The position numbers and the translations under genes were made by a program. Of a DNA stretch of 64,000 nucleotides, positions 1 through 64,000 are shown piece after piece; the stretch's first letter is position 1, and the number at the start of each line of letters is the position of its first letter. Source of the stretch: Lepidodermella squamata. Lineage: Eukaryota > Animalia > Gastrotricha. Where the stretch lies: NCBI GenBank assembly GCA_047495785.1, contig JBLDXI010000054.1, forward strand, positions 2,046,001 through 2,110,000. Direction: 5' to 3'. Under the pieces are notes generated by a model, which saw nothing but the letters and a program-made list of their open reading frames with translations, was not told the origin of the DNA and did not search any database.

Positions 1-8
1 TATCAGCC

Positions 9-770
9 ATGCGGCCGCCATCTGTATCTGAGGAGGAATCCGTGGCCGAATATCCGCCGCCTCAACCGCCACAACCTAATGCTGAATATGGCCCTGAAAG
101 CAACCCGCCGTCTCCGCCCATACTGCCAGCCAACGCTCGAGATTTCGTTTATCGAGACGGGTTCCAACGCAACAACACGTGGTTGCACGATGACGGCACC
201 GTTTCACAAGTAACGACTCGCTTCACTGAGGCGGAAAACGAAGCGCCGTTTTTGTACAGGCGCCTCGCCAACGCCCAGCCAGATGGCCCTCGCGTTACCA
301 TGATGCTGCAGGCAGTGCCATCCTCCTTGAAGCCGGCGTCAGTTCTGCCCGATAGAATGCCGGACGAAGGGGCGCTGCACACGCTCGAGTACCGCACGTG
401 GCGGGTCATCTTTACCGAACGCATCATGCGCTTGGTAACGCCGCGTACCAGACTGGAGCAGGTGCTGGGAACGACAGATATCCCGCGGCTGGAATACAAC
501 TCGTTGACATTAAATGCGCGTATTACCCTGCCAGCGCGATTCAATTTGTGGCAGACGCAACCATTTTCGGAACTCGAGGAAATTACTCTGATGAGTAACG
601 ATTGGAACTCGGAGTTCTATGTTGGAGGCGGAGTTCGACAGGTCCCCTGCAACCGAATGTTGGACCAACACATCTTCTTAGATGACCTGGCTTACATGAG
701 GCAGTTGAATGCGGAGGGATATCTCATCAACCCCAGTCTTCCGCACGGCTTCCCCGACCAGCCGATGTAA
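9..770 (+). CDS. Unknown 253-aa ORF with Pro-rich N-terminus (may be the 3' exon of a gene starting before the window, or TE-derived)
   Basis: Long, GC-rich open frame in an AT-rich genome; no motif recognised. Confidence 0.4.
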   Translation: MRPPSVSEEESVAEYPPPQPPQPNAEYGPESNPPSPPILPANARDFVYRDGFQRNNTWLHDDGTVSQVTTRFTEAENEAPFLYRRLANAQPDGPRVTMMLQAVPSSLKPASVLPDRMPDEGALHTLEYRTWRVIFTERIMRLVTPRTRLEQVLGTTDIPRLEYNSLTLNARITLPARFNLWQTQPFSELEEITLMSNDWNSEFYVGGGVRQVPCNRMLDQHIFLDDLAYMRQLNAEGYLINPSLPHGFPDQPM

Positions 771-1585
771 GCAGACGCGTAAGCCGTTGCCGTTGCCGAT
801 GTAAATACTAATTCTATTTGTAGAGTTTAAAATTACTAACCGTGCTGCACATGTACATAGCACCTTTTTGTCATTATGAATAAACTAAGGGGAAAGGTGT
901 AAAAAGGTGATAAGATGTGTGTGTGTACTCACGTATAATTGGCGACTGGCCAAGGAAGTTGGCAGTCGGCCAAGGGAATAAAATAACGTGGTTGGCAACT
1001 GGCCAAGGAGTTTGGCAGTTGGCCATGGAATGTCGGCATCGAGCCAACACAAGAATTAAACATAAATATACTAAATTCCTTAGATCTATCCGGCCTATAT
1101 AAGCGCCGTTGAAAACGTGCAAGAATCATCATTTTATGCAAATAATAAAACCTTTGATTTATACTCTTGGACTTAGCATTTTCGCGACTTTCTTTTGGTT
1201 GCTATTGTATTTCATTTACAAGAAGTTTTACGAGCCGCATATTAATCCTTCGCAGGAATAATTCAGTAGTACAAGAACTCACGAGAGATATTACTTTTCA
1301 TTAGTTTACAAAGTTTCCGTACTACACTAAAAGCAACGTCTCCTTAGCAACTAAGAAAAAAACGTAGTTAAGCACTTATGATTCATCGCTAGCTCTTTTA
1401 CAGCCCTCGTTAGCTGCATCCCTAGATAAGTGCACGACCCACAGCCCCGACCCCGTGCACTAATCGAGGGAGCACTGTAGTCGGAATTCGGACATTAAAA
1501 TTTCAAATGTGGTCGAGGCTATGTGCACCGTGCACCCCAAAAAAGGTACAACCAACAGCCAAGTTGCTACCTGTACCCAACGGGT

Positions 1586-1617
<32 letters not shown>
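1586..1617. repeat. (CAT)n microsatellite
   Basis: About 10 tandem CAT units. Confidence 0.9.
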
Positions 1618-1672
1618 TTTATTCGTAAATTGATATTTACAGGATTAGAAGAGCAGGCCACTTACACTAACC

Positions 1673-2363
1673 CAGGGTTTTTTTTAAGATTTCGTTTGGT
1701 GTTTACAAAATCTTGTTTGGTATTTACACATAAAAACCTTAAAAACTTTGCGAATTAGCGGATGCACTGAACTTCCCGGCGGCTGATTTGGCATGCACCG
1801 CACCCCGTTTTTTTGACAGAAAAATTCGCGGAAAATTCCATGTCAAACGTTTTTAACCTTCAATATTCAATATGCTGCATGGTCGAAATAAGAATACCTA
1901 TAGCATATCTACCTCCGCGAGCGAAGCGAGCTTTAGCTAACGGTTTCTTTCTATAATTTTAGTTGAAAATAGTCTAAAATTGATTCGACATTACGAGTGA
2001 ATGATTTCTTGCTGCGTCTCTCGCGGCCCTGCAATTTTGAAAAATTTCCTTTCCCCATACCAAATCACCCTTATCAACCCTTATTCCTAAATGGACTTCA
2101 TCGATTTCACCTTCAAGAATGACTATTACAGGAGCAGTATGATATCATTTCATGATGTTTAATTCGAGAAATTACCCAACGGCGAGCGAAGTGAGCTTTA
2201 GCTGACGATTTTTCCAAACTTCAGCTCTGAAAATGGTCTAACAAAATTACCCGTAACTATCCCGTCAACTCCTCATTTAGGGGCGATCTAAGATTTTGGT
2301 GTTTACGCTTCACCGTTTTGGTGTTTACTTTGTAAACCTGTAAACCCCTTAAAAAAAACACTG
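1673..2363. mobile_element. Non-autonomous DNA transposon (MITE) with CAG..CTG termini and 7-bp target-site duplication
   Basis: Left end CAGGGTTTTTTTTAAG; right end CTTAAAAAAAACACTG; ACTAACC flanks both ends (1666-1672, 2364-2370); subterminal TTTGGTGTTTAC repeats. Confidence 0.75.
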
Positions 2364-5191
2364 ACTAACCCGACTAGTTGTCATATAGCGTACTATTTTT
2401 TGATAATAATAAGTATTGCAATTAGTTCACACGATCAAGATTATTTTTAAATAAAGCATTCTTCTTAGTAAGAGGCAGATTATCATCGAAGTCGAAAATA
2501 TGGGCGTTAAACGATTCCATATGTTCACAATACGAGTCAAGGAGTAATTTTTTTTATAGGCTTGGTCCCCAATACGTCATATTGACGTCATCCCAATGAC
2601 AAAATTCGGTTTTTTCTGGTCTTATCGATTGTTGTTGACCATTTTTTCATTGGGATGACGTCAGGATGACGTATTGGGGGCCTGTGGCGAACGCGTGCAT
2701 TTTCATGGGGGACAAGAAAAAGCATAAGAAAAAGGTTACCTTTTTCAAGTGTGAAAAAAATGATTGAAAACAAGGCTTGCGGGCCGCAACCAATAAAAGT
2801 TACCAAGTTGAGTACTGGGCCGCATGCGGCTCGAAAAATGAATTGAAGATTGAGAATGAAGATTGAGAATCAATGGTTTCTTTAATTCGTGATCGGTAAA
2901 GTGACACTTCTTCCCTAAAGATGAGACGTAGTGCGCGAAATACCGGGGGGAAATGGATATCGTACCCCCCACTTCGCAAGGCCAATTTGGCCTTGCAAAA
3001 GGGGAAAAGCCCGAAAGAAGGGTAAATTTATAAACTCACCTTCCTAAAAATGTAGGTCCCCTGGTTCGAGAATCCTAATTTCCCGCCCTGATCGGGCGCG
3101 GACGGTGGACGCATGAAGGTGAGTTCAGATGTGGTCCAGGCTGATTCTTCGAGCTGATTCTCGAAACCCGGAGATGTAGAGCCCCACATCAGAGCCACAG
3201 GAGAAAATGGCTTCCTTCAACTTTCTGAACTTTCTTATCATTCTTCTGAACTCCGAACAGCAGGTGCACATAACAACGTGATTGTACTCTCAAATGGGCA
3301 CACATAGCAATTTAATTTGGTGCGCATAGCAACTTAGTTGCACCCGAGTAGGGTGTAAAAGTAGTTGAATCGTGGCTATAGGCTATAGGCTATAGGCAAA
3401 CTGTTAATTAATAGGTTATCCACCACCTCCCATTTATTTTAGATAAAAATCCCGTTGAAGACCGAGACATTTTCAATTCAAGTGTACGTCCGAAAAGTGA
3501 ACGTGAAAACTTACCCCCTTTTCTCAACGGTAGAGAAAATCGGAAAGCCCGGCCTTTGAGCCCGGCTCTCTCAATTCTTTTGCCCGGCTCTCGCGCCATT
3601 TGCAGTGAAATCATTGCCCGGAAATCAAGTCCGGAATCTGTTCCAATCCGATTAATCCGTCCCACAAGCGAATTCGATTATAACAAGTCCTTGATTGCCC
3701 GCAGCTGCAATTCGTGCCAATTTTCACCAAATTCAAATTCACACTGATCAAATGTCGTGAACACTGACAACCGCTGAATTGACTTTAGCTCAAGTATATC
3801 ATTGCTTATAAGTTTTCTCCTGAAGAGCCGTTTGCTGAATATTGCAGCGGCTAAAGTGGGAGCTGCTGAAGTGTCTATTACTGAAATAGCGACTGCTGAA
3901 GTAGCGGCTGCTGAAGTGTCTCCTACTTAAATATCACTGCTGGACTGACGTTGCTGAACTGTCTTACAATCGTGGAAATAGGACCATTGGTTATGAGAGC
4001 AAAATTCAATTATTTTGCGAGAACGATTGCAAATGGCACGAAACTTGCCGGCTGTAAAAGCATCCTAATGTCCTATCTATGGGCAGAATACTTGGTACTC
4101 GGACTAAACTGCTCTTAGCCCCAAGGCAGAATATCCGAGGAGTGCTGGCGTGAAAAATTGTTACCAGCATTCAGTGATGCCGATTCTTGGAGATTTGATT
4201 TAAATTTTAGTCAAATCTAAACTAAAGCACACCATTAAGGTGCAAAGCTTTCATGATCAAAGCAAAAACTTTGTCTTAAAGCTTATTTTTGTTGTCCAAT
4301 TATGATGAGTGATGAAAACAGGACGCGAATACAGAATACACTTTTTTGTCTAACGCTGAAGACAATGAGAAATGGCTTTTGATCAGCGTCATACGCAATT
4401 ATGAATCAAGTATGCTTCGCTCTCCCCGGCTTTGAGTTGGATATGAAGGAAATTGACTGGCTTCGCTTTGGAACAAGGGCAAGAGTAAATCACTTGAAGC
4501 ATAGCATAAATCAAAACATATTGGCATCACTGTTTGCGATGTACCGCATTACTTTCAGAAATATGACCTATAGGGATGATCTGATCTATATATAAAAATG
4601 AACAACAGCTCCGAGCTTTGACAATTTGCAGCATATTTAATTTTCACCAGTATTCAGTAGGTTTCGCATGATGAACGATGAGATTTAAAGGTTTACTTTC
4701 AAGGAATTCAATGCCCAATTGTGGAAAATATTGACTGCAAGGATCTATGTTCAAATTGCCGCAACCGATGAGGTTTAAGCTGAACTTTAACCAATTATCA
4801 TTCGCACTGCTTCTGTACTCGAATGAATCGCCATCGCTAATTCGATCAAGGGCGGTGATGCGAATTCTTGTTCAAACTCGCCTCTGCATTCAATTGATTG
4901 ACGCCTTATATGACAAGCCCGACGTCTCGTGAAAAAAATGTAACTCGCAACTCGCAAGGGATGTGGTTATGACATGTACCATTTAGTTTCATAAAACATA
5001 CGCCATTAAACTGTCACTGTTCATTTCATCAGGGCCACTAGCGATGTGCTAAAATTAATTCAATTAAACGGAGAGGGTCGCCCTACAAATCACGTCTACG
5101 AAATTTGTCAGAGCGTGTTAGGCCAAAAACCTGCTATATAAGTCAGTGCCACGTGAGAGATGTAACCATTGAGCCTCAGCTTGTTTCTGTG

Positions 5192-5629
5192 ATGATGCAT
5201 AGTAGGTTAACGAGTTTCTTAGCTATCATTTTGTCGCTTATTACTATTAGTGTGCTAGCCGCCCCAAGCCAGCCCGATCCTAGCAGAGCGTCGCAGCTGA
5301 AATTAGCGGTTTTTTCCAAGTTGGCGGCTCGGCGTGGAAATGTTCAGTCCACAGCTCAAATTGACCATCAGCAAGCGATGAGTAAGTGTAGCCGAAATTG
5401 GAAAAGCTGAAAAGTCTAAATCCTATTTATGCTCACAGGAAAGTTGATAACAGGTCTTGTTATGAGAAAAGACTTAGCTGGCTTGAAAAAGGTGGCCTAC
5501 GACCTCGACCAAGCTCGTCGATTGAATAAATGCGTCAAAGCTCTTGGTTCGATGGCTGTCTGCGACAATCGAGTCGGATTCTACATTTGGGCGCAGTTAT
5601 TAGCGCGGAAAATCAGGCAGGGACAGTAG
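5192..5629 (+). CDS. Secreted prepropeptide family, copy 1 (126 aa; exons 5192-5381, 5439-5629)
   Basis: TATATAA at 5135; hydrophobic signal FLAIILSLITISVLA; 57-bp phase-1 GTAAGT..CAG intron joins two ORFs; RR followed by LNKCVKALGSMAVCDNRVGFYIWAQLLARKIRQGQ. Confidence 0.85.
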
Positions 5630-6489
5630 TTTTGCGATTAATTTGATGTACACTCACATGCTGATCAATCGAAAAATTCGTGAAATTTCTGCGGTTTTGC
5701 GAGACATCGTACATGTGTCCATAGGCTTCGCGAACGACAAATCCGCTAACTACAATAAAGATTCTGCTGGTCAGCTAGGTGGACTGAATCTGAATTTATT
5801 TAGTTGCGATACTTTCGCAAAAAGATCGACAGTACAATATAATAACATAGCCAAAGATCAACACCTATACCATTCACCAATACGCTATTCTCTATTACCG
5901 AAAGTTGCGCTGATATATTCAGTTTAATGTAACCTGAGAAAACATGTTATCTGATATGATTTCGTATATTGGAAATCATGGTTGCACTTGTATAAACACC
6001 TGTGTTAAAACAGGCTGTTTAAACACATGTTTAAACAGTATAAAGTCCGAGGGTTTACACATATGTATAAAGTCCTAATATAAAATGCCCCAAATTACTA
6101 AAAAAACCCAGCAGGTTTCCGCCATGATCTTGAATCTTTTATAGCAATGATGCAAATCTGGATTACTCGCTGCAATTTATCGTATTTGATGATGTGCTGA
6201 TGTTGCACCTCTGAAATTTTTATCATTCACAAAAACCGAAAAAGTTTAATTATCCATAAGAGCGCCATACATCTAATTCTTGGCCTCGTGAGCGTTGCTC
6301 TGAAATTTAACATGTTTTCGCTAAGAATGAAAATTGTAGTGCACAATTAACTTTGCTGTAGTTTAACTGTAGTTACAGATTCAAAAATTAGGCTGGTGTG
6401 GACTCACGTACCAGAAATTTTCAATTTTGAAACAGCCTATTGAAAATAGCTCTATTTTTGTTTGTGCATGTCGTTAGAAGGAATGAAGC

Positions 6490-6731
6490 ATTAGCGCGCG
6501 CATCTTCCATTAGAAAGCATTAAATTTGGGCATTAGTGCGCGCACCTTTCAAAAGCCTGTTACGTAATGATAGCGATAGCGACTGTGCGCGCGTATTAAC
6601 AGCAGTTTTAGGAACTAGGCGTGGCATTAACGCGTGCGCTCAAGCTCTCGTCATTGCGTAACGTCATTGCGAAAGGTGCGCGCACAAATGCTCAAATTTA
6701 ATGCTTTGTAACGGAAGAGGCGCGCGCTAAT
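6490..6731. mobile_element. MITE-like long inverted repeat
   Basis: About 60-bp imperfect arms: ATTAGCGCGCGCATCTTCC...GTGCGCGCACCTTTC versus GAAAGGTGCGCGCAC...GGAAGAGGCGCGCGCTAAT. Confidence 0.7.
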
Positions 6732-7513
6732 CCACGCCTAATTAACCGAATAAACGCAGACTGCTGGGTACACTGGCTTTTTCACTGATCGCGGGTTACA
6801 CGTCAAATACACATATCAAGATATCGGAATGATCTACTAAATGGTGCCAAAAATACAAACGGTATCGCTTAATATCTGTTATTGAAACTAATAGCATGAT
6901 ATAGGGCTGTATTTCTTAATATTTCCGAATAAAATGGATTCCGTGGTCCAGAGCTGTTTAAACATCTGTTTTGTTTTTTTGTTTAGCGAATTATTTTGTT
7001 TAGCGGAAACATTTTCTTAGCACGGCAAGCGCAAATAATGTTTTCCAGTGGACAGGCAAGGCATACTTATTATTGATCCAGCACTGTACGAAAGCAACCT
7101 TTGCAGATTCCGGAGGCGGGAGCCCTCGTTGTTATGTAGGTGTGCCGTTTGCTAAATTAATTGGTGAAATTTGAAAACTCCAGTTGATTAGCCCCAGTTT
7201 CGGCATTTTAGAGAGATTTGATTGACACCTTAGTATGGTAAGTCCCATGAAAAAGTACGTTACCTTTCAAGAGAAGCGATCAGGTATGTGGCATTTGATA
7301 TTGAATTACAGGAAAACAAATCCAGCTGAAATTTGCTAATTGCTCACTTTCATCTCACTTTATTAGAGCAACAAGGGACTTGCAAGACTTAATTAAACGC
7401 ATTACTTGGGAGACAAACGATTCTGCGAGTTTGTCGCAGCGGGCTACGCCAATAAAACTTTGCATATAAAGCTGGGACGATGTAACTTTTGGCTCTCATA
7501 TTTCGTATCAGCA

Positions 7514-7949
7514 ATGGCTCAGAATAGATTAATGATTGGCTTAGCTATCATTTGGTCGCTCATGATCGCTGCAGTGTCAGCCAACCCAATCCAGATCGGC
7601 ACTAGCAGAGCGTCGCAGCTGCGATCAGCCGTCTTCACCAAGTTGGCTTCTCGGCGAGAAAATGTTCAGTCCAAAGCCCGAATCGACCACCATCAAGCAA
7701 TGAGTAAGAAAAGCCATATGATAGTACTAAATATTCTAAATACAACTTTCCCCTGCAGGAATGTTAATAACAGGTCTTGTTACGAGGAAAGACTTCGCTG
7801 GCTTGCAAAAGGTGGCCTACGACCTCGACCGTGCTCGTCGATTGAACAAATGCGTCAAGGCTCTTGGATCGATGGCTGTTTGCGATAACCGAGTAGGATT
7901 CTACATTTGGGCGCAATTGTTGGCGCGGAAAATCATGCAGGGGCAGTAG
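7514..7949 (+). CDS. Secreted prepropeptide family, copy 2 (exons 7514-7703, 7759-7949)
   Basis: TATAAA at 7465; signal peptide; 55-bp phase-1 intron at the homologous position; conserved C-terminal peptide. Confidence 0.88.
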
Positions 7950-9454
7950 CATAGCGATTACTATGGTGCACGTGTTCACTCGCATGCTTATCAATCGAAA
8001 AATTCGTGACATTTTAGTTAGCTATTGAAGCATCAAGAGCATGAATAAAGCATGTCATCTGATTTATTAATTTCTGAAGGAATATCTTTGAACGCGATAG
8101 AAAGCTATGAGAAAAGCTCTCCGCAGTCAAATGACAAGTTTAGGTTCAATTTAAACATGAACTTGAAATAGTAGATGACAGCTTCTGAGGTGCGATTCAG
8201 CCTTTGAAGAATGTACGTGCCGCCACAGTCATCTATTTCACGACCCATGTGCTCCTTCAACGAACTGCGATCGACTCGCGTCTTGCAAAAATCAATAAAG
8301 CATTGTGAAATCTGCTCTTCGTTCTGAGACCAGCGCTGATATCTTGAAATTATTGCGATCTCAGTGTTGATCGAAATCGGCTTGCGACTGTGTGATCTGT
8401 GGTGGTATTTTAAAGCAGATTTATCGAGGAACAGTATCGAAATCGAACAATTTTCCCTCATTTTTCACTGTTTGTTGATGGAACCTGGAAGCAAAGCCGA
8501 CACAAGGAAACACGTGATTCATGCGCATGAATCTGAACCAGACGACAGCGTGAACCTTGCGCGTGAATAACATGTGTGGCTAGTGACTTGGATGTCCAAA
8601 CCAAAAGTAATGGTGCTTTCCACCGAGAATCCTCAACAAATTGTTGTTAAAATTCAGTAAAAAATCGTTGAAGGTCAAACTTCCAGGTTCCATCAACAAA
8701 CTTGAGAGCAGTGTGCGACTTTCAGGGGGGGGTCATCCCCCAAGCTCGACCGAGCCAGAGAGCAAAATGGGAATTTATCCCATTGTTTTGTTAATTTTGA
8801 GAGGTTTTAGAGTGTGTTTTAGAGGAAAATCTTCAAAGTTATCTCGCTTCGCTCGCTTTTTAGAATGCGAGCATTTTTTTCCATACCTGGTAGCTCCGGG
8901 ATCCAAGATCGCACCCTGCTTGAGAGGACCAGCTCTGATTAAAAAAAATCGATCGAAGAAAAATAAACTTCTTTGTTTACTTTCCCACCGAAATTTTGAG
9001 CTTTTTTCATGATTTAGCTAAACATCTGCGACCCATGGTGTTCCGCTCTTTTCTCGTGAGTACTTAGTCTAATTTAAATTAGTCTATGGATCCAACTGAT
9101 AGAAATGTCGGGAAGTATGCAAATTCAAGGGAAACAGCCTCAGTTCCGCCATTAGAGGAGAGTTTTAATTGACGCCTTATGACTGAAATCCTCATGAGAA
9201 TGAATATAGAACGCTCAAGATAAGTGTGACATCAGATATTGAATCGCAGGAAACGAATTCCAGGTGCACTACGCCAATTTTTCGCTCGGTAAATTAGAGC
9301 ATCTAACGAGTTGCAAGACATAATTAGAAGCGCATTAGGATTCCCCACGACAACAGACGTCTGCAGTTTTGTCACAGAGTGTTAGGCTAAAAAACTTGCT
9401 TTGCTTATAAAGCTGGGACGATATACCTTTTGACCCTCATATTTCCTAACTGCA

Positions 9455-9893
9455 ATGGCACCGAGTAGAATATGGAGTTGTTTAGCTTTCGTTTCGACGC
9501 TGATGATCGCTGCTGTGCTGGCTACCCCAAGTCTGCGCAATACTAGCAAGGCATCGCGGCTGAAATTAGCTGTTTTTTCCAAGTTGACTGCTCGGCATGG
9601 TAATATTCAGTCAAGAGCCCAAATCGCCCACCAACAAGCGATGAGTAAGAATAGCCATAATATGAAAGTGTTGAATATTCGAAATATAATGTTTCCCTGT
9701 AGGAATGTTGATAACAGGTCTTGTTATGAGGAAAGACTTCGCTGGCTTGCAAAAGGTGGCCTACGACCTTGACCGGGCTCGTCGATTGGACAAATGCGTC
9801 AAAGCTCTTGGCTCAAAGGCTGTCTGCGACAACCGAGTCGCATTCTACATTTGGGCGCAATTGTTGGCGCGGAAAATCATGCAGGGGCAGTAG
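9455..9893 (+). CDS. Secreted prepropeptide family, copy 3 (exons 9455-9644, 9703-9893)
   Basis: TATAAA at 9406; signal peptide; 58-bp phase-1 intron; RR-LDKCVKALGSKAVCDNRVAFYIWAQLLARKIMQGQ. Confidence 0.88.
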
Positions 9894-11098
9894 TATAGCG
9901 ATTTCTTCGATGCACGTGTTCACTCGCATGTTTTTATCACTTATCAATCGAAAAATCGTGAATTCGTATTGTCTCGGTCGAAATAAAATTACTTAAAGTT
10001 TGCCAATTGTTCAATATTTCACCTTAAAACGTGCCCTAAAAGAACGTACGTAAAACGTTTACCTGATATTTTATTCATGACCAGCAAATTTCAAGGTCTT
10101 CTTGCTCACTAAAGCCTTTATTCGAGTTCCGAATAACGAATAAGTACCGGCTGTGGGCACAATTCGACCCTTCTCCGGCCTCACGAAAATTTTTATTACT
10201 CTTTCATCGGCCGCACATTTGATTCAGCTTTTTGCCCTCCCTAGTTTACTTAGGACATAAGGACTTGGCTTTACATATGAGAAAAAATGCTCAAGATTGT
10301 AATTTTCGACCCAGCAAAGCAGTTTGCGTGCGATGAGTTGTTTTACTGCAATTTTAGCTGAAAATAGTATAAATCAGGCTGATTTCGCGAATGAGGCATC
10401 TGGCCGCCCTCCAGCAATTCTTCGCGTAAAGCCTTCCGGCCACCATGAGCTGCCCAGCCGACCGGAAAAACTGAGTTTGCGGAGCACTGAGCTAGGAGAA
10501 TCTGACCGGATTATATTGTTTTCACTTATTCAATTCTTCCCTTTCGTCCATTGTAATTTAGAGGGGATTTTTAGCGCTTGGGTCATTTTGCATGGCTCAT
10601 TCGCATCTCTGGGCGAGAGCGAGACTAGATAGAGAGCTAGACGTAATATAGACCAACCCATGACAAGACGTTTGCCTTTTTGTCTTGGGTTGGTGCGAAT
10701 AACGTCTATCTCATTGCATGAACTCGAAAACCTCCTCAAACGGACGGCGGAACTGTGACACTTGATAGTCCTTTTAAGCTAATGACAAGTCTTGGATGAA
10801 TAATTGCATTTCAAGGCAGACAGATATTTAATTAAATTTAGAAGCATTACAATTGGGTGGAGGTCATGCGGTGCTTTCACTGCCACATCAAGGCTACGGG
10901 TTCAAATTATGTCTGCAACTTTCTACACCCTACTTTTTGCGTAAATTCTTCGGTTTCAGGTTTAAGGGCGTGAATAATTAGTCATTAGAGAGTCCAAGGA
11001 AATGTCCAGTCACCCTAAATATTTTCAACAAAGCTTGAACTTGTTTATCATCCCGAGGTGTAATGCACGCTATCAATGGAACTTGGTTTTGCAATTCT

Positions 11099-12640
11099 CT
11101 TCCACTAGAAATTGAGATTCTCAGAACGCGGGATAACTTATTTTGGCTAGTTTTTATAATGTTTCTCTCCCCTGCCTCGTGGATGAAATTATTACCGTGA
11201 TACTGTTTTATATAATAATGCATATTTTCGTCCGATGTAATTATGCTAAAATGAGTCGAAAGTCGGAATGAACTAATAATTGTCTTCATTGATTTAGATG
11301 TTGTAGTGGGGGACATGCGCGATAAGAGCGAGGTAGAGACACACGCACAGCACGTTCGGAGGTATTGTGTACCGTACATTGAAGCAATCATATTTCATCT
11401 ATCGCAACTCAAAGCGGACACCATACACGCAACGAGCAAATGCAATCGAAGCAGCAAATGTAGCTGCGGGATATCGCATGCTATGGCAGGTGCAGTGTCC
11501 GAGATCAGAATTGCGCGCGGGAAGCGTATCAGAAAACCATTGTTGTTGCAATCAGTAGGACATTTCATAGAGATTGGAGATTGTGATCCCATTTTGTTGA
11601 ATTTTCTTTGTTTGGGTGACACACTTGGGACACACTTTATATAGGGACCTGAATTCATCGAGAATCCCATGGGACCACTGCACGATTCGCTCTTTCCTAT
11701 TCATCCGAACTGTCTTATTGGTCCTAGACGTAATCTTGTTGAATACAGTGATTCTTGTTGCCACGTTTTACGGAGGCTGGCAAAATCGAATGAAGAAATA
11801 AAAAAAACATGTATAGAGCCGGTAATTTAAACAATTAAACGCGACCGGATATATTTCGACAAAATTAATTCTATGCAAATACGAAAATCGGCTCACGCTT
11901 TTGTCCTACATGGCTGATAATTTTTCTCTCCAATACGCCATTTGTTTTTCCACTTGCGTCAGCTATTTAAGGCACAACATATTTACCGCCAACCTTCCAT
12001 GCAAGTTCTAAGCTTGAGATAGCGCGGACATGCTCTAAGCGTTAACCTTCCCCTCCATCTACGATATAAGCTTGAAACTGTGCTCAAGGACGTCGGCGCA
12101 TGAACCCTGGCATTTGATTGCAACTTCAGCTTAATGAAAGTAGTGTACACTAACTAATTACAATCATGCTCGAGAGAAATCTTAATGCCTCAACCAAAAA
12201 CCAGACACATAGGGCAGACACATAGGGGCATAATTTCCCCAGATTTAATTTTGATAAAGTAAGTCGAAATGAACTAGTTGTCTATTTTGATTAAGTTGCT
12301 GTGGAGGTTTGGGGTGCTAAGAGCGTGGGAGAGACACGCGCAACGCACAGCACGATCAAACATGGTGAAAAGTAAAGCAGCCAATGTAAGCTTCAGATTT
12401 CAGCGATTGCAAATCTAGGTGGACAACATCCGTTACGTGGAAACTCAATCAAAGTTAAAAGCTGCTTAGATAAATTTCAAAAGTCCGAACTCCGAACCGA
12501 AAATGTTTGATTCATGTTTTGCTGTTTAGATTAAAAAATGCGATTTTTAACGATTTCAGTATTCATCACTGTATCTCTACCATCGACTCGTCACATGTCT
12601 CGAAGTCTGCCCCAGCTAAGGGCAGCATCACTACATCATG
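11099..12640 (+). repeat. Segmental duplicate of about 15150-17190 (upstream region and 5' end of peptide copy 5)
   Basis: Shared blocks in the same order: TTTCCACT..CTCAGAAC, AATTATGCTAAAAT, GCCAC(G/T)TTTTACGG..AAAATCG, GAACCCT..CATTTGAT, AAAACCAGACACA, ATG..TTTTTAACGATTTCAGTATTCATCACTGTATCT. Confidence 0.7.
12538..12638 (+). pseudogene. Truncated, frameshifted 5' fragment of the copy-5-type prepropeptide gene
   Basis: MRFLTISVFITVSLPST matches MKFLTISVFITVSIPST at 17084; an indel shifts the frame before KSAPAKG; the mature-peptide region is absent and SINE/MITE sequence follows. Confidence 0.7.
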
Positions 12641-12719
12641 GATTAGTTTTTCTAAGCTACAACTGCAATAAGCAAACTAGTTGAATTGAACAAATAATTC
12701 ACAAAGAATAAATGATGAC

Positions 12720-12787
12720 CTAAGATGGATTCGAACCATCGTACTCCCAGGCCGTATCAGCCTCTATGCAGCCGCTGCGCCACGGTG
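12720..12787 (-). mobile_element. tRNA-derived SINE-like head (Pol III A and B boxes)
   Basis: Minus strand reads CACCG-TGGCGCAGCGG (A box)...GGTTCGAATCC (B box); no convincing full cloverleaf. Confidence 0.5.
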
Positions 12788-12797
12788 ATTCACGATT

Positions 12798-12947
12798 GAA
12801 CAAAGGGGTGAAATCGATTTGTTCGCGTTTTTAACAGCCGAAAAACGCCGAAAGCTTTTTGTTCGGCGTTGTTCAGCTGTGAAAACTGTTTGTTCGGCGT
12901 TTTTCGGCTGTTAAAAACGCGAACAAATCAATTTCACCCCTTTGTTC
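12798..12947. mobile_element. Palindromic MITE/hairpin element
   Basis: About 55-bp arms (GAACAAAGGGGTGAAATCGATTTGTTCGCGTTTTTAACAGCCGAAAAACGCCGAA) matching their reverse complement with 1 mismatch. Confidence 0.8.
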
Positions 12948-13790
12948 GGCAGTATAGATGCCGGGCTGGGTATTTCTGGTTTCTGAGATACTTTCAACTT
13001 TGAACTAGCCACCCACTTTGATATGTTGGCCACACTGCCTTCTTGGTCTTCGCCCTTTTCACAGCACGTGCAGCACATGACGCTTTTAGACCGTTCGAAA
13101 AAGAGTCGAACCAAGTGAACTTCTTTCAGACCGGACTAAAAAACACACCCATGTGGTTGCTTGGGTTTGCTTTCCAGGATCGCTCGAGTTTTTACGGTAT
13201 CAATAAGTTCAGTCTTTATGGTTACAAGGGACTTATCACTATCCTTGATTTGTTATGATTGAGCTCAGAGACTGTCTATTTTTTAATGTCATTACGCATT
13301 ATATTGTGCCAATTCACTATCTGCCAATTTAATATTGTCATAATGATTTTAGTATATGTATTAGGAATTAGGAAGTGTGTATTACAGATCGCGGAGGAGG
13401 GCAGCATTCCTGGTTATTCATCTAAAGCTGCGCTAAAGGTTGTTAGCATGATTCAGCAGGAATTATGAAAATTCATAGTGAAAAGCCCCAGTTTCGGTAT
13501 TACAGAGAATTTAATGACGCCTTATGACAGCCCCATAAAATTAGTACGCAGCTTACGAGATAATTGTGACATGCGTATATTGAATCTAGGGAAGCTAAAC
13601 CCAGACGTGCTACGCCAATCATGCGCTCCGTTAATTATAGCATTTAATGACTTCCAAGACATTTAGAAACGCATCAGGTCGCCGACACCAGACGTCCGCG
13701 ATTTTGTCACGGCGAGAGTTTGGCTAACAAAACTTGCGTTGCATATAAAGCCACGGCGTTGTAGTTATTGGTTCTTGTTTCGTATCTGCA

Positions 13791-14224
13791 ATGTCTCAGA
13801 ATAGATTATGGAGCTGCCTAGCTTTAGTTTCGTCGCTGATGACCGCTGCTGTGCTGGCTACTCCAAGCCAGCTCCATGCTAGCAAGGCGTCACAGCTAAG
13901 AACGGCTGTTTTTTCCAAATTGGCTGCTCGGCGTGAAAACGTTCAGTCTACAGCTCAAGTCGACCATCAAAAGGCGATGAGTAGGAATAGCCAGGATATG
14001 AAAGTGATGAATATCTGAAATTTTCTCTTGCAGGAATGATAATCACTGGCCTTGTAATGAGAAAAGACTTTGCTGGCTTGCAAAAGGTGGCCTACGATAT
14101 CGACCGGGCTCGCCGTTTGAACAAATGCGTCAAAGCTCTTGGCTCAAAGGCTGTCTGCGACAACCGAGTCGGATTCTACATTTGGGCGCAGTTATTGGCA
14201 CGGAAAATCATGCAGGGACAGTAG
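13791..14224 (+). CDS. Secreted prepropeptide family, copy 4 (exons 13791-13980, 14034-14224)
   Basis: TATAAA at 13744; signal peptide; 53-bp phase-1 intron; conserved C-terminal peptide. Confidence 0.88.
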
Positions 14225-17083
14225 TATATTCGGTAAAGTGAAATAAATACTGACGCTTATTTTTGATCGAAGAAATTGAAATAAAGCAAGATTCTGGAAT
14301 GAAAACTGACTCTAATATTTGGAAATCCAAAAATGAGTTCAGCATGCGTTGAAAATGTTACTCGGTAAATTGTTTGCTTGATTTTGCCAATATTTAGCCC
14401 CCAAAGTTTATCGCTGTTGGGATAAAAACCGACCTGAATGTATAATTCTGAAATCGGAATTTCTAGTTATTCGGTTTCCTTTAATGCTACCTTATCTTAA
14501 AATTTCAAATGATTGTTCAATGCCGTTTCCTGAGGACGGGGGCCCTTTGGTATGCATTCTTCCATGTATCCTTCATTCAGCCATCTAAAAATATGTTTGC
14601 CAATAACCGGTTCAACCTTGGGGATTAATGAATCCCACCGGATTCTATCCGTTCATCAGAAGAAATTTGGTGAGACATTAGTGCTTGAATCAATTTTGCT
14701 ACGTGCGTTTGCAATGTTGGACACCATTTTTTCTGGCTTCAATTCAGCTCGCGGAATGAACTTGAAAACATGCCCAAATAAACATCGGCTCATAATGGCT
14801 GAACTTTGATACTCGATGGTTCGTGACATGTGGGTTTTTTCAAACTAATAAAATAATGTTTTAGATGATTAAGACAAGTTTTATGCAGATAGTTTTAATT
14901 CGATACAAGCCAAGGCAGTTCCAGCGTAAATTCGAGGCTCAGGGATAAAAAATGTCTGTAACATAGCTTTGAGTAATTAAATTGATAGTTTTTCCGCATT
15001 GGGCCGTGAAATGTCGTTGATAAGTCCCGAGACAATTTTTAGTTATCCTGATTCCTGATGGGACTTCAATCCAATCCAGTAAACCTAATGAGGCGCAATG
15101 CACAAGAGGGCGTCGCAGATAATCTTTTCGCTACTCATTTGGGCTTGATTTCCACTGGTAACTAAGACTCTCAGAACACAGAAACATTCCAGCATTTCGC
15201 GCTTCGCTGCGGTACAATATCGCCGATATTGTACTCGACCCAGTACACTTATAATGTTTCCGTGACGTGCTTCGTGGATAATATTTGCACTGATTTATGT
15301 ATCTGCGAATTTATATAAGATGCTTCGACACGGGTTTACACTCTAAAGAATTATAGCCATATCGTCGTCGTCCGGTTTAATTATGCTAAAATTTGTCGAA
15401 ATGAGCTAGTTGTCTATTTTCATCCAAGTATTGTCGTGAGGAGTTGGCGCTCTGAGGGCGTGGGAGAGACAACCATAACACGCTCGGAGATACAAAGGAA
15501 CTCGCATCGAAGGAATCAAATTTCAACCAATCCGCGGCGTACAAACTCAATCGAAGTAGCAGCAGAATGTGTACGTTTGGGGGACATAGAAAAGCAATTT
15601 CGTGATTGTCCTCTAATGAAACACAGTTCTCTTTTCACTAAAAGGCATTTAGTCTTAAGTAATCTAAAGGAAGGTGAGCGTGTTTGTAAATTTAATTCGT
15701 TGACTGAATAAATGCATCAAAACTCCTGGTGAGCGACAACCGAATCGGCTCAATCAATTAATAATTTAAATAAGAATGCCAATAAAAGCCCGCAACAAGA
15801 GGGTGATACTTGAGTGAAATTCTCGTGGTATTTTCAATTTTTCTGGTCTTAGCATTCGTCTCTCACTTCATTAGACTTTCAGATCCCTTTTCTTTGTATT
15901 TTCTTTGTTTGCATTAGTTCATGGGGCATGGGGCACATTGCAGACCTGCAGACACAGGGAACGGACACTCCCTCAAATCTCAACGGACACTCTTTACTAT
16001 CTACTATTTGTGGACGAGATTTAGACTCTTTGAAATCGATGGTACAGCAATAATAAATATGCATCATTTACCTGAGCTCTAATCTCGTTAAATCAAAATG
16101 AATTGATCATGAACTTGAGGAATATTTCAATCATAGCCGTGCCACTTTTACGGCGGCCGGGAAAATCGTACAATTCAGCGCGTAATTTGAACTATTAAAC
16201 GCTACTGGATATAGAAAAATCTTTAAATTTTGTTTAAAATCATGAAAAGAAGTGATTAGTGCAAGCTGTTTTCCTCCTGTGCTGATAATTGCTGGCTCCA
16301 CTGAGCTATTTTCTCCGCTTCTAAGCGTGGGCGGCTAAACATACCTAATCTCTAGCCTTTAACCTTGCTGTGATTAATTTGAAACAATCGCAAGAACCCT
16401 GACATTTGATGGATCATGAAATGATTGCCACTTCAGCCTAATGAAATAGCTGAAGGTGATTCATTAAATTCTTACATCAACGAAAACCAGACACAGTCAA
16501 GGCATTGGGCAGATAAGGAGCAATTAATATTCCTTGATTTTTCCCGCGCAGGAGACTTAGGATCACAGCTTCCCGAAACTTAGTGTTCGAGTATGGAAAT
16601 TGATAGCTCCTCAGTATAACCACGTGGATAATTAGCTATTAGAGATTTGCGTAATTCGTAATTTCTTTCGCCCCTTGACATTTCTTACCTAGCAAATTAA
16701 CAGCATCCGGTTGGACCATGGGTTAAGAAAGTAAGGATTAATGGCAAATGACAATAGTGAAAACCTCCCCCAGTAGAAACCAACATTTTCCTGGTGAATT
16801 TCCTAAAGAAATTCCTAAATTCGAAAAGCCTAATTTAATGACGTCTTCGCTTCAATCGTCCTTCGCATTTCGGATGAAAATAGCCCTGAATTAGGTAAAT
16901 GGAGTTTCGATACTTTGATTTCCATTTTACTTCTTCGCCTCTTCTTACTATGTTATGTTGTTAATCCCCTCGAAACTGACCTCCCCAATCTCCAAAGGCT
17001 CTACTATATATTATTCATAATGCTGCCCGTAATTAATTATGCTAAAATGAGTATAAATTTACAATTTTGATAAGATTGCTGAA

Positions 17084-17395
17084 ATGAAATTTTTAACGAT
17101 TTCAGTATTCATCACTGTATCTATACCATCAACAATGTCTTCAGGTGCTTTCAAGTCTGCGCCAGTTAAAGGCAACATCGCTACATCAACTACGCCCTCA
17201 GTTTACAATCTTGTGCTATGGTTGGTGAAGCGGAAAGATGCGAAAGGCTTGAAAAAGCTGCTCAGAGATTTGGATAAGGCGAGGCGTTTAACTCAGTGCA
17301 TCAATCAACTCGGATCGCTGGCTATTTGCGACAACCGAGTGGGGTTCTACATCTGGGCCCAAATGCTGGCTCGGAAGATAAGAAATGGACAATAA
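17084..17395 (+). CDS. Secreted prepropeptide family, copy 5 (intronless, divergent N-terminus, 103 aa)
   Basis: Single ORF: MKFLTISVFITVSI... RR-LTQCINQLGSLAICDNRVGFYIWAQMLARKIRNGQ; AATAAA about 30 bp after the stop. Confidence 0.8.
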   Translation: MKFLTISVFITVSIPSTMSSGAFKSAPVKGNIATSTTPSVYNLVLWLVKRKDAKGLKKLLRDLDKARRLTQCINQLGSLAICDNRVGFYIWAQMLARKIRNGQ

Positions 17396-17630
17396 TTTTG
17401 TATATGTTGGGATCGTGATTGCGCTCAAATAAATCAAAACCCCATGATTTGTAATAATAATTCGCCAATTTCATCACAGCTCCAAGATAAACATCATTAA
17501 AATGCTAACATATCAACCGTAAATGAGAGCACTCATGATTTTTACTCAAAATCGATTTTTACCTCGTACAACTGGGTAAACATTTTAGCCATACGCCTGA
17601 ATGAGATCTTTTTCACCATCCTATTCGGCA

Positions 17631-18698
17631 ATGGCTAACGGAACCGTAGCCCTTCTTGAGCTGTTACTCGCAACGTGTCATCTAGACCCGCTGGTAAATT
17701 CCCCGAGCGAGCTGACCGGCAATTTCACTGAGGTGAAATTAATTCTGCTAATCGATCGCCTCTTGAAGTTGGACGATGTTGAAGAGACAATGTCCTTCTT
17801 CGGTGATCTGGGGCTAGTTTGGTTTGATAACTGCACGCGAGATAATTCCGAAAACTTCACAAGTCTTTCAGGGGGCGTAGACGTAATCCATACCCTTGAG
17901 GGAAGCAATCAGTTATGGTTTCCTACTATGATTCATCGCAACAGCGTCAACAATCCGGCGATGAAGGGCGATGAAATCAGCCGTTCTGTTGCAATAAACG
18001 TGACGCAGGGTGCATTTGTTAATCAAATAATCGGACCTTTCTCTTCTTATTGCGGGATGCATTTTTGGAGATTCCCGTACGATACCCAAGAATGTTGCGT
18101 TCGGATCATCCTTCTTGCTATTCAACAATTTGTTAAAATCGGGGAGATTTCTTTCGACGAAGAACAGTCAAGTGTTGATTTCATGCCAGAGGGATCAGTT
18201 TGGCGATTCCTATCCTTGGATGCTCGAAAAGAAAAGGATAATGGAACTGCTTGTTTCTGCTTGAAATTGCAACGAGATCCGAGCTACCACGTCACCAACC
18301 TCTTCGCGCCAAGTTTCATTCTGACAATCCTAAGCCTGTGCTCCTTCTTCGTCCCGGCAGAGTTTCCAGACCGAGCTTCTTTCGCTTCCACCATTGTGTT
18401 GGCAATGTTCGTCCTGCAGTCTCAAATTCTATCGAATCTGCCTCGGACAAGTGATCCGATACTAGCAACTTATTTTTCATTCGGTCAAATAATTTATCAA
18501 ATGGTTTGTGCTATTTACGCGGCTTTGATGTGTTCCTTCATCACGCATTACCCTGGTCGCGCAAAAAGCAAAATAACGATATCAGGCGTAAAATTCCGAC
18601 TTTACCTGGTCGTAGACTTGATTTGTTTTACGATTTTTTTCATATCCGGGCTTATTTTTTACGCAGTTATTTTCGGCCTTTTCAGCGCAGTTGGATAA
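17631..18698 (+). CDS. Divergent Cys-loop ligand-gated ion channel subunit 1 (nAChR-like, intronless; alternative ATG at 17601)
   Basis: Cys-loop CGMHFWRFPYDTQEC (C-x13-C); LWFP loop A; pre-M1 LQRDPSYH; four TM helices; M2 PDRASFASTIVLAMFVLQ. Confidence 0.92.
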   Translation: MANGTVALLELLLATCHLDPLVNSPSELTGNFTEVKLILLIDRLLKLDDVEETMSFFGDLGLVWFDNCTRDNSENFTSLSGGVDVIHTLEGSNQLWFPTMIHRNSVNNPAMKGDEISRSVAINVTQGAFVNQIIGPFSSYCGMHFWRFPYDTQECCVRIILLAIQQFVKIGEISFDEEQSSVDFMPEGSVWRFLSLDARKEKDNGTACFCLKLQRDPSYHVTNLFAPSFILTILSLCSFFVPAEFPDRASFASTIVLAMFVLQSQILSNLPRTSDPILATYFSFGQIIYQMVCAIYAALMCSFITHYPGRAKSKITISGVKFRLYLVVDLICFTIFFISGLIFYAVIFGLFSAVG

Positions 18699-18827
18699 AA
18701 ATGTTTGCAAATTGAACTATACAGGGAAAAGATTCATATTTACAATATTCGATCCATATTTCCGTCATTTTATTGAAGCTGGTCGGCATAAGTCAAAAGT
18801 AAATATCGGGAATTTGAGGCTTGTAAA

Positions 18828-19889
18828 ATGTTGAATGGTTCTGCAGCTTTGCTCGAGTTACTCCTAACGACTTGCCATTTAGATCCGGTGATCAACTCGC
18901 CAAGTGAGCTTACCGGTCAGCCTACGGTAGTAAACATCACTTTCATTGTCGATCGACTATTGAAAATCGACGATGTTGAGGAGACTATGCAAGTCTTTGG
19001 CGCGTTAAGTTTCATATGGAGGGATCAGTGTATTCTGAAAAATTCCAAGGAACTGATTGAGGCGGCTGGAAATATTTCACAGATGCTACTAATGCAGGGT
19101 ACCAGTGACCGAATATGGTGGCCGAAAATTGCTCACCGCAACAGCGTAAGCAACCCGTCCATGGGCGGGGATGAATTTATTCGATCAACAATTCTCATTA
19201 TCTACGATGGAATCGTCATTAATACCATCATAGGATCCTTCACTTCTTACTGCACCATGCATTTCTGGAGGTTTCCTTACGACACTCAAACTTGCTATGT
19301 GAGGATGAGTATGTTATCGATTGAGAGCTTTGCCGTCATAGGAGCTTTGGAGTATCCACAAGAAAAAAGGAAAGACTTCATACCAGAAAGCTCTGTTTGG
19401 CGATATGTTTCACACAAAGCTGACCAGGACAATTTCTCCACCAGGTTTTCGTTGACCTTAACGCGAGACGCAAGCTACCACGTCACAAATTTTCTGGCGC
19501 CTAGCTTTATCTTGAACATCCTAAGCCTCGGCAGTTTCCTCGTTCCGGCCGAATTCCCAGACAGAGCTTCGTTCGCCTCGACTATCATGTTGGCTACGTT
19601 TGTCCTGCAGTCTCAAATGTTATCAAACCTACCGAAGACCAATGAGCCAATAATTGCGACGTATTTCCTATTCGGACAAACTGTCTACCAAATGGCTTGT
19701 GCCTTGTATGCTGCAGCTATTTGCTACTTCATCACAGTGTTCCCACGGGTAGCAACTCGAAAAATAAACGTGCGAAAATGCAGCCTGCGTTGCTATCTCC
19801 TAGTCGACACGGTTGTTTTCGGAGTGTTCATCATAGCTGGAATCATTTTCTACGCAACCATCTTGAAGACTTTGATCGAATCGGCGTAG
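18828..19889 (+). CDS. Divergent Cys-loop ligand-gated ion channel subunit 2 (intronless)
   Basis: Cys-loop CTMHFWRFPYDTQTC; IWWP; four TMs; clear paralog of subunit 1. Confidence 0.92.
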   Translation: MLNGSAALLELLLTTCHLDPVINSPSELTGQPTVVNITFIVDRLLKIDDVEETMQVFGALSFIWRDQCILKNSKELIEAAGNISQMLLMQGTSDRIWWPKIAHRNSVSNPSMGGDEFIRSTILIIYDGIVINTIIGSFTSYCTMHFWRFPYDTQTCYVRMSMLSIESFAVIGALEYPQEKRKDFIPESSVWRYVSHKADQDNFSTRFSLTLTRDASYHVTNFLAPSFILNILSLGSFLVPAEFPDRASFASTIMLATFVLQSQMLSNLPKTNEPIIATYFLFGQTVYQMACALYAAAICYFITVFPRVATRKINVRKCSLRCYLLVDTVVFGVFIIAGIIFYATILKTLIESA

Positions 19890-20014
19890 CGGTGACTTTT
19901 GAACCCTGAAGATGTATTAGTCGACGCTATTCTTTTCTTGTCTTTTTAAATCTCAACTGCTTTGTTTCACTTTCGGATGAATCGAAACTCTACGTAACCA
20001 ATCTCTGATCAGAA

Positions 20015-21145
20015 CGCTTCCTTCGTTTCCGCTGTCTCCTATATCCAGCATGTCTCGTTCCGGGACTTTCACCCCGCCTTCCAGACATGTTTTCAAACCT
20101 ACCTAGCACGAATGGAACAGCGCATTTCCTGTTCCGTCAAAAACGTCGTGAACTTTAGATGTGATATAAATAAATAATAAGCCGTAATTTAAATTTTAAA
20201 ATTTGGTTAAATCTTTTACTCGAGCATATTTGGGGTGTTTTTCCAACCGCCAATAAATTAAATCATTTTCCGGTGGAGTTCGGTTTGATTCTTGGGTACA
20301 ATAGCTCCTTAATGCTAGGCTCGATTTGCCGTGTCAAATTTTATCTACGGTCTGCTGAGTCGGTCGGTTTGGTATGGGAACGGCCGCGCGGATGGTTAGC
20401 GAGCCATTCCATTGTTCGTTAAACTCTCTAAACCTTGTTTACTCATCGCTTTCGCGAAACTTACAGACAAAATTACATCAAATTCGATCTGATGTTAGGA
20501 ATTTTTTGTTTCATTAACCTTTGAAATTTGCTTAATATTCAGGCGAAATTGAATCTGGGAACAGACACGTAAGCTCACTTGACGATGAACCATCTTAGCG
20601 AATAAAGTTGAATTTGCCGCGAAGATATAGCATCAAGGATATTCTTCTTAGTTAGCTTCAATCTAAACTGCTCCTTTTTGATTGCGGGTATATCGAGACC
20701 AAAGTTACTACGTAACTACGTATACCCTATGAGCTTCTTTCGTTTTCTTTCTCCTGCGTCTAACGTCTAGATCCAGCGCAAGTCGTTCTGGGACTTTCCC
20801 CCGCGATCAGAGATGTTTTCAAGCCTACCTAGCACGAATGAACCGGCGTATTTCCTGTTCCGTCACTCAAACATCATGAAACGTCGCCTATGACCTGCGC
20901 TGCTTATATGTGCTATGAGCTTCTGTGGCTGTGGTTAACATTGCAGATGATTAATAGGCCGTAATTTTATCGCCCGGTGTCTCATTTTGCGCGAGCATAT
21001 TCGGCGTAAATTATTGTTTTCAAGTCGATCTTGATAAATTTCCAACTTTTCCATGTAATTTTTGGGTCGAATAATGGCTTATTCTGGGCTCGATCTGCAG
21101 TTTCAAAGTTCATCCAGCGTTATTGGCTGGGTCCGGTCGGTTTGA
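20015..21145 (+). repeat. Tandemly duplicated non-coding module (about 20015-20370 and 20733-21145; partial third copy at about 23590-23650) with kappaB-like and ETS-like sites
   Basis: Shared ATCCAGC..GGGACTTTC..CAGA(C/G)ATGTTTTC..CCTACCTAGCACGAATG..ATTTCCTGTTCCGTCA; GGGACTTTCC at 20790-20799 and GGGACTTTCA at 20062-20071. Confidence 0.65.
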
Positions 21146-21728
21146 GTTCGCACTCGTGGTTTTAAAAATGCAGAGCTTATTCGTTAAATCTATTAGCACT
21201 AGTCGAAGTAGCGAAATTTTGATAACTGTTCCTAGTTTCAATTTCGCTGTACCTAATTTAAAATAAAAGTTCATGAAACCGAAATGATTACAGTAGTACC
21301 TATGAGATGCAAACTTGATGAAAACTTTCCTTAATGTTTCGCGTAAGCTGTGTGAGAGGGTTAGGTGAACAGCAAGAATTGAATCATGGAGCCTGCATTA
21401 TTGACATTTTACCCTTTCTACTAATTAGGTCATTCCTAGTCGGAATAGCTGCATGAACGAATCTATACTCTATAGACTACTATTGTGGAGATTCGATCGC
21501 CCCTGGGTTCTATTTTGACGAGTTTTCGACTATATTTGTCTTGCGATTTTCCTTTTATCCGGTCTAATTTTTGTATTTTCTATTATTTGTTTTCTGTACC
21601 CTTTTGAGCAGCTGAATAAAACTGTTTGCTAATGGAATTAAGTGGAAGTAGTCTAATTTCCGGTACATATTATTGATGCTCGGCGTTCACTATCAGAGAA
21701 ATATTTTCGCAGCTGATGGTAAAATGAA

Positions 21729-22793
21729 ATGTTGAATGAAACTTTTACTCTGCTGGATTTACTGCTATCGACTTGCCGCTTGGACCCGGTGGTCAACTCG
21801 CCGAGTGAGCTTACTGGCCAGCCTACGTCAGTGAACATTACTTTCTCCATCGATCGGCTTTTGAAAATCGACGATGTTGAAGAGACTATGCAAGTCATTG
21901 GCGTGGTGGTTTTCTCGTGGATGGATCAGTGTATTCTGAAAAATTCAGAAAAGCTGATTAGGGCGGCTGGTAACGTTTCAGATATGCTACTGATCCAAGG
22001 AAGCGACCGGATATGGTGGCCGAAAATTGTTCACCGCAACAGCGTTAACAACCCGTCGATGAGGGGAGATGAATCCATTCGAGCAGCGTTTATCAGTGTT
22101 TTTTCGGGAAACATAACTAATTCAATAATAGGTGCCTTCAATTCCTACTGCAACATGCATTTCTGGAGATTTCCTTACGACGTACAAACTTGCTTTGCTA
22201 GATTCAGCATGTTAGGATATCCGAGGTATACGGTATTGAGTAATTTGGATTACCCGCTAGATATGAGTGGAGAATATTTGCCTGAAAGCTCCGTTTGGCG
22301 ATTTGTTTCTAAAGAAGCCCAACGCGACGCAGACAACATCTCAGCCCGGTTTTGCATCACCCTGAAAAGAGACGCGAGCTACCACGTCACAAATTTTCTG
22401 GCCCCCAGCTTCATCCTGAATATCCTAAGCCTTGGCAGCTTCCTGGTTCCGGCTGAATTCCCGGACAGAGCTTCGTTCGCCTCGACTATAATGTTGGCTA
22501 CGTTTGTCCTGCAGTCTCAAATGTTATCAAACCTACCGAAGACCAATGAACCCATAATTGCTACGTATTTCCTATTCGGTCAAACTGTCTACCAAATGGC
22601 TTGCGCCTTGTATGCAGCAGCTATTTGCTACTTTATCACGGTTTTCCCGCATGTGGCAACACGAAAGGTCACATTGTTGACATTCAACCTTCGGTGTTAT
22701 CTCATGGTTGACACGGTTGTTTTTGCAGTTTTCATCCTAGCTGGGATCATTTTCTACGCAACCATATTCAGGACTCTGATCGAAGCAGGATAA
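21729..22793 (+). CDS. Divergent Cys-loop ligand-gated ion channel subunit 3 (intronless)
   Basis: Cys-loop CNMHFWRFPYDVQTC; M1-M3 identical in protein sequence to subunit 2. Confidence 0.92.
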   Translation: MLNETFTLLDLLLSTCRLDPVVNSPSELTGQPTSVNITFSIDRLLKIDDVEETMQVIGVVVFSWMDQCILKNSEKLIRAAGNVSDMLLIQGSDRIWWPKIVHRNSVNNPSMRGDESIRAAFISVFSGNITNSIIGAFNSYCNMHFWRFPYDVQTCFARFSMLGYPRYTVLSNLDYPLDMSGEYLPESSVWRFVSKEAQRDADNISARFCITLKRDASYHVTNFLAPSFILNILSLGSFLVPAEFPDRASFASTIMLATFVLQSQMLSNLPKTNEPIIATYFLFGQTVYQMACALYAAAICYFITVFPHVATRKVTLLTFNLRCYLMVDTVVFAVFILAGIIFYATIFRTLIEAG

Positions 22794-24341
22794 CATTTCA
22801 TTGAGGAAAATCTGTGCAGTAATTGACCAAGATTATAATGGGGTCTGAATCTTAGTCACTGGAAATCATGCAACTGGTGTTGCAAGGTCATTTTTAATAA
22901 TGTATCAGTGTATTGCACGCCTAAAATGTTTCGTGCCTGAGTCATAGTAACGACCGATCGACCAATTAGATCGCGCGATGAAGTTCAACCATTTAGTGGT
23001 TCGACAATATGCAAATATCAGCTTTTGGTCTGATAATGATTGTTCATATGCAATTTCCAACGCCCAGTGGATCGAGCGCCCCCTCGTCATCATCGAAGGT
23101 CGTGCGTTCGACTCCAGCTGCCCACAGAGCAACACCAAAATAGTGTTCCGGCCTTGAGCAAGTCGCTTCGCCCCAGCTCCCGGACTGGACATGCAAAGCC
23201 TGTGCGTGCGCATGATTCCGTATGTGTCTGTGTTGTCTGTGGCAGTAAAATGTCCACTCCTTCAAACCGGGAAATCGTTATAGATATTCAGTCGCAAGGA
23301 GTATAAATAAAGCTGTTATTAAAATTGCATTATTAACGAGCATCAATTTTAATTAAAAATTCTGAATTTCTGAATTGTGTTATTTAAGCTGAAAGCTGAA
23401 AGATGAATTTAAGTGTTGAAAGCCAGACTCGTCCGACGCTGAATGAAATTCCGCTTTTATTCACAGCCTCAGACAGTCCGGTCTTAAAACGTACAGTCCT
23501 CATGTTGTTAACAAGTTCTTCGAAACAAGAGCCCACCCACTACTTTGGCGTACAATGTTAAACTAGGTGAACTAGATCGACTGGCTACTTTTGCCCTGCG
23601 ATCAGACATGTTTTTCAGCACGATTATACTGGGGCATTTCCTGTTCCGACAATAGGAAATAACAGATTCGCTCCACTGCGATGTGGGCGAGATATAATGC
23701 GGTCGACATTTTACAGTTGACTGGTTCGCCGTATTTGTGTCTCATATTAGCGTGCTGTTGCTATTGACCTCGCAATAAATGTCAACATTTTCCAGGTGAA
23801 ATTCGATGTGATTTTTGGGGTTCAAATTATGATCGAAAACAAAATCATAATTCATAATTGAATCAGACCGACTGTTTTTCACGACGCGTGACTGATTTAG
23901 GTCCGGCAGTGAACGATAAGTCCTCGTTACGATATTGTTTCTTGTTTTTAGCGATCTGATGTCCTTATCGCTAAGCGAACAAACCTTCAATTACCAACCT
24001 GCCACAGTTTGTTATCCTTATAGGCGATTTTCAAGTTTATGAAGCAGGCGAGCGTGCATTTTTTCAACCCATCCAATAAAAGCTCAATTTCCCTTCAAAT
24101 GATGGTAATTAGAGCTGAAGCTTTTACCTGACACCTGAAACTGTCAGCTTAAAAGGTAGATTGACAGCGATCATATACCATAGACGTCAATTTATCCCTG
24201 CATCGATTGCCAAAGTTTCAAGTTGCGGATAACTGGACGTTTTGATCGCCGTATAGAGATCAAATCCTATTTTTGCGTGGCATCGTCCCAACTTGCGCAA
24301 AACCATATATATTTTCTCGCTTCTAGAAACTGCTATATCAA

Positions 24342-24738
24342 ATGTACATGTTATTATGCTTATTCCTTATGTTCGCCATCGTCCAACATGTAGCCGGAGT
24401 GCCGCCGATACTTTTTGAAGTCGAGCGTCCTGAAGAACCGAAAAAACCGTTGATCGGCCTCAAAACTGGATCGGAGCCTTACCACCTAAGATTAAGTGAG
24501 TTCGCTGTCATTGTGAATTATCCTAACTATATTTACCGAACTTTTAGAATATATGATAGCTGGACTTGTGAGTAAGGGCGACGTTCAGGGCTTGAAGCAA
24601 CTGATGGATGACTTTGACAAGCTGAAGCGTATGAGCAAGTGTATAAATGTTCTCGGATCGCGGGCTGTCTGCGAGAATCGGGTTGGCTTCTACATTTGGG
24701 CGCAAATGCTAGCGAGGCAAATTATGAACGGCCAATAG
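24342..24738 (+). CDS. Secreted prepropeptide family, copy 6 (most divergent; exons 24342-24495, 24548-24738)
   Basis: Signal MYMLLCLFLMFAIVQHVAG; 52-bp phase-1 GTGAGT..TAG intron at the same position; KR-MSKCINVLGSRAVCENRVGFYIWAQMLARQIMNGQ. Confidence 0.85.
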
Positions 24739-25753
24739 CGAAATTATGCTTGCTTACTTGCTTGCACGATCACCATTTCGTTGCGTGTGTACTCACCTCA
24801 CTGCTGCAACAAGTTGATTTTTCACTGCTTGCCCAATTTTTATAATAAAGAAAACTTGGTTTCAAATTTGTCTTTCAACTAAACCGTGGACAGGGTTCCT
24901 TAGACCTTAGGACTTAGGTCTCCTCAAAAGGTTCCTATCAGCTTTCTCTTGGCGTTATATTCAAGGTTACTGGAGCGAAAATTTAAGATATTCGGAAAAG
25001 GTTCGGAAATTTGATATTCCTTACCGGAAATTTTTTCACTTTCGGCATTAGTCCAATCTCATTTTCCTCTTCTAATTGGATATGTGACTAATCAAGCCCA
25101 ATTCAGAACTGATCTGTTTGGTCATTTTCTTCAAATTTGATCCAAATTCCGAGGCTGGATCTTGAAAATCACCAGACTGTTGCGTAAGCTAATGAGCGTC
25201 CAAACCGTGAAGAGTCACCGTGAAATGTCCCACGTTTTCAGGTACTAGAAACTAGAAAAAATGTCCAAAATTTCAGGAAAATCAAGAATTACATTGGCAA
25301 AATTTTTAAATTTTTCGAGCGTTGCCTGATTTTTTCAACTTCCCACGTTTTTAATTGCAGAGACTAGAATTCTCAACATTTGAATGAAAATCATGAATCA
25401 AATTGGCAAAAATTTAGGATTTTTCCAGCCAAATCTGATTTTAAACTTTGAATTTTTTCCCTCTTAACTATTTTTGTGCGAGCCCAAACCTATTTTTAAC
25501 CGGATGTCAGACCCAGCCCACTGATGCTATTTTTGCATCTCAGCCCCGACACTGTAAATAGAATAAAAGTGAGGTTTTCTTAATTTCAATAATTAAGATG
25601 GCTATTTCTTTGCGAATCGACGGGTCCGATAGTTTTCGAGACTCGAGATCCCCCTGTTAAATATTATGTTCAATGACAACTTAGATATTTGATATCATAC
25701 GGAGTTTTATTGCATAGCAAAACATTCTTCGATATTGTGTCCTTGTTTTTAAG

Positions 25754-26720
25754 CTAATTAGTCACAGTTTTACAGTCTTCACTTGCATCCGTCTGCTCAT
25801 CGACAGTAGATATATCGCTTGAGCCAATAGAAGCTCGAGGTGCTTGCTAAAGTATAAATTGAAATTATTAACCGAAAATGCAGAAAATTGATTAAATAAA
25901 TTCATAAAAAAAATAATAGTTCCAAAATAAATAATATGAATTGAAAAATGCCTAATAAATAAATAAATAATTTTAATTCACAAAAGAAAATGAGAAAAAT
26001 ACGAATTTTAATTTTTTTTGTCTCAGGAGAAAGGTCGAAAAAACCGAAATTCGCCCCTATCTTTGACAAATCTTTGGGAATATGCTTACTCTGATGTTGC
26101 CAATGGAATTGCGAGCTTTGAACGCGTGGAAAGCGGAAATTGCGGAGCTGCTCGTTCGACAGTCGCTGACAGATCGCCGTAAGGACAAACGCGCTGTCCG
26201 GGCACGGACCAGTGAATTTCTTTCCAGATCGATGATTTCCCGCTGTTTATGCTGAAACTCGACCAGCTTGGACAGGAAATCATTCAACATGGCACCGGCT
26301 TGAGCTCGATATTCACGCTGACATTATTAAAAGGAAATCAGCTTTCATCTTTCATTCATCTATCAACGCACCTTTTCATCGTCACTTCGGTCGGAATTAT
26401 TGACGAGTTGGTAAATGGATTTGATTTCTTCACGGATTTGCTTCGCTGATTCTTCTGTCTTCAGTGCGATATTGTGGCTAGTTGAGAAAAAAATGAAATT
26501 GTAGCTAAATTATTCAAAAATTACTTACAGCTCTTTTCGCATATTTTCATCATCCTCAGGGGATCCTATTTTGGCAATGAAAGGCGGTAGCTTCGCGACT
26601 AGAATTTAATTCGATAATAAAAGTTCGAAATTCCCAAGAAAAAATGTCCTTACAGTGCTCGGTGAAAATTTCGATTTTCCCAGATAAAGTCAAAGCAGCT
26701 GTTTCGTAGTCTTCCCACAT
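25754..26720 (-). CDS. Syntaxin-7/12-like Habc-domain protein lacking SNARE motif and TM anchor (about 187 aa; exons 26720-26654, 26598-26529, 26477-26372, 26317-26090, 25846-25754)
   Basis: Spliced frame MWEDYE...KIGSPEDDENMRKELHNIALKTEESAKQIREEIK...LNDFLSKLVEFQHKQREIIDLERNSLVRAR resembles the Syntaxin_2 (Habc) pattern; all junctions are GT-AG and in frame. Confidence 0.7.
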
Positions 26721-27524
26721 CGTTGTAAACAAAAAATAATAAAAAAATCCTACAAAATTTGAAAAAATTAAAAAAGCTCGTATGATTTTCCTCTCAGGTA
26801 TTTCTAATTAAAATTGATAAAAAATTATTCAAGTGTTTTGATATCATTCGTCACCTATAAAAAATTGCAAGGAATACAAAAAATAATTGCGGTCCTATTT
26901 TTTGTATAATATAACATCAGAGTATGTGTGACGCAGCTTTGTTTCCATTAAACAAAGCATAATTTCGTGCCTCCACAAGGTAACATAGTGGCTGGTTCAT
27001 TTTCGCACTGGTAAACTGAATGCTGAATGCTGAACGTGTCAAAATTTATTACTCGTCGCGCATTGCGAGGCTCTGGAACAAAAAGAAACGTATGCAATAC
27101 CTATATTATATTCATCATTCATCTTTTGTAGTGATAAAACAAGTCTCACCGTATAGTAAGTTTCGAGGCCTCAGTATACGCGCCGTTTGTTATTTGCGTT
27201 ACACCGAGCGATAGTAATTTTGCGAGGTGAGAAAAGTTATACTTATACAGCGAGTGTTTCGCTATACACACTCTCCAGCTTTTATAAGACACGCGGCAAT
27301 AACAGCGCCGGGTAAACACACGGCCCAAGCTCCGGTCAGTGCTTTTTCAGGAATCATGGTATAACCTAGAAGGAACTTTTCAGTGAAAGCATCCATTAGG
27401 GTCTCCAACAGAGATTTTTTCATTTTTCCTTTCACAGACAAAACTTGAATGAAAAGGGGCCATCATCAAGCGCGGTTCAAATTTAAGCCTTCCAGCAACA
27501 CATGGTTTAGATTTTTCGGGTGTG

Positions 27525-27900
27525 ACTTTTTTCATCAGACATATGTCTGCTTTTATCAGACAAATGTCTTATTTCATCCGACATCCTAGAATGTGACTTT
27601 AATTATCCGACAAATCCTTTCGAAATCAGGATTTCGAACAGTATTGAACCCTTTTTTACGTCAAAGGACGTCATCTTGAAGTCCCGATTCCGCCAACTCA
27701 TGGGTTCCTCAAGGTATTTCTGCTTTTGGAATCGATTGGAGCCACGGATAGAAAATAAAGACTCGAGATTTTAGGTTCCTGGGCTTGGCTATTGGGCAGA
27801 GATGCTCGGCAAAGTTTAAATTTAGGCAAATTTCATGTCGGTTATTTTGAGTCACATTTTAGGTTGTCGGATAAAATAAGACATGTCTGATAAAAAAAGT
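27525..27900. mobile_element. MITE-like inverted repeat
   Basis: ACTTTTTTCATCAGACATATGTC...CCGACATCCTAGAATGTGAC versus GTCACATTTTAGGTTGTCGG...GACATGTCTGATAAAAAAAGT. Confidence 0.6.
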
Positions 27901-27949
27901 TATTCTCGATTTTTCGATTTAAAAAATCAGGGATCAGGGACTATTCCGA

Positions 27950-28244
27950 TAATTAGTCTTGGAAGGCAAAATTCAAAATTTAAAATCCGAATGAAATTTT
28001 CACCGGATAATGTAGCTATTTTTGGCTAAATGCCCCAGATATGCCAAAAATATGCTTATAAAACATCTAAAACCCCAGCATATTGTCGATTTTTTCCACG
28101 AATTTTTCTAACATTCTGGGATTTATTTACATCTGGCATACTTTGGGGGCATTAAGCCAATTCCAGAAAATGGCTTGAAATTGGCTTCCGGTGAAATTTT
28201 CGTTCGGGATTTTAAATTTTAATTCTGGCCTCCAAGACTAATTA
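27950..28244. mobile_element. MITE with about 55-bp terminal inverted repeats
   Basis: TAATTAGTCTTGGA..AAAATTTAAAATCC..GAAATTTTCACCGGA versus TCCGGTGAAATTTTC..GGATTTTAAATTTT..TCCAAGACTAATTA. Confidence 0.7.
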
Positions 28245-29247
28245 CCTGAAAAATCACTGATTTTTGAAATCGATATTTTGAAACAATTTGGGTTGTACAG
28301 GCTGAGGCATTATTGGAATGCCGATAGCGCGAAATTCAGTTAATAGTGAGATATGTATCAGTTGAGCAGGATGAAAAAAATCGGTTAAAATATCGAAAAT
28401 TACCGAACCACCCGCCATCAATAGTTGAGTCACCCTGCGGCTTTCTCGCAATTATTATTGCGCCCTTGAACCACCAGCAAAGATTTTTCATCTTTCATCT
28501 TTCATCTTGCAATCAAGGTGGATTTTTTCAATCTGCGTAATTTTATTGCCTTCTCAAAAATGTAATAGCTTTTTTTTTAATCTGGACGCAATGAGACAAA
28601 TTGTCAATTAATTTCCAATAATAAACAATAATTATTGAAATTCTATAAGGTAAACATGGATGTTTTAAATTAGAGAAGAGGTATCCGATGCGATTGAGGA
28701 AATTCGAACAAAAAAAACGAAGAAGATGAGATGCGAACATAAAAATAGCGATGATAACAGATTCCAAATTATACAGAATCTTTGAAGCAATTTGTTTGTT
28801 TTCGTAATTAGAGCTGCGAATTAAACGTGCGTCAAACGAGCACCGAATTTTTTATGCAATTAATTATTCAAGTTATACATGGGACTAGGTTCGAGGATCA
28901 GGTCTTAGACGTTATAAATAATTATCCTAAAATTATTTACAAATTTAGCCGAGAATTCTATAGATGATAAGCGATATTATAGATAAGCCGCCGTAATTTT
29001 TGCCGAATACATAAAATTATAATAATTTTTTCTCTCAGATGTTAATTTAAAATTGAAAGACTTGGTCGATATATTCAGGTATCTATGTTCAACTTCAGAT
29101 TTTTTCGCCTTTTTGATTAAACTTTCGTATATATAGCCGCGATGATCACTGTTTTCAACAAAGGCGCGTTTTCTTGTCATCAGGTTGAGATAAAAATAGC
29201 GAGACGCCTTTGTTTGTTTTTTTTTAAATAATTCGTTGTTGATTTTT

Positions 29248-31073
29248 TCAATGTCGTAAATAGGCAACGGCGAGAATGGAGATGGCGCTGATGAGCAGCC
29301 GCGATGGAAGGTGGTACAGGTTCGAAGCTCCAGAGTCGTTGCAGTGGTCACTGTTGCAGCAATTAACGCCTATCACCTGCGCGGATGAAAACGAACAAAA
29401 AATTCTTGAATTTTTGGGGTATTTATCAAGGTTTTTTTTACTCGTGTGTTAATTTCGCCGAGGGTGAAGAACGGGATGTCGGTGCCGACGAGGCGGGCCA
29501 GGGCTGAGCACATGCTGGCGGTGTAGCACGATTTCAGAGTCAGCGGCTGGTTGTTCGTGATATCCATAAGTCGAATCGTCTAAAAAATCAAGTTGAAAAA
29601 TTATTTTTTAGGCAAAATTCTCTCTTCATTGGTTGAATATGGAAAGAAAATGTCGCTTTGATAGCGCAATTAGGATATTTGAAATTTTGACATTCATCAT
29701 TTCCATCACTCGGCTGCGAGTGGGCCATGTGAGCACCTTAAATCTAGGGTTCCAGCGCTATATTTTAAGATCCAGCTTTCCCAATTGGGTATTCGAGTTT
29801 ATGCTTTCCCTAAAAATCCAAATTTTTCCGGATCGGTATATCTTTTATATGTGCTATAAGAGTCAGTTCAAATCCGCGAATCCAATATCAATCACAAGTA
29901 TCGATTTTTACAAACAGCGATTTTCGTGGCATTGGCATTCTAGGAATTAGGAACCCTAAAAATTTTATTTTCGTGCATAGCTGAGGGTAACAGGTATCTA
30001 AAGTAACAAATTCCTTTGGGATAAGGTACATCATTATCGATCAACAAAGGAAAAGATCGAATCGCAAAAATTGTAAAATTCAGGTTTCAAGCTGGAATCT
30101 ACGAGCGTTTTATTAGGTTCCACCCACCTTAAAATAAATAATGGGGGAAAAACCAGCAATAGATGCCACCCACTAGCGACATATAAAGAATCCTAAATTA
30201 TGGTCAAAAATGAAATGGTTTGAAACTTCTAATTGCTCTAGAAGTTTCAAAGGATGCAATTTGTTGAGGAAATGAAAAAATTCCTAAATTTAAGTCAAGT
30301 GAAGTCAAGTAACCTTAGCCAGTTTCGAGCAAAATATTAACCATAATTTTGATGAACTTCGGACGACCATTTTTCGGTTTCAATGGGTCACGGCGTAAAT
30401 TCGGAGCTTCTCAAAAAACAAACTTAAGCCCGAAACCCTGGGGATTTTTTCTAAAATTCCCACGCAATCCGGACAATATCCGTAAAATTTATGTATAATT
30501 GCTGAAGGTAAATTTCAACTTTTGATGTGTCTCAACAAGGTTAGAGCTAGGCGAAGAAATGCTTTTTAGCGAAACTTACGCCGCAAACGTTTGAAGTTGC
30601 ATCGCAGGTAACAGCCCCAAGCTGGTTGATGTAGGTATACAAGGGCGATCCGCTCGTCATGCACGCCTTGCTGTCACCCTGGCACGAACAACACTGCGAG
30701 CACTGTAGGGCAGCTGGAAAAAAATTACAAAAAATTATACAAAAAATCCAATAAATTGCACGTAAAACTATTTGGATAAAAAATGTTATGGAAAAAATAA
30801 TGTATGAACCCAAAATTCTATTTGGTCATCTATATTTTGTATGAAAAAAATCCGGTTTTTCTCTATTATTTTTTTTACCTTTCCCACCCAATCGAGTGGC
30901 CCTGATGTTAGCTAACAATTTTTCCAGGTTTTTTCGAATAAAAATAAATTTAAAGGCTTACTCGCTTGCCGTATGCTGAAAGAAGCGAAGATGGCCACAG
31001 CCAACAGGGTGACCAGAGACCGGTTATTTGAAGCCGAGGCGATACATCCGATTGCAGCCCTAACGCGACCCAT
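29248..31073 (-). CDS. Ly6/uPAR (three-finger) GPI-anchored protein (exons 31073-30962, 30713-30580, 29579-29442, 29376-29248)
   Basis: Signal peptide; LQCSQC start; terminal CCNSDHCN motif; small-residue omega region then hydrophobic tail LLISAISILAVAYL; phase-1 intron after the signal exon, as is typical of Ly6 genes. Confidence 0.85.
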
Positions 31074-32415
31074 AACAGCTATATAGGTCTCAACTTACGA
31101 CCGGAAGAAATAAAATCGGTAAATAAAGATGATGATGAAAAAATGCACCGTAATATTAATACAACTAGAGAAAAATAATTGTTGGTAAATATTATATTCA
31201 AGTAGTCAACAAGAAGACTAGATGAAGAAAACAAGTGCTGAATTCAATTATCGATAAAATCTAACCTTAGTATCGCTGGCTATAATAATAATATATTAAA
31301 TTTATTTTTCGAAAAAATAACGGATGGAATAGATAGATAGTTTTCCTGTGAGAAAACGAAGCAGGGTAAATCACTGCATGTTTGTACTACTGTTTTTATT
31401 TCATTTCTATCAATTTCGATGATGAGTGGGACCGGGCCGCGCAATGCCGCTAATGGAGCGCGCGCGCGCAATCATATTGAGCGAAAGACAAAAGTGCGGG
31501 TTAATCACTGCTGATTTTTTGACGATGATGACGAAAAATATTACATGCGCGACCTTAAAAATGATGACGGGTAGGAGTTTTGGCCGCTTAGACTCAAGAT
31601 TTTGTTATTATGATAATTTTTCGTCGTCGGCGGGTGGGAAGAAGCGAGCGCGTGCCTCGAGTTATTATCGCGACATAATAATGCCATTTGCATAGAAAAT
31701 CACGAAGCCAAAACGCCGGCTGTTGTGGCCAATTATGCCACCGAAGCGCGGCCTCGCGGGAGCTTTTTTGCCTTGTCGCGGCGGCGACTTGTTCGCTCGG
31801 TGCAAACTTGATGTTGTTATAACAATAATCGGTTGCGCGCTGTGATAGTCACCTATCTATCTATATACTTACTTATTACAGTGCGTGATCATTATTTTTA
31901 TTACTGAAGGGTGACACATGTTGCGCGCGTGCCACGCCTTATTTAGCGCGCAAAAAATATATTTTGTAACGTGCGGTCGAAAAAACACGTGTTTATAACC
32001 ACCAGCTAGCTATAGCTACTGTATAATATAGCCGGACATCCGACTAGCAATTATACTTGATTGATGATAGCTGAGATGAGACTAGGAGGAAAGTGACCGC
32101 TAAAATGATGTCCGGACTGAATAAAACTCAACGTGGCTGAATGATGACAGCTGAATTGCTTCACACCAAGAAGTAATGGTTTTGCTATAACTTAGCCACT
32201 GGCGAGCTAAGAAGAAACTTATAAGAAGGTACCTAGTCCTGAGATGGTTCCGAAAGTGAACCAATTCAGGGCATAAAATGCGCGGGCAACATTGAAAGTT
32301 GGATTTTGAGGCTGAAAATCAGAAAAAAACAATTTAACCTACTGTTATAGCAAGAAGATAGCGAAACAATTCTCCAGCAGCCTACTTTGAATTATCGAGA
32401 GAATTTTTTATCTTT

Positions 32416-32488
32416 TTTGATCAAAATTGGATTAATTTGATCAAAATTGGATTAATTTGATCAAAATTGGATTAATTTGATCAAAATT
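32416..32488. repeat. 20-bp minisatellite (TTTGATCAAAATTGGATTAA), about 3.6 copies
   Basis: Perfect tandem copies. Confidence 0.9.
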
Positions 32489-35400
32489 AAAATGAAAAAT
32501 AGCTTGAAACGATTAAACAGAATATTTTTACAAAAACTCATCCTCAAGGTCATAATTGACAAATTCAAATATTTACTGGGAATTCTCTAATTTTTTCTTG
32601 TGGATAAAACAAATTTGATCTCGCCAATATTGCCACTCGGTGTAAGGTTTTAAATTCATATAAGGACAGTCCTTGGAAAAATTGCGGATCTTCGATTGAT
32701 TTCTTGGATAATTAACAGTCATTTCCAATATTTTTTCTATAAATCGAAGGAATTCCTAATATCATCAAACAAAAAATGGATGGGAATAACTGCGAAAATT
32801 ACAGCTATTCATAAGAATATTTTTCGTGTTTTTACTATCGGATCCTAGTATTAGCCCAACGAACATCGTTGCTATTTATATAATATGAGTAGGGTAATAA
32901 ATTTTTGCGATAGCAGCCGAAACGGTGTGGTAAAACGTGGTCCCGCCGGTCGCCGGGCTGTAATAATTGCTTTTACGCTCGAGTGAATAGGTGGCGGGCG
33001 CTTCCTCTTTCGCTTAAAAGGGCGCCAGAGTGAATTTAATCACCAACACTCCAAGGCGCAATAATATCGCAGGCAGTTGTGGTATAATATAAAAACGCGA
33101 GCGCGTCTCGCATTATTAAGGCGGTTGGAAAAGGCGCGCGCGTGACACACAATATATAATCATTTTATTAACCCTCGATGCGCGCACGCGCACTTTTTAA
33201 TTGTCAATAAAAATATTACGCGCGCGCGCGCAACAAAAAACTGTTGACGTCAACAAAATCCTGCTGTTGTTGTGAAGAGACCGTATCGAGATCGGGAAGG
33301 AGCGGAAAAAGGGGGGTTATTTATATTTTTATACTACACCCCATATATATGCGATATTAAGACAGCGCCGGGCGCCGATGGTTGTTATCGTTGTTAATCA
33401 CAACAATTTAATACAAGTTTTATTATTGTTGCCGGGTCAAATCGAACAGGTAAAGGCCCGGCCTAATGAATGAGATAAACCCCGGCGGTGAAATGGGCGG
33501 TGTTCAAAATGAAATCAGGCGCTGATAAAAGGTACCTATAATATATTGTTGTGGTTGTTGTTGTTATTGTGTCTCTCTACAATATATAACATGGAAAAAT
33601 CTGATTATAATATATACATCATCAGGTAAATTCACCTGCGATTTCTGGGTCGAGAAATACAATTCATAAGACAGCGCAGCGAAACGTTGTAAATAAAACG
33701 CGGAATTACAGGTGCCTATTTATAGTAAATAATATAATGGCGATAAGATGCACGCTTGAATAAAACGCGCGTGCGTTTGCGGCTCGAGGCGCACGCGCGC
33801 GCTTCCGACGCGCTTCGATGGCTTTTCTGTTATCAATTAACAAAATAACAGACGCGCGCGCGCACGCACCTGACCTACTTATATAATATAGTGCGCGCCC
33901 GCAAAATCCACCTTAACTATAATCGCGAGCAATAATAAAGTGATTTATTTTATTTACTCGCACAGGTGGGCAAGCGCTTTCAAGAGCTCCGGTTCCAGCT
34001 GTTAATTTTTTCAGCATGCCTAACCGAACGATCGCCCCTAAAAGCAGGAGATGAAACGTAAAACGGTATAATAAAACCCGATCGGTTTTTTGAAACACGA
34101 TAGGTATATATGTTATAGTTGTAGTGCATACTGAAGGCTAACGCGTAGCAGCAGCAGCAGCAGCAGCAAAAAAAGCTATTTTTCATCGGAAAATAAACAG
34201 TGGCTATAAAAATAAGTGGCGAAAATTGATTGAAAAGAAAGGCGGCGGCGCGAAGTTGCGCACCTTTTTTGGTATCGGTGCGAATCAAGAAAGTTGGTTT
34301 TGTGTATTTACAACTCAAGTGCTTCCGCCAAGATTTAGACACGTGGGAGAATCTGAAATAATAAATCCTCAGCAACATATATAGGTGCTTGTTCTATGGC
34401 TTACAGCCATGTCGCATCAGATAATTCGGAAAAATAATTAAGGAGGATATTTTATTAATAAGTTTCTGCAAAAAAATAGAGACAAATTAAGTAAAAATTT
34501 TACAAATATTAAATAAGGCTGGATGGAATATTTACACGAAAAAATCGGGAATTTCGAATTTAAGGAGGATTTGTTTGGAAGATACGGCGAAAAAAGTAAG
34601 GAATATTAAGAAGGATTTTTTATGTACAAAAAACGAGAAAATAGTACATATTATCAGGTAGCTGGACTCTTATTATCTATAGCTTTCTGCTCCGAAGCTG
34701 TCAAGAGCGGAAACACAATATAACGCAGTCGCGCATCTGCTGGGATTTTTGCGTGCGCGCGCGCGTGCCACCAAAAATGTAGGTCATTAGCGCGCGCACA
34801 TTCAATTTGACATGTTTTTTCCGGCCCAACCCTCATTATTATATAACGCGCACACACTAGCAGAAACGCGCACAGTAGTAACGCGGGTAATTATCGCACG
34901 CATGTCGTATTAACAATAATAATTAATAATATCTCTAGCGTCGTTGCTATACAGTTGACCCACATCCGGCGCGCCACGCTCCGTTTCATTTTAGGCGATT
35001 TTCATCATCGATTGGCGCCAGACAAAACGGTATGCTCAGATATACAGCTATATTATATATAATACGTCTGCAGTCACCCACCTGTTGTAGGAAGTGGCAA
35101 GACTCGAGGATGGGCGGCACAATGGCGCCGGCCGGGGCCAAGTGACAAATAGACCACTTGGCTCGAGATATTTCATGCGGATTATTATTACTTGCCATTT
35201 TTATACCCCGCCCCGCGTTATCGTCGTGTTATTCCGACCCCACTACTACGACTCCCTTGTTGTGTTGGGTTGGCGCGAGTGTTTTACCGCGCGCGCATCC
35301 TCACAATAATAATAATACAGAGGCCGCAAATATCGCCGACAAGGTGAGCGCGTAAACATGCCTCTCGATGGCGACAAAATCCGCCCGCCAGACCGTAGTA

Positions 35401-37919
35401 ATATACAGCTCGTGCGCGTTTGTTATTGTATATTCGCCTCGGTATATTATATTCGCTTTTGGATATGGGAAAAGGCCGTACGAAAAGAAGCGAAAAGATG
35501 AACAATGGCTATATGCGATGTCATTATTATCTCACGACTTGAGCATCCTTATTTCCGGTGTGGCCGGCGCCTGTTGCAGACTTGAGCGGACGAAAAGCAG
35601 GACTCTGTGGCGGCAAAAACAGGCACAATGAGGAATCTTCATGTTCCATATTCTGCTTTTTTTTCCTATATAACGGAGAAACTCGAGCGAGATGAAAAAC
35701 ATTATGCCCGTACCTAAATAGATACCGTAACAAAGAGTAACTATAGACAAACCCTTTTCCTTTTCGAAGGTTGAATATCGGATTTTTTTCCGACATTCTG
35801 TAATTTGAAACAAATATGGGGGTGGCGATCCCTGTCTTTCCTAGAATTTATCAGAATTTTTTCTTTTTTTTTCGGCAAAAGAAAATGGGCAAATCGCATG
35901 TTGAAATTGCCCAAAAATTACTCGAATACATAAATTCAGTTTAAATTAGACGAATTTATAACCTTGATGGTATAAAAATTGATCGATGCTGAGGTCCAAG
36001 CCGGTTGATATCGGAAAAATCACTGATTTATAAATCGATTTATGGAAGCGATATCGGAAAAGTTGAACTTGTGATACGGATCATGGCATATGATTACAAA
36101 AAATTTGAGATTTTATCGAAGAAGTGAATCTTGGAATGCCATATTTTGGGGAGATCCAATGCTAATTAGGCTCAAAGTTGGTGCTGGATCCTGGAACCCT
36201 AAATTGAGGTTGTGCACGTGGCACAACCGTTAATTATTTGCCAAGCCCAAAGTATCCAAAAGGTTCTAGGTTACCCTGTCCGAAATCACCCGATCTAATC
36301 TTTCATTACTATCTCCTTATCACCTCAGGTATACACTGAACCCCGAATAGCATTTTTTCCAAGTTTTTCATTCGGCGGGAGAATCAAACTAATCGAAAAA
36401 ACCAACGATCGAATTAGTATATTAGCGGAATAATTCATTTTATAAAAATTTGCCGAATTCGGGATTTTCGGGTTTTTTCGGTAGTTCAAACTTGAAACCA
36501 TTGTCGGGTGAAATCCTATTTCTAAAATCGGTTCGTTAGAATGACAAAAATTAAGGTTCCCTATGGTCCAAATTGGAGTAAAATTTTGCTGTGAGCAAAA
36601 AATTGAATAATTTTACGCAATAATTACCTGAATAATTCTACAAATTGTCCATGTTTTTTCCTAACTGTGCGGCCTTAGGTAACTCATTTCGGCGAATTTA
36701 TTTATTTCAAGATTTATTGATGCATTTTTAGATCATTTCAGGTACAGGGTGACTCAATCCACCTTGATCAATCGCGATACTTATTTCTTTAATAGGGATC
36801 CCACGAGCAAGGCATTGACAATTGCCCTTTTTCACGTGATTACGGCCAAATAATGTTGGTCATTCCTGTCCTGTTCTGTCCTCTGTCCACATGCCTCCGT
36901 GTTTACCTTGGAGTATTTTCCTACTCGTGCTGTATCAACATCAACCGCAAGAAATACCGCGCATAACGTTATTTAGCATAATAACATGATACCCGCGCTT
37001 CGTCATGGTAAAATACTGGTCAAGACGAGTGGAAAAATGTTAATGAGAGGCGCCCGGCATGACGTTCACCAGCGAGCATCATCACAAAACAAAACGAGGA
37101 GCGCCGGCGGCCGGCGGCTTTTTGTGACTCGAGATGCCGCGCGTGTTTTTGCATATTTTCTGATATTGTAATAATATGACCACCTCGGTTTTATCATATG
37201 CGAACGGCGGGAACAAAGCCAACAAAGCCAACAAGGGTGAAGCGACCCGGCGGCGTAATTCAAGGACCTTGGAAAAAGACGGCCTGCTTTGTTCAGCGAT
37301 AAACACTTCAAAGTATTGTTATATAGGAGAAAAAACGGGCCGGGAAAACAAGGATAACAAAATAAATGTGATGGGGAAAACGTTACTTCTACTAGTAAAT
37401 TCGGAGGGAAAATGGGGAAAAACCCCAGAAAATTCTATTACTAAATTTAAAATTTAACGAAAACATTTCTCGGCCGATATTAGAATATCGTCGATCAGCG
37501 TACAACGAATAATAAGTTCCAGCTAAAAACCAGCTTCTGCCAGAAAAGCATCTGAAATTTGGAATAAATTTGTGGAAGGTGGCTGCTGATTTTTCAGCAA
37601 ATTTTGAGAATTTTCCGATTTTTTTCCGAAATTACAGCGTATCCCAGAAGTTGCACGACTACGTCCTGGGCTACAGATGACGAAGCGGCCGCTACGCCTA
37701 CTGGTCTCTAAGCGTAAATACCACAGCTATCCGATTAAATTCAAACTTAGCATTGGCTAAAAAATTGAAAAATTGAGGAAAATAAAGACCGCACTTGAAT
37801 AATCGCCGCACTTTTTGCCTCTTTTTCAAAAAATCAGGAAAATTAGTCGCCGCGGCCTTTATACTGCAGTTTACGGCATTTCATCTTTTATCCGCGATTT
37901 AAGCGAAGAAATAAAAAAT

Positions 37920-37997
37920 TTACCGGACAAAACCCTGAAAATCCGATGGTAACTGGTTCGGTAATTTTCGGTATTTTACTCGGTCGGACCAAATTTC
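37920..37997. repeat. Dispersed repeat family member (inverted copy at about 52994-53075, related copy at about 28375-28420)
   Basis: CGATGGTAACTGGTTCGGTAATTTTCGGTATTTTAC matches the reverse complement of GTAAAATACCGAAAATTACCGAACCAGTTACCATCG. Confidence 0.6.
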
Positions 37998-38735
37998 TTC
38001 GGACTTATTAATTCCATTAACAAGTGAAATACATGATGTTTTGAATTTTAATTTTTCTAAACATTTTCTGGCTTCGTCTCTCATATTTTAGAGCTTCTGA
38101 ACCCTATTCTGTGTACACATTTTCTTTGATTGCGTTACTTACGGGACACTCTATAAAACGGGTTTGCCTAACTGCTGGCTATCTTCGGAATTTATTCGGC
38201 TATAAGCCACAATCGACTTACCCGGGAAATCCGATGCTAATCCGCGGGAAATTCGATGATTTTCAATGATCTCCCATGATCTTGGAGAGGAATCAGGGAT
38301 CAGAATATTGCTAAGCGGAACCAAGTTTGCCGTAACGGAACCAAATTACGAAACTTGGCTCCAGAATAACGCAAGCTAATAAGAATTTCGTTTTCAAATT
38401 TGTTTAATCGTGCACGGTGATGATTATACTGAAAACGAAGCATAATTATATGGTAATTTATTTGAATATCCGATGAGGAATCACGAAATTCATGAAAATT
38501 TTGAAAATGTGGTTACGCTTCCGGTAACGTTTGGCTTGGCTTTCGTTACCTAAAAATACGCCTCTAATATTGCCTAAAAAATATTTTTATAATATCAATG
38601 ATCACGCTGAACATTTTATTTTTGGAAATTTGGAAATTTTTATTTTTTCGAAAAGATCAACAATTCACACGATATTTTACAGCGAAAAATCAATAATAAT
38701 AATTAAAAAAATGTATGAATTAATTATGATCGTTT

Positions 38736-39281
38736 TCATTCTTCAACATTCGAATGGCTGCCGTTGCACGTGATGCCGCCGAGGGCGCCGCCGATGAGTG
38801 AAAACAGGACAATGTTACAGCACGAAGCCGCGCAAACCGACGCCCCAGCCGATATAACGCCCAGAAGGCCCAGCACGGCGAAAGGTCCGAAAAACGTACA
38901 ACCCAGCACAAGGCCAGCAACAGTCCCGACAATGATGCCCAACTGAGCGGGGCGTGAAATTCGCGGCTGGTTAGCTGTGGCCGTCACGGTCACGCTTGAT
39001 TGATCGGGTAGAAAAGCGGTGATTGGCAGGCCAGAGTCGCGGCGAATCGCGGCTGCGGTTGAGTTGGCGACGGCCTTTCGGCAAAACGGGCACTGTTGCT
39101 TGACGAAAAACCAGCGGGATAGGCAGATTGAGCATGCTGAATGGCCGCAGGGCAGCGTGGCCGGCGGTTGGGTGTCGTCGTAGCACAACTGGCATGAAGC
39201 TGGATGCTGGCTCGAGGCGGTTGGGGACGATGAACAGCTCGAATAGGTCGTCATAGGCTCGCTGATTTGTAAAACTTCCAT
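38736..39281 (-). CDS. RING-HC finger protein with C-terminal hydrophobic segments (membrane-anchored E3-ligase-like), intronless
   Basis: CQLC...LPCGHSACSIC...CPFCR motif followed by Gly-rich hydrophobic stretches. Confidence 0.85.
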   Translation of the reverse strand: MEVLQISEPMTTYSSCSSSPTASSQHPASCQLCYDDTQPPATLPCGHSACSICLSRWFFVKQQCPFCRKAVANSTAAAIRRDSGLPITAFLPDQSSVTVTATANQPRISRPAQLGIIVGTVAGLVLGCTFFGPFAVLGLLGVISAGASVCAASCCNIVLFSLIGGALGGITCNGSHSNVEE

Positions 39282-40881
39282 TTTCGTTACAGTTTTAAAA
39301 TATTATTAATAAATTTGTGGGGAAATACTTTGTGGTAGTGCTAGTTATTCAGTTGATTTTCTCATGATTTTCCACGCAATAGAGCGTTATGCAACAATTA
39401 CAGGCGAAGTGAAAATTGTTGCGCAAGATTTTTTAGCAGGAAATTCGAGTCTTCCTAAAGACAAATAAGGTGGCCTTATAATATTTCTGCTTTTTTGCAA
39501 AGCAATTTGCCGAACTTCGTGAGAAAAAAATCAAGTTATTGAATTTTATTGAATCTACAAATTTGCCGCAAATCGAGGTCACAGCACTCATTTTTTCGAT
39601 TTTAGGTCGATTCTAGGAAGACTGATGTTATCGGAAAAATCACTGATTTGTAAACCCGATTCTTGAAATCGATATCGGCTCAAGTATAACTGGAAAACGC
39701 AAAATCCACCTTGTTGCATGATCGATCGGTTTTAGGAGTGATAATGAGAATTAACATTTTAATTGAAGCTGGGGGAACCTTTTTTGTCTAGCTCTGGAGA
39801 CTCAAAATTAGTGCTTGAACCCTAAAATTTGAGGGTGTTCACTTAGTGCGCCTATAACATTTTGCTGAATTGTCGTTAGCTGGAATATCGGTCTGAGTTA
39901 GGTAAGCTCCAAGCCTTTCAACCGCCATAAATTGCTTCATAAACTTCATAAACTTCAACACCAAATCGCGGCGTAATTTTTTGACCTATTTAGGTAATTC
40001 TATAATAATAATAATTTTATTTTTCCTCTTCGAGACTGAGCGTCGTGTACCGTTTCCGGTTTTGAAGAGGGCGAAGGCAGGCGAAGAATGATCCTCACCC
40101 ACCCCCACAGTCGAGGATTCTGCTTTTTGTATAGAATTCATAATTTTCAATTTTCAGGTAAAATTCTAGATTTGTTAAAACTTTTTGCGATTTTTTCTAT
40201 GAATTTTACCATATTTTTGGCGATCGAAAATATGTTTGCATAAAGTTGGCCAATCATCGAGTATAATTAGGTCGCCAATTTGCATACGGAATCTGAGCTC
40301 TCAATTTTTATTGGGTAAAATTTCGAAAAAACGGTGAACAAATGGTGCTTCATTTGAATGCCTGCAAAAACCTATCGTTAACTTTTCATATTTTTTGTTC
40401 GATTATTTTACGCTGTCCAAAATTATGCAGCCCTTCAGTGGAGGATGAGATTTTTGGTTGATTATTTGAGGTCATGGCTATTTTTTATTAAACTCGCCCT
40501 TTGTACTTTGGCAATCTTTTTAAGGTGGGCTTTTCAATTAGTTTTTTTCAATATTTACTCGACACTGCGGCGTGACCTTTTTCAAAGGGGTGACCTATGA
40601 TCTCAGCTACTTCATGTGCAACCTAAGAAATCGCGAACATTGCACCGAGTGAGCTAATAACTAATTGAAACAAAAAGCGCATTAATTGAAAAATAGAAGA
40701 TGAAAAACACTGTTTTCGTTCATTATTTTCAATTATCTCTCATGAAAGTAAACATAGGTAAATTGACGAAACTAATAGAAATGAGGTGCACAAACATTAA
40801 AAAAAATAATTGCGAAAAATTTCATTAAAAATGTCGATTTTTCGTTTTGAAATTGTTCATGAAAATGTCAATTATTATTGG

Positions 40882-41631
40882 CTAGACGTGATGCGTCGCT
40901 GCGTGTTGGTGCGGCGGCGCGTTATTGCCTTGATTTTGCTGCTGCTGCGGCCCGCCGCCCATGTTGACCTCAACCAAGCGGAACGATTTCAACATGTCAC
41001 CGACACGCATCAACAGCCCGCCAATCATCATAAACCACGGCGCTAGCGTTTCCCTCAACATATTTAAAATGTTGTTAACAAGCGTCATATAGGGCTGTAG
41101 GATGTAGTTGAAGATCGAAACTAAAATCGGTTGTAACAAATGGCTGCCGACAATGGTTATCACGCCAACGATGATCGGTTGAATGAGGCCGCGGATGAAC
41201 AGTTTCAAAACCTCCGTAAAAATCGTAACAATCACGGCGAAGAAGAAGCGGAAAATGCTGAAAAATTCGAAAAGCCCGCGCTGGATCGCTCGCTCGAAAA
41301 TGTGAACCGCCCCGAGGACGACCGGCCGTGGGACTTCCCTCGGCTGTTGGAACCGCTTGCTAGGCGCCGGGGTTTTAAATTCGTACAACGACCGCGTTTG
41401 CCTGAATAATTCGTAGTAATTCTCGCCGGTATCAACGGATGAAACAAAGCCGAAATCCGGGTCTTCGCGTTGCTTTTTCGGCTTTTGCGCCTCGGGTTTT
41501 AGCGACGATACGTTCGATGAGTCGATCATTATTGTCGCGCTGTGGTTGCCGCTCGTTTCCGTTGACGTACTCGCTTGACTGCGCGCGTCTTCATCGCCAA
41601 TTTTAAGCTTAACGTCGTTGGAATACTGCAT
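40882..41631 (-). CDS. Unknown 249-aa protein with a long hydrophobic/amphipathic Pro-punctuated segment
   Basis: Intronless ORF, upstream TATATAAA at about 41706 on the minus strand, about 100-aa hydrophobic region. Confidence 0.65.
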   Translation of the reverse strand: MQYSNDVKLKIGDEDARSQASTSTETSGNHSATIMIDSSNVSSLKPEAQKPKKQREDPDFGFVSSVDTGENYYELFRQTRSLYEFKTPAPSKRFQQPREVPRPVVLGAVHIFERAIQRGLFEFFSIFRFFFAVIVTIFTEVLKLFIRGLIQPIIVGVITIVGSHLLQPILVSIFNYILQPYMTLVNNILNMLRETLAPWFMMIGGLLMRVGDMLKSFRLVEVNMGGGPQQQQNQGNNAPPHQHAATHHV

Positions 41632-42043
41632 TTTTCGTTAGAAAAAAACGTTGAGATGATGGATGTCAAGTTGTTGTAGCAGCTGTTTTCGGCCCTGGTT
41701 TATATATACTTGGCCAGACAAATTCCTGAGGTGCACGACGGCGAGGGGGCGAATGGAATGTTGCGAAATTAACCACCTGACTCGTCTTGTTTATTTTTTG
41801 TGCTGTGTTTGAGGCTGCGAAAGACGCGCTCGTATACGCAATCAAAAATAAAGCATACGCGGATAAAGTATAACGTGTGTTCAATTTTTTATTGCCAATT
41901 TTTTTTTCAAACAGGTATAAAAAACGTTTGAGGCTCTCGGCCACGTGAAAGTGACGTCAATTTGTGCGCGAATGGAATGTGGCTCTCGCTATTTTTAGCC
42001 GAATTGATTATCTAAAAAAATTGAAGACAAAATTGAAAAAAAT

Positions 42044-42373
42044 TTAATGACTTCGAACTAAGACATACTCGTGTCTTTTCGACCTCTGGCACATGAGGGC
42101 GATGCAGTAAAAATTGCCGCTAGAAGTAAACAAAAATTGTAAGAAATTAAATTGTGGAGATCTAATTATTTACCATGCGTAGGGTGGGCAAGAAAATTGG
42201 CATAAATCAGCTCGGCATCCGGGCGTGCAGGAATCGACGCTGTTCAAGCACCCGTTCGCGTCCACGTTTCGCCTTGAAAACGGGAAAAATTGCCGATTTT
42301 TCACTCCAAAAGCATAGCCGGGTAAAATCAGCGCCATCACCAGCAATACGACTTTCAACAATATTTTCGCCAT
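42044..42373 (-). CDS. Secreted 8-cysteine toxin/neuropeptide-like precursor (91 aa; exons 42373-42174, 42119-42044)
   Basis: Signal MAKILLKVVLLVMALILPGYA; RR site; 54-bp GTAAAT..CTAG intron turns TG|C into Cys and adds two more; predicted mature NVDANGCLNSVDSCTPGCRADLCQFSCPPYACGNFYCIALMCQRS followed by KR. Confidence 0.75.
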
Positions 42374-44114
42374 ATTTTTCAAGACAATTTGAAAACTTTC
42401 CGGTATTATTGTGAAATTTATTACTTCGCACTTAATTAATACTTTTTAATTAGGTGTGAATTTTATTGCAAATTTATGGGTCACCAGGTGAGATTATTAC
42501 ACAATATAATTATTGCTTCCATATATTTTGTCTATTTTATAGCGATTTTCAGCAGTGCCACGTCGACGCGTCTACAAATATGGAATTTTAAAAATTTCAG
42601 GTGATAATTATAAGTTTTTCATACTTTTCAATTCTGGAAAATTCTTCCGCCTCGCCATTGGGTCGAATCCGATAACTCGCTTCTCAGTGTAGGCCTTAAC
42701 GCCTGCGTTCAGCTCAATTTTATCCTGAGCTGTGCTTGCGTTGTGCTGTAACAAAATAGAAATTATCACCTCATTATATTGCCTCGGTCATAATTTTACC
42801 TGAGGGTAATGGCGCCTTTGCGCCCTTGCGAAAAGATGCTCCTTCCGCATTGTTGTAGTCGTAGTATCCGCGCTTTCAATCGTCCGCTGATTTCCGGACA
42901 TTTTTTTTATCGTAAATTTAATCAAAAATCTAAAAAATTGCCTCAAGGGTGACTAAAAATGATCACAAGTGAATATGGCCAAAAAACAACTCCCGCAGCG
43001 TAGAATTCGACCGCTGTTGCTAGGCAACAATGTCTTATCTTTTATTCACGCTGTTTTACAATATATCGATCAATCAATTTTTTCTACCCGATGCGCACTA
43101 TAATAATAATAGGCGCTCTGCTTTTTTTCGGTGAAAATTTCGATTGCGATTGCCTAGGGATTTGAAAAAGTTGCAGTTTATAATAAGAAAATAAATAAAC
43201 GGTAGAAAAAATAAAGCTCCTTGTGTCACCCAGGGAGTGCGTTTCGCGGTTGCCCAATTTCGACCGGAAACGGACGTGATATATCGGCAATTAATTTGAT
43301 TTCTCAACGTACATATAATATAGCTGTGTTCTGTGAACGGAAAAAAACACGAGTACTGGGCCTAGATAATAAGAGTGAACTTGAATAATCAGTTCGCTGA
43401 ATTTTTAATGCTATTTTAAATAATTGCTTTTCTGGCGGATACCAAATAAAAAGAATCCGCTGCTACTGGTCCGGCTATTATTTGGGACATTGGCTGAAGC
43501 CCGAAGCTCTGAGTAAGCGTTTTCATTGAATCCTAACAAATTTTCTAAATTGCCGAGCCAGAAACAAATTTATTCCAGCCAGACGGAATCAAGTAATATA
43601 ATTCTGCCTAAATTTGACTGAATTTATTGCTATTATAGCCAAATAATTTCCCGATGGCGATTGTAGCGAATTGCGGGACGTTCTGTATTTTAAGCCTAAT
43701 TGTTCTGTATTTTAGACCGGATTAGACTGGATGCGAACAAATAATTCGCCCAGAGATGAATTTTAAATAGTTTTGGACTTTAGCTTGTCTTTCCGCCTTA
43801 AGGCCTTATAGATTAATCAGGGTTAATCAGGAATTGAACCATTTATTCGAAAAATGGCATTTTTTAATAGTTCGCGTTTGCTGCACTGAAATTTTTCTCA
43901 GAAAGGTTCATAACTTGGAACCAAGAACCAGACTTAAAGCGCTAGAAATTTTTATTTAATATTTTTCTCAAATTCTGATTCTTCACGGGTCTTACATGAA
44001 CTTACCGCGGCTTCGAAGGTTCCATAATATTTCCTCAAAAAATATTGAGCTGGAATATTCACAGTTTTATATAGCAAAAAATTTGAAAAATTTCCAAACT
44101 CTGCCAACAATTGG

Positions 44115-44550
44115 TACGACCACAAAACAGCAACTTCGCAGAACAGCGAATGCGACAAAACAGCAAACTTTTTTTCGCGACAAAAAGCGAAAACTTACTA
44201 TGCAAAAGATGCATCGACTTTCTGCTGTTATGTCGTAAGTTGAAAATTTTGCTGTTTTGTCGCGTTTGCTGTTTTGACGGTCAATCAGATAAAAATGACA
44301 ATTGCTGTTTAACTTTTTGCGGCAGACCGTCATAACAGCAAATACCCAAAACAGCAAACGCGACAAAACAGCAAATTCTTCAACTTGCGACATAACAGCA
44401 GAAAGTCGATGCATCTTTTGCATAGTTAGTTTTCGCTGTTTTGTCGCGTTTGCTGTTCTGGGAATTTGCTGTTTTGTCGCGTTTGCTGTTCTGGGAATTT
44501 GCTGTTTTGTCGTATTTGCTGTTCTGCAAAGTTGCTGTTTTATCGCCGTA
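44115..44550. mobile_element. Foldback/MITE with internal tandem TTTGCTGTTTTGTCGCG units and TA flanks; related copy at about 56915-57360
   Basis: About 50-bp TIRs (TA-CGACCACAAAACAGCAACTTCGCAGAACAGC / GCTGTTCTGCAAAGTTGCTGTTTTATCGCCG-TA) plus a long internal palindrome. Confidence 0.75.
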
Positions 44551-44700
44551 CCCTTTAGGCACTTGCAAACCTTTTCGGCTATTTTTTTCTCTCCACCCTA
44601 TTGCATCTTTTCAAAATCAAAAATCCTGTATTATTACATTATAATTTAATGTAGGTCAGAATAAGCAATTGTGGCGCTGTCAATCTTCCTTGTGGCCTTG

Positions 44701-45129
44701 ATGTCGTTCATGCACGAGACGAAAGGCTCAGGCGGTCCCCACGACGACAGCCTGTGGCTGCTCGGCCTCGTCAACTACTCAACCATCGCGCTCGTGCTAG
44801 TTTCAATCGCCGTCGGCGTCACGTGCAAACTGTGCGAACTCGGCGATCGGTCGTTCGTCTACCGTAAACACCGCCGAGAGCGGAATTTCGCTCGGCGACA
44901 AAAGCGCAGTGTCACCCTGGTCAGCGTCGACCCGCCCATGCCGCCGATGACGCTGGATGCCGTTCAGTTGAACAAGCTCATCGAGTCGAACGAGTATCGC
45001 GTGTATCAAACGCCGCAACAGCCGTTTGTCAGGGGTCAAACGGTGTGCATGACCTGCCCGCCGCCGACTACAGACCAGAAAAATTCAAAAAATACTGGCA
45101 GAAATCACAGAGATTTTCAAAAATTATAA
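44701..45129 (+). CDS. Small single-pass membrane protein (5' end uncertain)
   Basis: GC-rich coding-like composition; TM segment IALVLVSIAVGVTC followed by a basic cluster; in-frame stop at 44662 makes ATG 44701 the first in-frame ATG. Confidence 0.55.
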   Translation: MSFMHETKGSGGPHDDSLWLLGLVNYSTIALVLVSIAVGVTCKLCELGDRSFVYRKHRRERNFARRQKRSVTLVSVDPPMPPMTLDAVQLNKLIESNEYRVYQTPQQPFVRGQTVCMTCPPPTTDQKNSKNTGRNHRDFQKL

Positions 45130-45581
45130 CTCTGCTTCATGTTGTTTCAGTGGAGCAAAATAAATGTTAAATTAATATTTAACTTAATATTTTTTTATTT
45201 GCAGAAAATCACTGGGGAATTTTTTTAAATTACCCAAAATTTGAGCTTCAATTTTCAATTTTTTGTTTTCATGCGTTTTGAAAAAATCAATATATAAAAA
45301 AGTATAATTTTTCCAGAGAAGCCATTTTAAAATTGAATTTCGACATGGCTTTTCGTGTAGGGTTTAGCCTTATTATCTGTTTTTTTTTAGTTAAAACGGC
45401 AAAAACTGTCGACTTGAAGAGGGACGATTTTTGGATTCCTATATGTTTTTACGGTGAATTCAAAATTCAGACCACCAGGAGGCTCCCATCCACCTCAAAA
45501 GATGGGAGACGGGAGACCCCAACGTTTCCCCGATGAGGCTTCAAAATTGGCTTCAAAATTTAGGTTGACGTGGAAGGGAAA

Positions 45582-46604
45582 ATATTTTTTCGTGCAGCAA
45601 TTTGACTTTTTCTTGCAGCATTTTTACTTTTTCATGCAGCAAAAACTTTTTTGTGCAGAATATACTCTTTTTTGCAGACAAAGTTTATTTTCGCTAGTTC
45701 AGAAGATGAGGATCAATTTTTCCAATTTTTTAGTTGATAGACCATCGAATATTACATATTATAGCGTCACAAGATAGTCGAAATTGTTTCAAAATTTCAA
45801 TGAAAAAATGCTAATCGAAGTTAAGCGATAAGCAGTAGCGTTAGCCAAGACTGCGCAGTACACGCCTCCTCCTATAGTTGCCTGGAATAGCGTCTCAAGC
45901 CGTATCCAAGTCTTAACATCGGCCAGCGTGGCATCGGGAGCGAATGTGTGCGAGGGTGCTCAGTTGTCAAGTAAGCGACGTCGCATTCTCGCCTACTGGT
46001 GGCGATCTTTCAGATTCCTTGCTGCTCGATGAGGCGGTCGCAGTGCTCATCTCACCAAACTTGAGGTGTTAGCGTACTAGGATGAGTTGGCCGGAATTAG
46101 GACACTCGGTTCCGTAATTCCGGCCATGGCCTCTTGCAAGAGCGTAGGTGACTACAAAATGTGCCCTTAATAAAGGGAAAATCGTATGGATCAATGACCA
46201 CCCGATAGCCGCGACATCCGATAGCCCCATAACTTCTCTATAACTCTGTTTTTGCCAATTATTTTCTAAAACAAATTACCTGGCTGGCGAAGTAGGAAAA
46301 ACCCTAACAGTCACCAAATTTAAGGCGCGATACTCTGATATTTTGGAATACTCGACATATTATAGAGGAGCTTGGAGCATTGATGGCGCCTAGCGAGCTG
46401 AAACAGTGAGGTTAGAACTGACTGGTCGCGCGCTTGTTAAGTCACATGTACTATTTTTCATAAAATTCCCGCTTAAGATACCACTTAAGATACTTCAACA
46501 TATCATAAAATAAATATTTTTAATTTTTGCTGCAATTAAAAGTATTTGCTGCATTAAAAAGTAATTTGCTGCTAAAAAAAGTAAAATTGCTGCATGAAAA
46601 AATA
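45582..46604. mobile_element. About 1-kb element with terminal inverted arrays of about 21-bp TTTTT..TGCAGCA units
   Basis: TATTTTTTCGTGCAGCAATTT.. repeats on the left; inverted TTGCTGCATGAAAAAATA repeats on the right. Confidence 0.6.
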
Positions 46605-48051
46605 CCGTCCCGTGGAAGCAATGGCTTGATTCCATCACAATTTTTGAATAGCAAGATTCCCCACCTCAGATTACCCCAAAAAATCTTGACATGCACATAA
46701 GAAAATATCAAACTTTATTGCGTGGCGATTTTAATTGATGCAATAAAAAACTAAAGAAATTTTAAGCGCGCTTTTTCGAAATGAATGGCAATTTTCAACT
46801 GTGAACTTTGAAGCCCGTTTTCTCAGCAACCCAAATGACTATCAACCTCTCTTTCGCTGATACTATATTCAACTTCTAGTGGCATCAAAATCTAACGATG
46901 ACGTCAAAAATTTTGCCAAACCCCACTTTTCACTTGTTAACGGTCATATAAAACCTTAACTTTCCATACACTCAAAGATTTAAATTCATATGATGCCCAA
47001 TATATTCAAAAATTAAACAAGGAAGTTGGCAGGGTGATTCATAAAATCTGTACATTTTTCAAATTTTTGAATTTCACCTGATTTCTGGCAATATAAAACT
47101 CGATTTGTCTAACTTTTGACTATAATTCGATACAACGGCCCCATGAGTATCCAGATTCGATATAATTTAATTTCGGGAGAGCACTGATTGGGACATTTTT
47201 ATGCACACATTTCATATTTTTAAACGTTAATTCTTGAAATTATGATCACCTTCAAGGCCAGAAATGTACCTAATTACCAGGATAATGTGACCTTATTTTG
47301 AGACCTAATCAAAATAGGGTGTGTACATGTCCTGTAGGCTTTTTCAGGCTGTTGTTTTTCAGGGAAACGCCCAGCATGCGGTAGAGTACAGTCTATCACC
47401 TGAGCCTAATTCACACGATTTCGCGAAAACACGGAATAATTTCACCCGTACTATATTGACTGTTTTAAAAAGAGAGAAAACACCAACAAATTTTCTTATT
47501 TTATCGTTTATTTTTGATTTATCGACTTCGTCAAAGCACAACAACGGTATATCAAGGCATATCACGATCGGTTCAATTTTATAAGTATTTATCATTATTT
47601 TTCTCGAAATATCGCATGAATTTTACTACGACAACACAGTCGAATGGATGTTGATGAAGGTTGAAACAAAAAACACAACAATTAGCTGACGTGTTTCTCA
47701 ACGGCTATGATGCTCGAGAAAAAAATCCACGGAGAATTATAATATATAGCAAAGTTTATATATATACATACAAAAGGTGGTTTGATTGTTATCCTTTTTT
47801 CACCTCATCATAATATAAATACAAATCATCTCACAACCACCAGGTGCGTAGCGACAAAGACAAGGTTGAAAGAGGAGTCGGCAAAAAAAAATTATTACAT
47901 AACATAAACAATGATGAAATGGTCAAAAAAGAGTTTTATGCATTCGTCAAAATATTATGTACGTCGTGTATTATTATAATAAAATTAGTGAATTTTTTTG
48001 TTAAATCTGTATATCAATTATTATTTATAAATTTAAAATATTCATTTTTTT

Positions 48052-50338
48052 TCATTGATTGCTCGACGTCGCGATTGATGACGATGACGACGATGAGGCG
48101 AGGCTGTTCGTCGATGAAGACGAGGCGAAATTTTGCGCGAGATGAGCCGCGGCTAGCAGTGATTGGAAATTAGCCGAGTGAGGCGGGAAGCTGAACGCCG
48201 AGGCGAAATTAGCACCGGCCGATTCGAGGAGAGGCGTCGCGATCATGGGCGACGGCAGCGGGGCGGGGAAGCCCAACGGGGCAAACTGAGCGACCGGCGG
48301 CGGGAAGGTGAAGGTCGACATTTGTTGCGCTTGTTGGCCATCGGCGCGAGGCGAAATTTGCTTCATCCAATCAGAGTGAGGCGTTACGAGCGAGGCCGAA
48401 AGCGGGTTAAACAAGTTGAATCCCTTAGCAGAAAACGGCGATAACGCATTCTGAATAAAAATAAATAAAAATTTAATTTTTATAAAATTTCAATAATTTT
48501 CAAAAAAATGAAATTTTTGGAATATTTGAATTTTTGAAATTTGAATAATTTCAAAATTATTAAAAAAGTTCAAAATTATTGAAAAAATTAAATAAATAAT
48601 TTTGTAAAAGTCCAGCTTAAAATTTCAAAAGTTGGCTAATTAAAATTTTCGAATTATCTTCTGAGCTATTTTGGCTAATTAGCGCGTGGGAAAGTGCGCA
48701 CACATACCTGTAAGCTATTGAGCGTATTAAGCAGGGCGAATTGTTGTTGCAACTTGGAGTCCGCCTCTTGAATGGCGCCCGAAACGGCCGACGTCGCGAG
48801 ATTAGCCGCCGTAAACGCGTTCGAGTTGAACTTCAACGGCTCAGGTTTTCGCTTCAGCGGCCGGCGATCCGCGACATGTGTCTGCGGTTGCTGATCTGGA
48901 ACCGGGACCAGTACCGGCGCTGGAACCGGGCTTGGTACCGAAATCGGCCGGCTGATTTTCAACGGCGCTGGCGATGATGTCGAGTGGTTTGATGACGAAG
49001 ATGAAGATGACTCTAAATTGGGCTGTTTAGCCGGCGGTTCGCCTGCCGAGCTGTAAATGCTAGGCGTGCGGCCCTCCGACCCGGACGCGGATGGCGTGAT
49101 CTGTGACGAGGGCGGGGTGCGGTTGCGAGACGGGATCGACTCAGGCTGCGAGTTGCCATCAATCGCCGCGTATTGAGCAAAAGCTGTCTTAGGCGTAACA
49201 TGAAGAGGCGGTAGGTTCGGGTCGAAGCGATCAGCCGCATCTTCGACGTCAACATCATCGTCACCGCTCAGCGACGCCTCGTCGTCACTCGGGGTCAGAG
49301 GTTGCTTCGAGGGAGGCTGTTGCTTCGAATTACGCTGAAACGCCGAGTCGATTTGAGATTTGAACGAAACAGGCGTGTTGTTGTGGTTCGACATCATAAC
49401 GCTGAAGTCCGGCTCCATCTTCGGGTAATAACCGGGCGCCGCCGGGTTGAAGGTCGGCATCGGCGGCATTGAGTTAGCCGGGCGGAGGGGCATCATGTGC
49501 TGCTGCGGCTGCTGGGACATTTGACCCGGGTATCCGGACATGGCCGGCATGCTTGACATTTGCTGAAGATGCTGCGGCTGTTGTTGTTGTTGTTGCTGCT
49601 GTTGCTGCGGTACCATCTGGGAACCGGGTTGGGTGTTTCCGTACAAATTGGCGACCAAGTGTTGACTGAAAATTTGACAGTAAGCCGACGCGATCGGCGA
49701 GTTCAAAGGATTCAGAGAGGCAAGAAGTTGATCTAAATAGAAAAAAACAAGTTTAAACAATTTGAGAGATTTATTTCCGGAAATACCCGAAAAAACCCGA
49801 AAATACCCGAATAATACCCGAAAAACCCGAATATTCCCTATTTAAATTTTTTGAAGTTATTTCTGATCATGAACCTAAATCACATGAAATTTACTGCACG
49901 ATACCGGCTAATACCCGGTAATACCCTATAAAACCCGATCACTCTAATAATTTAGTAAAAATTGGATAAAATCGGAATAATTTTAGGTATTAAAGATAAA
50001 TTACCTAGTCTGCAGAACTGGTAAACGTATTTACGACCAGGAACCTTGCGCAGGATGTTTTTCTTGTAATAATACCGAAGCGAACGCGACAGCTTGTCGT
50101 AGTTCATAGCCGGGCGATTTTTGCGCCTGCCCCACAAATTGGCGACCTCAGCCGGTTTGTACAGCTTAAATTCGGCCTGCGAGTAGTCGGTCCAGCAAAT
50201 CACATGGCCATACGATTGAGGCGCCGAGAGTAACTCGAGGAGGAACACCCACAGGGTGTCCGTGCCCTGATCGAACGGCGCACCGGTCGACATCATCGAC
50301 TGGCTGTCCGGCGATAGACCGGCATTCGAAATTCCCAT
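48052..50338 (-). CDS. ETS transcription factor, Elk/TCF-like (about 585 aa; exons 50338-50005, 49732-48708, 48450-48052)
   Basis: N-terminal ETS domain ([10 protein letters not shown]...[23 protein letters not shown]); MAPK D-site-like [13 protein letters not shown]; many S/T-P sites; two C-terminal FxFP motifs (FTFP, FSFP). Confidence 0.9.
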
Positions 50339-53300
50339 TGTCTATAGAAAAATGGAAAAAATACCGATTAAATTAAAGTCGGTAAATAATTAACCCGGTT
50401 ATAGATAAAACCGGTGCGGTATCGCGCTAGGGTGCAATAAAAATTGTCGCACACAATACAAGGTGCGCACAAATTGGCCGACAAAGGCCGGGTCACGCAG
50501 TGTGAGCGCGTGACTATCGCGAAATAGTATAACAAAACCGCCAATAATAACTTACCGACAACATTTCAAATATTCGCGGTGATTTTCCTCTCAGTTTATT
50601 TTTGTAAATATTTCTAAAGAGAAGGAAATTTTATTAATACGGTGTCTGAAAAAGTAGTGTGTAAAAGGCGTATCGTAATCAGCCACCCGGTGAGATGACA
50701 AAATTTGTGTCTAGTAATCAAATCGGGCCCCGTATTTCAGCCTTATGGTGCCAGGCACACAGTAAAGTCGAGAGTTGAGATTGAATTTATCGTAACAAAT
50801 TTGCTGCGCGTCAGGTGGTCGATGTGAGCTGGCGCCGGGCACGCAGCCGCCTTAAAAAGAAGTCGCCACCCCCAGCCTGTGTTTAATCCGGAGCTGCAGC
50901 GCCACTTGATGCAGATCACGCCGCGCGCCGCCCGGCTTCTAGGAATGCGTCCGACATCAAACGCCCGCCCGCTCTAGCCCCACCTCAATTGCGGGATGAG
51001 TCGTCCGATTTAGGGCGAGGGATGAACGGAAACCGGTTCCGGACTGGTACCAGATTGGTACCAACGCCGAAAAGACAATTCAGCACTTAAAGACCACTCA
51101 ATAAAATTGTTAAATAAGCGGCTAGTAAAGTGGCCTGAAAGCGGAAATAAATTGTTGAACAATTCAAATTTAAGGCGGATTAACGAAATATTTTTCTCAT
51201 GACCCAATAGGAATAGGATTTTAGTCAGTCCTACGCTAGAAATAGAAAATCGTCAAAAATTAAGGTAGCAGCCTTAAATTCCTAGGCTTGTGATATGGAA
51301 AATTTCATACCCGATACCGGTAATCGATATTGGTCCCATAAAGTTAATTGAATTGAAATTGAAATTGAAAAATTTGAATTTTAAATTTCAAAATGAAATT
51401 TTTTTCAAACACCTAGAAATTCTAATAGGCTATGAAAATTTTAGAATAAATTAAGTTAAAATGTTAAGGTGGACGCCGTAAAGGTAATAATGTTGAAAAT
51501 TAGGAAATAAACAAGGATTTAGCTGGTAGCGAGCAGCGAAGAGGCTATCAGTTGCCAAAATCTTCCGCACAGTATATCGCGGGTTAAACGCTGAGATGCG
51601 GTGATGCGCTCAGGTACCTAGCGCGTAAGTGCGAAAAACGCGCGCGCGTTCATATTGTGCGTCACCTTTTATGGGCGACGCACAGGACATGTCGCCCATT
51701 CGTGATGTCGGCGGTTTTTCTGCAACAATGGTTAGCTGGTTGGTTGAAAACACCCGGCGGTGGCGGTTATGCAGAAGCGCTGTGCGGGGTTAAAGTAACA
51801 ACTGAACGGCGGATATATCGACTCGGACCATCTCCGGCGGGTCCGGCGTCTCTAGACACCCTAGTTCAGACCAGCAGATATTACTATTATTAGGAAACGC
51901 ACTTGAAACAACAATAATTTTTGTTATCTTTACACTATGGCCGGCGATGCTGTCAATTGTGGCGAGGCCTCGCTAAAATAACCCCGTGGAATACCTGTAC
52001 CTGTATAACGAACTGTACCTAACTGGTTTTGTGTTTGTTTAGCCATTTAACTTTTAAACGCGTGCGATGTCCCGCAAGGTGTGCGAGTGTGTATGTAACA
52101 AGCCACCTTAATTGAGCTTGTATCAACACACATTACTCGCCGTACAGGTATCTCGCTCTTGAAACGCGTCTTCGACAGGCGCCTGGCCATCTTAATGGGC
52201 TATAGCCATCCAGGCTCTGCGATCACTTGATGTGTCGAATGATGATGATGATAATGATGACAAGTGCCACGTTAACAGCACTGTAAACAATGCAATTAAA
52301 ATACCTGCGCGCGACACTATATTTTGACTTGCGGGTAATTAAGCTGAATATTTCTGTCACTACATTTTTATCTACTCATCTGTTTTGACGCCATGGGACA
52401 TTGCTTTGAAATCCTATGGTGCAATGGTACATGAAATGGAGCTAACATAAGGGACAAAGCGAAATCTTGAAAGTTGACAAAATAAAATAATGCAAGGTCA
52501 AATTTTGAATGTTCAGTAATATTAAAATTTCGAAAATTGCCAACAAATTAGAAAAATTTAAGGCCGTTTTTCAATCTCAAAGATTTTTCATGGCTCTTAC
52601 TTGGCGGAACCAAAATTGCCTGTTGCGGAACCGAATTTTAAATAATTCATTCGTCCAAAATTGCTTTTTTTCTGAATTTTCTGGAATTTCACGATTAATT
52701 TAGAAAATTCCAAAAAAATTTAGCTGAATTTCCACGTGATTTTCTGTAAAAGGCCTGGTTCTCATTTTCAAAACGCGCCGCAGTCGATTGCGAAGCCGAT
52801 ATCGATTATACCCATATCGGTTTTAATAATCGGCGATATTTCCAATATTCTTGGAAAAAAGTTCTGCCTACCTGAGAGTACCAGGTGGCTTGATCAGTAT
52901 CGATCGAGAGAGGAATTGTAGCAAAATTTAAAAAAAATCACGAGAATGGTAATCGAATTTGCCATTAATTAATGGGCCTAAAAAAGACATGAGAAATTTG
53001 GCCCAACCGGGTAAAATACCGAAAATTACCGAACCAGTTACCATCGTTATGGGATTTTCCGGGTTTTCTCCGGTAAATGTTTCATCAATTTAAAAAATAG
53101 TTGCGTTACATCTGGGACACGATGTATAGAAACCTGAATTTCCAACGTTTTCATCCTAGAAAAAATCCTCAGGTAATTTTTTTTTGTTACCACTCATTCC
53201 TTGATTTCTTATGAAACCTTGAACCATCCTTCCATTTGGGATCTATGCCAATTAAAAAATCTGGTAATTAAGATTTTGACTAGCGACACTCGGCGAATGA

Positions 53301-55953
53301 GCGGGACAATTCGAAAATTCCCGGCAATAAAATAATGATAATTTCAGGTCATTTGTAAAAAAATTGAGCGGGAAATAGAAAATAATTACGGTTGGAAAAT
53401 CCACAGGTTGCACGATCGGCCATCGGGAATTCTGGATTCTAGAACTCCGCTACAATCAATTTGATCCGGATCAAAGCGAAAACACTTTTGCTAATCTTGG
53501 CCAGCCAGCAGTTGTTTACACTGCAATATTTTCTGTTTCATGTTTTTTTTTCATCGTCCTACAGCCTGTTGTCGTTGTTCGCACCACACGAGCCGCTTAT
53601 CTTCCGTCGCCTTTTTCCATTAAGAACTATTAGCTGTAAGTAACTCATATTTAGTGCGTGATGTGACGTGTGTGACGTTGCGGCACCTGCGCCGCTAGTG
53701 GAACACCGCGGCTTCGAACCGGAATGATGAAACGGGCGTGAAGGTGAATTTATACTTACCGTGTAGTAAATTAGCGCCAACGCCGCGATAAAAACAAGAA
53801 AGCAAAAACTGAGCCACACTGGCCATTATTATATGCGATAAAATTATATTCGCTAATTCATCGACCTTCACCCACTATTTTTCGCGGAATAACAATTAGC
53901 CGTGATGATAATGGCACCTTACGACATATAGTGCAGAGTTCGGACAAATTATCGGCAAATTATATCAATTGAGAATGGACAAAAAATAAAAAAATTCGAA
54001 AAATGACCTGAATTATATTTTTAATCGAATAAAGTGCGAATCGAATTTTTGGATCTCGGATCGAAAAATATCGGTGCCACACCGCACCGGATTTCCTTGA
54101 GGTCACTTTCTGATGAAATAATATTCGCATAATATTGCTTATTCATCCTAATTTCCTTTTTATTGTACGTGACCGCACCGCGTCATAAACACGTGATCTG
54201 TCTTTTTTGCCGATAATTAAGGGAGCGCCATTTAAAGTTTCAGCTACATTCATAGTACCGTAAAGCGGGTTAACTTTAAGGCCAAATGATTTTCAAAGGT
54301 TCAAAATCCTTTTATTTGCTTAAAAGTTGAAAAAAATTGGGAAAACGGTGGGATTATATACCTAAAGCCCAATGATAGCTTTTTCGACCACCCTATATTC
54401 ATAAAATCCTGTAGGGTGACTACAACCCCAGGGTGTCTAAAAGGCATGTCTCCTCGCTGGGAAATCGTATAAATTCGGTGAAAACGGATAAATGACCCAT
54501 GTCACGTCGGCTTGGTGATGAGCCAAAAGACCCGTTTCTTGGGACTGCCACCAAACTGCACTAAAGTGTCACCCAACTCGACTTTGCACGAAGTGTCACC
54601 TATGACCCAACTGAATGCAATTCTAGGTAGATCTCATCACGCTGATTAACTTTTTCTTTGAGAGCGGCTTCCTTGTTATCACCATTCTCGAGATAATCGT
54701 CCAGGTGTGACAACAGGTAAGGTCACGTGACCAACTTGACACTGAAATTTCTCTGTAACCGTAAGTGATAAAAATATGGGGTTTTCGAATTCTTACTCCC
54801 CAATTTGTTCTCTATCGAATCAGCGCGTGTCCAAAGGGAAAGAAAAATTAAAGATTTTATCGAAAACATTCTGGGCTTTCTGAAAATTTTGAATTACCCC
54901 GTTTGATTTGTCCTACATAAAATTGTTGGGGGAGCATCAGACGAATCATATTAAAAATATCACTTTTCCAACTTTCATCCGTGGAATGTAATAGCGTGCA
55001 AAATCAATAGGACCCTTTTGTTCTCATTTATTCTGCCATATGGTAAGAATACTGGTTTTCAGGTCATCATGCTTGAAAGACGAGACAAAAAATTTAGCCA
55101 TATCCAGTCTGTTTTTGTCAAAACGTCAAAGGTGAATGACCAGGGAATAGAGGACACGTCGGCCTATTCAATTTATTTTTCTTCATTTTTTACGTTATTC
55201 ATCGAGGTAAAAAAATACCGGTTATTTTTCAGTTGCTAGGTTTGCGTTTAATGATATGATTAGGCGAATAGTTAGGATTTGGAATTTTCTCCGAGATGGA
55301 AGAAATTTAACTAAAAAACTGTACAGCTTGATATCGAAATTTTTATAGTGGCGAAAATCACCCATTTGTAAGGAAAATTGGGTCAGGTTTCAGGGGTTAG
55401 AATTTTAGGCTAATCAGCGATACATTTTTATATAAAAAACACATATTTTCAAGATGCGTCATTTTTTTTATAGAATTTAGCAAAGCTCTTTTCGCCTCCT
55501 ATTTTTTTGCAATTAGGATTCACGCCAACATAATGAGGACAGGTGATTAATGTTGTCACCATGTCATCAGTGGGGATAACTTCTCAATTACACGCACAGA
55601 GCTACACGCCTTCTAGTTTTTCACCGGCTACCAATAAAAAAATCGAAGTCTGCAATCGATTTTTGCTCGAAACGCTTTTTCTGCTTAAAAAAACGCGCGC
55701 GTTCGCTGCTGCGAGCTCGCTCACAAAAAAAGCGATTCCATGATAATAATATTATATAGCAGCTTTATTTGCTCTCGCGTCATACCCGTCAAGGTGAGCG
55801 CGCATGGAGAAAAAAAAAACGCAAAATCAATATTTGCTACCGTGTTGAGTTGCGCTTCCTTCGAACAAATTATATCAGCGAGCGATAGATAATGCAAATT
55901 TTTCATCTGAACAAGCGATTTTTTTGACAGTGTTATTTAATTTTTTTTTGGCC

Positions 55954-56628
55954 ATGGACCAAAGCGATTCGCCTAAAACCATACTACCGGTATATATTTC
56001 CGTTGTTAATTTCTTCAATTTTTTTGACTGATTTTTGTTTATATCAGGAATGCGCGGTTTGTATGGAGCCTTATGTCCACCCTAGCATTCCGAAAAGCAT
56101 GCCATGCTGCGGTCATACTGTCTGCCTGAAATGCTTGGTTAGGCTGGAACGGGAGGCTGATAGCCGAATGCTAGTTTGCCCGGAATGCCGCACCCCTAGC
56201 AAGTTAGGACGGGGAGGCGTTGAAGGTAAATTTCTCAAATTTTTCCTCAATAAAAAAAATTGAATTTTTTCCCCAGCTTTTCAAACTAACATTGCGATTC
56301 AACGAATAGCAGCTCAGTTGAATGGAATTTCGCTACAGGACGCTGTTAATTCGATTCGGTCTCGTGTATGAAAAATTGATGCGTAATTTTTTTGCTCGAA
56401 TGTCCGGGTTTATTTTTCAGAAAAATTACGATGTCCCGCTCTCAGCGCCCTCGGGTGTTTCACATTCGAGAGCACCCATTAGAATGGTAATGCCTCACAT
56501 CGACGAACAAAAGGTAATAAAATCTGGAAAATTGAAATTATATACGATTATTTTAAAACTTGTTATAGCTTCCTGAGAAGAGACCTCAAAAGCCACTGCC
56601 AATTCTCGGCCATGATAGCAAGGCATGA
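55954..56628 (+). CDS. RING-HC finger protein (TRIM-like N-terminal RING; five coding exons)
   Basis: MDQSDSPKTILP|ECAVC...PCCGHTVCLKC...CPECR...GVE|AFQTNIAI; short GT-AG introns in frame; TGA at 56626. Confidence 0.75.
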
Positions 56629-56914
56629 AATCGTAACGGCCATAATTTGAAGGTAATTTCAAATTAAATTCAAAAAATGTCAGAGAATTTTTGATTGAAA
56701 TATTTCTTAGATTTCAATGAGCCTCGATTCAGTTCTCGTGTTCGTGCGCTGCGATGAGTACATTCCGCTTTAATAATTTGGATGTCGGCTTATCAAAAAA
56801 ATGTCGTTCTCTTTTCGTCTACCTTTTATTGCTTTGGGAATATTTGAGAAATAAATTACGTTTTTTTTAACTCGACTCTGTATAATAATATTGTTGACCG
56901 AAATTTTGGTTTCA

Positions 56915-57360
56915 CGCAAAAGCAAAAATAGCAAAACGACAAAAGCGCAAATTTAGTTTATTTTGGCCGTAATAATTGCGCAGAAAGAGGGCAAAACTAA
57001 ATTCAGCAAGGCGAAAATCATATGCGACAACAGAGCAAATAATTTATTGCTTGAAATTCAAATTTTATCAATTTTTTTGTTTTATTTCTACCTATATTTT
57101 TCGTTTCTTATGCTCTATTGTCGCTTTGCTCTATTTTCTTCTTCCCTTTTTCCGCTGCGCTTTTTTAGTTTGCGCAAAAAATCTCGGCAGACAGTCACAA
57201 CAGCAAATACCCAAAAAACACGACAAATCAGCAGATTTTTTATTCCGCGAAAAAATTACCATGTAAATGATGCCTTTTGTTTTTGCCGTTTTTGTCGCGA
57301 TTAAAAAATTTGCTGTTTTGTCGCTTTCGCTATTCTGCGCTATTGCTGTTTTAGCGCCAT
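56915..57360. mobile_element. Degenerate copy of the 44.1-kb foldback/MITE family
   Basis: Shared CGGCAGAC..ACAGCAAATACCCAAAA and TTTGCTGTTTTGTCGC blocks. Confidence 0.6.
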
Positions 57361-57456
57361 ATCGAAATGGATCACCTCAAAAAAGCAAAAAATTAAGAAA
57401 GCGGTTCATCTGTTTTTATTTTCACAAGCATATCAATATTATTAGGGTGGATAAGT

Positions 57457-58149
57457 TTATGAAAAATCGATAATTCGATTGGCCTCGCGTTCTCCCGACA
57501 ACCAGGAGCCGTGAAGAGCTGAATAGAAATGAGGATGAATTGCTACTCCCCGGCAAACATCAGCCGCGGAATTTCACGACTCGGCCAAATCAGTCAACAT
57601 AGACGGCTGAGATTCAATGGGTGTCATGGTATAGCTGCCCCGGGAAAACGGGTCCAACCGCCACGAATGACGGATAAATTTAATTGGTTTTTGAAAATCG
57701 GCAAAATGAGGCTGCAAAAATGTTTCAACAATTTCTGTTTCAATATTTTTATTTTCTTCATCCGGTAATTTTGCGATTATTTCAGCTCAACGGCCCGAGG
57801 CCTATAAGCTGTTAGATAGTTGCCACTTCGAACTGGTTCTTCAACTCCGAAGGCTAAAAAATCGGCAGATTTTTTGGTACAATTTCGGATTGAAATATTT
57901 CCGCATCATATCATCGCATTTTTGCTGTTCTGAAATATCCGATGGCCAAATCAGTGATAACAGGCTCAAATTTACGGGCCACCATTTTTTATCGAATTGA
58001 AGCCAGTATCGATCGAGATGTCCGAAGTCGAGAGAGTTGATGGTCGAAATTTTGGTTTCGGGTAGAGTAGGGTCGAATTTTATTGTCCTAGCTTTTAGAC
58101 ACCCTAGCGGGATCGTGCAAATTACCCGATCAGCCAACCAGGTAAGCAT
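57457..58149 (-). pseudogene. Flavin amine oxidase (spermine/polyamine oxidase-like) 3' fragment, disrupted
   Basis: ADRVICTIPLGCLK, FDPTLP, W..DPFSRGSYT, PRLMFAGE and HGSWLSGEREANRI motifs, broken by in-frame stops and frameshifts; no N-terminal GxGxxG exon seen. Confidence 0.75.
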
Positions 58150-59495
58150 CTAAAAATATATTAAATAATGAAAAACATAAAGACCGCAAAACCACGTTTA
58201 AAAAAAACTCAGCGAAATTGGGCAGGATTCTTGATTTTTCTGGAATTTCTTGATTTTGAGAAATTTATTTATTTTTAGCAGCTTTTTGGAACTTGAAAAA
58301 TCCAAAATTAAATTGAAAATTCAAATTTTCAACGGCGACAAATTTAGAAAATTTGAAAAAATCCTGTTTTCGAGGATTAAAAATCAGTCCTTACTTTGAC
58401 AATGAAATAATAACGGAAAAAGGCGGGGAGACCCTGGCCTAGGCCTGTAAAACGTAAAATTTCGCCCTGCAACAGACCTGTATGGAAAAACCGGAATAGG
58501 CCTAATTCAGGCCTGGACTATCCCGCCTGCGGGTCCCAGGTATATTTTGTTGCTTTCCCTATCGAGCAATGGAATCAATACGATCGGGTTGATACACAAA
58601 TCAATGCTACATTGAAATAGGTAGGTTATATGCAAGGGCTAACGGGGTCTCTATCTCACCAGCTTTTGCTATGCTAATCTGATCCATTTGAAGGTAATCT
58701 ATGTCCTATTATAAGTGAAAAGTGGGAAAAAGGGAATGTGCGCGATCATTGAAGCACTCTGCGTGCTCGGCTTCAATCTGCTCTAAGCGTCAAAATCTGA
58801 CCATTCAAGGACATACAATCACAAAACTTTACATGTTTACAACGTCGCGCCGGTGTTCCAAGTCTCCCTCGTTTCTTTGAACAGACGCAGCGCCGTTACG
58901 CCGACAACGCTGTCCGCTTCGTCCTCCCGATCCGCGAAGCTGTCGAGCAACTACGCCTCTCTGCGAACCCGGTGCCCCGTTCCCCGCTGGCCCTGATCGC
59001 CAGCATGCTTCCTCGGGGTCCTCTGCCCACCTTCGGTGTGTGATCTTTCCGTGTCTCTTCCGTCTTTCTGTAATCCTGGTTCCTCTTTTCCTTTCTTTTC
59101 TCTTTCTTCTCGCTGCACTCCTCTATCTCTGATTAACCCACTCCATCTAATCATCTGTATACGATAAATATTCCCCACTAGCGTCCTCAGCGCACTGCCG
59201 CCGGCAAGCGTATGTCGTCTCGCAACCGGGCGCCATCTATGTCACTTTGTATATATTGTTCGACAGACGGGAAATTATTTCATTGTATTGTTCTTTTATG
59301 TTGGTGACTAATGGACAAATAAATTTGAATTTAGAATTTACAGTGGGAACGCAGCCGATAACCCAGACCCCAAATTTGCCGAGTAATCGCAGCTGTCTGG
59401 AAAAATTGTTAATATGCAATTCTAATTTTTTTGTATCAGGACACTTTTTAAATTCCTTTTTAGAATTTCCGCATCAGGCTTTTAACTCCAGCATC

Positions 59496-61491
59496 ATGTT
59501 GTTAATCTCGACATTCCACCTTTCAGACGATCAGTTCTCCTATCTGTTAAAGGTAACAACAAAGCCAATGCCTTGAAAGAATTTAGTGATCCTCTATGTT
59601 TCAACAAGAGCTTCGAAGTAATGCGCGGCCGCATTCTCACTAACGAAATTGCTAGACGCATAGCGAAGAAGGTTTGGTTATCGGTTGTTAAAGTTCGAAA
59701 TTGGTTTTACAACAGAAGAAGTAAAGCCAAAAAACACACCGGGAAGCCTCGACGAGGAAGAATTAGACAATGGCAATGGTGTAAAATCATCAAGGTAGTT
59801 GAATCCTCATTCCCATCCCCAGCATTGTCTGTAAATACCTGTGTACCATGTATTTAGGAAGTCGATAAGCACTACGTCCTTCCTCATAATGTGATTACTA
59901 AGCTGATGGCTGAAACTGGACTGTATGAGATTCAAGTCAGAGGAGCTTACTTGAAATACCGCAGCCTAATGATGGCGAAGAACGGATATCAAGCGCCCTG
60001 GAATAAGGTATTTTAGCCACTATACATAAGGTTCACGAAATAGCTTTCTAGTTTAGCGCATGCCTAAAGTCATCAAGGCTAAGAAGATTCGGCATTTCGA
60101 AGAAATACTTGGTGAAGAAAAGCACGAGTTGTTGATGTTGGAAGTGAAACATGATCCCAAGCTATTCAAGACGAGACGGCAGCTGCTGGCACGGAAATTT
60201 GGCCTTACCGAACGCCAGGTTGAAAGATTCTTCAACAAGTATCGCATGAAACAAAAGACATATGTTCGCAATAAGTTGACCAAGCAGCAGAAAGAAATAT
60301 TCGAGAAGGTAACACTGAGAAGCGTCATCTTCTTCATATTGTGTTTGCTTGTGTTACAGGAATTCGAACAGAATCCTGGCGCGTCACATCAGAGATCTCG
60401 TGAAATTGCTGAAGCCGTGGGCATAACATTCAATCAAGCCAGGAGTCTTGTCGCTCAGAAACGAGAACGTCTAGGAATCCGCAGCAGAGCGAAGTCTTCA
60501 CGAGACGTTAGAATCACGAATTCTCAACTAGCAGAACTGCAGGAAGCATTCCAATCAATTGTTGTAAGGGGCGAAAAGTTTGACGTTGCCCTGTATCGAG
60601 GTTTGGCCAAGAAAACTGGATTGAAATGGACCCTCGTCAGGCATTGGTTCTATACCCAGCGTAAATCTGCTGGCCTTGTAGTGAAGCCAATAAGGAAACG
60701 AGAAACTCTAGCTGAAAGTAGTATCTGTGCGCTAAATGCCGTGAGTTAAAGCCCATTAATGGATAGTTACGATGTTCCAACAATTTTGTGTCTTAGGAGT
60801 TCGCTGAATCGAGCCGTATGCAAGACGACAGAGTGCAAGCGATTGCTGACAAGTTGGGATTAACTTTTTCCCAAGTTCACTACTTTTTTGCTAAGAAGCG
60901 GAAACAATTGGGTATTGCGAAAAGAAAGCAAATTGGCCTTTACACACTTAAGCATGATCAGCGGCAAGCTCTGATGAAGGTGTGATCGGGCTTTTCTATA
61001 ACTTCCAAATGTATAAAAGTTTGATTATTATGTGTTATAGGCATTCGAAGAAAAGCCAGATAGAGATGAAGCTGATATGGCTTACTTAGCTGAAAATCTA
61101 GAAATTCCGTTTCCTTTAGTGGAACGCTTCTTCGAGCATCATCGCTGTAAACAAAGACGACCTTTCTCAAATCGAGTAGTTCATATCTTGGACTGGGAAC
61201 AGCGACTGCTTTTGGAAAAGGTAATCAAGATAAAAAATTATCAGTCTTATCTAAATTTTACGTTTTAAAATTCGCCCAGGAGTTTCAAATTTCGAAATTT
61301 GTGTCCCACGAAAAGGCTAAAAACCTGGCTACAACTCTCGGCTGTTCCATTAAGAAGGTATGGCTGTCTACAACATTTTCCAGATTCGTTTGAATTTGCT
61401 CTTTATCTGTCCTCAGGTGAAGCAGTGGTTCAACACGCAGCGGTTTGTCGAAAGGAAGAAAGAAGTAAAACAAGAAATTGGATCACCATAA
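59496..61491 (+). CDS. Multi-homeodomain protein with 8 tandem divergent homeodomains (about 513 aa, 9 exons)
   Basis: Exons 59496-59552, 59609-59794, 59858-60007, 60057-60308, 60360-60740, 60797-60979, 61041-61220, 61280-61357, 61417-61491, all introns phase 0; helix-3 motifs VRNWFYNRR, VERFFNKYR, VRHWFYTQR, VHYFFAKKR, VKQWFNTQR. Confidence 0.8.
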
Positions 61492-62718
61492 TTATCCTTT
61501 GTCCTGCAATTACTGAAAAATGAGAAAATAAAACAGCTGATATACATTGAAAAACGACATCATGCTTCAGTTTTGTGACTCTCTGATCCAGAGGAAGGCA
61601 ATGTGATGACATTTTCGAGTGTAGCCACTGTAGCCACTGGAATGTATTTGAGATCCAACTCATTCGCATAAATTGAACTAAATATTAAGCTGACTAAATT
61701 GCGTTAGCCTTGCGCATTATCGGTCCTTCTTTATTCGCAATGATCAACCAACCCAATGAAAAAACAAAAACATCAGCCGATCTTTATAATTTCCCAAATA
61801 GTAGTCACATCACAGCATAAAATACAAGAAATGATCGTCATAATTGAACAGGCGTCATCTTACGGCGACGAAAACACTTCTGCGTTCAAGGCTGCGTGCG
61901 CAGGCCACCGTCGAGGCGAATCAATTATCTTAATTTTTATTATGCATTTACGATCATTACATCATTATGTAATCTTGAAAAATTCAGCGGCTATATTGGC
62001 GCTTAATACAGAATTATTATTTGTATAATTTTTGCTGAAAGTAGCAACGCCACTTTCTAACTTTTTAGTGGGTTCAGTCTATTTTCAGTAAGGTGGCGAA
62101 TTTTTATATTGAAATAGTTTCGCAACTGCCCGACGAATCCAGGTTTCAGGATCAGCAGCACCGGCCCGATAGCCATCTCGCTCATCAATACCAAATTGGC
62201 GACGTTTTATATTTCCCACTGAGCTCGATTTCCGCCTCGCGGTTCGAATTACTTTAAAAGCCATCCTGTAAGGGGAAATATTTTAATGAAATCGATACAT
62301 AATAAAAATTGAGACCCTCGGCAAGAAAAGCCTGGGAATTGAGGGAATTGGCATAATTGTAAGTTCTAAATGCACCCATGTGTAGGATGTATCTATGGTT
62401 TTTTTCATAGGCTGATGCTTCTCGAGGTAGCCCGCCTTCATGTCCCTTCAATATCCTTTCACCTAGCAACGCTGTCACTGTCGAGGCGACTGCCTGCCAG
62501 CGAGTGAATGCTTATCAGCAGCCGTTTAATTTCATGATAATTGCTACAGCTTACGACTGCAATGGTGCATTTAGGCCTCGCCTATCGTACAAAATATGGC
62601 TGCTTCTGCTTCTCCCTTATCTTTTAGAAGAGGTATCGAGAGTCATTAAAAGATTTTTCCGCTCACTAGTCACTTTCTTGGAATAAACAATTTTTTTCGT
62701 GCACTCTATCACGCCTAA

Positions 62719-64000
62719 ATGTCGTCCCCTTTCGGTCTAATTCGAGTTGTAAACATGCTGAAAGTGAAGACTTTCGACGCTCCAGCATGGGTGCGGCAGA
62801 TAAACTCGAAAGATGCGACGAGAATAAATTTCGAGTACGTCGAAAAAATCGAGAGCGAATACGACACCGACAAGCGCAAGGGCGTTGCTAAATTTTGTGA
62901 AATTCTCAATTTTAATCTGGAGCGAGACCTCGAGATTTATGTTCAAGCAGCTAGAGAACTGCGGCTGGACTCAATCGTCAATGCGATACTAGCTGAATTG
63001 GACGCTATTACCCACCCTAAGGAGGGCGAGTACCCGTCAAAGGAAGATACAGAAGCGGCTAAAATTCTGTTAGAAAAACTAAAACCTAGACGAGAAGCTC
63101 CCAAAGTTGAGAATGAGCCAAACAGGTAAAATGAATACGAAATTTGAATTTAGGTCCTTTAAACGATCATATTATCAGAAAACCAGAGGAGCCTGCCAAT
63201 CCCCAACCTGTGCCCGATAGCAAGCCGAACAAGCCGAAAACAATGGATCTAAAGCAACTGCCGGCGCTACTTGATGAGCAACTTGATAACGACTACAACC
63301 GCGTCCAATCTGCGAAAATCGTGGGAAGCCGTGTTGATAATCGAGACGGAATCCTCCGCAGATTTGTCTCAAAAATTGACAATGTTGTTACAGAGCCGCC
63401 ATCTGCAAATAACTCCAATGACTCCGCAAAAATTAACATTTTCATAAGTTATTGCAGGCGTAGTCGCAAGGAAGCAGTTCATGAAATGGCCAATTACCTC
63501 ATGAATCAGCCTGACTTGACAGTTTGGATTGATATGCAAAATATCAGTGGCTACTCTTATGAATCTATGGCTAAGGTATGAACTACATTTCTAAAAGAAA
63601 CTAGCGTAAAAATTGCTGAACAGGGAATCGACGAGGCAGATATTGTAATATGTTTCTTCAGTCAAGAATACTCCCTCAGCCCAAACTGCAGACGAGAAAT
63701 TGAGTATGCCGCCAATAAGAATAAAGACATCCTACCGATTAGGGTCGAGAAAGGCTACCGACCCGATGGATGGCTCTTGTTCATCTTCAAATCGCAGCTT
63801 CGATTTGATTATTGTGAAGGAGATAACTTCCAAGAATGTGCTGCTAAAATCATCCAAACTGTAAAATATATGATTGGACCCAATGCTACGGCTTCAACTA
63901 AGGGCAATGTGCCTATAGAGAAAACCAGCTCATTCAAGTTAGTCAACCTATATATCAAGTAATTAAAAAGTCCCCAATAATTTTGCAGCTTCAAGGCTAT
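62719..64000 (+). CDS. TIR (TIR_2-type) domain protein with helical, possibly CARD/death-fold, N-terminus; 3' end at 63962 or beyond the window
   Basis: Exons 62719-63125, 63179-63575, 63624 onward; IFISY..., VWID...SMAKGIDEADIVICFFSQEYSLSPNCRREIEYA...ILPIRVE..YRPDGWL. Confidence 0.85.

Follow-up and report, generated by a model that had tools for sequence, protein, structure and literature searches.

The locus analysed here raises the question of whether secreted peptides act on the ion channels among whose genes their own genes are set. Within the window (the whole 64 kb stretch of DNA that was analysed), six peptide genes are interleaved with three intact, intronless Cys-loop channel genes, all on the + strand, and the sequence-only reading of this DNA had put them forward as a candidate linked ligand-receptor system. 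Our analysis suggests that peptides and channels are likely neighbours, rather than ligand and receptor, since the two gene sets duplicated separately; what ties them as ligand and receptor is their adjacency and nothing besides.

Gene content and layout of the array

The features of the array and its surroundings are as follows:
5192..5629, + strand: peptide precursor p1, 126 aa (intron 5382-5438; TATA at -57; AATAAA at +125)
7514..7949, + strand: peptide precursor p2, 126 aa (intron 7704-7758; TATA at -49; AATAAA at +95)
9455..9893, + strand: peptide precursor p3, 126 aa (intron 9645-9702; TATA at -49; AATAAA at +89)
12536..12638, + strand: frameshifted fragment like the p5 5' end (81% DNA identity; no peptide core downstream)
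13791..14224, + strand: peptide precursor p4, 126 aa (intron 13981-14033; TATA at -47; AATAAA at +18 and +56)
17084..17395, + strand: peptide precursor p5, 103 aa unspliced (possible intron 17145-17201; TATA at -32; AATAAA at +33)
17601..18698, + strand: Cys-loop subunit c1, intronless, 365 aa (355 aa from 17631; no separate leader)
18828..19889, + strand: Cys-loop subunit c2, intronless, 353 aa (129 bp past c1)
21528..21728, + strand: decayed copy of the c1 tail and c1-c2 spacer, carried by the c2/c3 duplication
21729..22793, + strand: Cys-loop subunit c3, intronless, 354 aa (Neur_chan_LBD)
24342..24738, + strand: peptide precursor p6, 114 aa, or 110 via a later acceptor (intron 24496-24547; AATAAA at +106)
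29248..31073, - strand (31073 to about 29248): single Ly6/three-finger gene, four exons (family assigned by eye; neighbour only)

Both families are real rather than products of chance. A search of all six frames of the window for the C-x9-C...F-Y-I-W-A-Q core matched the six peptide genes (6/6), and all three channels exceeded the Pfam Neur_chan_LBD cut-off (35.8-61.4 bits against 26), a membership also assigned by Atlas (0.97), which bears out the earlier count of six peptide and three intronless channel genes on the + strand. The channels do lie inside the peptide array, as had been described: p5 ends 205 bp before c1 (235 bp before its second ATG), gaps of 129 and 1839 bp separate c1 from c2 and c2 from c3, and p6 begins 1548 bp past c3. 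One contig of sequencing run X1 (17231-18209) runs from the last part of p5 into the first part of c1 with zero differences; as this run is possibly the window's own source, the contig is not independent support. Run X2 gave no meaningful match. The Ly6 gene said to follow the array is real, its product having a CC-x4-CN end motif and a hydrophobic tail, but it is a single gene on the opposite strand, about 4.5 kb past p6.

A peptide family with a conserved core

Five of the peptide genes (p1, p2, p3, p4 and p6) contain one phase-1 GT-AG intron of 52-58 nt, and p5, which is open unspliced, has a 57-nt in-frame GT-AG stretch at nearly the same site. All six carry a TATA-like box 32-79 bp upstream and an AATAAA at most 125 bp downstream; a CRE-like 10-mer, chosen post hoc, lies 246-294 bp upstream of p1-p5 (5 matches, none elsewhere in the window). 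Signal peptides are predicted by hydropathy in all six precursors (11-residue-window values of 2.1-3.3), which fall into three types: the near-identical p1-p4, p5, and p6.

A profile search of 1.84 billion representatives returned 35 matches, 33 of them with the motif; public data that lack annotation contain at least 33 relatives outside the window when clusters at the 50% level are counted. The predicted secreted family that had been called unrecognised is real, widespread and unnamed. No name was attached to any of the 29 clusters checked, no Pfam family fits the peptides, and Pfam and NCBIfam gave only single-member weak matches among 39 sequences; the best hit of a PDB sequence search with peptide profiles had an E value of only 0.095, and Atlas returned no usable match for p5. 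Alignment scans yielded 138 pattern matches in metagenome contigs and 3 in prokaryote genomes, 0 being confirmed in either set. Motif and literature searches, run outside subscription papers and bioRxiv supplements, found no published name, and the PMC6188537 supplement gave 0 matches. A word-indexed homolog search with p5 was blank (2 candidates), a matter of sensitivity given the relatives that the later profile search found. Two pairs of outside relatives (P0003/P0012 and P0021/P0033) appear to be arrayed too, the source contigs being of equal size within each pair.

Both Cys and the Trp are invariant across the 33 outside relatives, with Phe in 30 and Ala in 28 and 30, and the Cys ring across 39 sequences is C-x9-C in 35 and C-x8-C in 4. 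Conservation among the outside relatives jumps at an Arg four residues before the first Cys, in agreement with the 35-mer proposed earlier as the mature peptide. The putative dibasic cleavage site is present in the window copies (6/6) but in only 12 of the 33 outside relatives; 29 of the 33 have K/R at -4. Hydropathy predicts a signal peptide in 23 of the 27 outside relatives of at least 88 aa. Purifying selection acts strongly on the C-terminal 35 residues, dN being 0.012-0.050 against a dS of 0.20-0.78 over the last 35 codons of p1-p4.

In an AF2 model (pLDDT 60) the peptide is all-helical, a single helix (53-76) running through the basic site, and a fold search with this model found nothing above background (best Z 5.0, bHLH, rmsd 3.9, 51 aligned). 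A C-terminal amidation signal is absent: the window copies end G-Q-stop and the outside relatives have no consistent terminal Gly. Amidation is not required of all peptide hormones. Members of the calcitonin/CGRP family have an N-terminal C-x5-C ring and a C-terminal amide. These and other single-disulfide hormones share with the present peptides a leader, a pro-region, one disulfide ring and an amphipathic helix, and their basic cleavage site has a putative counterpart here; the C-x9-C or C-x8-C ring, the lack of a consistent amidation Gly and the lack of a Pfam match set the present peptides apart. Alpha-conotoxins have a CC-C-C framework and three-finger (Ly6) modulators a beta framework with 8-10 Cys, and neither identity is compatible with two core Cys and an all-helical model.

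The 35-mer has a net charge of +3 to +5 and the whole mature p1-p5 one of +12 to +15, and the helices are amphipathic (hydrophobic moment 0.3-0.7). Together with several near-identical copies under TATA promoters and the seemingly arrayed outside relatives, this is what would be expected if the peptides were cationic defence, mucus or gland secretions (antimicrobial, deterrent or toxin-like) made in bulk, with the channels as unrelated neighbours. We regard this alternative as unlikely: deep residue-specific conservation and a dN/dS near 0.02-0.2 would be better explained by a fixed binding partner than by lysis of membranes, and the core net charge of some outside relatives is only 0-1.

Channel subunits with an altered pocket and no separate leader

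All three channels have a C-x13-C loop with F-P-x-D (Cys 151/165 in c1, 142/156 in c2 and 141/155 in c3); they are of the Cys-loop and not of the DEG/ENaC fold. M1-M3 align to alpha7, and M4 was placed from hydrophobicity near the C-terminus and from a helix in an AF2 model of low confidence (3-row alignment, pLDDT 38). Relative to alpha7, Arg stands in place of the loop A Tyr, loops B and D have lost their Trp, and loop C, shorter by about 8 residues, has no vicinal Cys. The acetylcholine pocket is therefore lost, consistent with the earlier description of orphan subunits, and an acetylcholine-binding nAChR alpha subunit is ruled out by the missing vicinal Cys and aromatic cage. The residues of the pore are intact, 9' Leu, 2' Ser and 6' Thr among them, and purifying selection acts on them. 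Anion-selective Cys-loop channels (GlyR/GABA-A/GluCl) have a P-A-R motif and a longer M1-M2 loop; c1-c3 all have P-D-R at -2' to 0' and a loop of alpha7-like length, with Pro at -2' leaving selectivity uncertain.

Variation among the channels is greatest in pocket loops B, D, E and F. Between c2 and c3, identity is 89/89 over M1-M3 and 139/212 over the ECD, and 5/16, 4/10 and 16/32 in loops B, D and E, respectively. A pocket that varies beside a pore that does not suggests that nicotinic-type channels were recruited as chemoreceptors once more. Cephalopod chemotactile receptors are described in PMC11526382 as intronless, nAChR-derived, acetylcholine-insensitive and in sensory use; c1-c3 resemble them in being intronless, in a divergent pocket with a kept pore and, to judge from the residues, in the loss of acetylcholine binding. 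Octopus CRT1 was matched at E 3e-11 to 4e-11 and alpha7 scored higher (E 8e-16). In contrast to the chemotactile receptors, c1-c3 lack a separate leader, have an M3-M4 loop that is very short, and carry the P-D-R filter. With alpha7/muscle-type nAChR subunits they share the Cys loop, the fold, the M1-M2 loop length and the three pore residues, and differ in lacking vicinal Cys, aromatic cage, leader and long intracellular loop. Intronless tandem expansions of divergent nAChR-like genes are reported as common in lophotrochozoans, including bivalves (PMC6896357), and c1-c3 are likewise intronless, tandem and divergent; the main text of that paper mentions no signal peptide, and no peptide array was seen in passages from it. 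Word-indexed homolog searches were blank for c2 (3289 candidates) and its residues 128-262 (108 candidates), and 0 of 380 pattern matches in metagenome contigs were confirmed in a channel alignment scan.

Cys-loop channels usually have a cleavable N-terminal signal peptide. A point overlooked in the earlier reading is that c1-c3 begin directly at the alpha1 helix, without a leader exon: their ORF starts align with the beta4 mature N-terminus (profile 2 to chain 3), the c1 start at 17631 (355 aa) lining up with those of c2 and c3. No cleavable leader was found, and the first helix may have a weak signal role; its 11-residue-window hydropathy (1.7-2.3) does not exceed that of the peptide leaders, and an acidic residue lies within the helix. 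The ORFs could accordingly be incomplete, the leader coming from an unseen upstream exon or by trans-splicing, or the products could be ER-retained, non-conducting accessory subunits, much as a leaderless human alpha7 duplicate seems, from PMC8998457, to be mainly ER-localised. We consider this quite improbable, because in-frame stops lie 1 (c1), 13 (c2) and 3 (c3) codons upstream of the starts, no acceptor AG near the start is common to the three genes, the first 28 residues are 20-22/28 identical (above the ECD average), an N-x-S/T sequon is kept at residue 3 in all three, and the selected pore is intact. Splicing of peptide exon 1 into the channels through a phase-1 AG at +17 in c1 and c2 was rejected, as c3 lacks this AG and the residues before it are conserved; a trans-splice acceptor shared ahead of c2 and c3 is not conserved in sequence. 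Subunits under selection that start at alpha1, with a sequon at residue 3 and no leader, suggest an unusual route into the ER, the hydrophobic alpha1 helix probably serving as an uncleaved targeting signal.

Duplication history and the relation between peptides and channels

The channels had been described as co-duplicated with the peptides. This is not supported by the duplication units, which carry a peptide or a channel, never both: p1-p4 share units of about 800 bp made of promoter and gene, the c2/c3 unit (18615-19880 with 21528-22784, about 1.27 kb, plus 3' flank) has no peptide inside, and no homology between any peptide flank and any channel flank was found within the window. The peptide genes also have TATA and polyA signals of their own, and none of the three channels has a TATA box within 110 bp upstream. 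Run X1 contains 6 loose contig ends, by eye 3 new peptide ends and 3 new channel segments, and none of the 4 tested matches the window at 3 mismatches. One of the conditions set for refuting the earlier reading was that most paralogs lie elsewhere, and the extra copies of both families outside the window go part of the way towards this; they might come from another haplotype or from another organism in the run, and could sit in further mixed clusters.

The linked system, in which the released peptides gate, block or modulate the adjoining channels and ligand and receptor stay side by side in the cluster, draws on several observations: (i) p5, c1 and c2 lie within 205 and 129 bp of each other, (ii) there are three peptide types and three channels, each set having an old split at synonymous saturation, (iii) loop C is short and no acetylcholine pocket remains, and (iv) the peptide core is under strong purifying selection, as expected of a receptor ligand. 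Disulfide peptides and proteins also act on Cys-loop receptors elsewhere, alpha-conotoxins and Ly6/three-finger proteins being examples. Against this stand the separate duplication units, the further copies of both families outside the window, and the nearly invariant mature peptides of p1-p4 set beside fast-diverging channel pocket loops. Moreover, the peptide-gated channels described in the literature seen, FaNaC and HyNaC, are of the DEG/ENaC type; they share the concept of a peptide opening an ion channel, but are trimers that respond to short amidated peptides, whereas here the channels are of the pentameric Cys-loop class and the 35-mer has no amidation signal. A complex prediction with the c1 and c2 ECDs and the p5 core, made from no alignments (score 0.01, mark 0.34), is not evidence either way. 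We judge the linked system quite improbable, and its most specific form, a peptide-gated or endogenously peptide-blocked Cys-loop channel with the 35-residue disulfide peptide seated in the emptied short-loop-C pocket of leaderless c1/c2/c3 pentamers, slightly more so.

Proposed roles of the two families

The explanation that we favour, with modest confidence, is that of two tandem families that duplicated separately, namely secreted peptides of signalling type and cation channels of chemosensory type, the interleaving arising because both copy themselves locally. Each peptide gene would give its own TATA-driven transcript; once the signal peptide is removed, cleavage of the precursor probably takes place just behind the conserved Arg and sets free a putative helix-loop-helix of approximately 35 residues closed by one disulfide. 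Through its invariant aromatic helix, this product would probably bind a conserved partner protein and so act as a signal of the hormone or pheromone kind, with p1-p4 as probable dosage copies. The channels, for which a chemosensory role and cation selectivity are predicted from sequence, would assemble into homo- or heteropentamers, conduct cations and detect chemicals from the environment or from a host, in the manner of cephalopod chemotactile receptors.

Some points count against two independent families. The tight packing of p5, c1 and c2 and the absence of a polyA signal within 300 bp after c1 allow shared regulation, the shorter loop C could accommodate a large ligand, and the peptide types equal the channels in number. 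The C. elegans des-2/deg-3 operon, in which two Cys-loop subunit genes are encoded together (PMC4258610), offers a precedent for the 129-bp spacing of c1 and c2; by comparison, c2 and c3 have no conserved upstream acceptor, and co-transcription is putative.

The unnamed peptides, with at least 33 relatives and an aromatic helix that does not vary, are candidates for a signalling or defence role in a group of animals that has been sampled little, and the findings on the peptide family and on the leaderless channels hold whatever the link between them. If the channels did prove to be gated by the peptides, the Cys-loop superfamily would join DEG/ENaC in having peptide-gated members, and the window contains all the parts for a direct peptide-channel test.

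Organization of the cluster

A six-frame scan of the 64 kb window recovered the peptide core (C-x9-C...F-Y-I-W-A-Q) six times, always on the + strand and between 5192 and 24738, in the precursor genes p1 to p6, while the three intronless ORFs c1 to c3 (353-365 aa) all scored above the Pfam cut-off for the Cys-loop ligand-binding domain (3/3). Together with the measured gaps, these results bear out the sequence-only reading that six peptide genes and three intronless Cys-loop genes share one block.

17601/17631-18698, + strand: channel c1, 205/235 bp after p5
18828-19889, + strand: channel c2, 129 bp after c1
21729-22793, + strand: channel c3, 1839 bp after c2 and 1548 bp before p6
29248-31073, - strand: Ly6/three-finger gene, four exons, GPI-type tail, about 4.5 kb beyond p6

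An exact contig of the public sequencing run X1, which may be the window's own source, spans p5 to c1. The gene content of the window, judged by eye, points to an animal. Five of the six peptide copies are each split by a single phase-1 GT-AG intron (52-58 nt); p5 is open without splicing and contains, at 17145-17201 (+), an in-frame 57-nt GT-AG stretch, one codon off the intron place of the other five, so that p5 may be spliced or may retain the intron. Ly6/three-finger proteins modulate channels in other systems. The gene of this type reported to follow the cluster is indeed present, but on the opposite strand, at some distance and as a single copy, and as far as tested it is an ordinary neighbour.

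Our preferred reading, which we hold somewhat more probable than its alternatives combined, is that two families here duplicate independently of each other: the peptides would be secreted, signalling-type molecules with a conserved partner, and c1-c3 would be chemosensory-type cation channels.

Peptide genes and their relatives

The peptides belong to an unnamed family of predicted secreted peptides with 33 relatives outside the window. A profile built from the six window cores and searched against 1.84 billion representatives (E up to 0.001) returned 35 matches, of which 33 were kept, the discarded P0002 and P0013 being long repeat proteins without the motif. Among 30 of the 35 matches checked, 29 clusters (ENA or Logan data) carried no name, the sole name being that of P0002. 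No match above background was obtained in Pfam, NCBIfam, PDB sequences or a fold search, nor was a published name found in a search of freely available papers. In a tree of 63 columns, a branch (91/80, not starred) separates the six window copies from the other sequences, which would fit a lineage-specific expansion; some relatives have contigs of matching length, suggesting that peptide arrays also occur in them.

The two Cys and the Trp are kept in all 33 relatives, Phe in 30/33 and Ala in 28/33 and 30/33. A hydrophobic leader, judged by hydropathy only, opens all six window peptides, and 23 of the 27 relatives that are at least 88 aa long have a hydrophobic N-terminus. An Arg stands four residues ahead of the first Cys in 27/33 relatives, upstream of which only an amphipathic pattern is kept. 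This conservation boundary agrees with the 35-residue mature peptide proposed earlier, but the cleavage site is dibasic in only 12/33 relatives and the AF2 model (mean pLDDT 60) is a single helix continuous across it; processing of the precursor is therefore likely, but as a prediction only.

Purifying selection on the last 35 codons is strong. Among p1-p4, dN was 0.012-0.050 and dS 0.20-0.78; in comparisons with p5 and p6, dN was 0.15-0.23 and dS reached or approached saturation. Exon 1 is less constrained (dN 0.19-0.30). That the peptides are instead a defence or gland secretion is an unlikely but serious alternative to a signalling role.

A TATA-like box precedes each of the six genes by 32-79 bp, and an AATAAA follows each within 125 bp. 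The window's only copies of a CRE-like 10-mer, picked post hoc, are those 246-294 bp upstream of p1-p5.

4898, 7222, 9169, 13514 and 16838, + strand: CRE-like element before p1-p5, none ahead of the channels

A related word, likewise post hoc, occurs at 24183, 160 bp upstream of p6.

Pocket and pore of the channels

The channels match 192 distinct PDB sequences, the best being the alpha7 nAChR (E 8e-16). Relative to alpha7, the loop A Tyr is replaced by Arg, the Trp residues of loops B and D are lost, and loop C lacks about eight residues as well as the vicinal Cys, so that gating by acetylcholine appears unlikely. The pore has the usual features (9' Leu, 2' Ser, 6' Thr, P-D-R at -2' to 0', loop length as in alpha7). 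As a rule, an acidic -1' residue goes with cation selectivity, and on this basis c1-c3 are predicted to be cation-selective.

Between c2 and c3, M1-M3 are identical at 89/89 residues (dS 0.40), against 139/212 in the extracellular domain (ECD), the most variable loops being B (5/16), D (4/10), E (16/32) and F (9/19). With this fixed pore and variable pocket, the intronless tandem genes recall the chemotactile receptors of cephalopods (PMC11526382) and lophotrochozoan nAChR-like expansions (PMC6896357); a sensory role would be in keeping with this likeness. The dS over M1-M3 (c2 19460-19730, c3 22360-22630) is also lower than in the flanks (0.77 and 0.95), possibly reflecting an old gene conversion.

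The channel N-terminus

No separate leader was found in c1, c2 or c3, a feature that the first reading had missed. Their ORF starts align to nAChR beta4 at its mature N-terminus. The ORFs are preceded by in-frame stops at a distance of 1, 13 and 3 codons, respectively, and no splice acceptor near the ORF start is common to the three. The first 28 residues are identical at 20-22/28, above the ECD average. A sequon at residue 3 is present in all three channels, as is an additional conserved Cys pair (16/68). Each begins with M-x-N-x-S/T right at the alpha1 helix.

17631-17715, + strand: start of c1
18828-18912, + strand: start of c2
21729-21813, + strand: start of c3

We infer that this helix is retained and luminal, and that it probably also serves as an uncleaved signal for ER targeting. 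Small-x-Cys fits a signal cleavage rule, and its presence at residues 14-16 would fit cleavage instead. Incomplete or ER-retained subunits are an improbable reading of c1-c3.

Duplication history and the peptide-channel link

The unit duplicated in p1-p4 is about 800 bp long and comprises promoter and gene, c3 derives from a unit carrying the c1 tail, c2 and the c2 3' flank, and a frameshifted copy of the p5 5' end lies at 12536-12638. No unit in the window carries both a peptide and a channel; the families had been called co-duplicated, and the history of the window argues against this.

A true ligand or modulator link is improbable, given these separate units and the near-invariant p1-p4 peptides set against fast-diverging channel pockets; for it speak the tight packing of p5-c1-c2, the match in number between peptide types and channels (three of each) and the emptied acetylcholine pocket. 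An operon with two Cys-loop genes has been described (PMC4258610), but p5 carries a polyA signal (AATAAA) of its own, 33 bp past its stop. Locus scans for relatives of the peptides in metagenome contigs (138 pattern hits) and prokaryote genomes (3), and for relatives of the channels in metagenome contigs (380), confirmed no locus. Gating of these channels by the peptides is least probable of all.

Over p5-c1-c2, 27 of 77 X1 contigs are <90% alike. The best 6 of 49 X1 loose ends, read by eye, comprise further peptide ends and channel segments, and none of the four searched was found in the window at 3 mismatches. Both families therefore appear larger than this cluster, although the extra copies may stem from another haplotype or organism in X1.

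Other features of the window

A decayed repeat (64-77% identity) recurs between p3 and p5, one copy sitting ahead of the frameshifted p5 fragment. Further genes and elements are as follows.

11220-11451, 12228-12454 and 15368-15525: decayed repeat
11817-11943 and 16177-16311: decayed repeat, similar to each other
9-770, + strand: 253-aa ORF, proline-rich start, without Pfam match
38736-39302 (-), 48052-50341 (-), 55928-56263 (+), 56495-58149 (-), 59486-61393 (+) and 63135-63962 (+): two RING-finger, ETS factor, amine-oxidase-like, multi-homeobox-like and TIR-like genes, assigned by eye
6490-6731, 12798-12947 and 44119-44552: MITE-like elements with long inverted repeats, some of them high-copy in X1

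Follow-up and report, generated by a model that had tools for sequence, protein, structure and literature searches.

A nine-exon gene, the model of which was rebuilt from the raw sequence, is found on the forward strand near the end of the window, the term used here for the complete 64-kb stretch of Lepidodermella squamata DNA that was analyzed (Table 1). The predicted product comprises 513 amino acids arranged as eight homeodomain units, as had been proposed in a preliminary description of the same DNA. The length of each exon is divisible by three, such that all introns are in phase 0. All eight introns begin with GT, end with AG and span 49-63 nt. Seven of the eight contain an in-frame stop codon or introduce a frame shift, and hence must be spliced out, with intron 4 (51 nt) being the only one that can be read through. 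The G+C content is 43.7% in the exons as compared to 34.8% in the introns, with a value of about 41% across the 64-kb window.

When the units were numbered against the Antennapedia homeodomain, introns 1, 2, 4, 5, 6, and 7 were each seen to fall at the same place, namely, at the 18/19 boundary in units 1, 2, 4, 6, 7, and 8, respectively. The two remaining introns lie in the linker that joins unit 2 to unit 3 (intron 3) and between positions 44 and 45 of unit 8 (intron 8), and units 3 and 5 lack an intron. Both the phase-0 intron in helix 1 of these six units and the extra intron of the last unit had been noted earlier, and both are present in the rebuilt model.

Table 1. Coordinates of the gene, of its putative flanking signals, and of exon 5 matches elsewhere in the genome (window positions unless a contig is given).
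Feature	Position	Strand	Description
Candidate regulatory region	58599..58821	+	Lies upstream of the gene; 78% identity with the equivalent position in the C24 paralog
Candidate trans-splice acceptor and 5' UTR	59449..59495	+	Short stretch common to the C24 paralog; inferred
Whole coding region	59496..61491	+	9 exons; 513 codons plus stop; ATG at 59496, stop at 61489-61491
Exon 1	59496..59552	+	Start codon; unit 1 positions about 1-18
Exon 2	59609..59794	+	Unit 1 positions 19-60, then unit 2 arm/helix 1 to position 18
Exon 3	59858..60007	+	Unit 2 positions 19-60 plus linker
Exon 4	60057..60308	+	Linker, complete unit 3 (intronless), unit 4 positions 1-18
Exon 5	60360..60740	+	Unit 4 positions 19-60, complete unit 5 (intronless), unit 6 positions 1-18
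Exon 6	60797..60979	+	Unit 6 positions 19-60, unit 7 positions 1-18
Exon 7	61041..61220	+	Unit 7 positions 19-60, unit 8 positions 1-18
Exon 8	61280..61357	+	Unit 8 positions 19-44; exon kept in paralogs
Exon 9	61417..61491	+	Unit 8 positions 45-60, short tail, stop codon
AATAAA, candidate poly(A) signal	61527..61532	+	36 nt past the stop; from sequence only
Tandem cluster	C23:1.362-1.472 Mb		Exon 5 matches
Tandem cluster	C54:422-466 kb		Exon 5 matches
Single copy, about 80% identical	C24:3.919 Mb		Exon 5 match
Window copy, dispersed	C54:2.105 Mb		Exon 5 match

Comparison with the paralog on C24 served to assess the model. Exon 1, encoding an N-terminal arm devoid of basic residues and then the first part of helix 1, is 79% conserved in the C24 copy, the initiating Met included, and exon 9, which contributes Trp48, Phe49, Thr51, and Arg53 to unit 8, is 100% identical over 22 residues. 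The two copies have the start codon in common and identical splice sites throughout, with their introns being 66-84% identical. The splicing pattern and the assignment of all nine exons to a single transcript are predicted from such conservation. Upstream of the start codon, acceptor-like sites are seen in the putative 5' UTR, namely, tttttag and a ccag 6 nt ahead of the ATG. A scan of the 64-kb window against Rfam returned no match.

Homeodomain character of the eight units

Homeodomain sequence makes up about 94% of the chain, with the units being spaced 60-66 residues apart and connected by linkers of 0-8 residues. Six units are of canonical length, with unit 1 containing two and unit 5 four additional loop residues. 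The protein is rich in Lys and Arg (21.6% together; net charge about +56), and contains 4 Cys and 15 His among its 513 residues. No zinc-finger or other Pfam domain was found in an exon-wise Pfam scan.

Both profile searches and structure prediction were performed exon by exon and not on the joined, spliced protein. Scanned in this manner against PF00046 (cut-off 22.9 bits), unit 1 (27.8 bits), unit 3 (27.4 bits), unit 5 (28.4 bits), and unit 6 (23.5 bits) were recognized as homeodomains. Unit 7 scored 16 bits, under the cut-off, and units 2, 4, and 8, each of which is interrupted within the domain and so was scanned as fragments, gave no match of their own. AlphaFold2 models, prepared in the case of exon 5 from an alignment of 22 paralogs, presented mean pLDDT values of 72 for exon 5 and 75 for exon 4, with complete units reaching about 85-90 (unit 5, in the exon 5 model, 85-89) and helices 2 and 3 of unit 4 being predicted at about 81. 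The predicted structures of units 3 and 5 adopt the three-helix helix-turn-helix fold. The top fold matches of the exon 4 and exon 5 models were homeodomains only (rmsd 1.0-1.7 Å; target-normalised TM-score 0.8-0.9), including engrailed, Antp, CDX2, NKX2-5, and DUX4-HD2 in the case of units 3 and 5. The exon 5 model best matched the double homeodomain of DUX4 and numerous single homeodomains, and the exon 4 model, containing the whole of unit 3, could be superposed with an rmsd of about 1.0 Å on engrailed, Antennapedia, and CDX2.

The PF00046 and AlphaFold searches had been suggested in the preliminary description, which considered the array refuted should most repeats fail to score or fold as homeodomains. 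Four units pass the Pfam cut-off and two fold onto solved homeodomains at about 1 Å, and the array was not refuted on these grounds. Pfam recognition held for units 1, 3, 5, and 6 and did not extend to units 2, 4, 7, and 8 when these were scanned exon by exon.

The units were also compared with one another. Profile-profile alignment linked units in register over positions 19-60 at 97% for the pairs 3-6 and 4-6, 96% for 1-5, 95% for 1-6 and 3-7, and 93% for 4-7, 6-7, and 5-6. The exon 6 and exon 7 modules were matched end to end (95.6%, E 1.3e-8), and BLAST between units detected the pairs 4-6 (E 5e-6) and 1-5 (E 1e-3). When a family profile of unit 7 was searched against the PDB, CDX, POU, and PAX homeodomains were returned as marginal matches (best E 0.0035). 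Unit 2 is the weakest and most degenerate of the eight, with no Pfam match and with its family profile finding no homeodomain in the PDB; it matches unit 3 in register with moderate support (69.5%, E 4.3e-5) and unit 6 weakly. As such, units 2 and 4 appear to be homeodomains on the grounds of internal homology rather than of Pfam, with unit 2 being only weakly homeodomain-like, and unit 8 is probably a homeodomain, judging from its motif pattern and its place in the array.

The residues of the conserved homeodomain core (Leu16, Phe20, Leu40, Val45, Trp/Phe48, and Phe49, plus Arg53) were found in the array, with Arg53 being present in all eight units. Position 48 is occupied by Trp in units 1, 5, and 8, by Phe in units 3, 6, and 7, by Ala in unit 2, and by Leu in unit 4. 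Asn51 is the near-universal, adenine-contacting residue of homeodomains. It is present here only in unit 1, being replaced in units 2-8 by K, K, Q, T, K, H, and T, respectively, and units lacking this residue are, in that respect, atypical homeodomains. Unit 1 is likewise the sole unit to contain the complete Trp48-Phe49-x-Asn51-Arg-Arg53 motif, and its Trp48 and Phe49 are invariant across 23 copies of the family. The loss of Trp48 and/or Asn51 from most units and the lack of zinc fingers, both recognized in the preliminary description, agree with these findings, the latter also with the total of only four Cys.

A paralog family and the selection acting on it

A six-frame search of the L. squamata genome (121.2 Mb in 151 contigs; the published assembly is described as 122 Mb in 157 contigs with 43% G+C; PMC11660948) with exon 5 as query revealed 41 matches in four groups, namely, two tandem clusters, the single copy on C24, and the window copy (Table 1). 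The paralog search, also proposed earlier, showed the window gene to be one dispersed copy within a family numbering about 24-29 genes. When all exons were mapped, the clusters were seen to consist of head-to-tail genes, one per 2-4 kb, in which the exon order recurs. Two forms can be distinguished. The long form, with eight units, is represented by the window copy, the C24 copy, the copy at C54:464.5k, and a few fragments. In the commoner short form, unit 1 leads directly to unit 3 within one exon, giving seven units; exon 3, encoding unit 2, is confined to the long-form paralogs and is missing from most cluster copies. Some cluster copies are fragments or contain stops.

The regions C54:416-449 kb and C23:1357-1414 kb align collinearly with 95-99% identity. 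Five gene pairs across these regions show dS < 0.04, and so represent haplotypes or else duplicates of very recent date. C23 ends in 19.8 kb that form a 99.85% identical inverted copy of the 19.8 kb before, a duplicate that may be an artefact, given that the assembly was probably generated from multiple-displacement-amplified DNA (PMC11660948). The assembly lacks a mitochondrial contig, and the best named matches to its HSP70, at 74-78%, are distributed among molluscs, arthropods, tardigrades, and other groups. As both the C54/C23 pairs and this terminal duplicate inflate the number, family size was set at about 24 distinct copies, rather than the 29 obtained when near-identical pairs are counted. 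Homology between the window and C24 loci extends beyond the gene by about 0.9 kb on the upstream side and 0.43 kb on the downstream side. Carriage of the dispersed window copy by a transposon was considered and, judging from the extent of this homology, which looks like plain flanks, was rejected.

Other homeobox sequences are found nearby. A second array of eight homeodomains at C54:621-637 kb, with the 18/19 intron at some units, is collinear with exon 5 over 124 residues at about 30% identity, and its intron pattern differs, with the matching exon containing two whole units. Given this level of identity and the different intron pattern, the array was assigned to a sister family rather than to the same family. 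A genome-wide scan with the Pfam Homeodomain profile gave 420 candidates, with all 150 of the 150 that were scored passing the cut-off. Many of the candidates fall into additional clusters, located on C54 at 408-416 kb, 517 kb, 602-636 kb, 934-939 kb, 2.004 Mb, and 2.152-2.193 Mb, and on C3 at 2.355-2.381 Mb.

Substitution rates were next considered. Between the window and C24 copies, dN is 0.094 and dS 0.326, corresponding to an omega of 0.29, and the median omega across 372 paralog pairs (29 copies) is 0.40. Entropy calculated for each homeodomain position in units 3-8 revealed positions 16, 20, 34, 35, 39, 40, 45, 48, 49, and 53 to be almost invariant, with entropy at core positions being near 0 in units 3-7 across 21-27 paralogs. 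The most variable positions are 50, 6, 51, and 47. Omega was also determined by site class in 11 phylogenetically independent paralog pairs, with the reading and arm classes having been fixed beforehand from textbook homeodomain-DNA contacts. Values of 0.80 (bootstrap interval 0.66-0.97) were obtained for the base-reading positions 47, 50, 51, and 54, 0.83 for arm positions 2, 3, 5, 6, and 7, 0.56 for other homeodomain positions, and 0.14 for the core, the last value being somewhat circular since the core class was partly picked after the entropy table. Constraint is strong on the fold and almost lacking on the classical reading surface. Positive selection at the reading positions is not supported, with an omega of about 0.8, and not above 1, pointing to near-neutral or mixed evolution. 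Taken with the loss of Asn51 from seven of the eight units, near neutrality at the reading positions fits the loss of sequence-specific DNA binding and the diversification of such binding equally well.

Comparison with other multi-homeodomain proteins

When exon 5 was compared by HMMER, in full and with no limit on length, to 1.84 billion representative proteins, a single match was returned (E 4.7e-5, summed over six stretches) and no other relatives. The match is a 1335-residue protein from Caenorhabditis nigoni containing at least ten homeodomains. Its best stretch, at 43% identity, covers 23 helix 3 residues, i.e., generic homeodomain similarity. The family thus appears to be lineage-restricted, as far as public protein sets show. 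In the report on the L. squamata genome, homeobox genes were extracted and the Hox set alone was reported (PMC11660948); no description of the present arrays was found in that paper.

Proteins consisting only of homeodomain arrays have been described mainly from Caenorhabditis (PMC4448998; PMC4901127), as stated in the preliminary description. C. elegans CEH-100 contains a 'record-setting' 12 tightly packed homeodomains and its relative CEH-99 contains four (Hench et al., 2015, PMC4448998; Bürglin and Affolter, 2015, PMC4901127). The corresponding genes are orphan, 'divergent' homeobox genes in duplication-rich regions (PMC4448998; PMC4901127), without obvious orthologs even among other Caenorhabditis species (PMC4448998). 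The window protein resembles CEH-99 and CEH-100 in comprising almost only tightly packed, divergent homeodomains, in being lineage-restricted and fast evolving, and in being encoded in duplication-rich surroundings together with other orphan homeobox genes. It differs in containing eight units, in coming from a different phylum, and in that the array gene itself is present in about two dozen copies, is found in tandem clusters, and contains the repeated phase-0 18/19 intron. In the HMMER scan with exon 5, no specific sequence relationship to ceh-99 or ceh-100 beyond generic homeodomain similarity was detected. Because of this lack of specific similarity to the nematode arrays, an independent origin of the array, as the preliminary description had surmised, is likely.

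Other systems share individual traits with the window gene. DUX4 and other double-homeobox proteins also contain tandem homeodomains in one chain and are encoded by multicopy, rapidly evolving genes; yet, the two homeodomains of DUX are PRD-like, both retain Asn51, are separated by a longer linker, and show ~24% identity to the window protein. ZFHX3/4, ZHX1-3, and HOMEZ similarly contain multiple homeodomains, degenerate ones among them, but are distinguished by C2H2 zinc fingers (secondarily lost in HOMEZ), long spacers, and deep conservation, whereas the window protein lacks zinc fingers, has no orthologs in the protein set searched, and is almost without spacers. With no zinc-finger family detected in the exon-wise Pfam scan, the protein was not assigned to the ZF class. 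In the HOCHOB double homeodomain (ceh-91/92/93), the linker comprises about 17 residues with two conserved cysteines; the 0-8 residue linkers of the window protein contain no conserved Cys pair. TALE class homeodomains contain three extra residues between helices 1 and 2. No unit of the window protein is three residues longer, and PF05920 (Homeobox_KN) gave 12-15 bits against a cut-off of 24. The protein was assigned to neither the HOCHOB nor the TALE class. The spiralian SPILE genes belong to the TALE class and some encode multiple homeodomains (PMC6118893). Finally, mammalian Rhox, Obox, and ETCHbox genes (PMC8208926; PMC3214919) are comparable in terms of tandem clustering, rapid change, and lineage restriction, but their products contain a single homeodomain in which the canonical reading residues are kept.

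The family described here is undescribed, and the kind of protein is one already known from CEH-100. It differs from the known cases in its probably independent origin, in the amplification to about two dozen copies, in the presence of sister families nearby, and in the repeated 18/19 intron.

Origin and possible function of the array

It is highly probable that the locus contains a real, spliced, and selectively maintained eight-homeodomain gene, with the fold, family, and duplication origin considered here. The repeated phase-0 intron and the in-register matches between exon-sized modules fit the internal exon duplication first put forward in the preliminary description. Growth of the array would have involved tandem duplication of a symmetric phase-0 exon module that starts at position 19 in one homeodomain and ends at position 18 in its neighbor, with two such introns, those expected in units 3 and 5, being absent. 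At a later step, the whole gene was probably multiplied into the lineage-specific family of about 24-29 copies in long eight-unit and short seven-unit forms. The array probably arose, in a spiralian, independently of nematode ceh-99 and ceh-100.

Three other accounts of the gene were weighed. That the model joins exons from more than one gene, or that the true gene extends upstream with additional exons, could be imagined given that the reading frame remains free of stops over about 65 codons preceding the ATG. Still, the C24 paralog keeps the same nine exons, phases, and start Met, the copy at C54:464.5k keeps the exon order, homology between the window and C24 starts just 47 nt ahead of the ATG, and an AATAAA follows the stop, making such an error improbable. 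A decaying copy, be it a pseudogene or a neutrally drifting array, would be in line with the fast evolution of the family (reflected in the median omega) and with the stops and fragments seen in some cluster copies. An intact frame of 513 codons over nine exons, the presence of all splice sites, an omega of 0.29 at a dS of 0.33 relative to the closest paralog, and the low omega of the fold core speak against decay, which is considered very improbable. Lastly, the gene could be a true relative of ceh-99 and ceh-100, be it as ortholog or as family member, with the sole match among the proteins searched being to a Caenorhabditis nigoni protein of at least ten homeodomains and with the nematode proteins likewise being tightly packed arrays of homeodomains only (PMC4448998). 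However, that match is generic, resting on 23 residues of helix 3 in its best stretch and on an E value summed over six stretches, ceh-99 and ceh-100 are without obvious orthologs even in other Caenorhabditis species (PMC4448998), and the host is a gastrotrich; such kinship would be most surprising.

What the protein does is a separate matter. According to the preliminary description, it may read long or repetitive DNA or act as a scaffold. For the highly probable eight-homeodomain gene, there is about an even chance that the product is a nuclear, multivalent nucleic-acid binder with paralog-specific targets. Across the family, selection retains the fold of each unit, conserving the hydrophobic core and Arg53, with the canonical reading positions (47, 50, 51, and 54) and the N-terminal arm being almost free to change among paralogs. 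In a nucleic-acid binder of this type, unit 1, with Trp48, Phe49, Asn51, and Arg53, could read DNA in the classical manner, and the seven units lacking Asn51 could make non-canonical or low-specificity contacts via Arg53, the basic arms, and overall charge, with different paralogs favoring different targets. Alternatively, the homeodomain folds could serve as structural modules in a protein- or RNA-binding scaffold or in a non-specific chromatin coat, rather than in a sequence-specific reader of DNA. The disappearance of Asn51 from seven of the eight units, the near neutrality of the reading positions and arm (omega about 0.8), and the near lack of linkers are in line with this proposal, as is the AlphaFold2 prediction, made at low confidence, that helix 3 of unit 3 runs into helix 1 of unit 4. 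Such a continuous helix, together with the scarcity of linkers, would make it hard for neighboring units to dock on DNA simultaneously. At the same time, Arg53 is retained in all units, the arms and linkers are basic, the net charge is +56, the long-form subfamily keeps the full canonical reading motif in unit 1, and the continuous helix is itself of low confidence, such that a scaffold or coat is thought rather unlikely, if a serious contender.

A further reading, speculative and unlikely, is that the family is a homeodomain-based counterpart of KRAB zinc-finger arrays, with modular, tandem reading heads in which the scaffold is fixed and selection keeps altering the base-contacting residues (47, 50, 51, 54, and the arm). 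If true, dozens of clustered paralogs could keep pace with rapidly changing DNA, for instance, transposons or satellites, or, alternatively, establish lineage-specific germline or early-embryo programmes, and L. squamata, once the sister arrays of this contig are included, would have one of the largest homeodomain counts known. In terms of annotation, any homeobox census of a genome with several hundred homeodomain-like segments, as is the case here, would be distorted. The combination of a conserved fold and free-running reading residues also raises the testable question of whether homeodomain arrays diversify DNA specificity as do zinc-finger arrays. Poly-homeodomain proteins have so far been a Caenorhabditis curiosity; a second, independent origin in L. 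squamata would make them a recurrent evolutionary solution rather than a nematode accident.

Intron 4 and the upstream block of the gene

Because intron 4 of the eight-homeodomain gene in the window is in frame and free of stop codons, exon 4, intron 4 and exon 5 can be read as a single ORF of 229 codons (window 60060-60749). Retention of this intron would add 17 hydrophobic residues inside helix 1 of unit 4. Upstream of the gene, a non-coding block matches the corresponding position in the closest paralog, on contig C24, lying ~630 nt from the gene in the window, as opposed to ~90 nt in the paralog. This block may be a regulatory element common to the two genes.

Features in the window and elsewhere in the Lepidodermella squamata assembly (C, contig)
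Feature	Location	Details
Intron 4	window 60309-60359	51 nt
Non-coding block	window 58599-58821	78% identity to C24 paralog
Sister array, multi-homeodomain genes	C54:618001-648000, e.g., 628741-629085	~30% identity to window gene
Inverted duplicate	C23:1431103-1479936	contig end; 99.85% identity
Dense Pfam Homeodomain cluster	C54:2151652-2193154	minus strand; within ~42 kb of one window end
Dense Pfam Homeodomain cluster	C54:2003590-2004132	within ~42 kb of other window end
Dense Pfam Homeodomain cluster	C54:602-616 kb	
Dense Pfam Homeodomain cluster	C54:934-939 kb	
Dense Pfam Homeodomain cluster	C3:2355856-2381324	
HSP70 genes (at least four)	C2:1536188-1537993, C12:1308608, C2:1628354, C15:4437728	intron-free; ~653 aa

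Homeodomain clusters and unrelated genes

A first genome-wide look at the assembly yielded 420 Pfam Homeodomain candidates, and orphan homeobox genes seem to have a hot spot on C54, the contig bearing the window gene. Also in the window is a C3HC4 RING finger ORF (38736-39281, minus strand; Pfam E 1e-9) that is unrelated to the homeodomain gene. The best public match to the HSP70 genes, an unnamed ENA protein, is only 83% identical, which shows that this lineage is poorly sampled in public data.

Possibly duplicated regions and family copy counts

Examination of the two tandem clusters of the family revealed C54:416476-449349 to be collinear with C23:1357058-1413848 at 95-99% identity, with indels, and dS to be below 0.04 in five gene pairs. 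Either these clusters are haplotypes that were left uncollapsed, or a segmental duplication gave rise to them very recently, and it is on this choice that family copy counts hinge. Several family genes are, moreover, doubled by the final 19.8 kb of C23, an inverted copy of the adjoining 19.8 kb. Since the assembly probably derives from amplified DNA, this copy may be a palindromic artefact rather than a real feature.

Age of the eight-unit design

The sister array is collinear with exon 5 of the window gene across 124 residues, and the two share an exon end at homeodomain position 18/19. Accordingly, the design of eight tandem homeodomains seems to predate both the window-gene family and the sister family.
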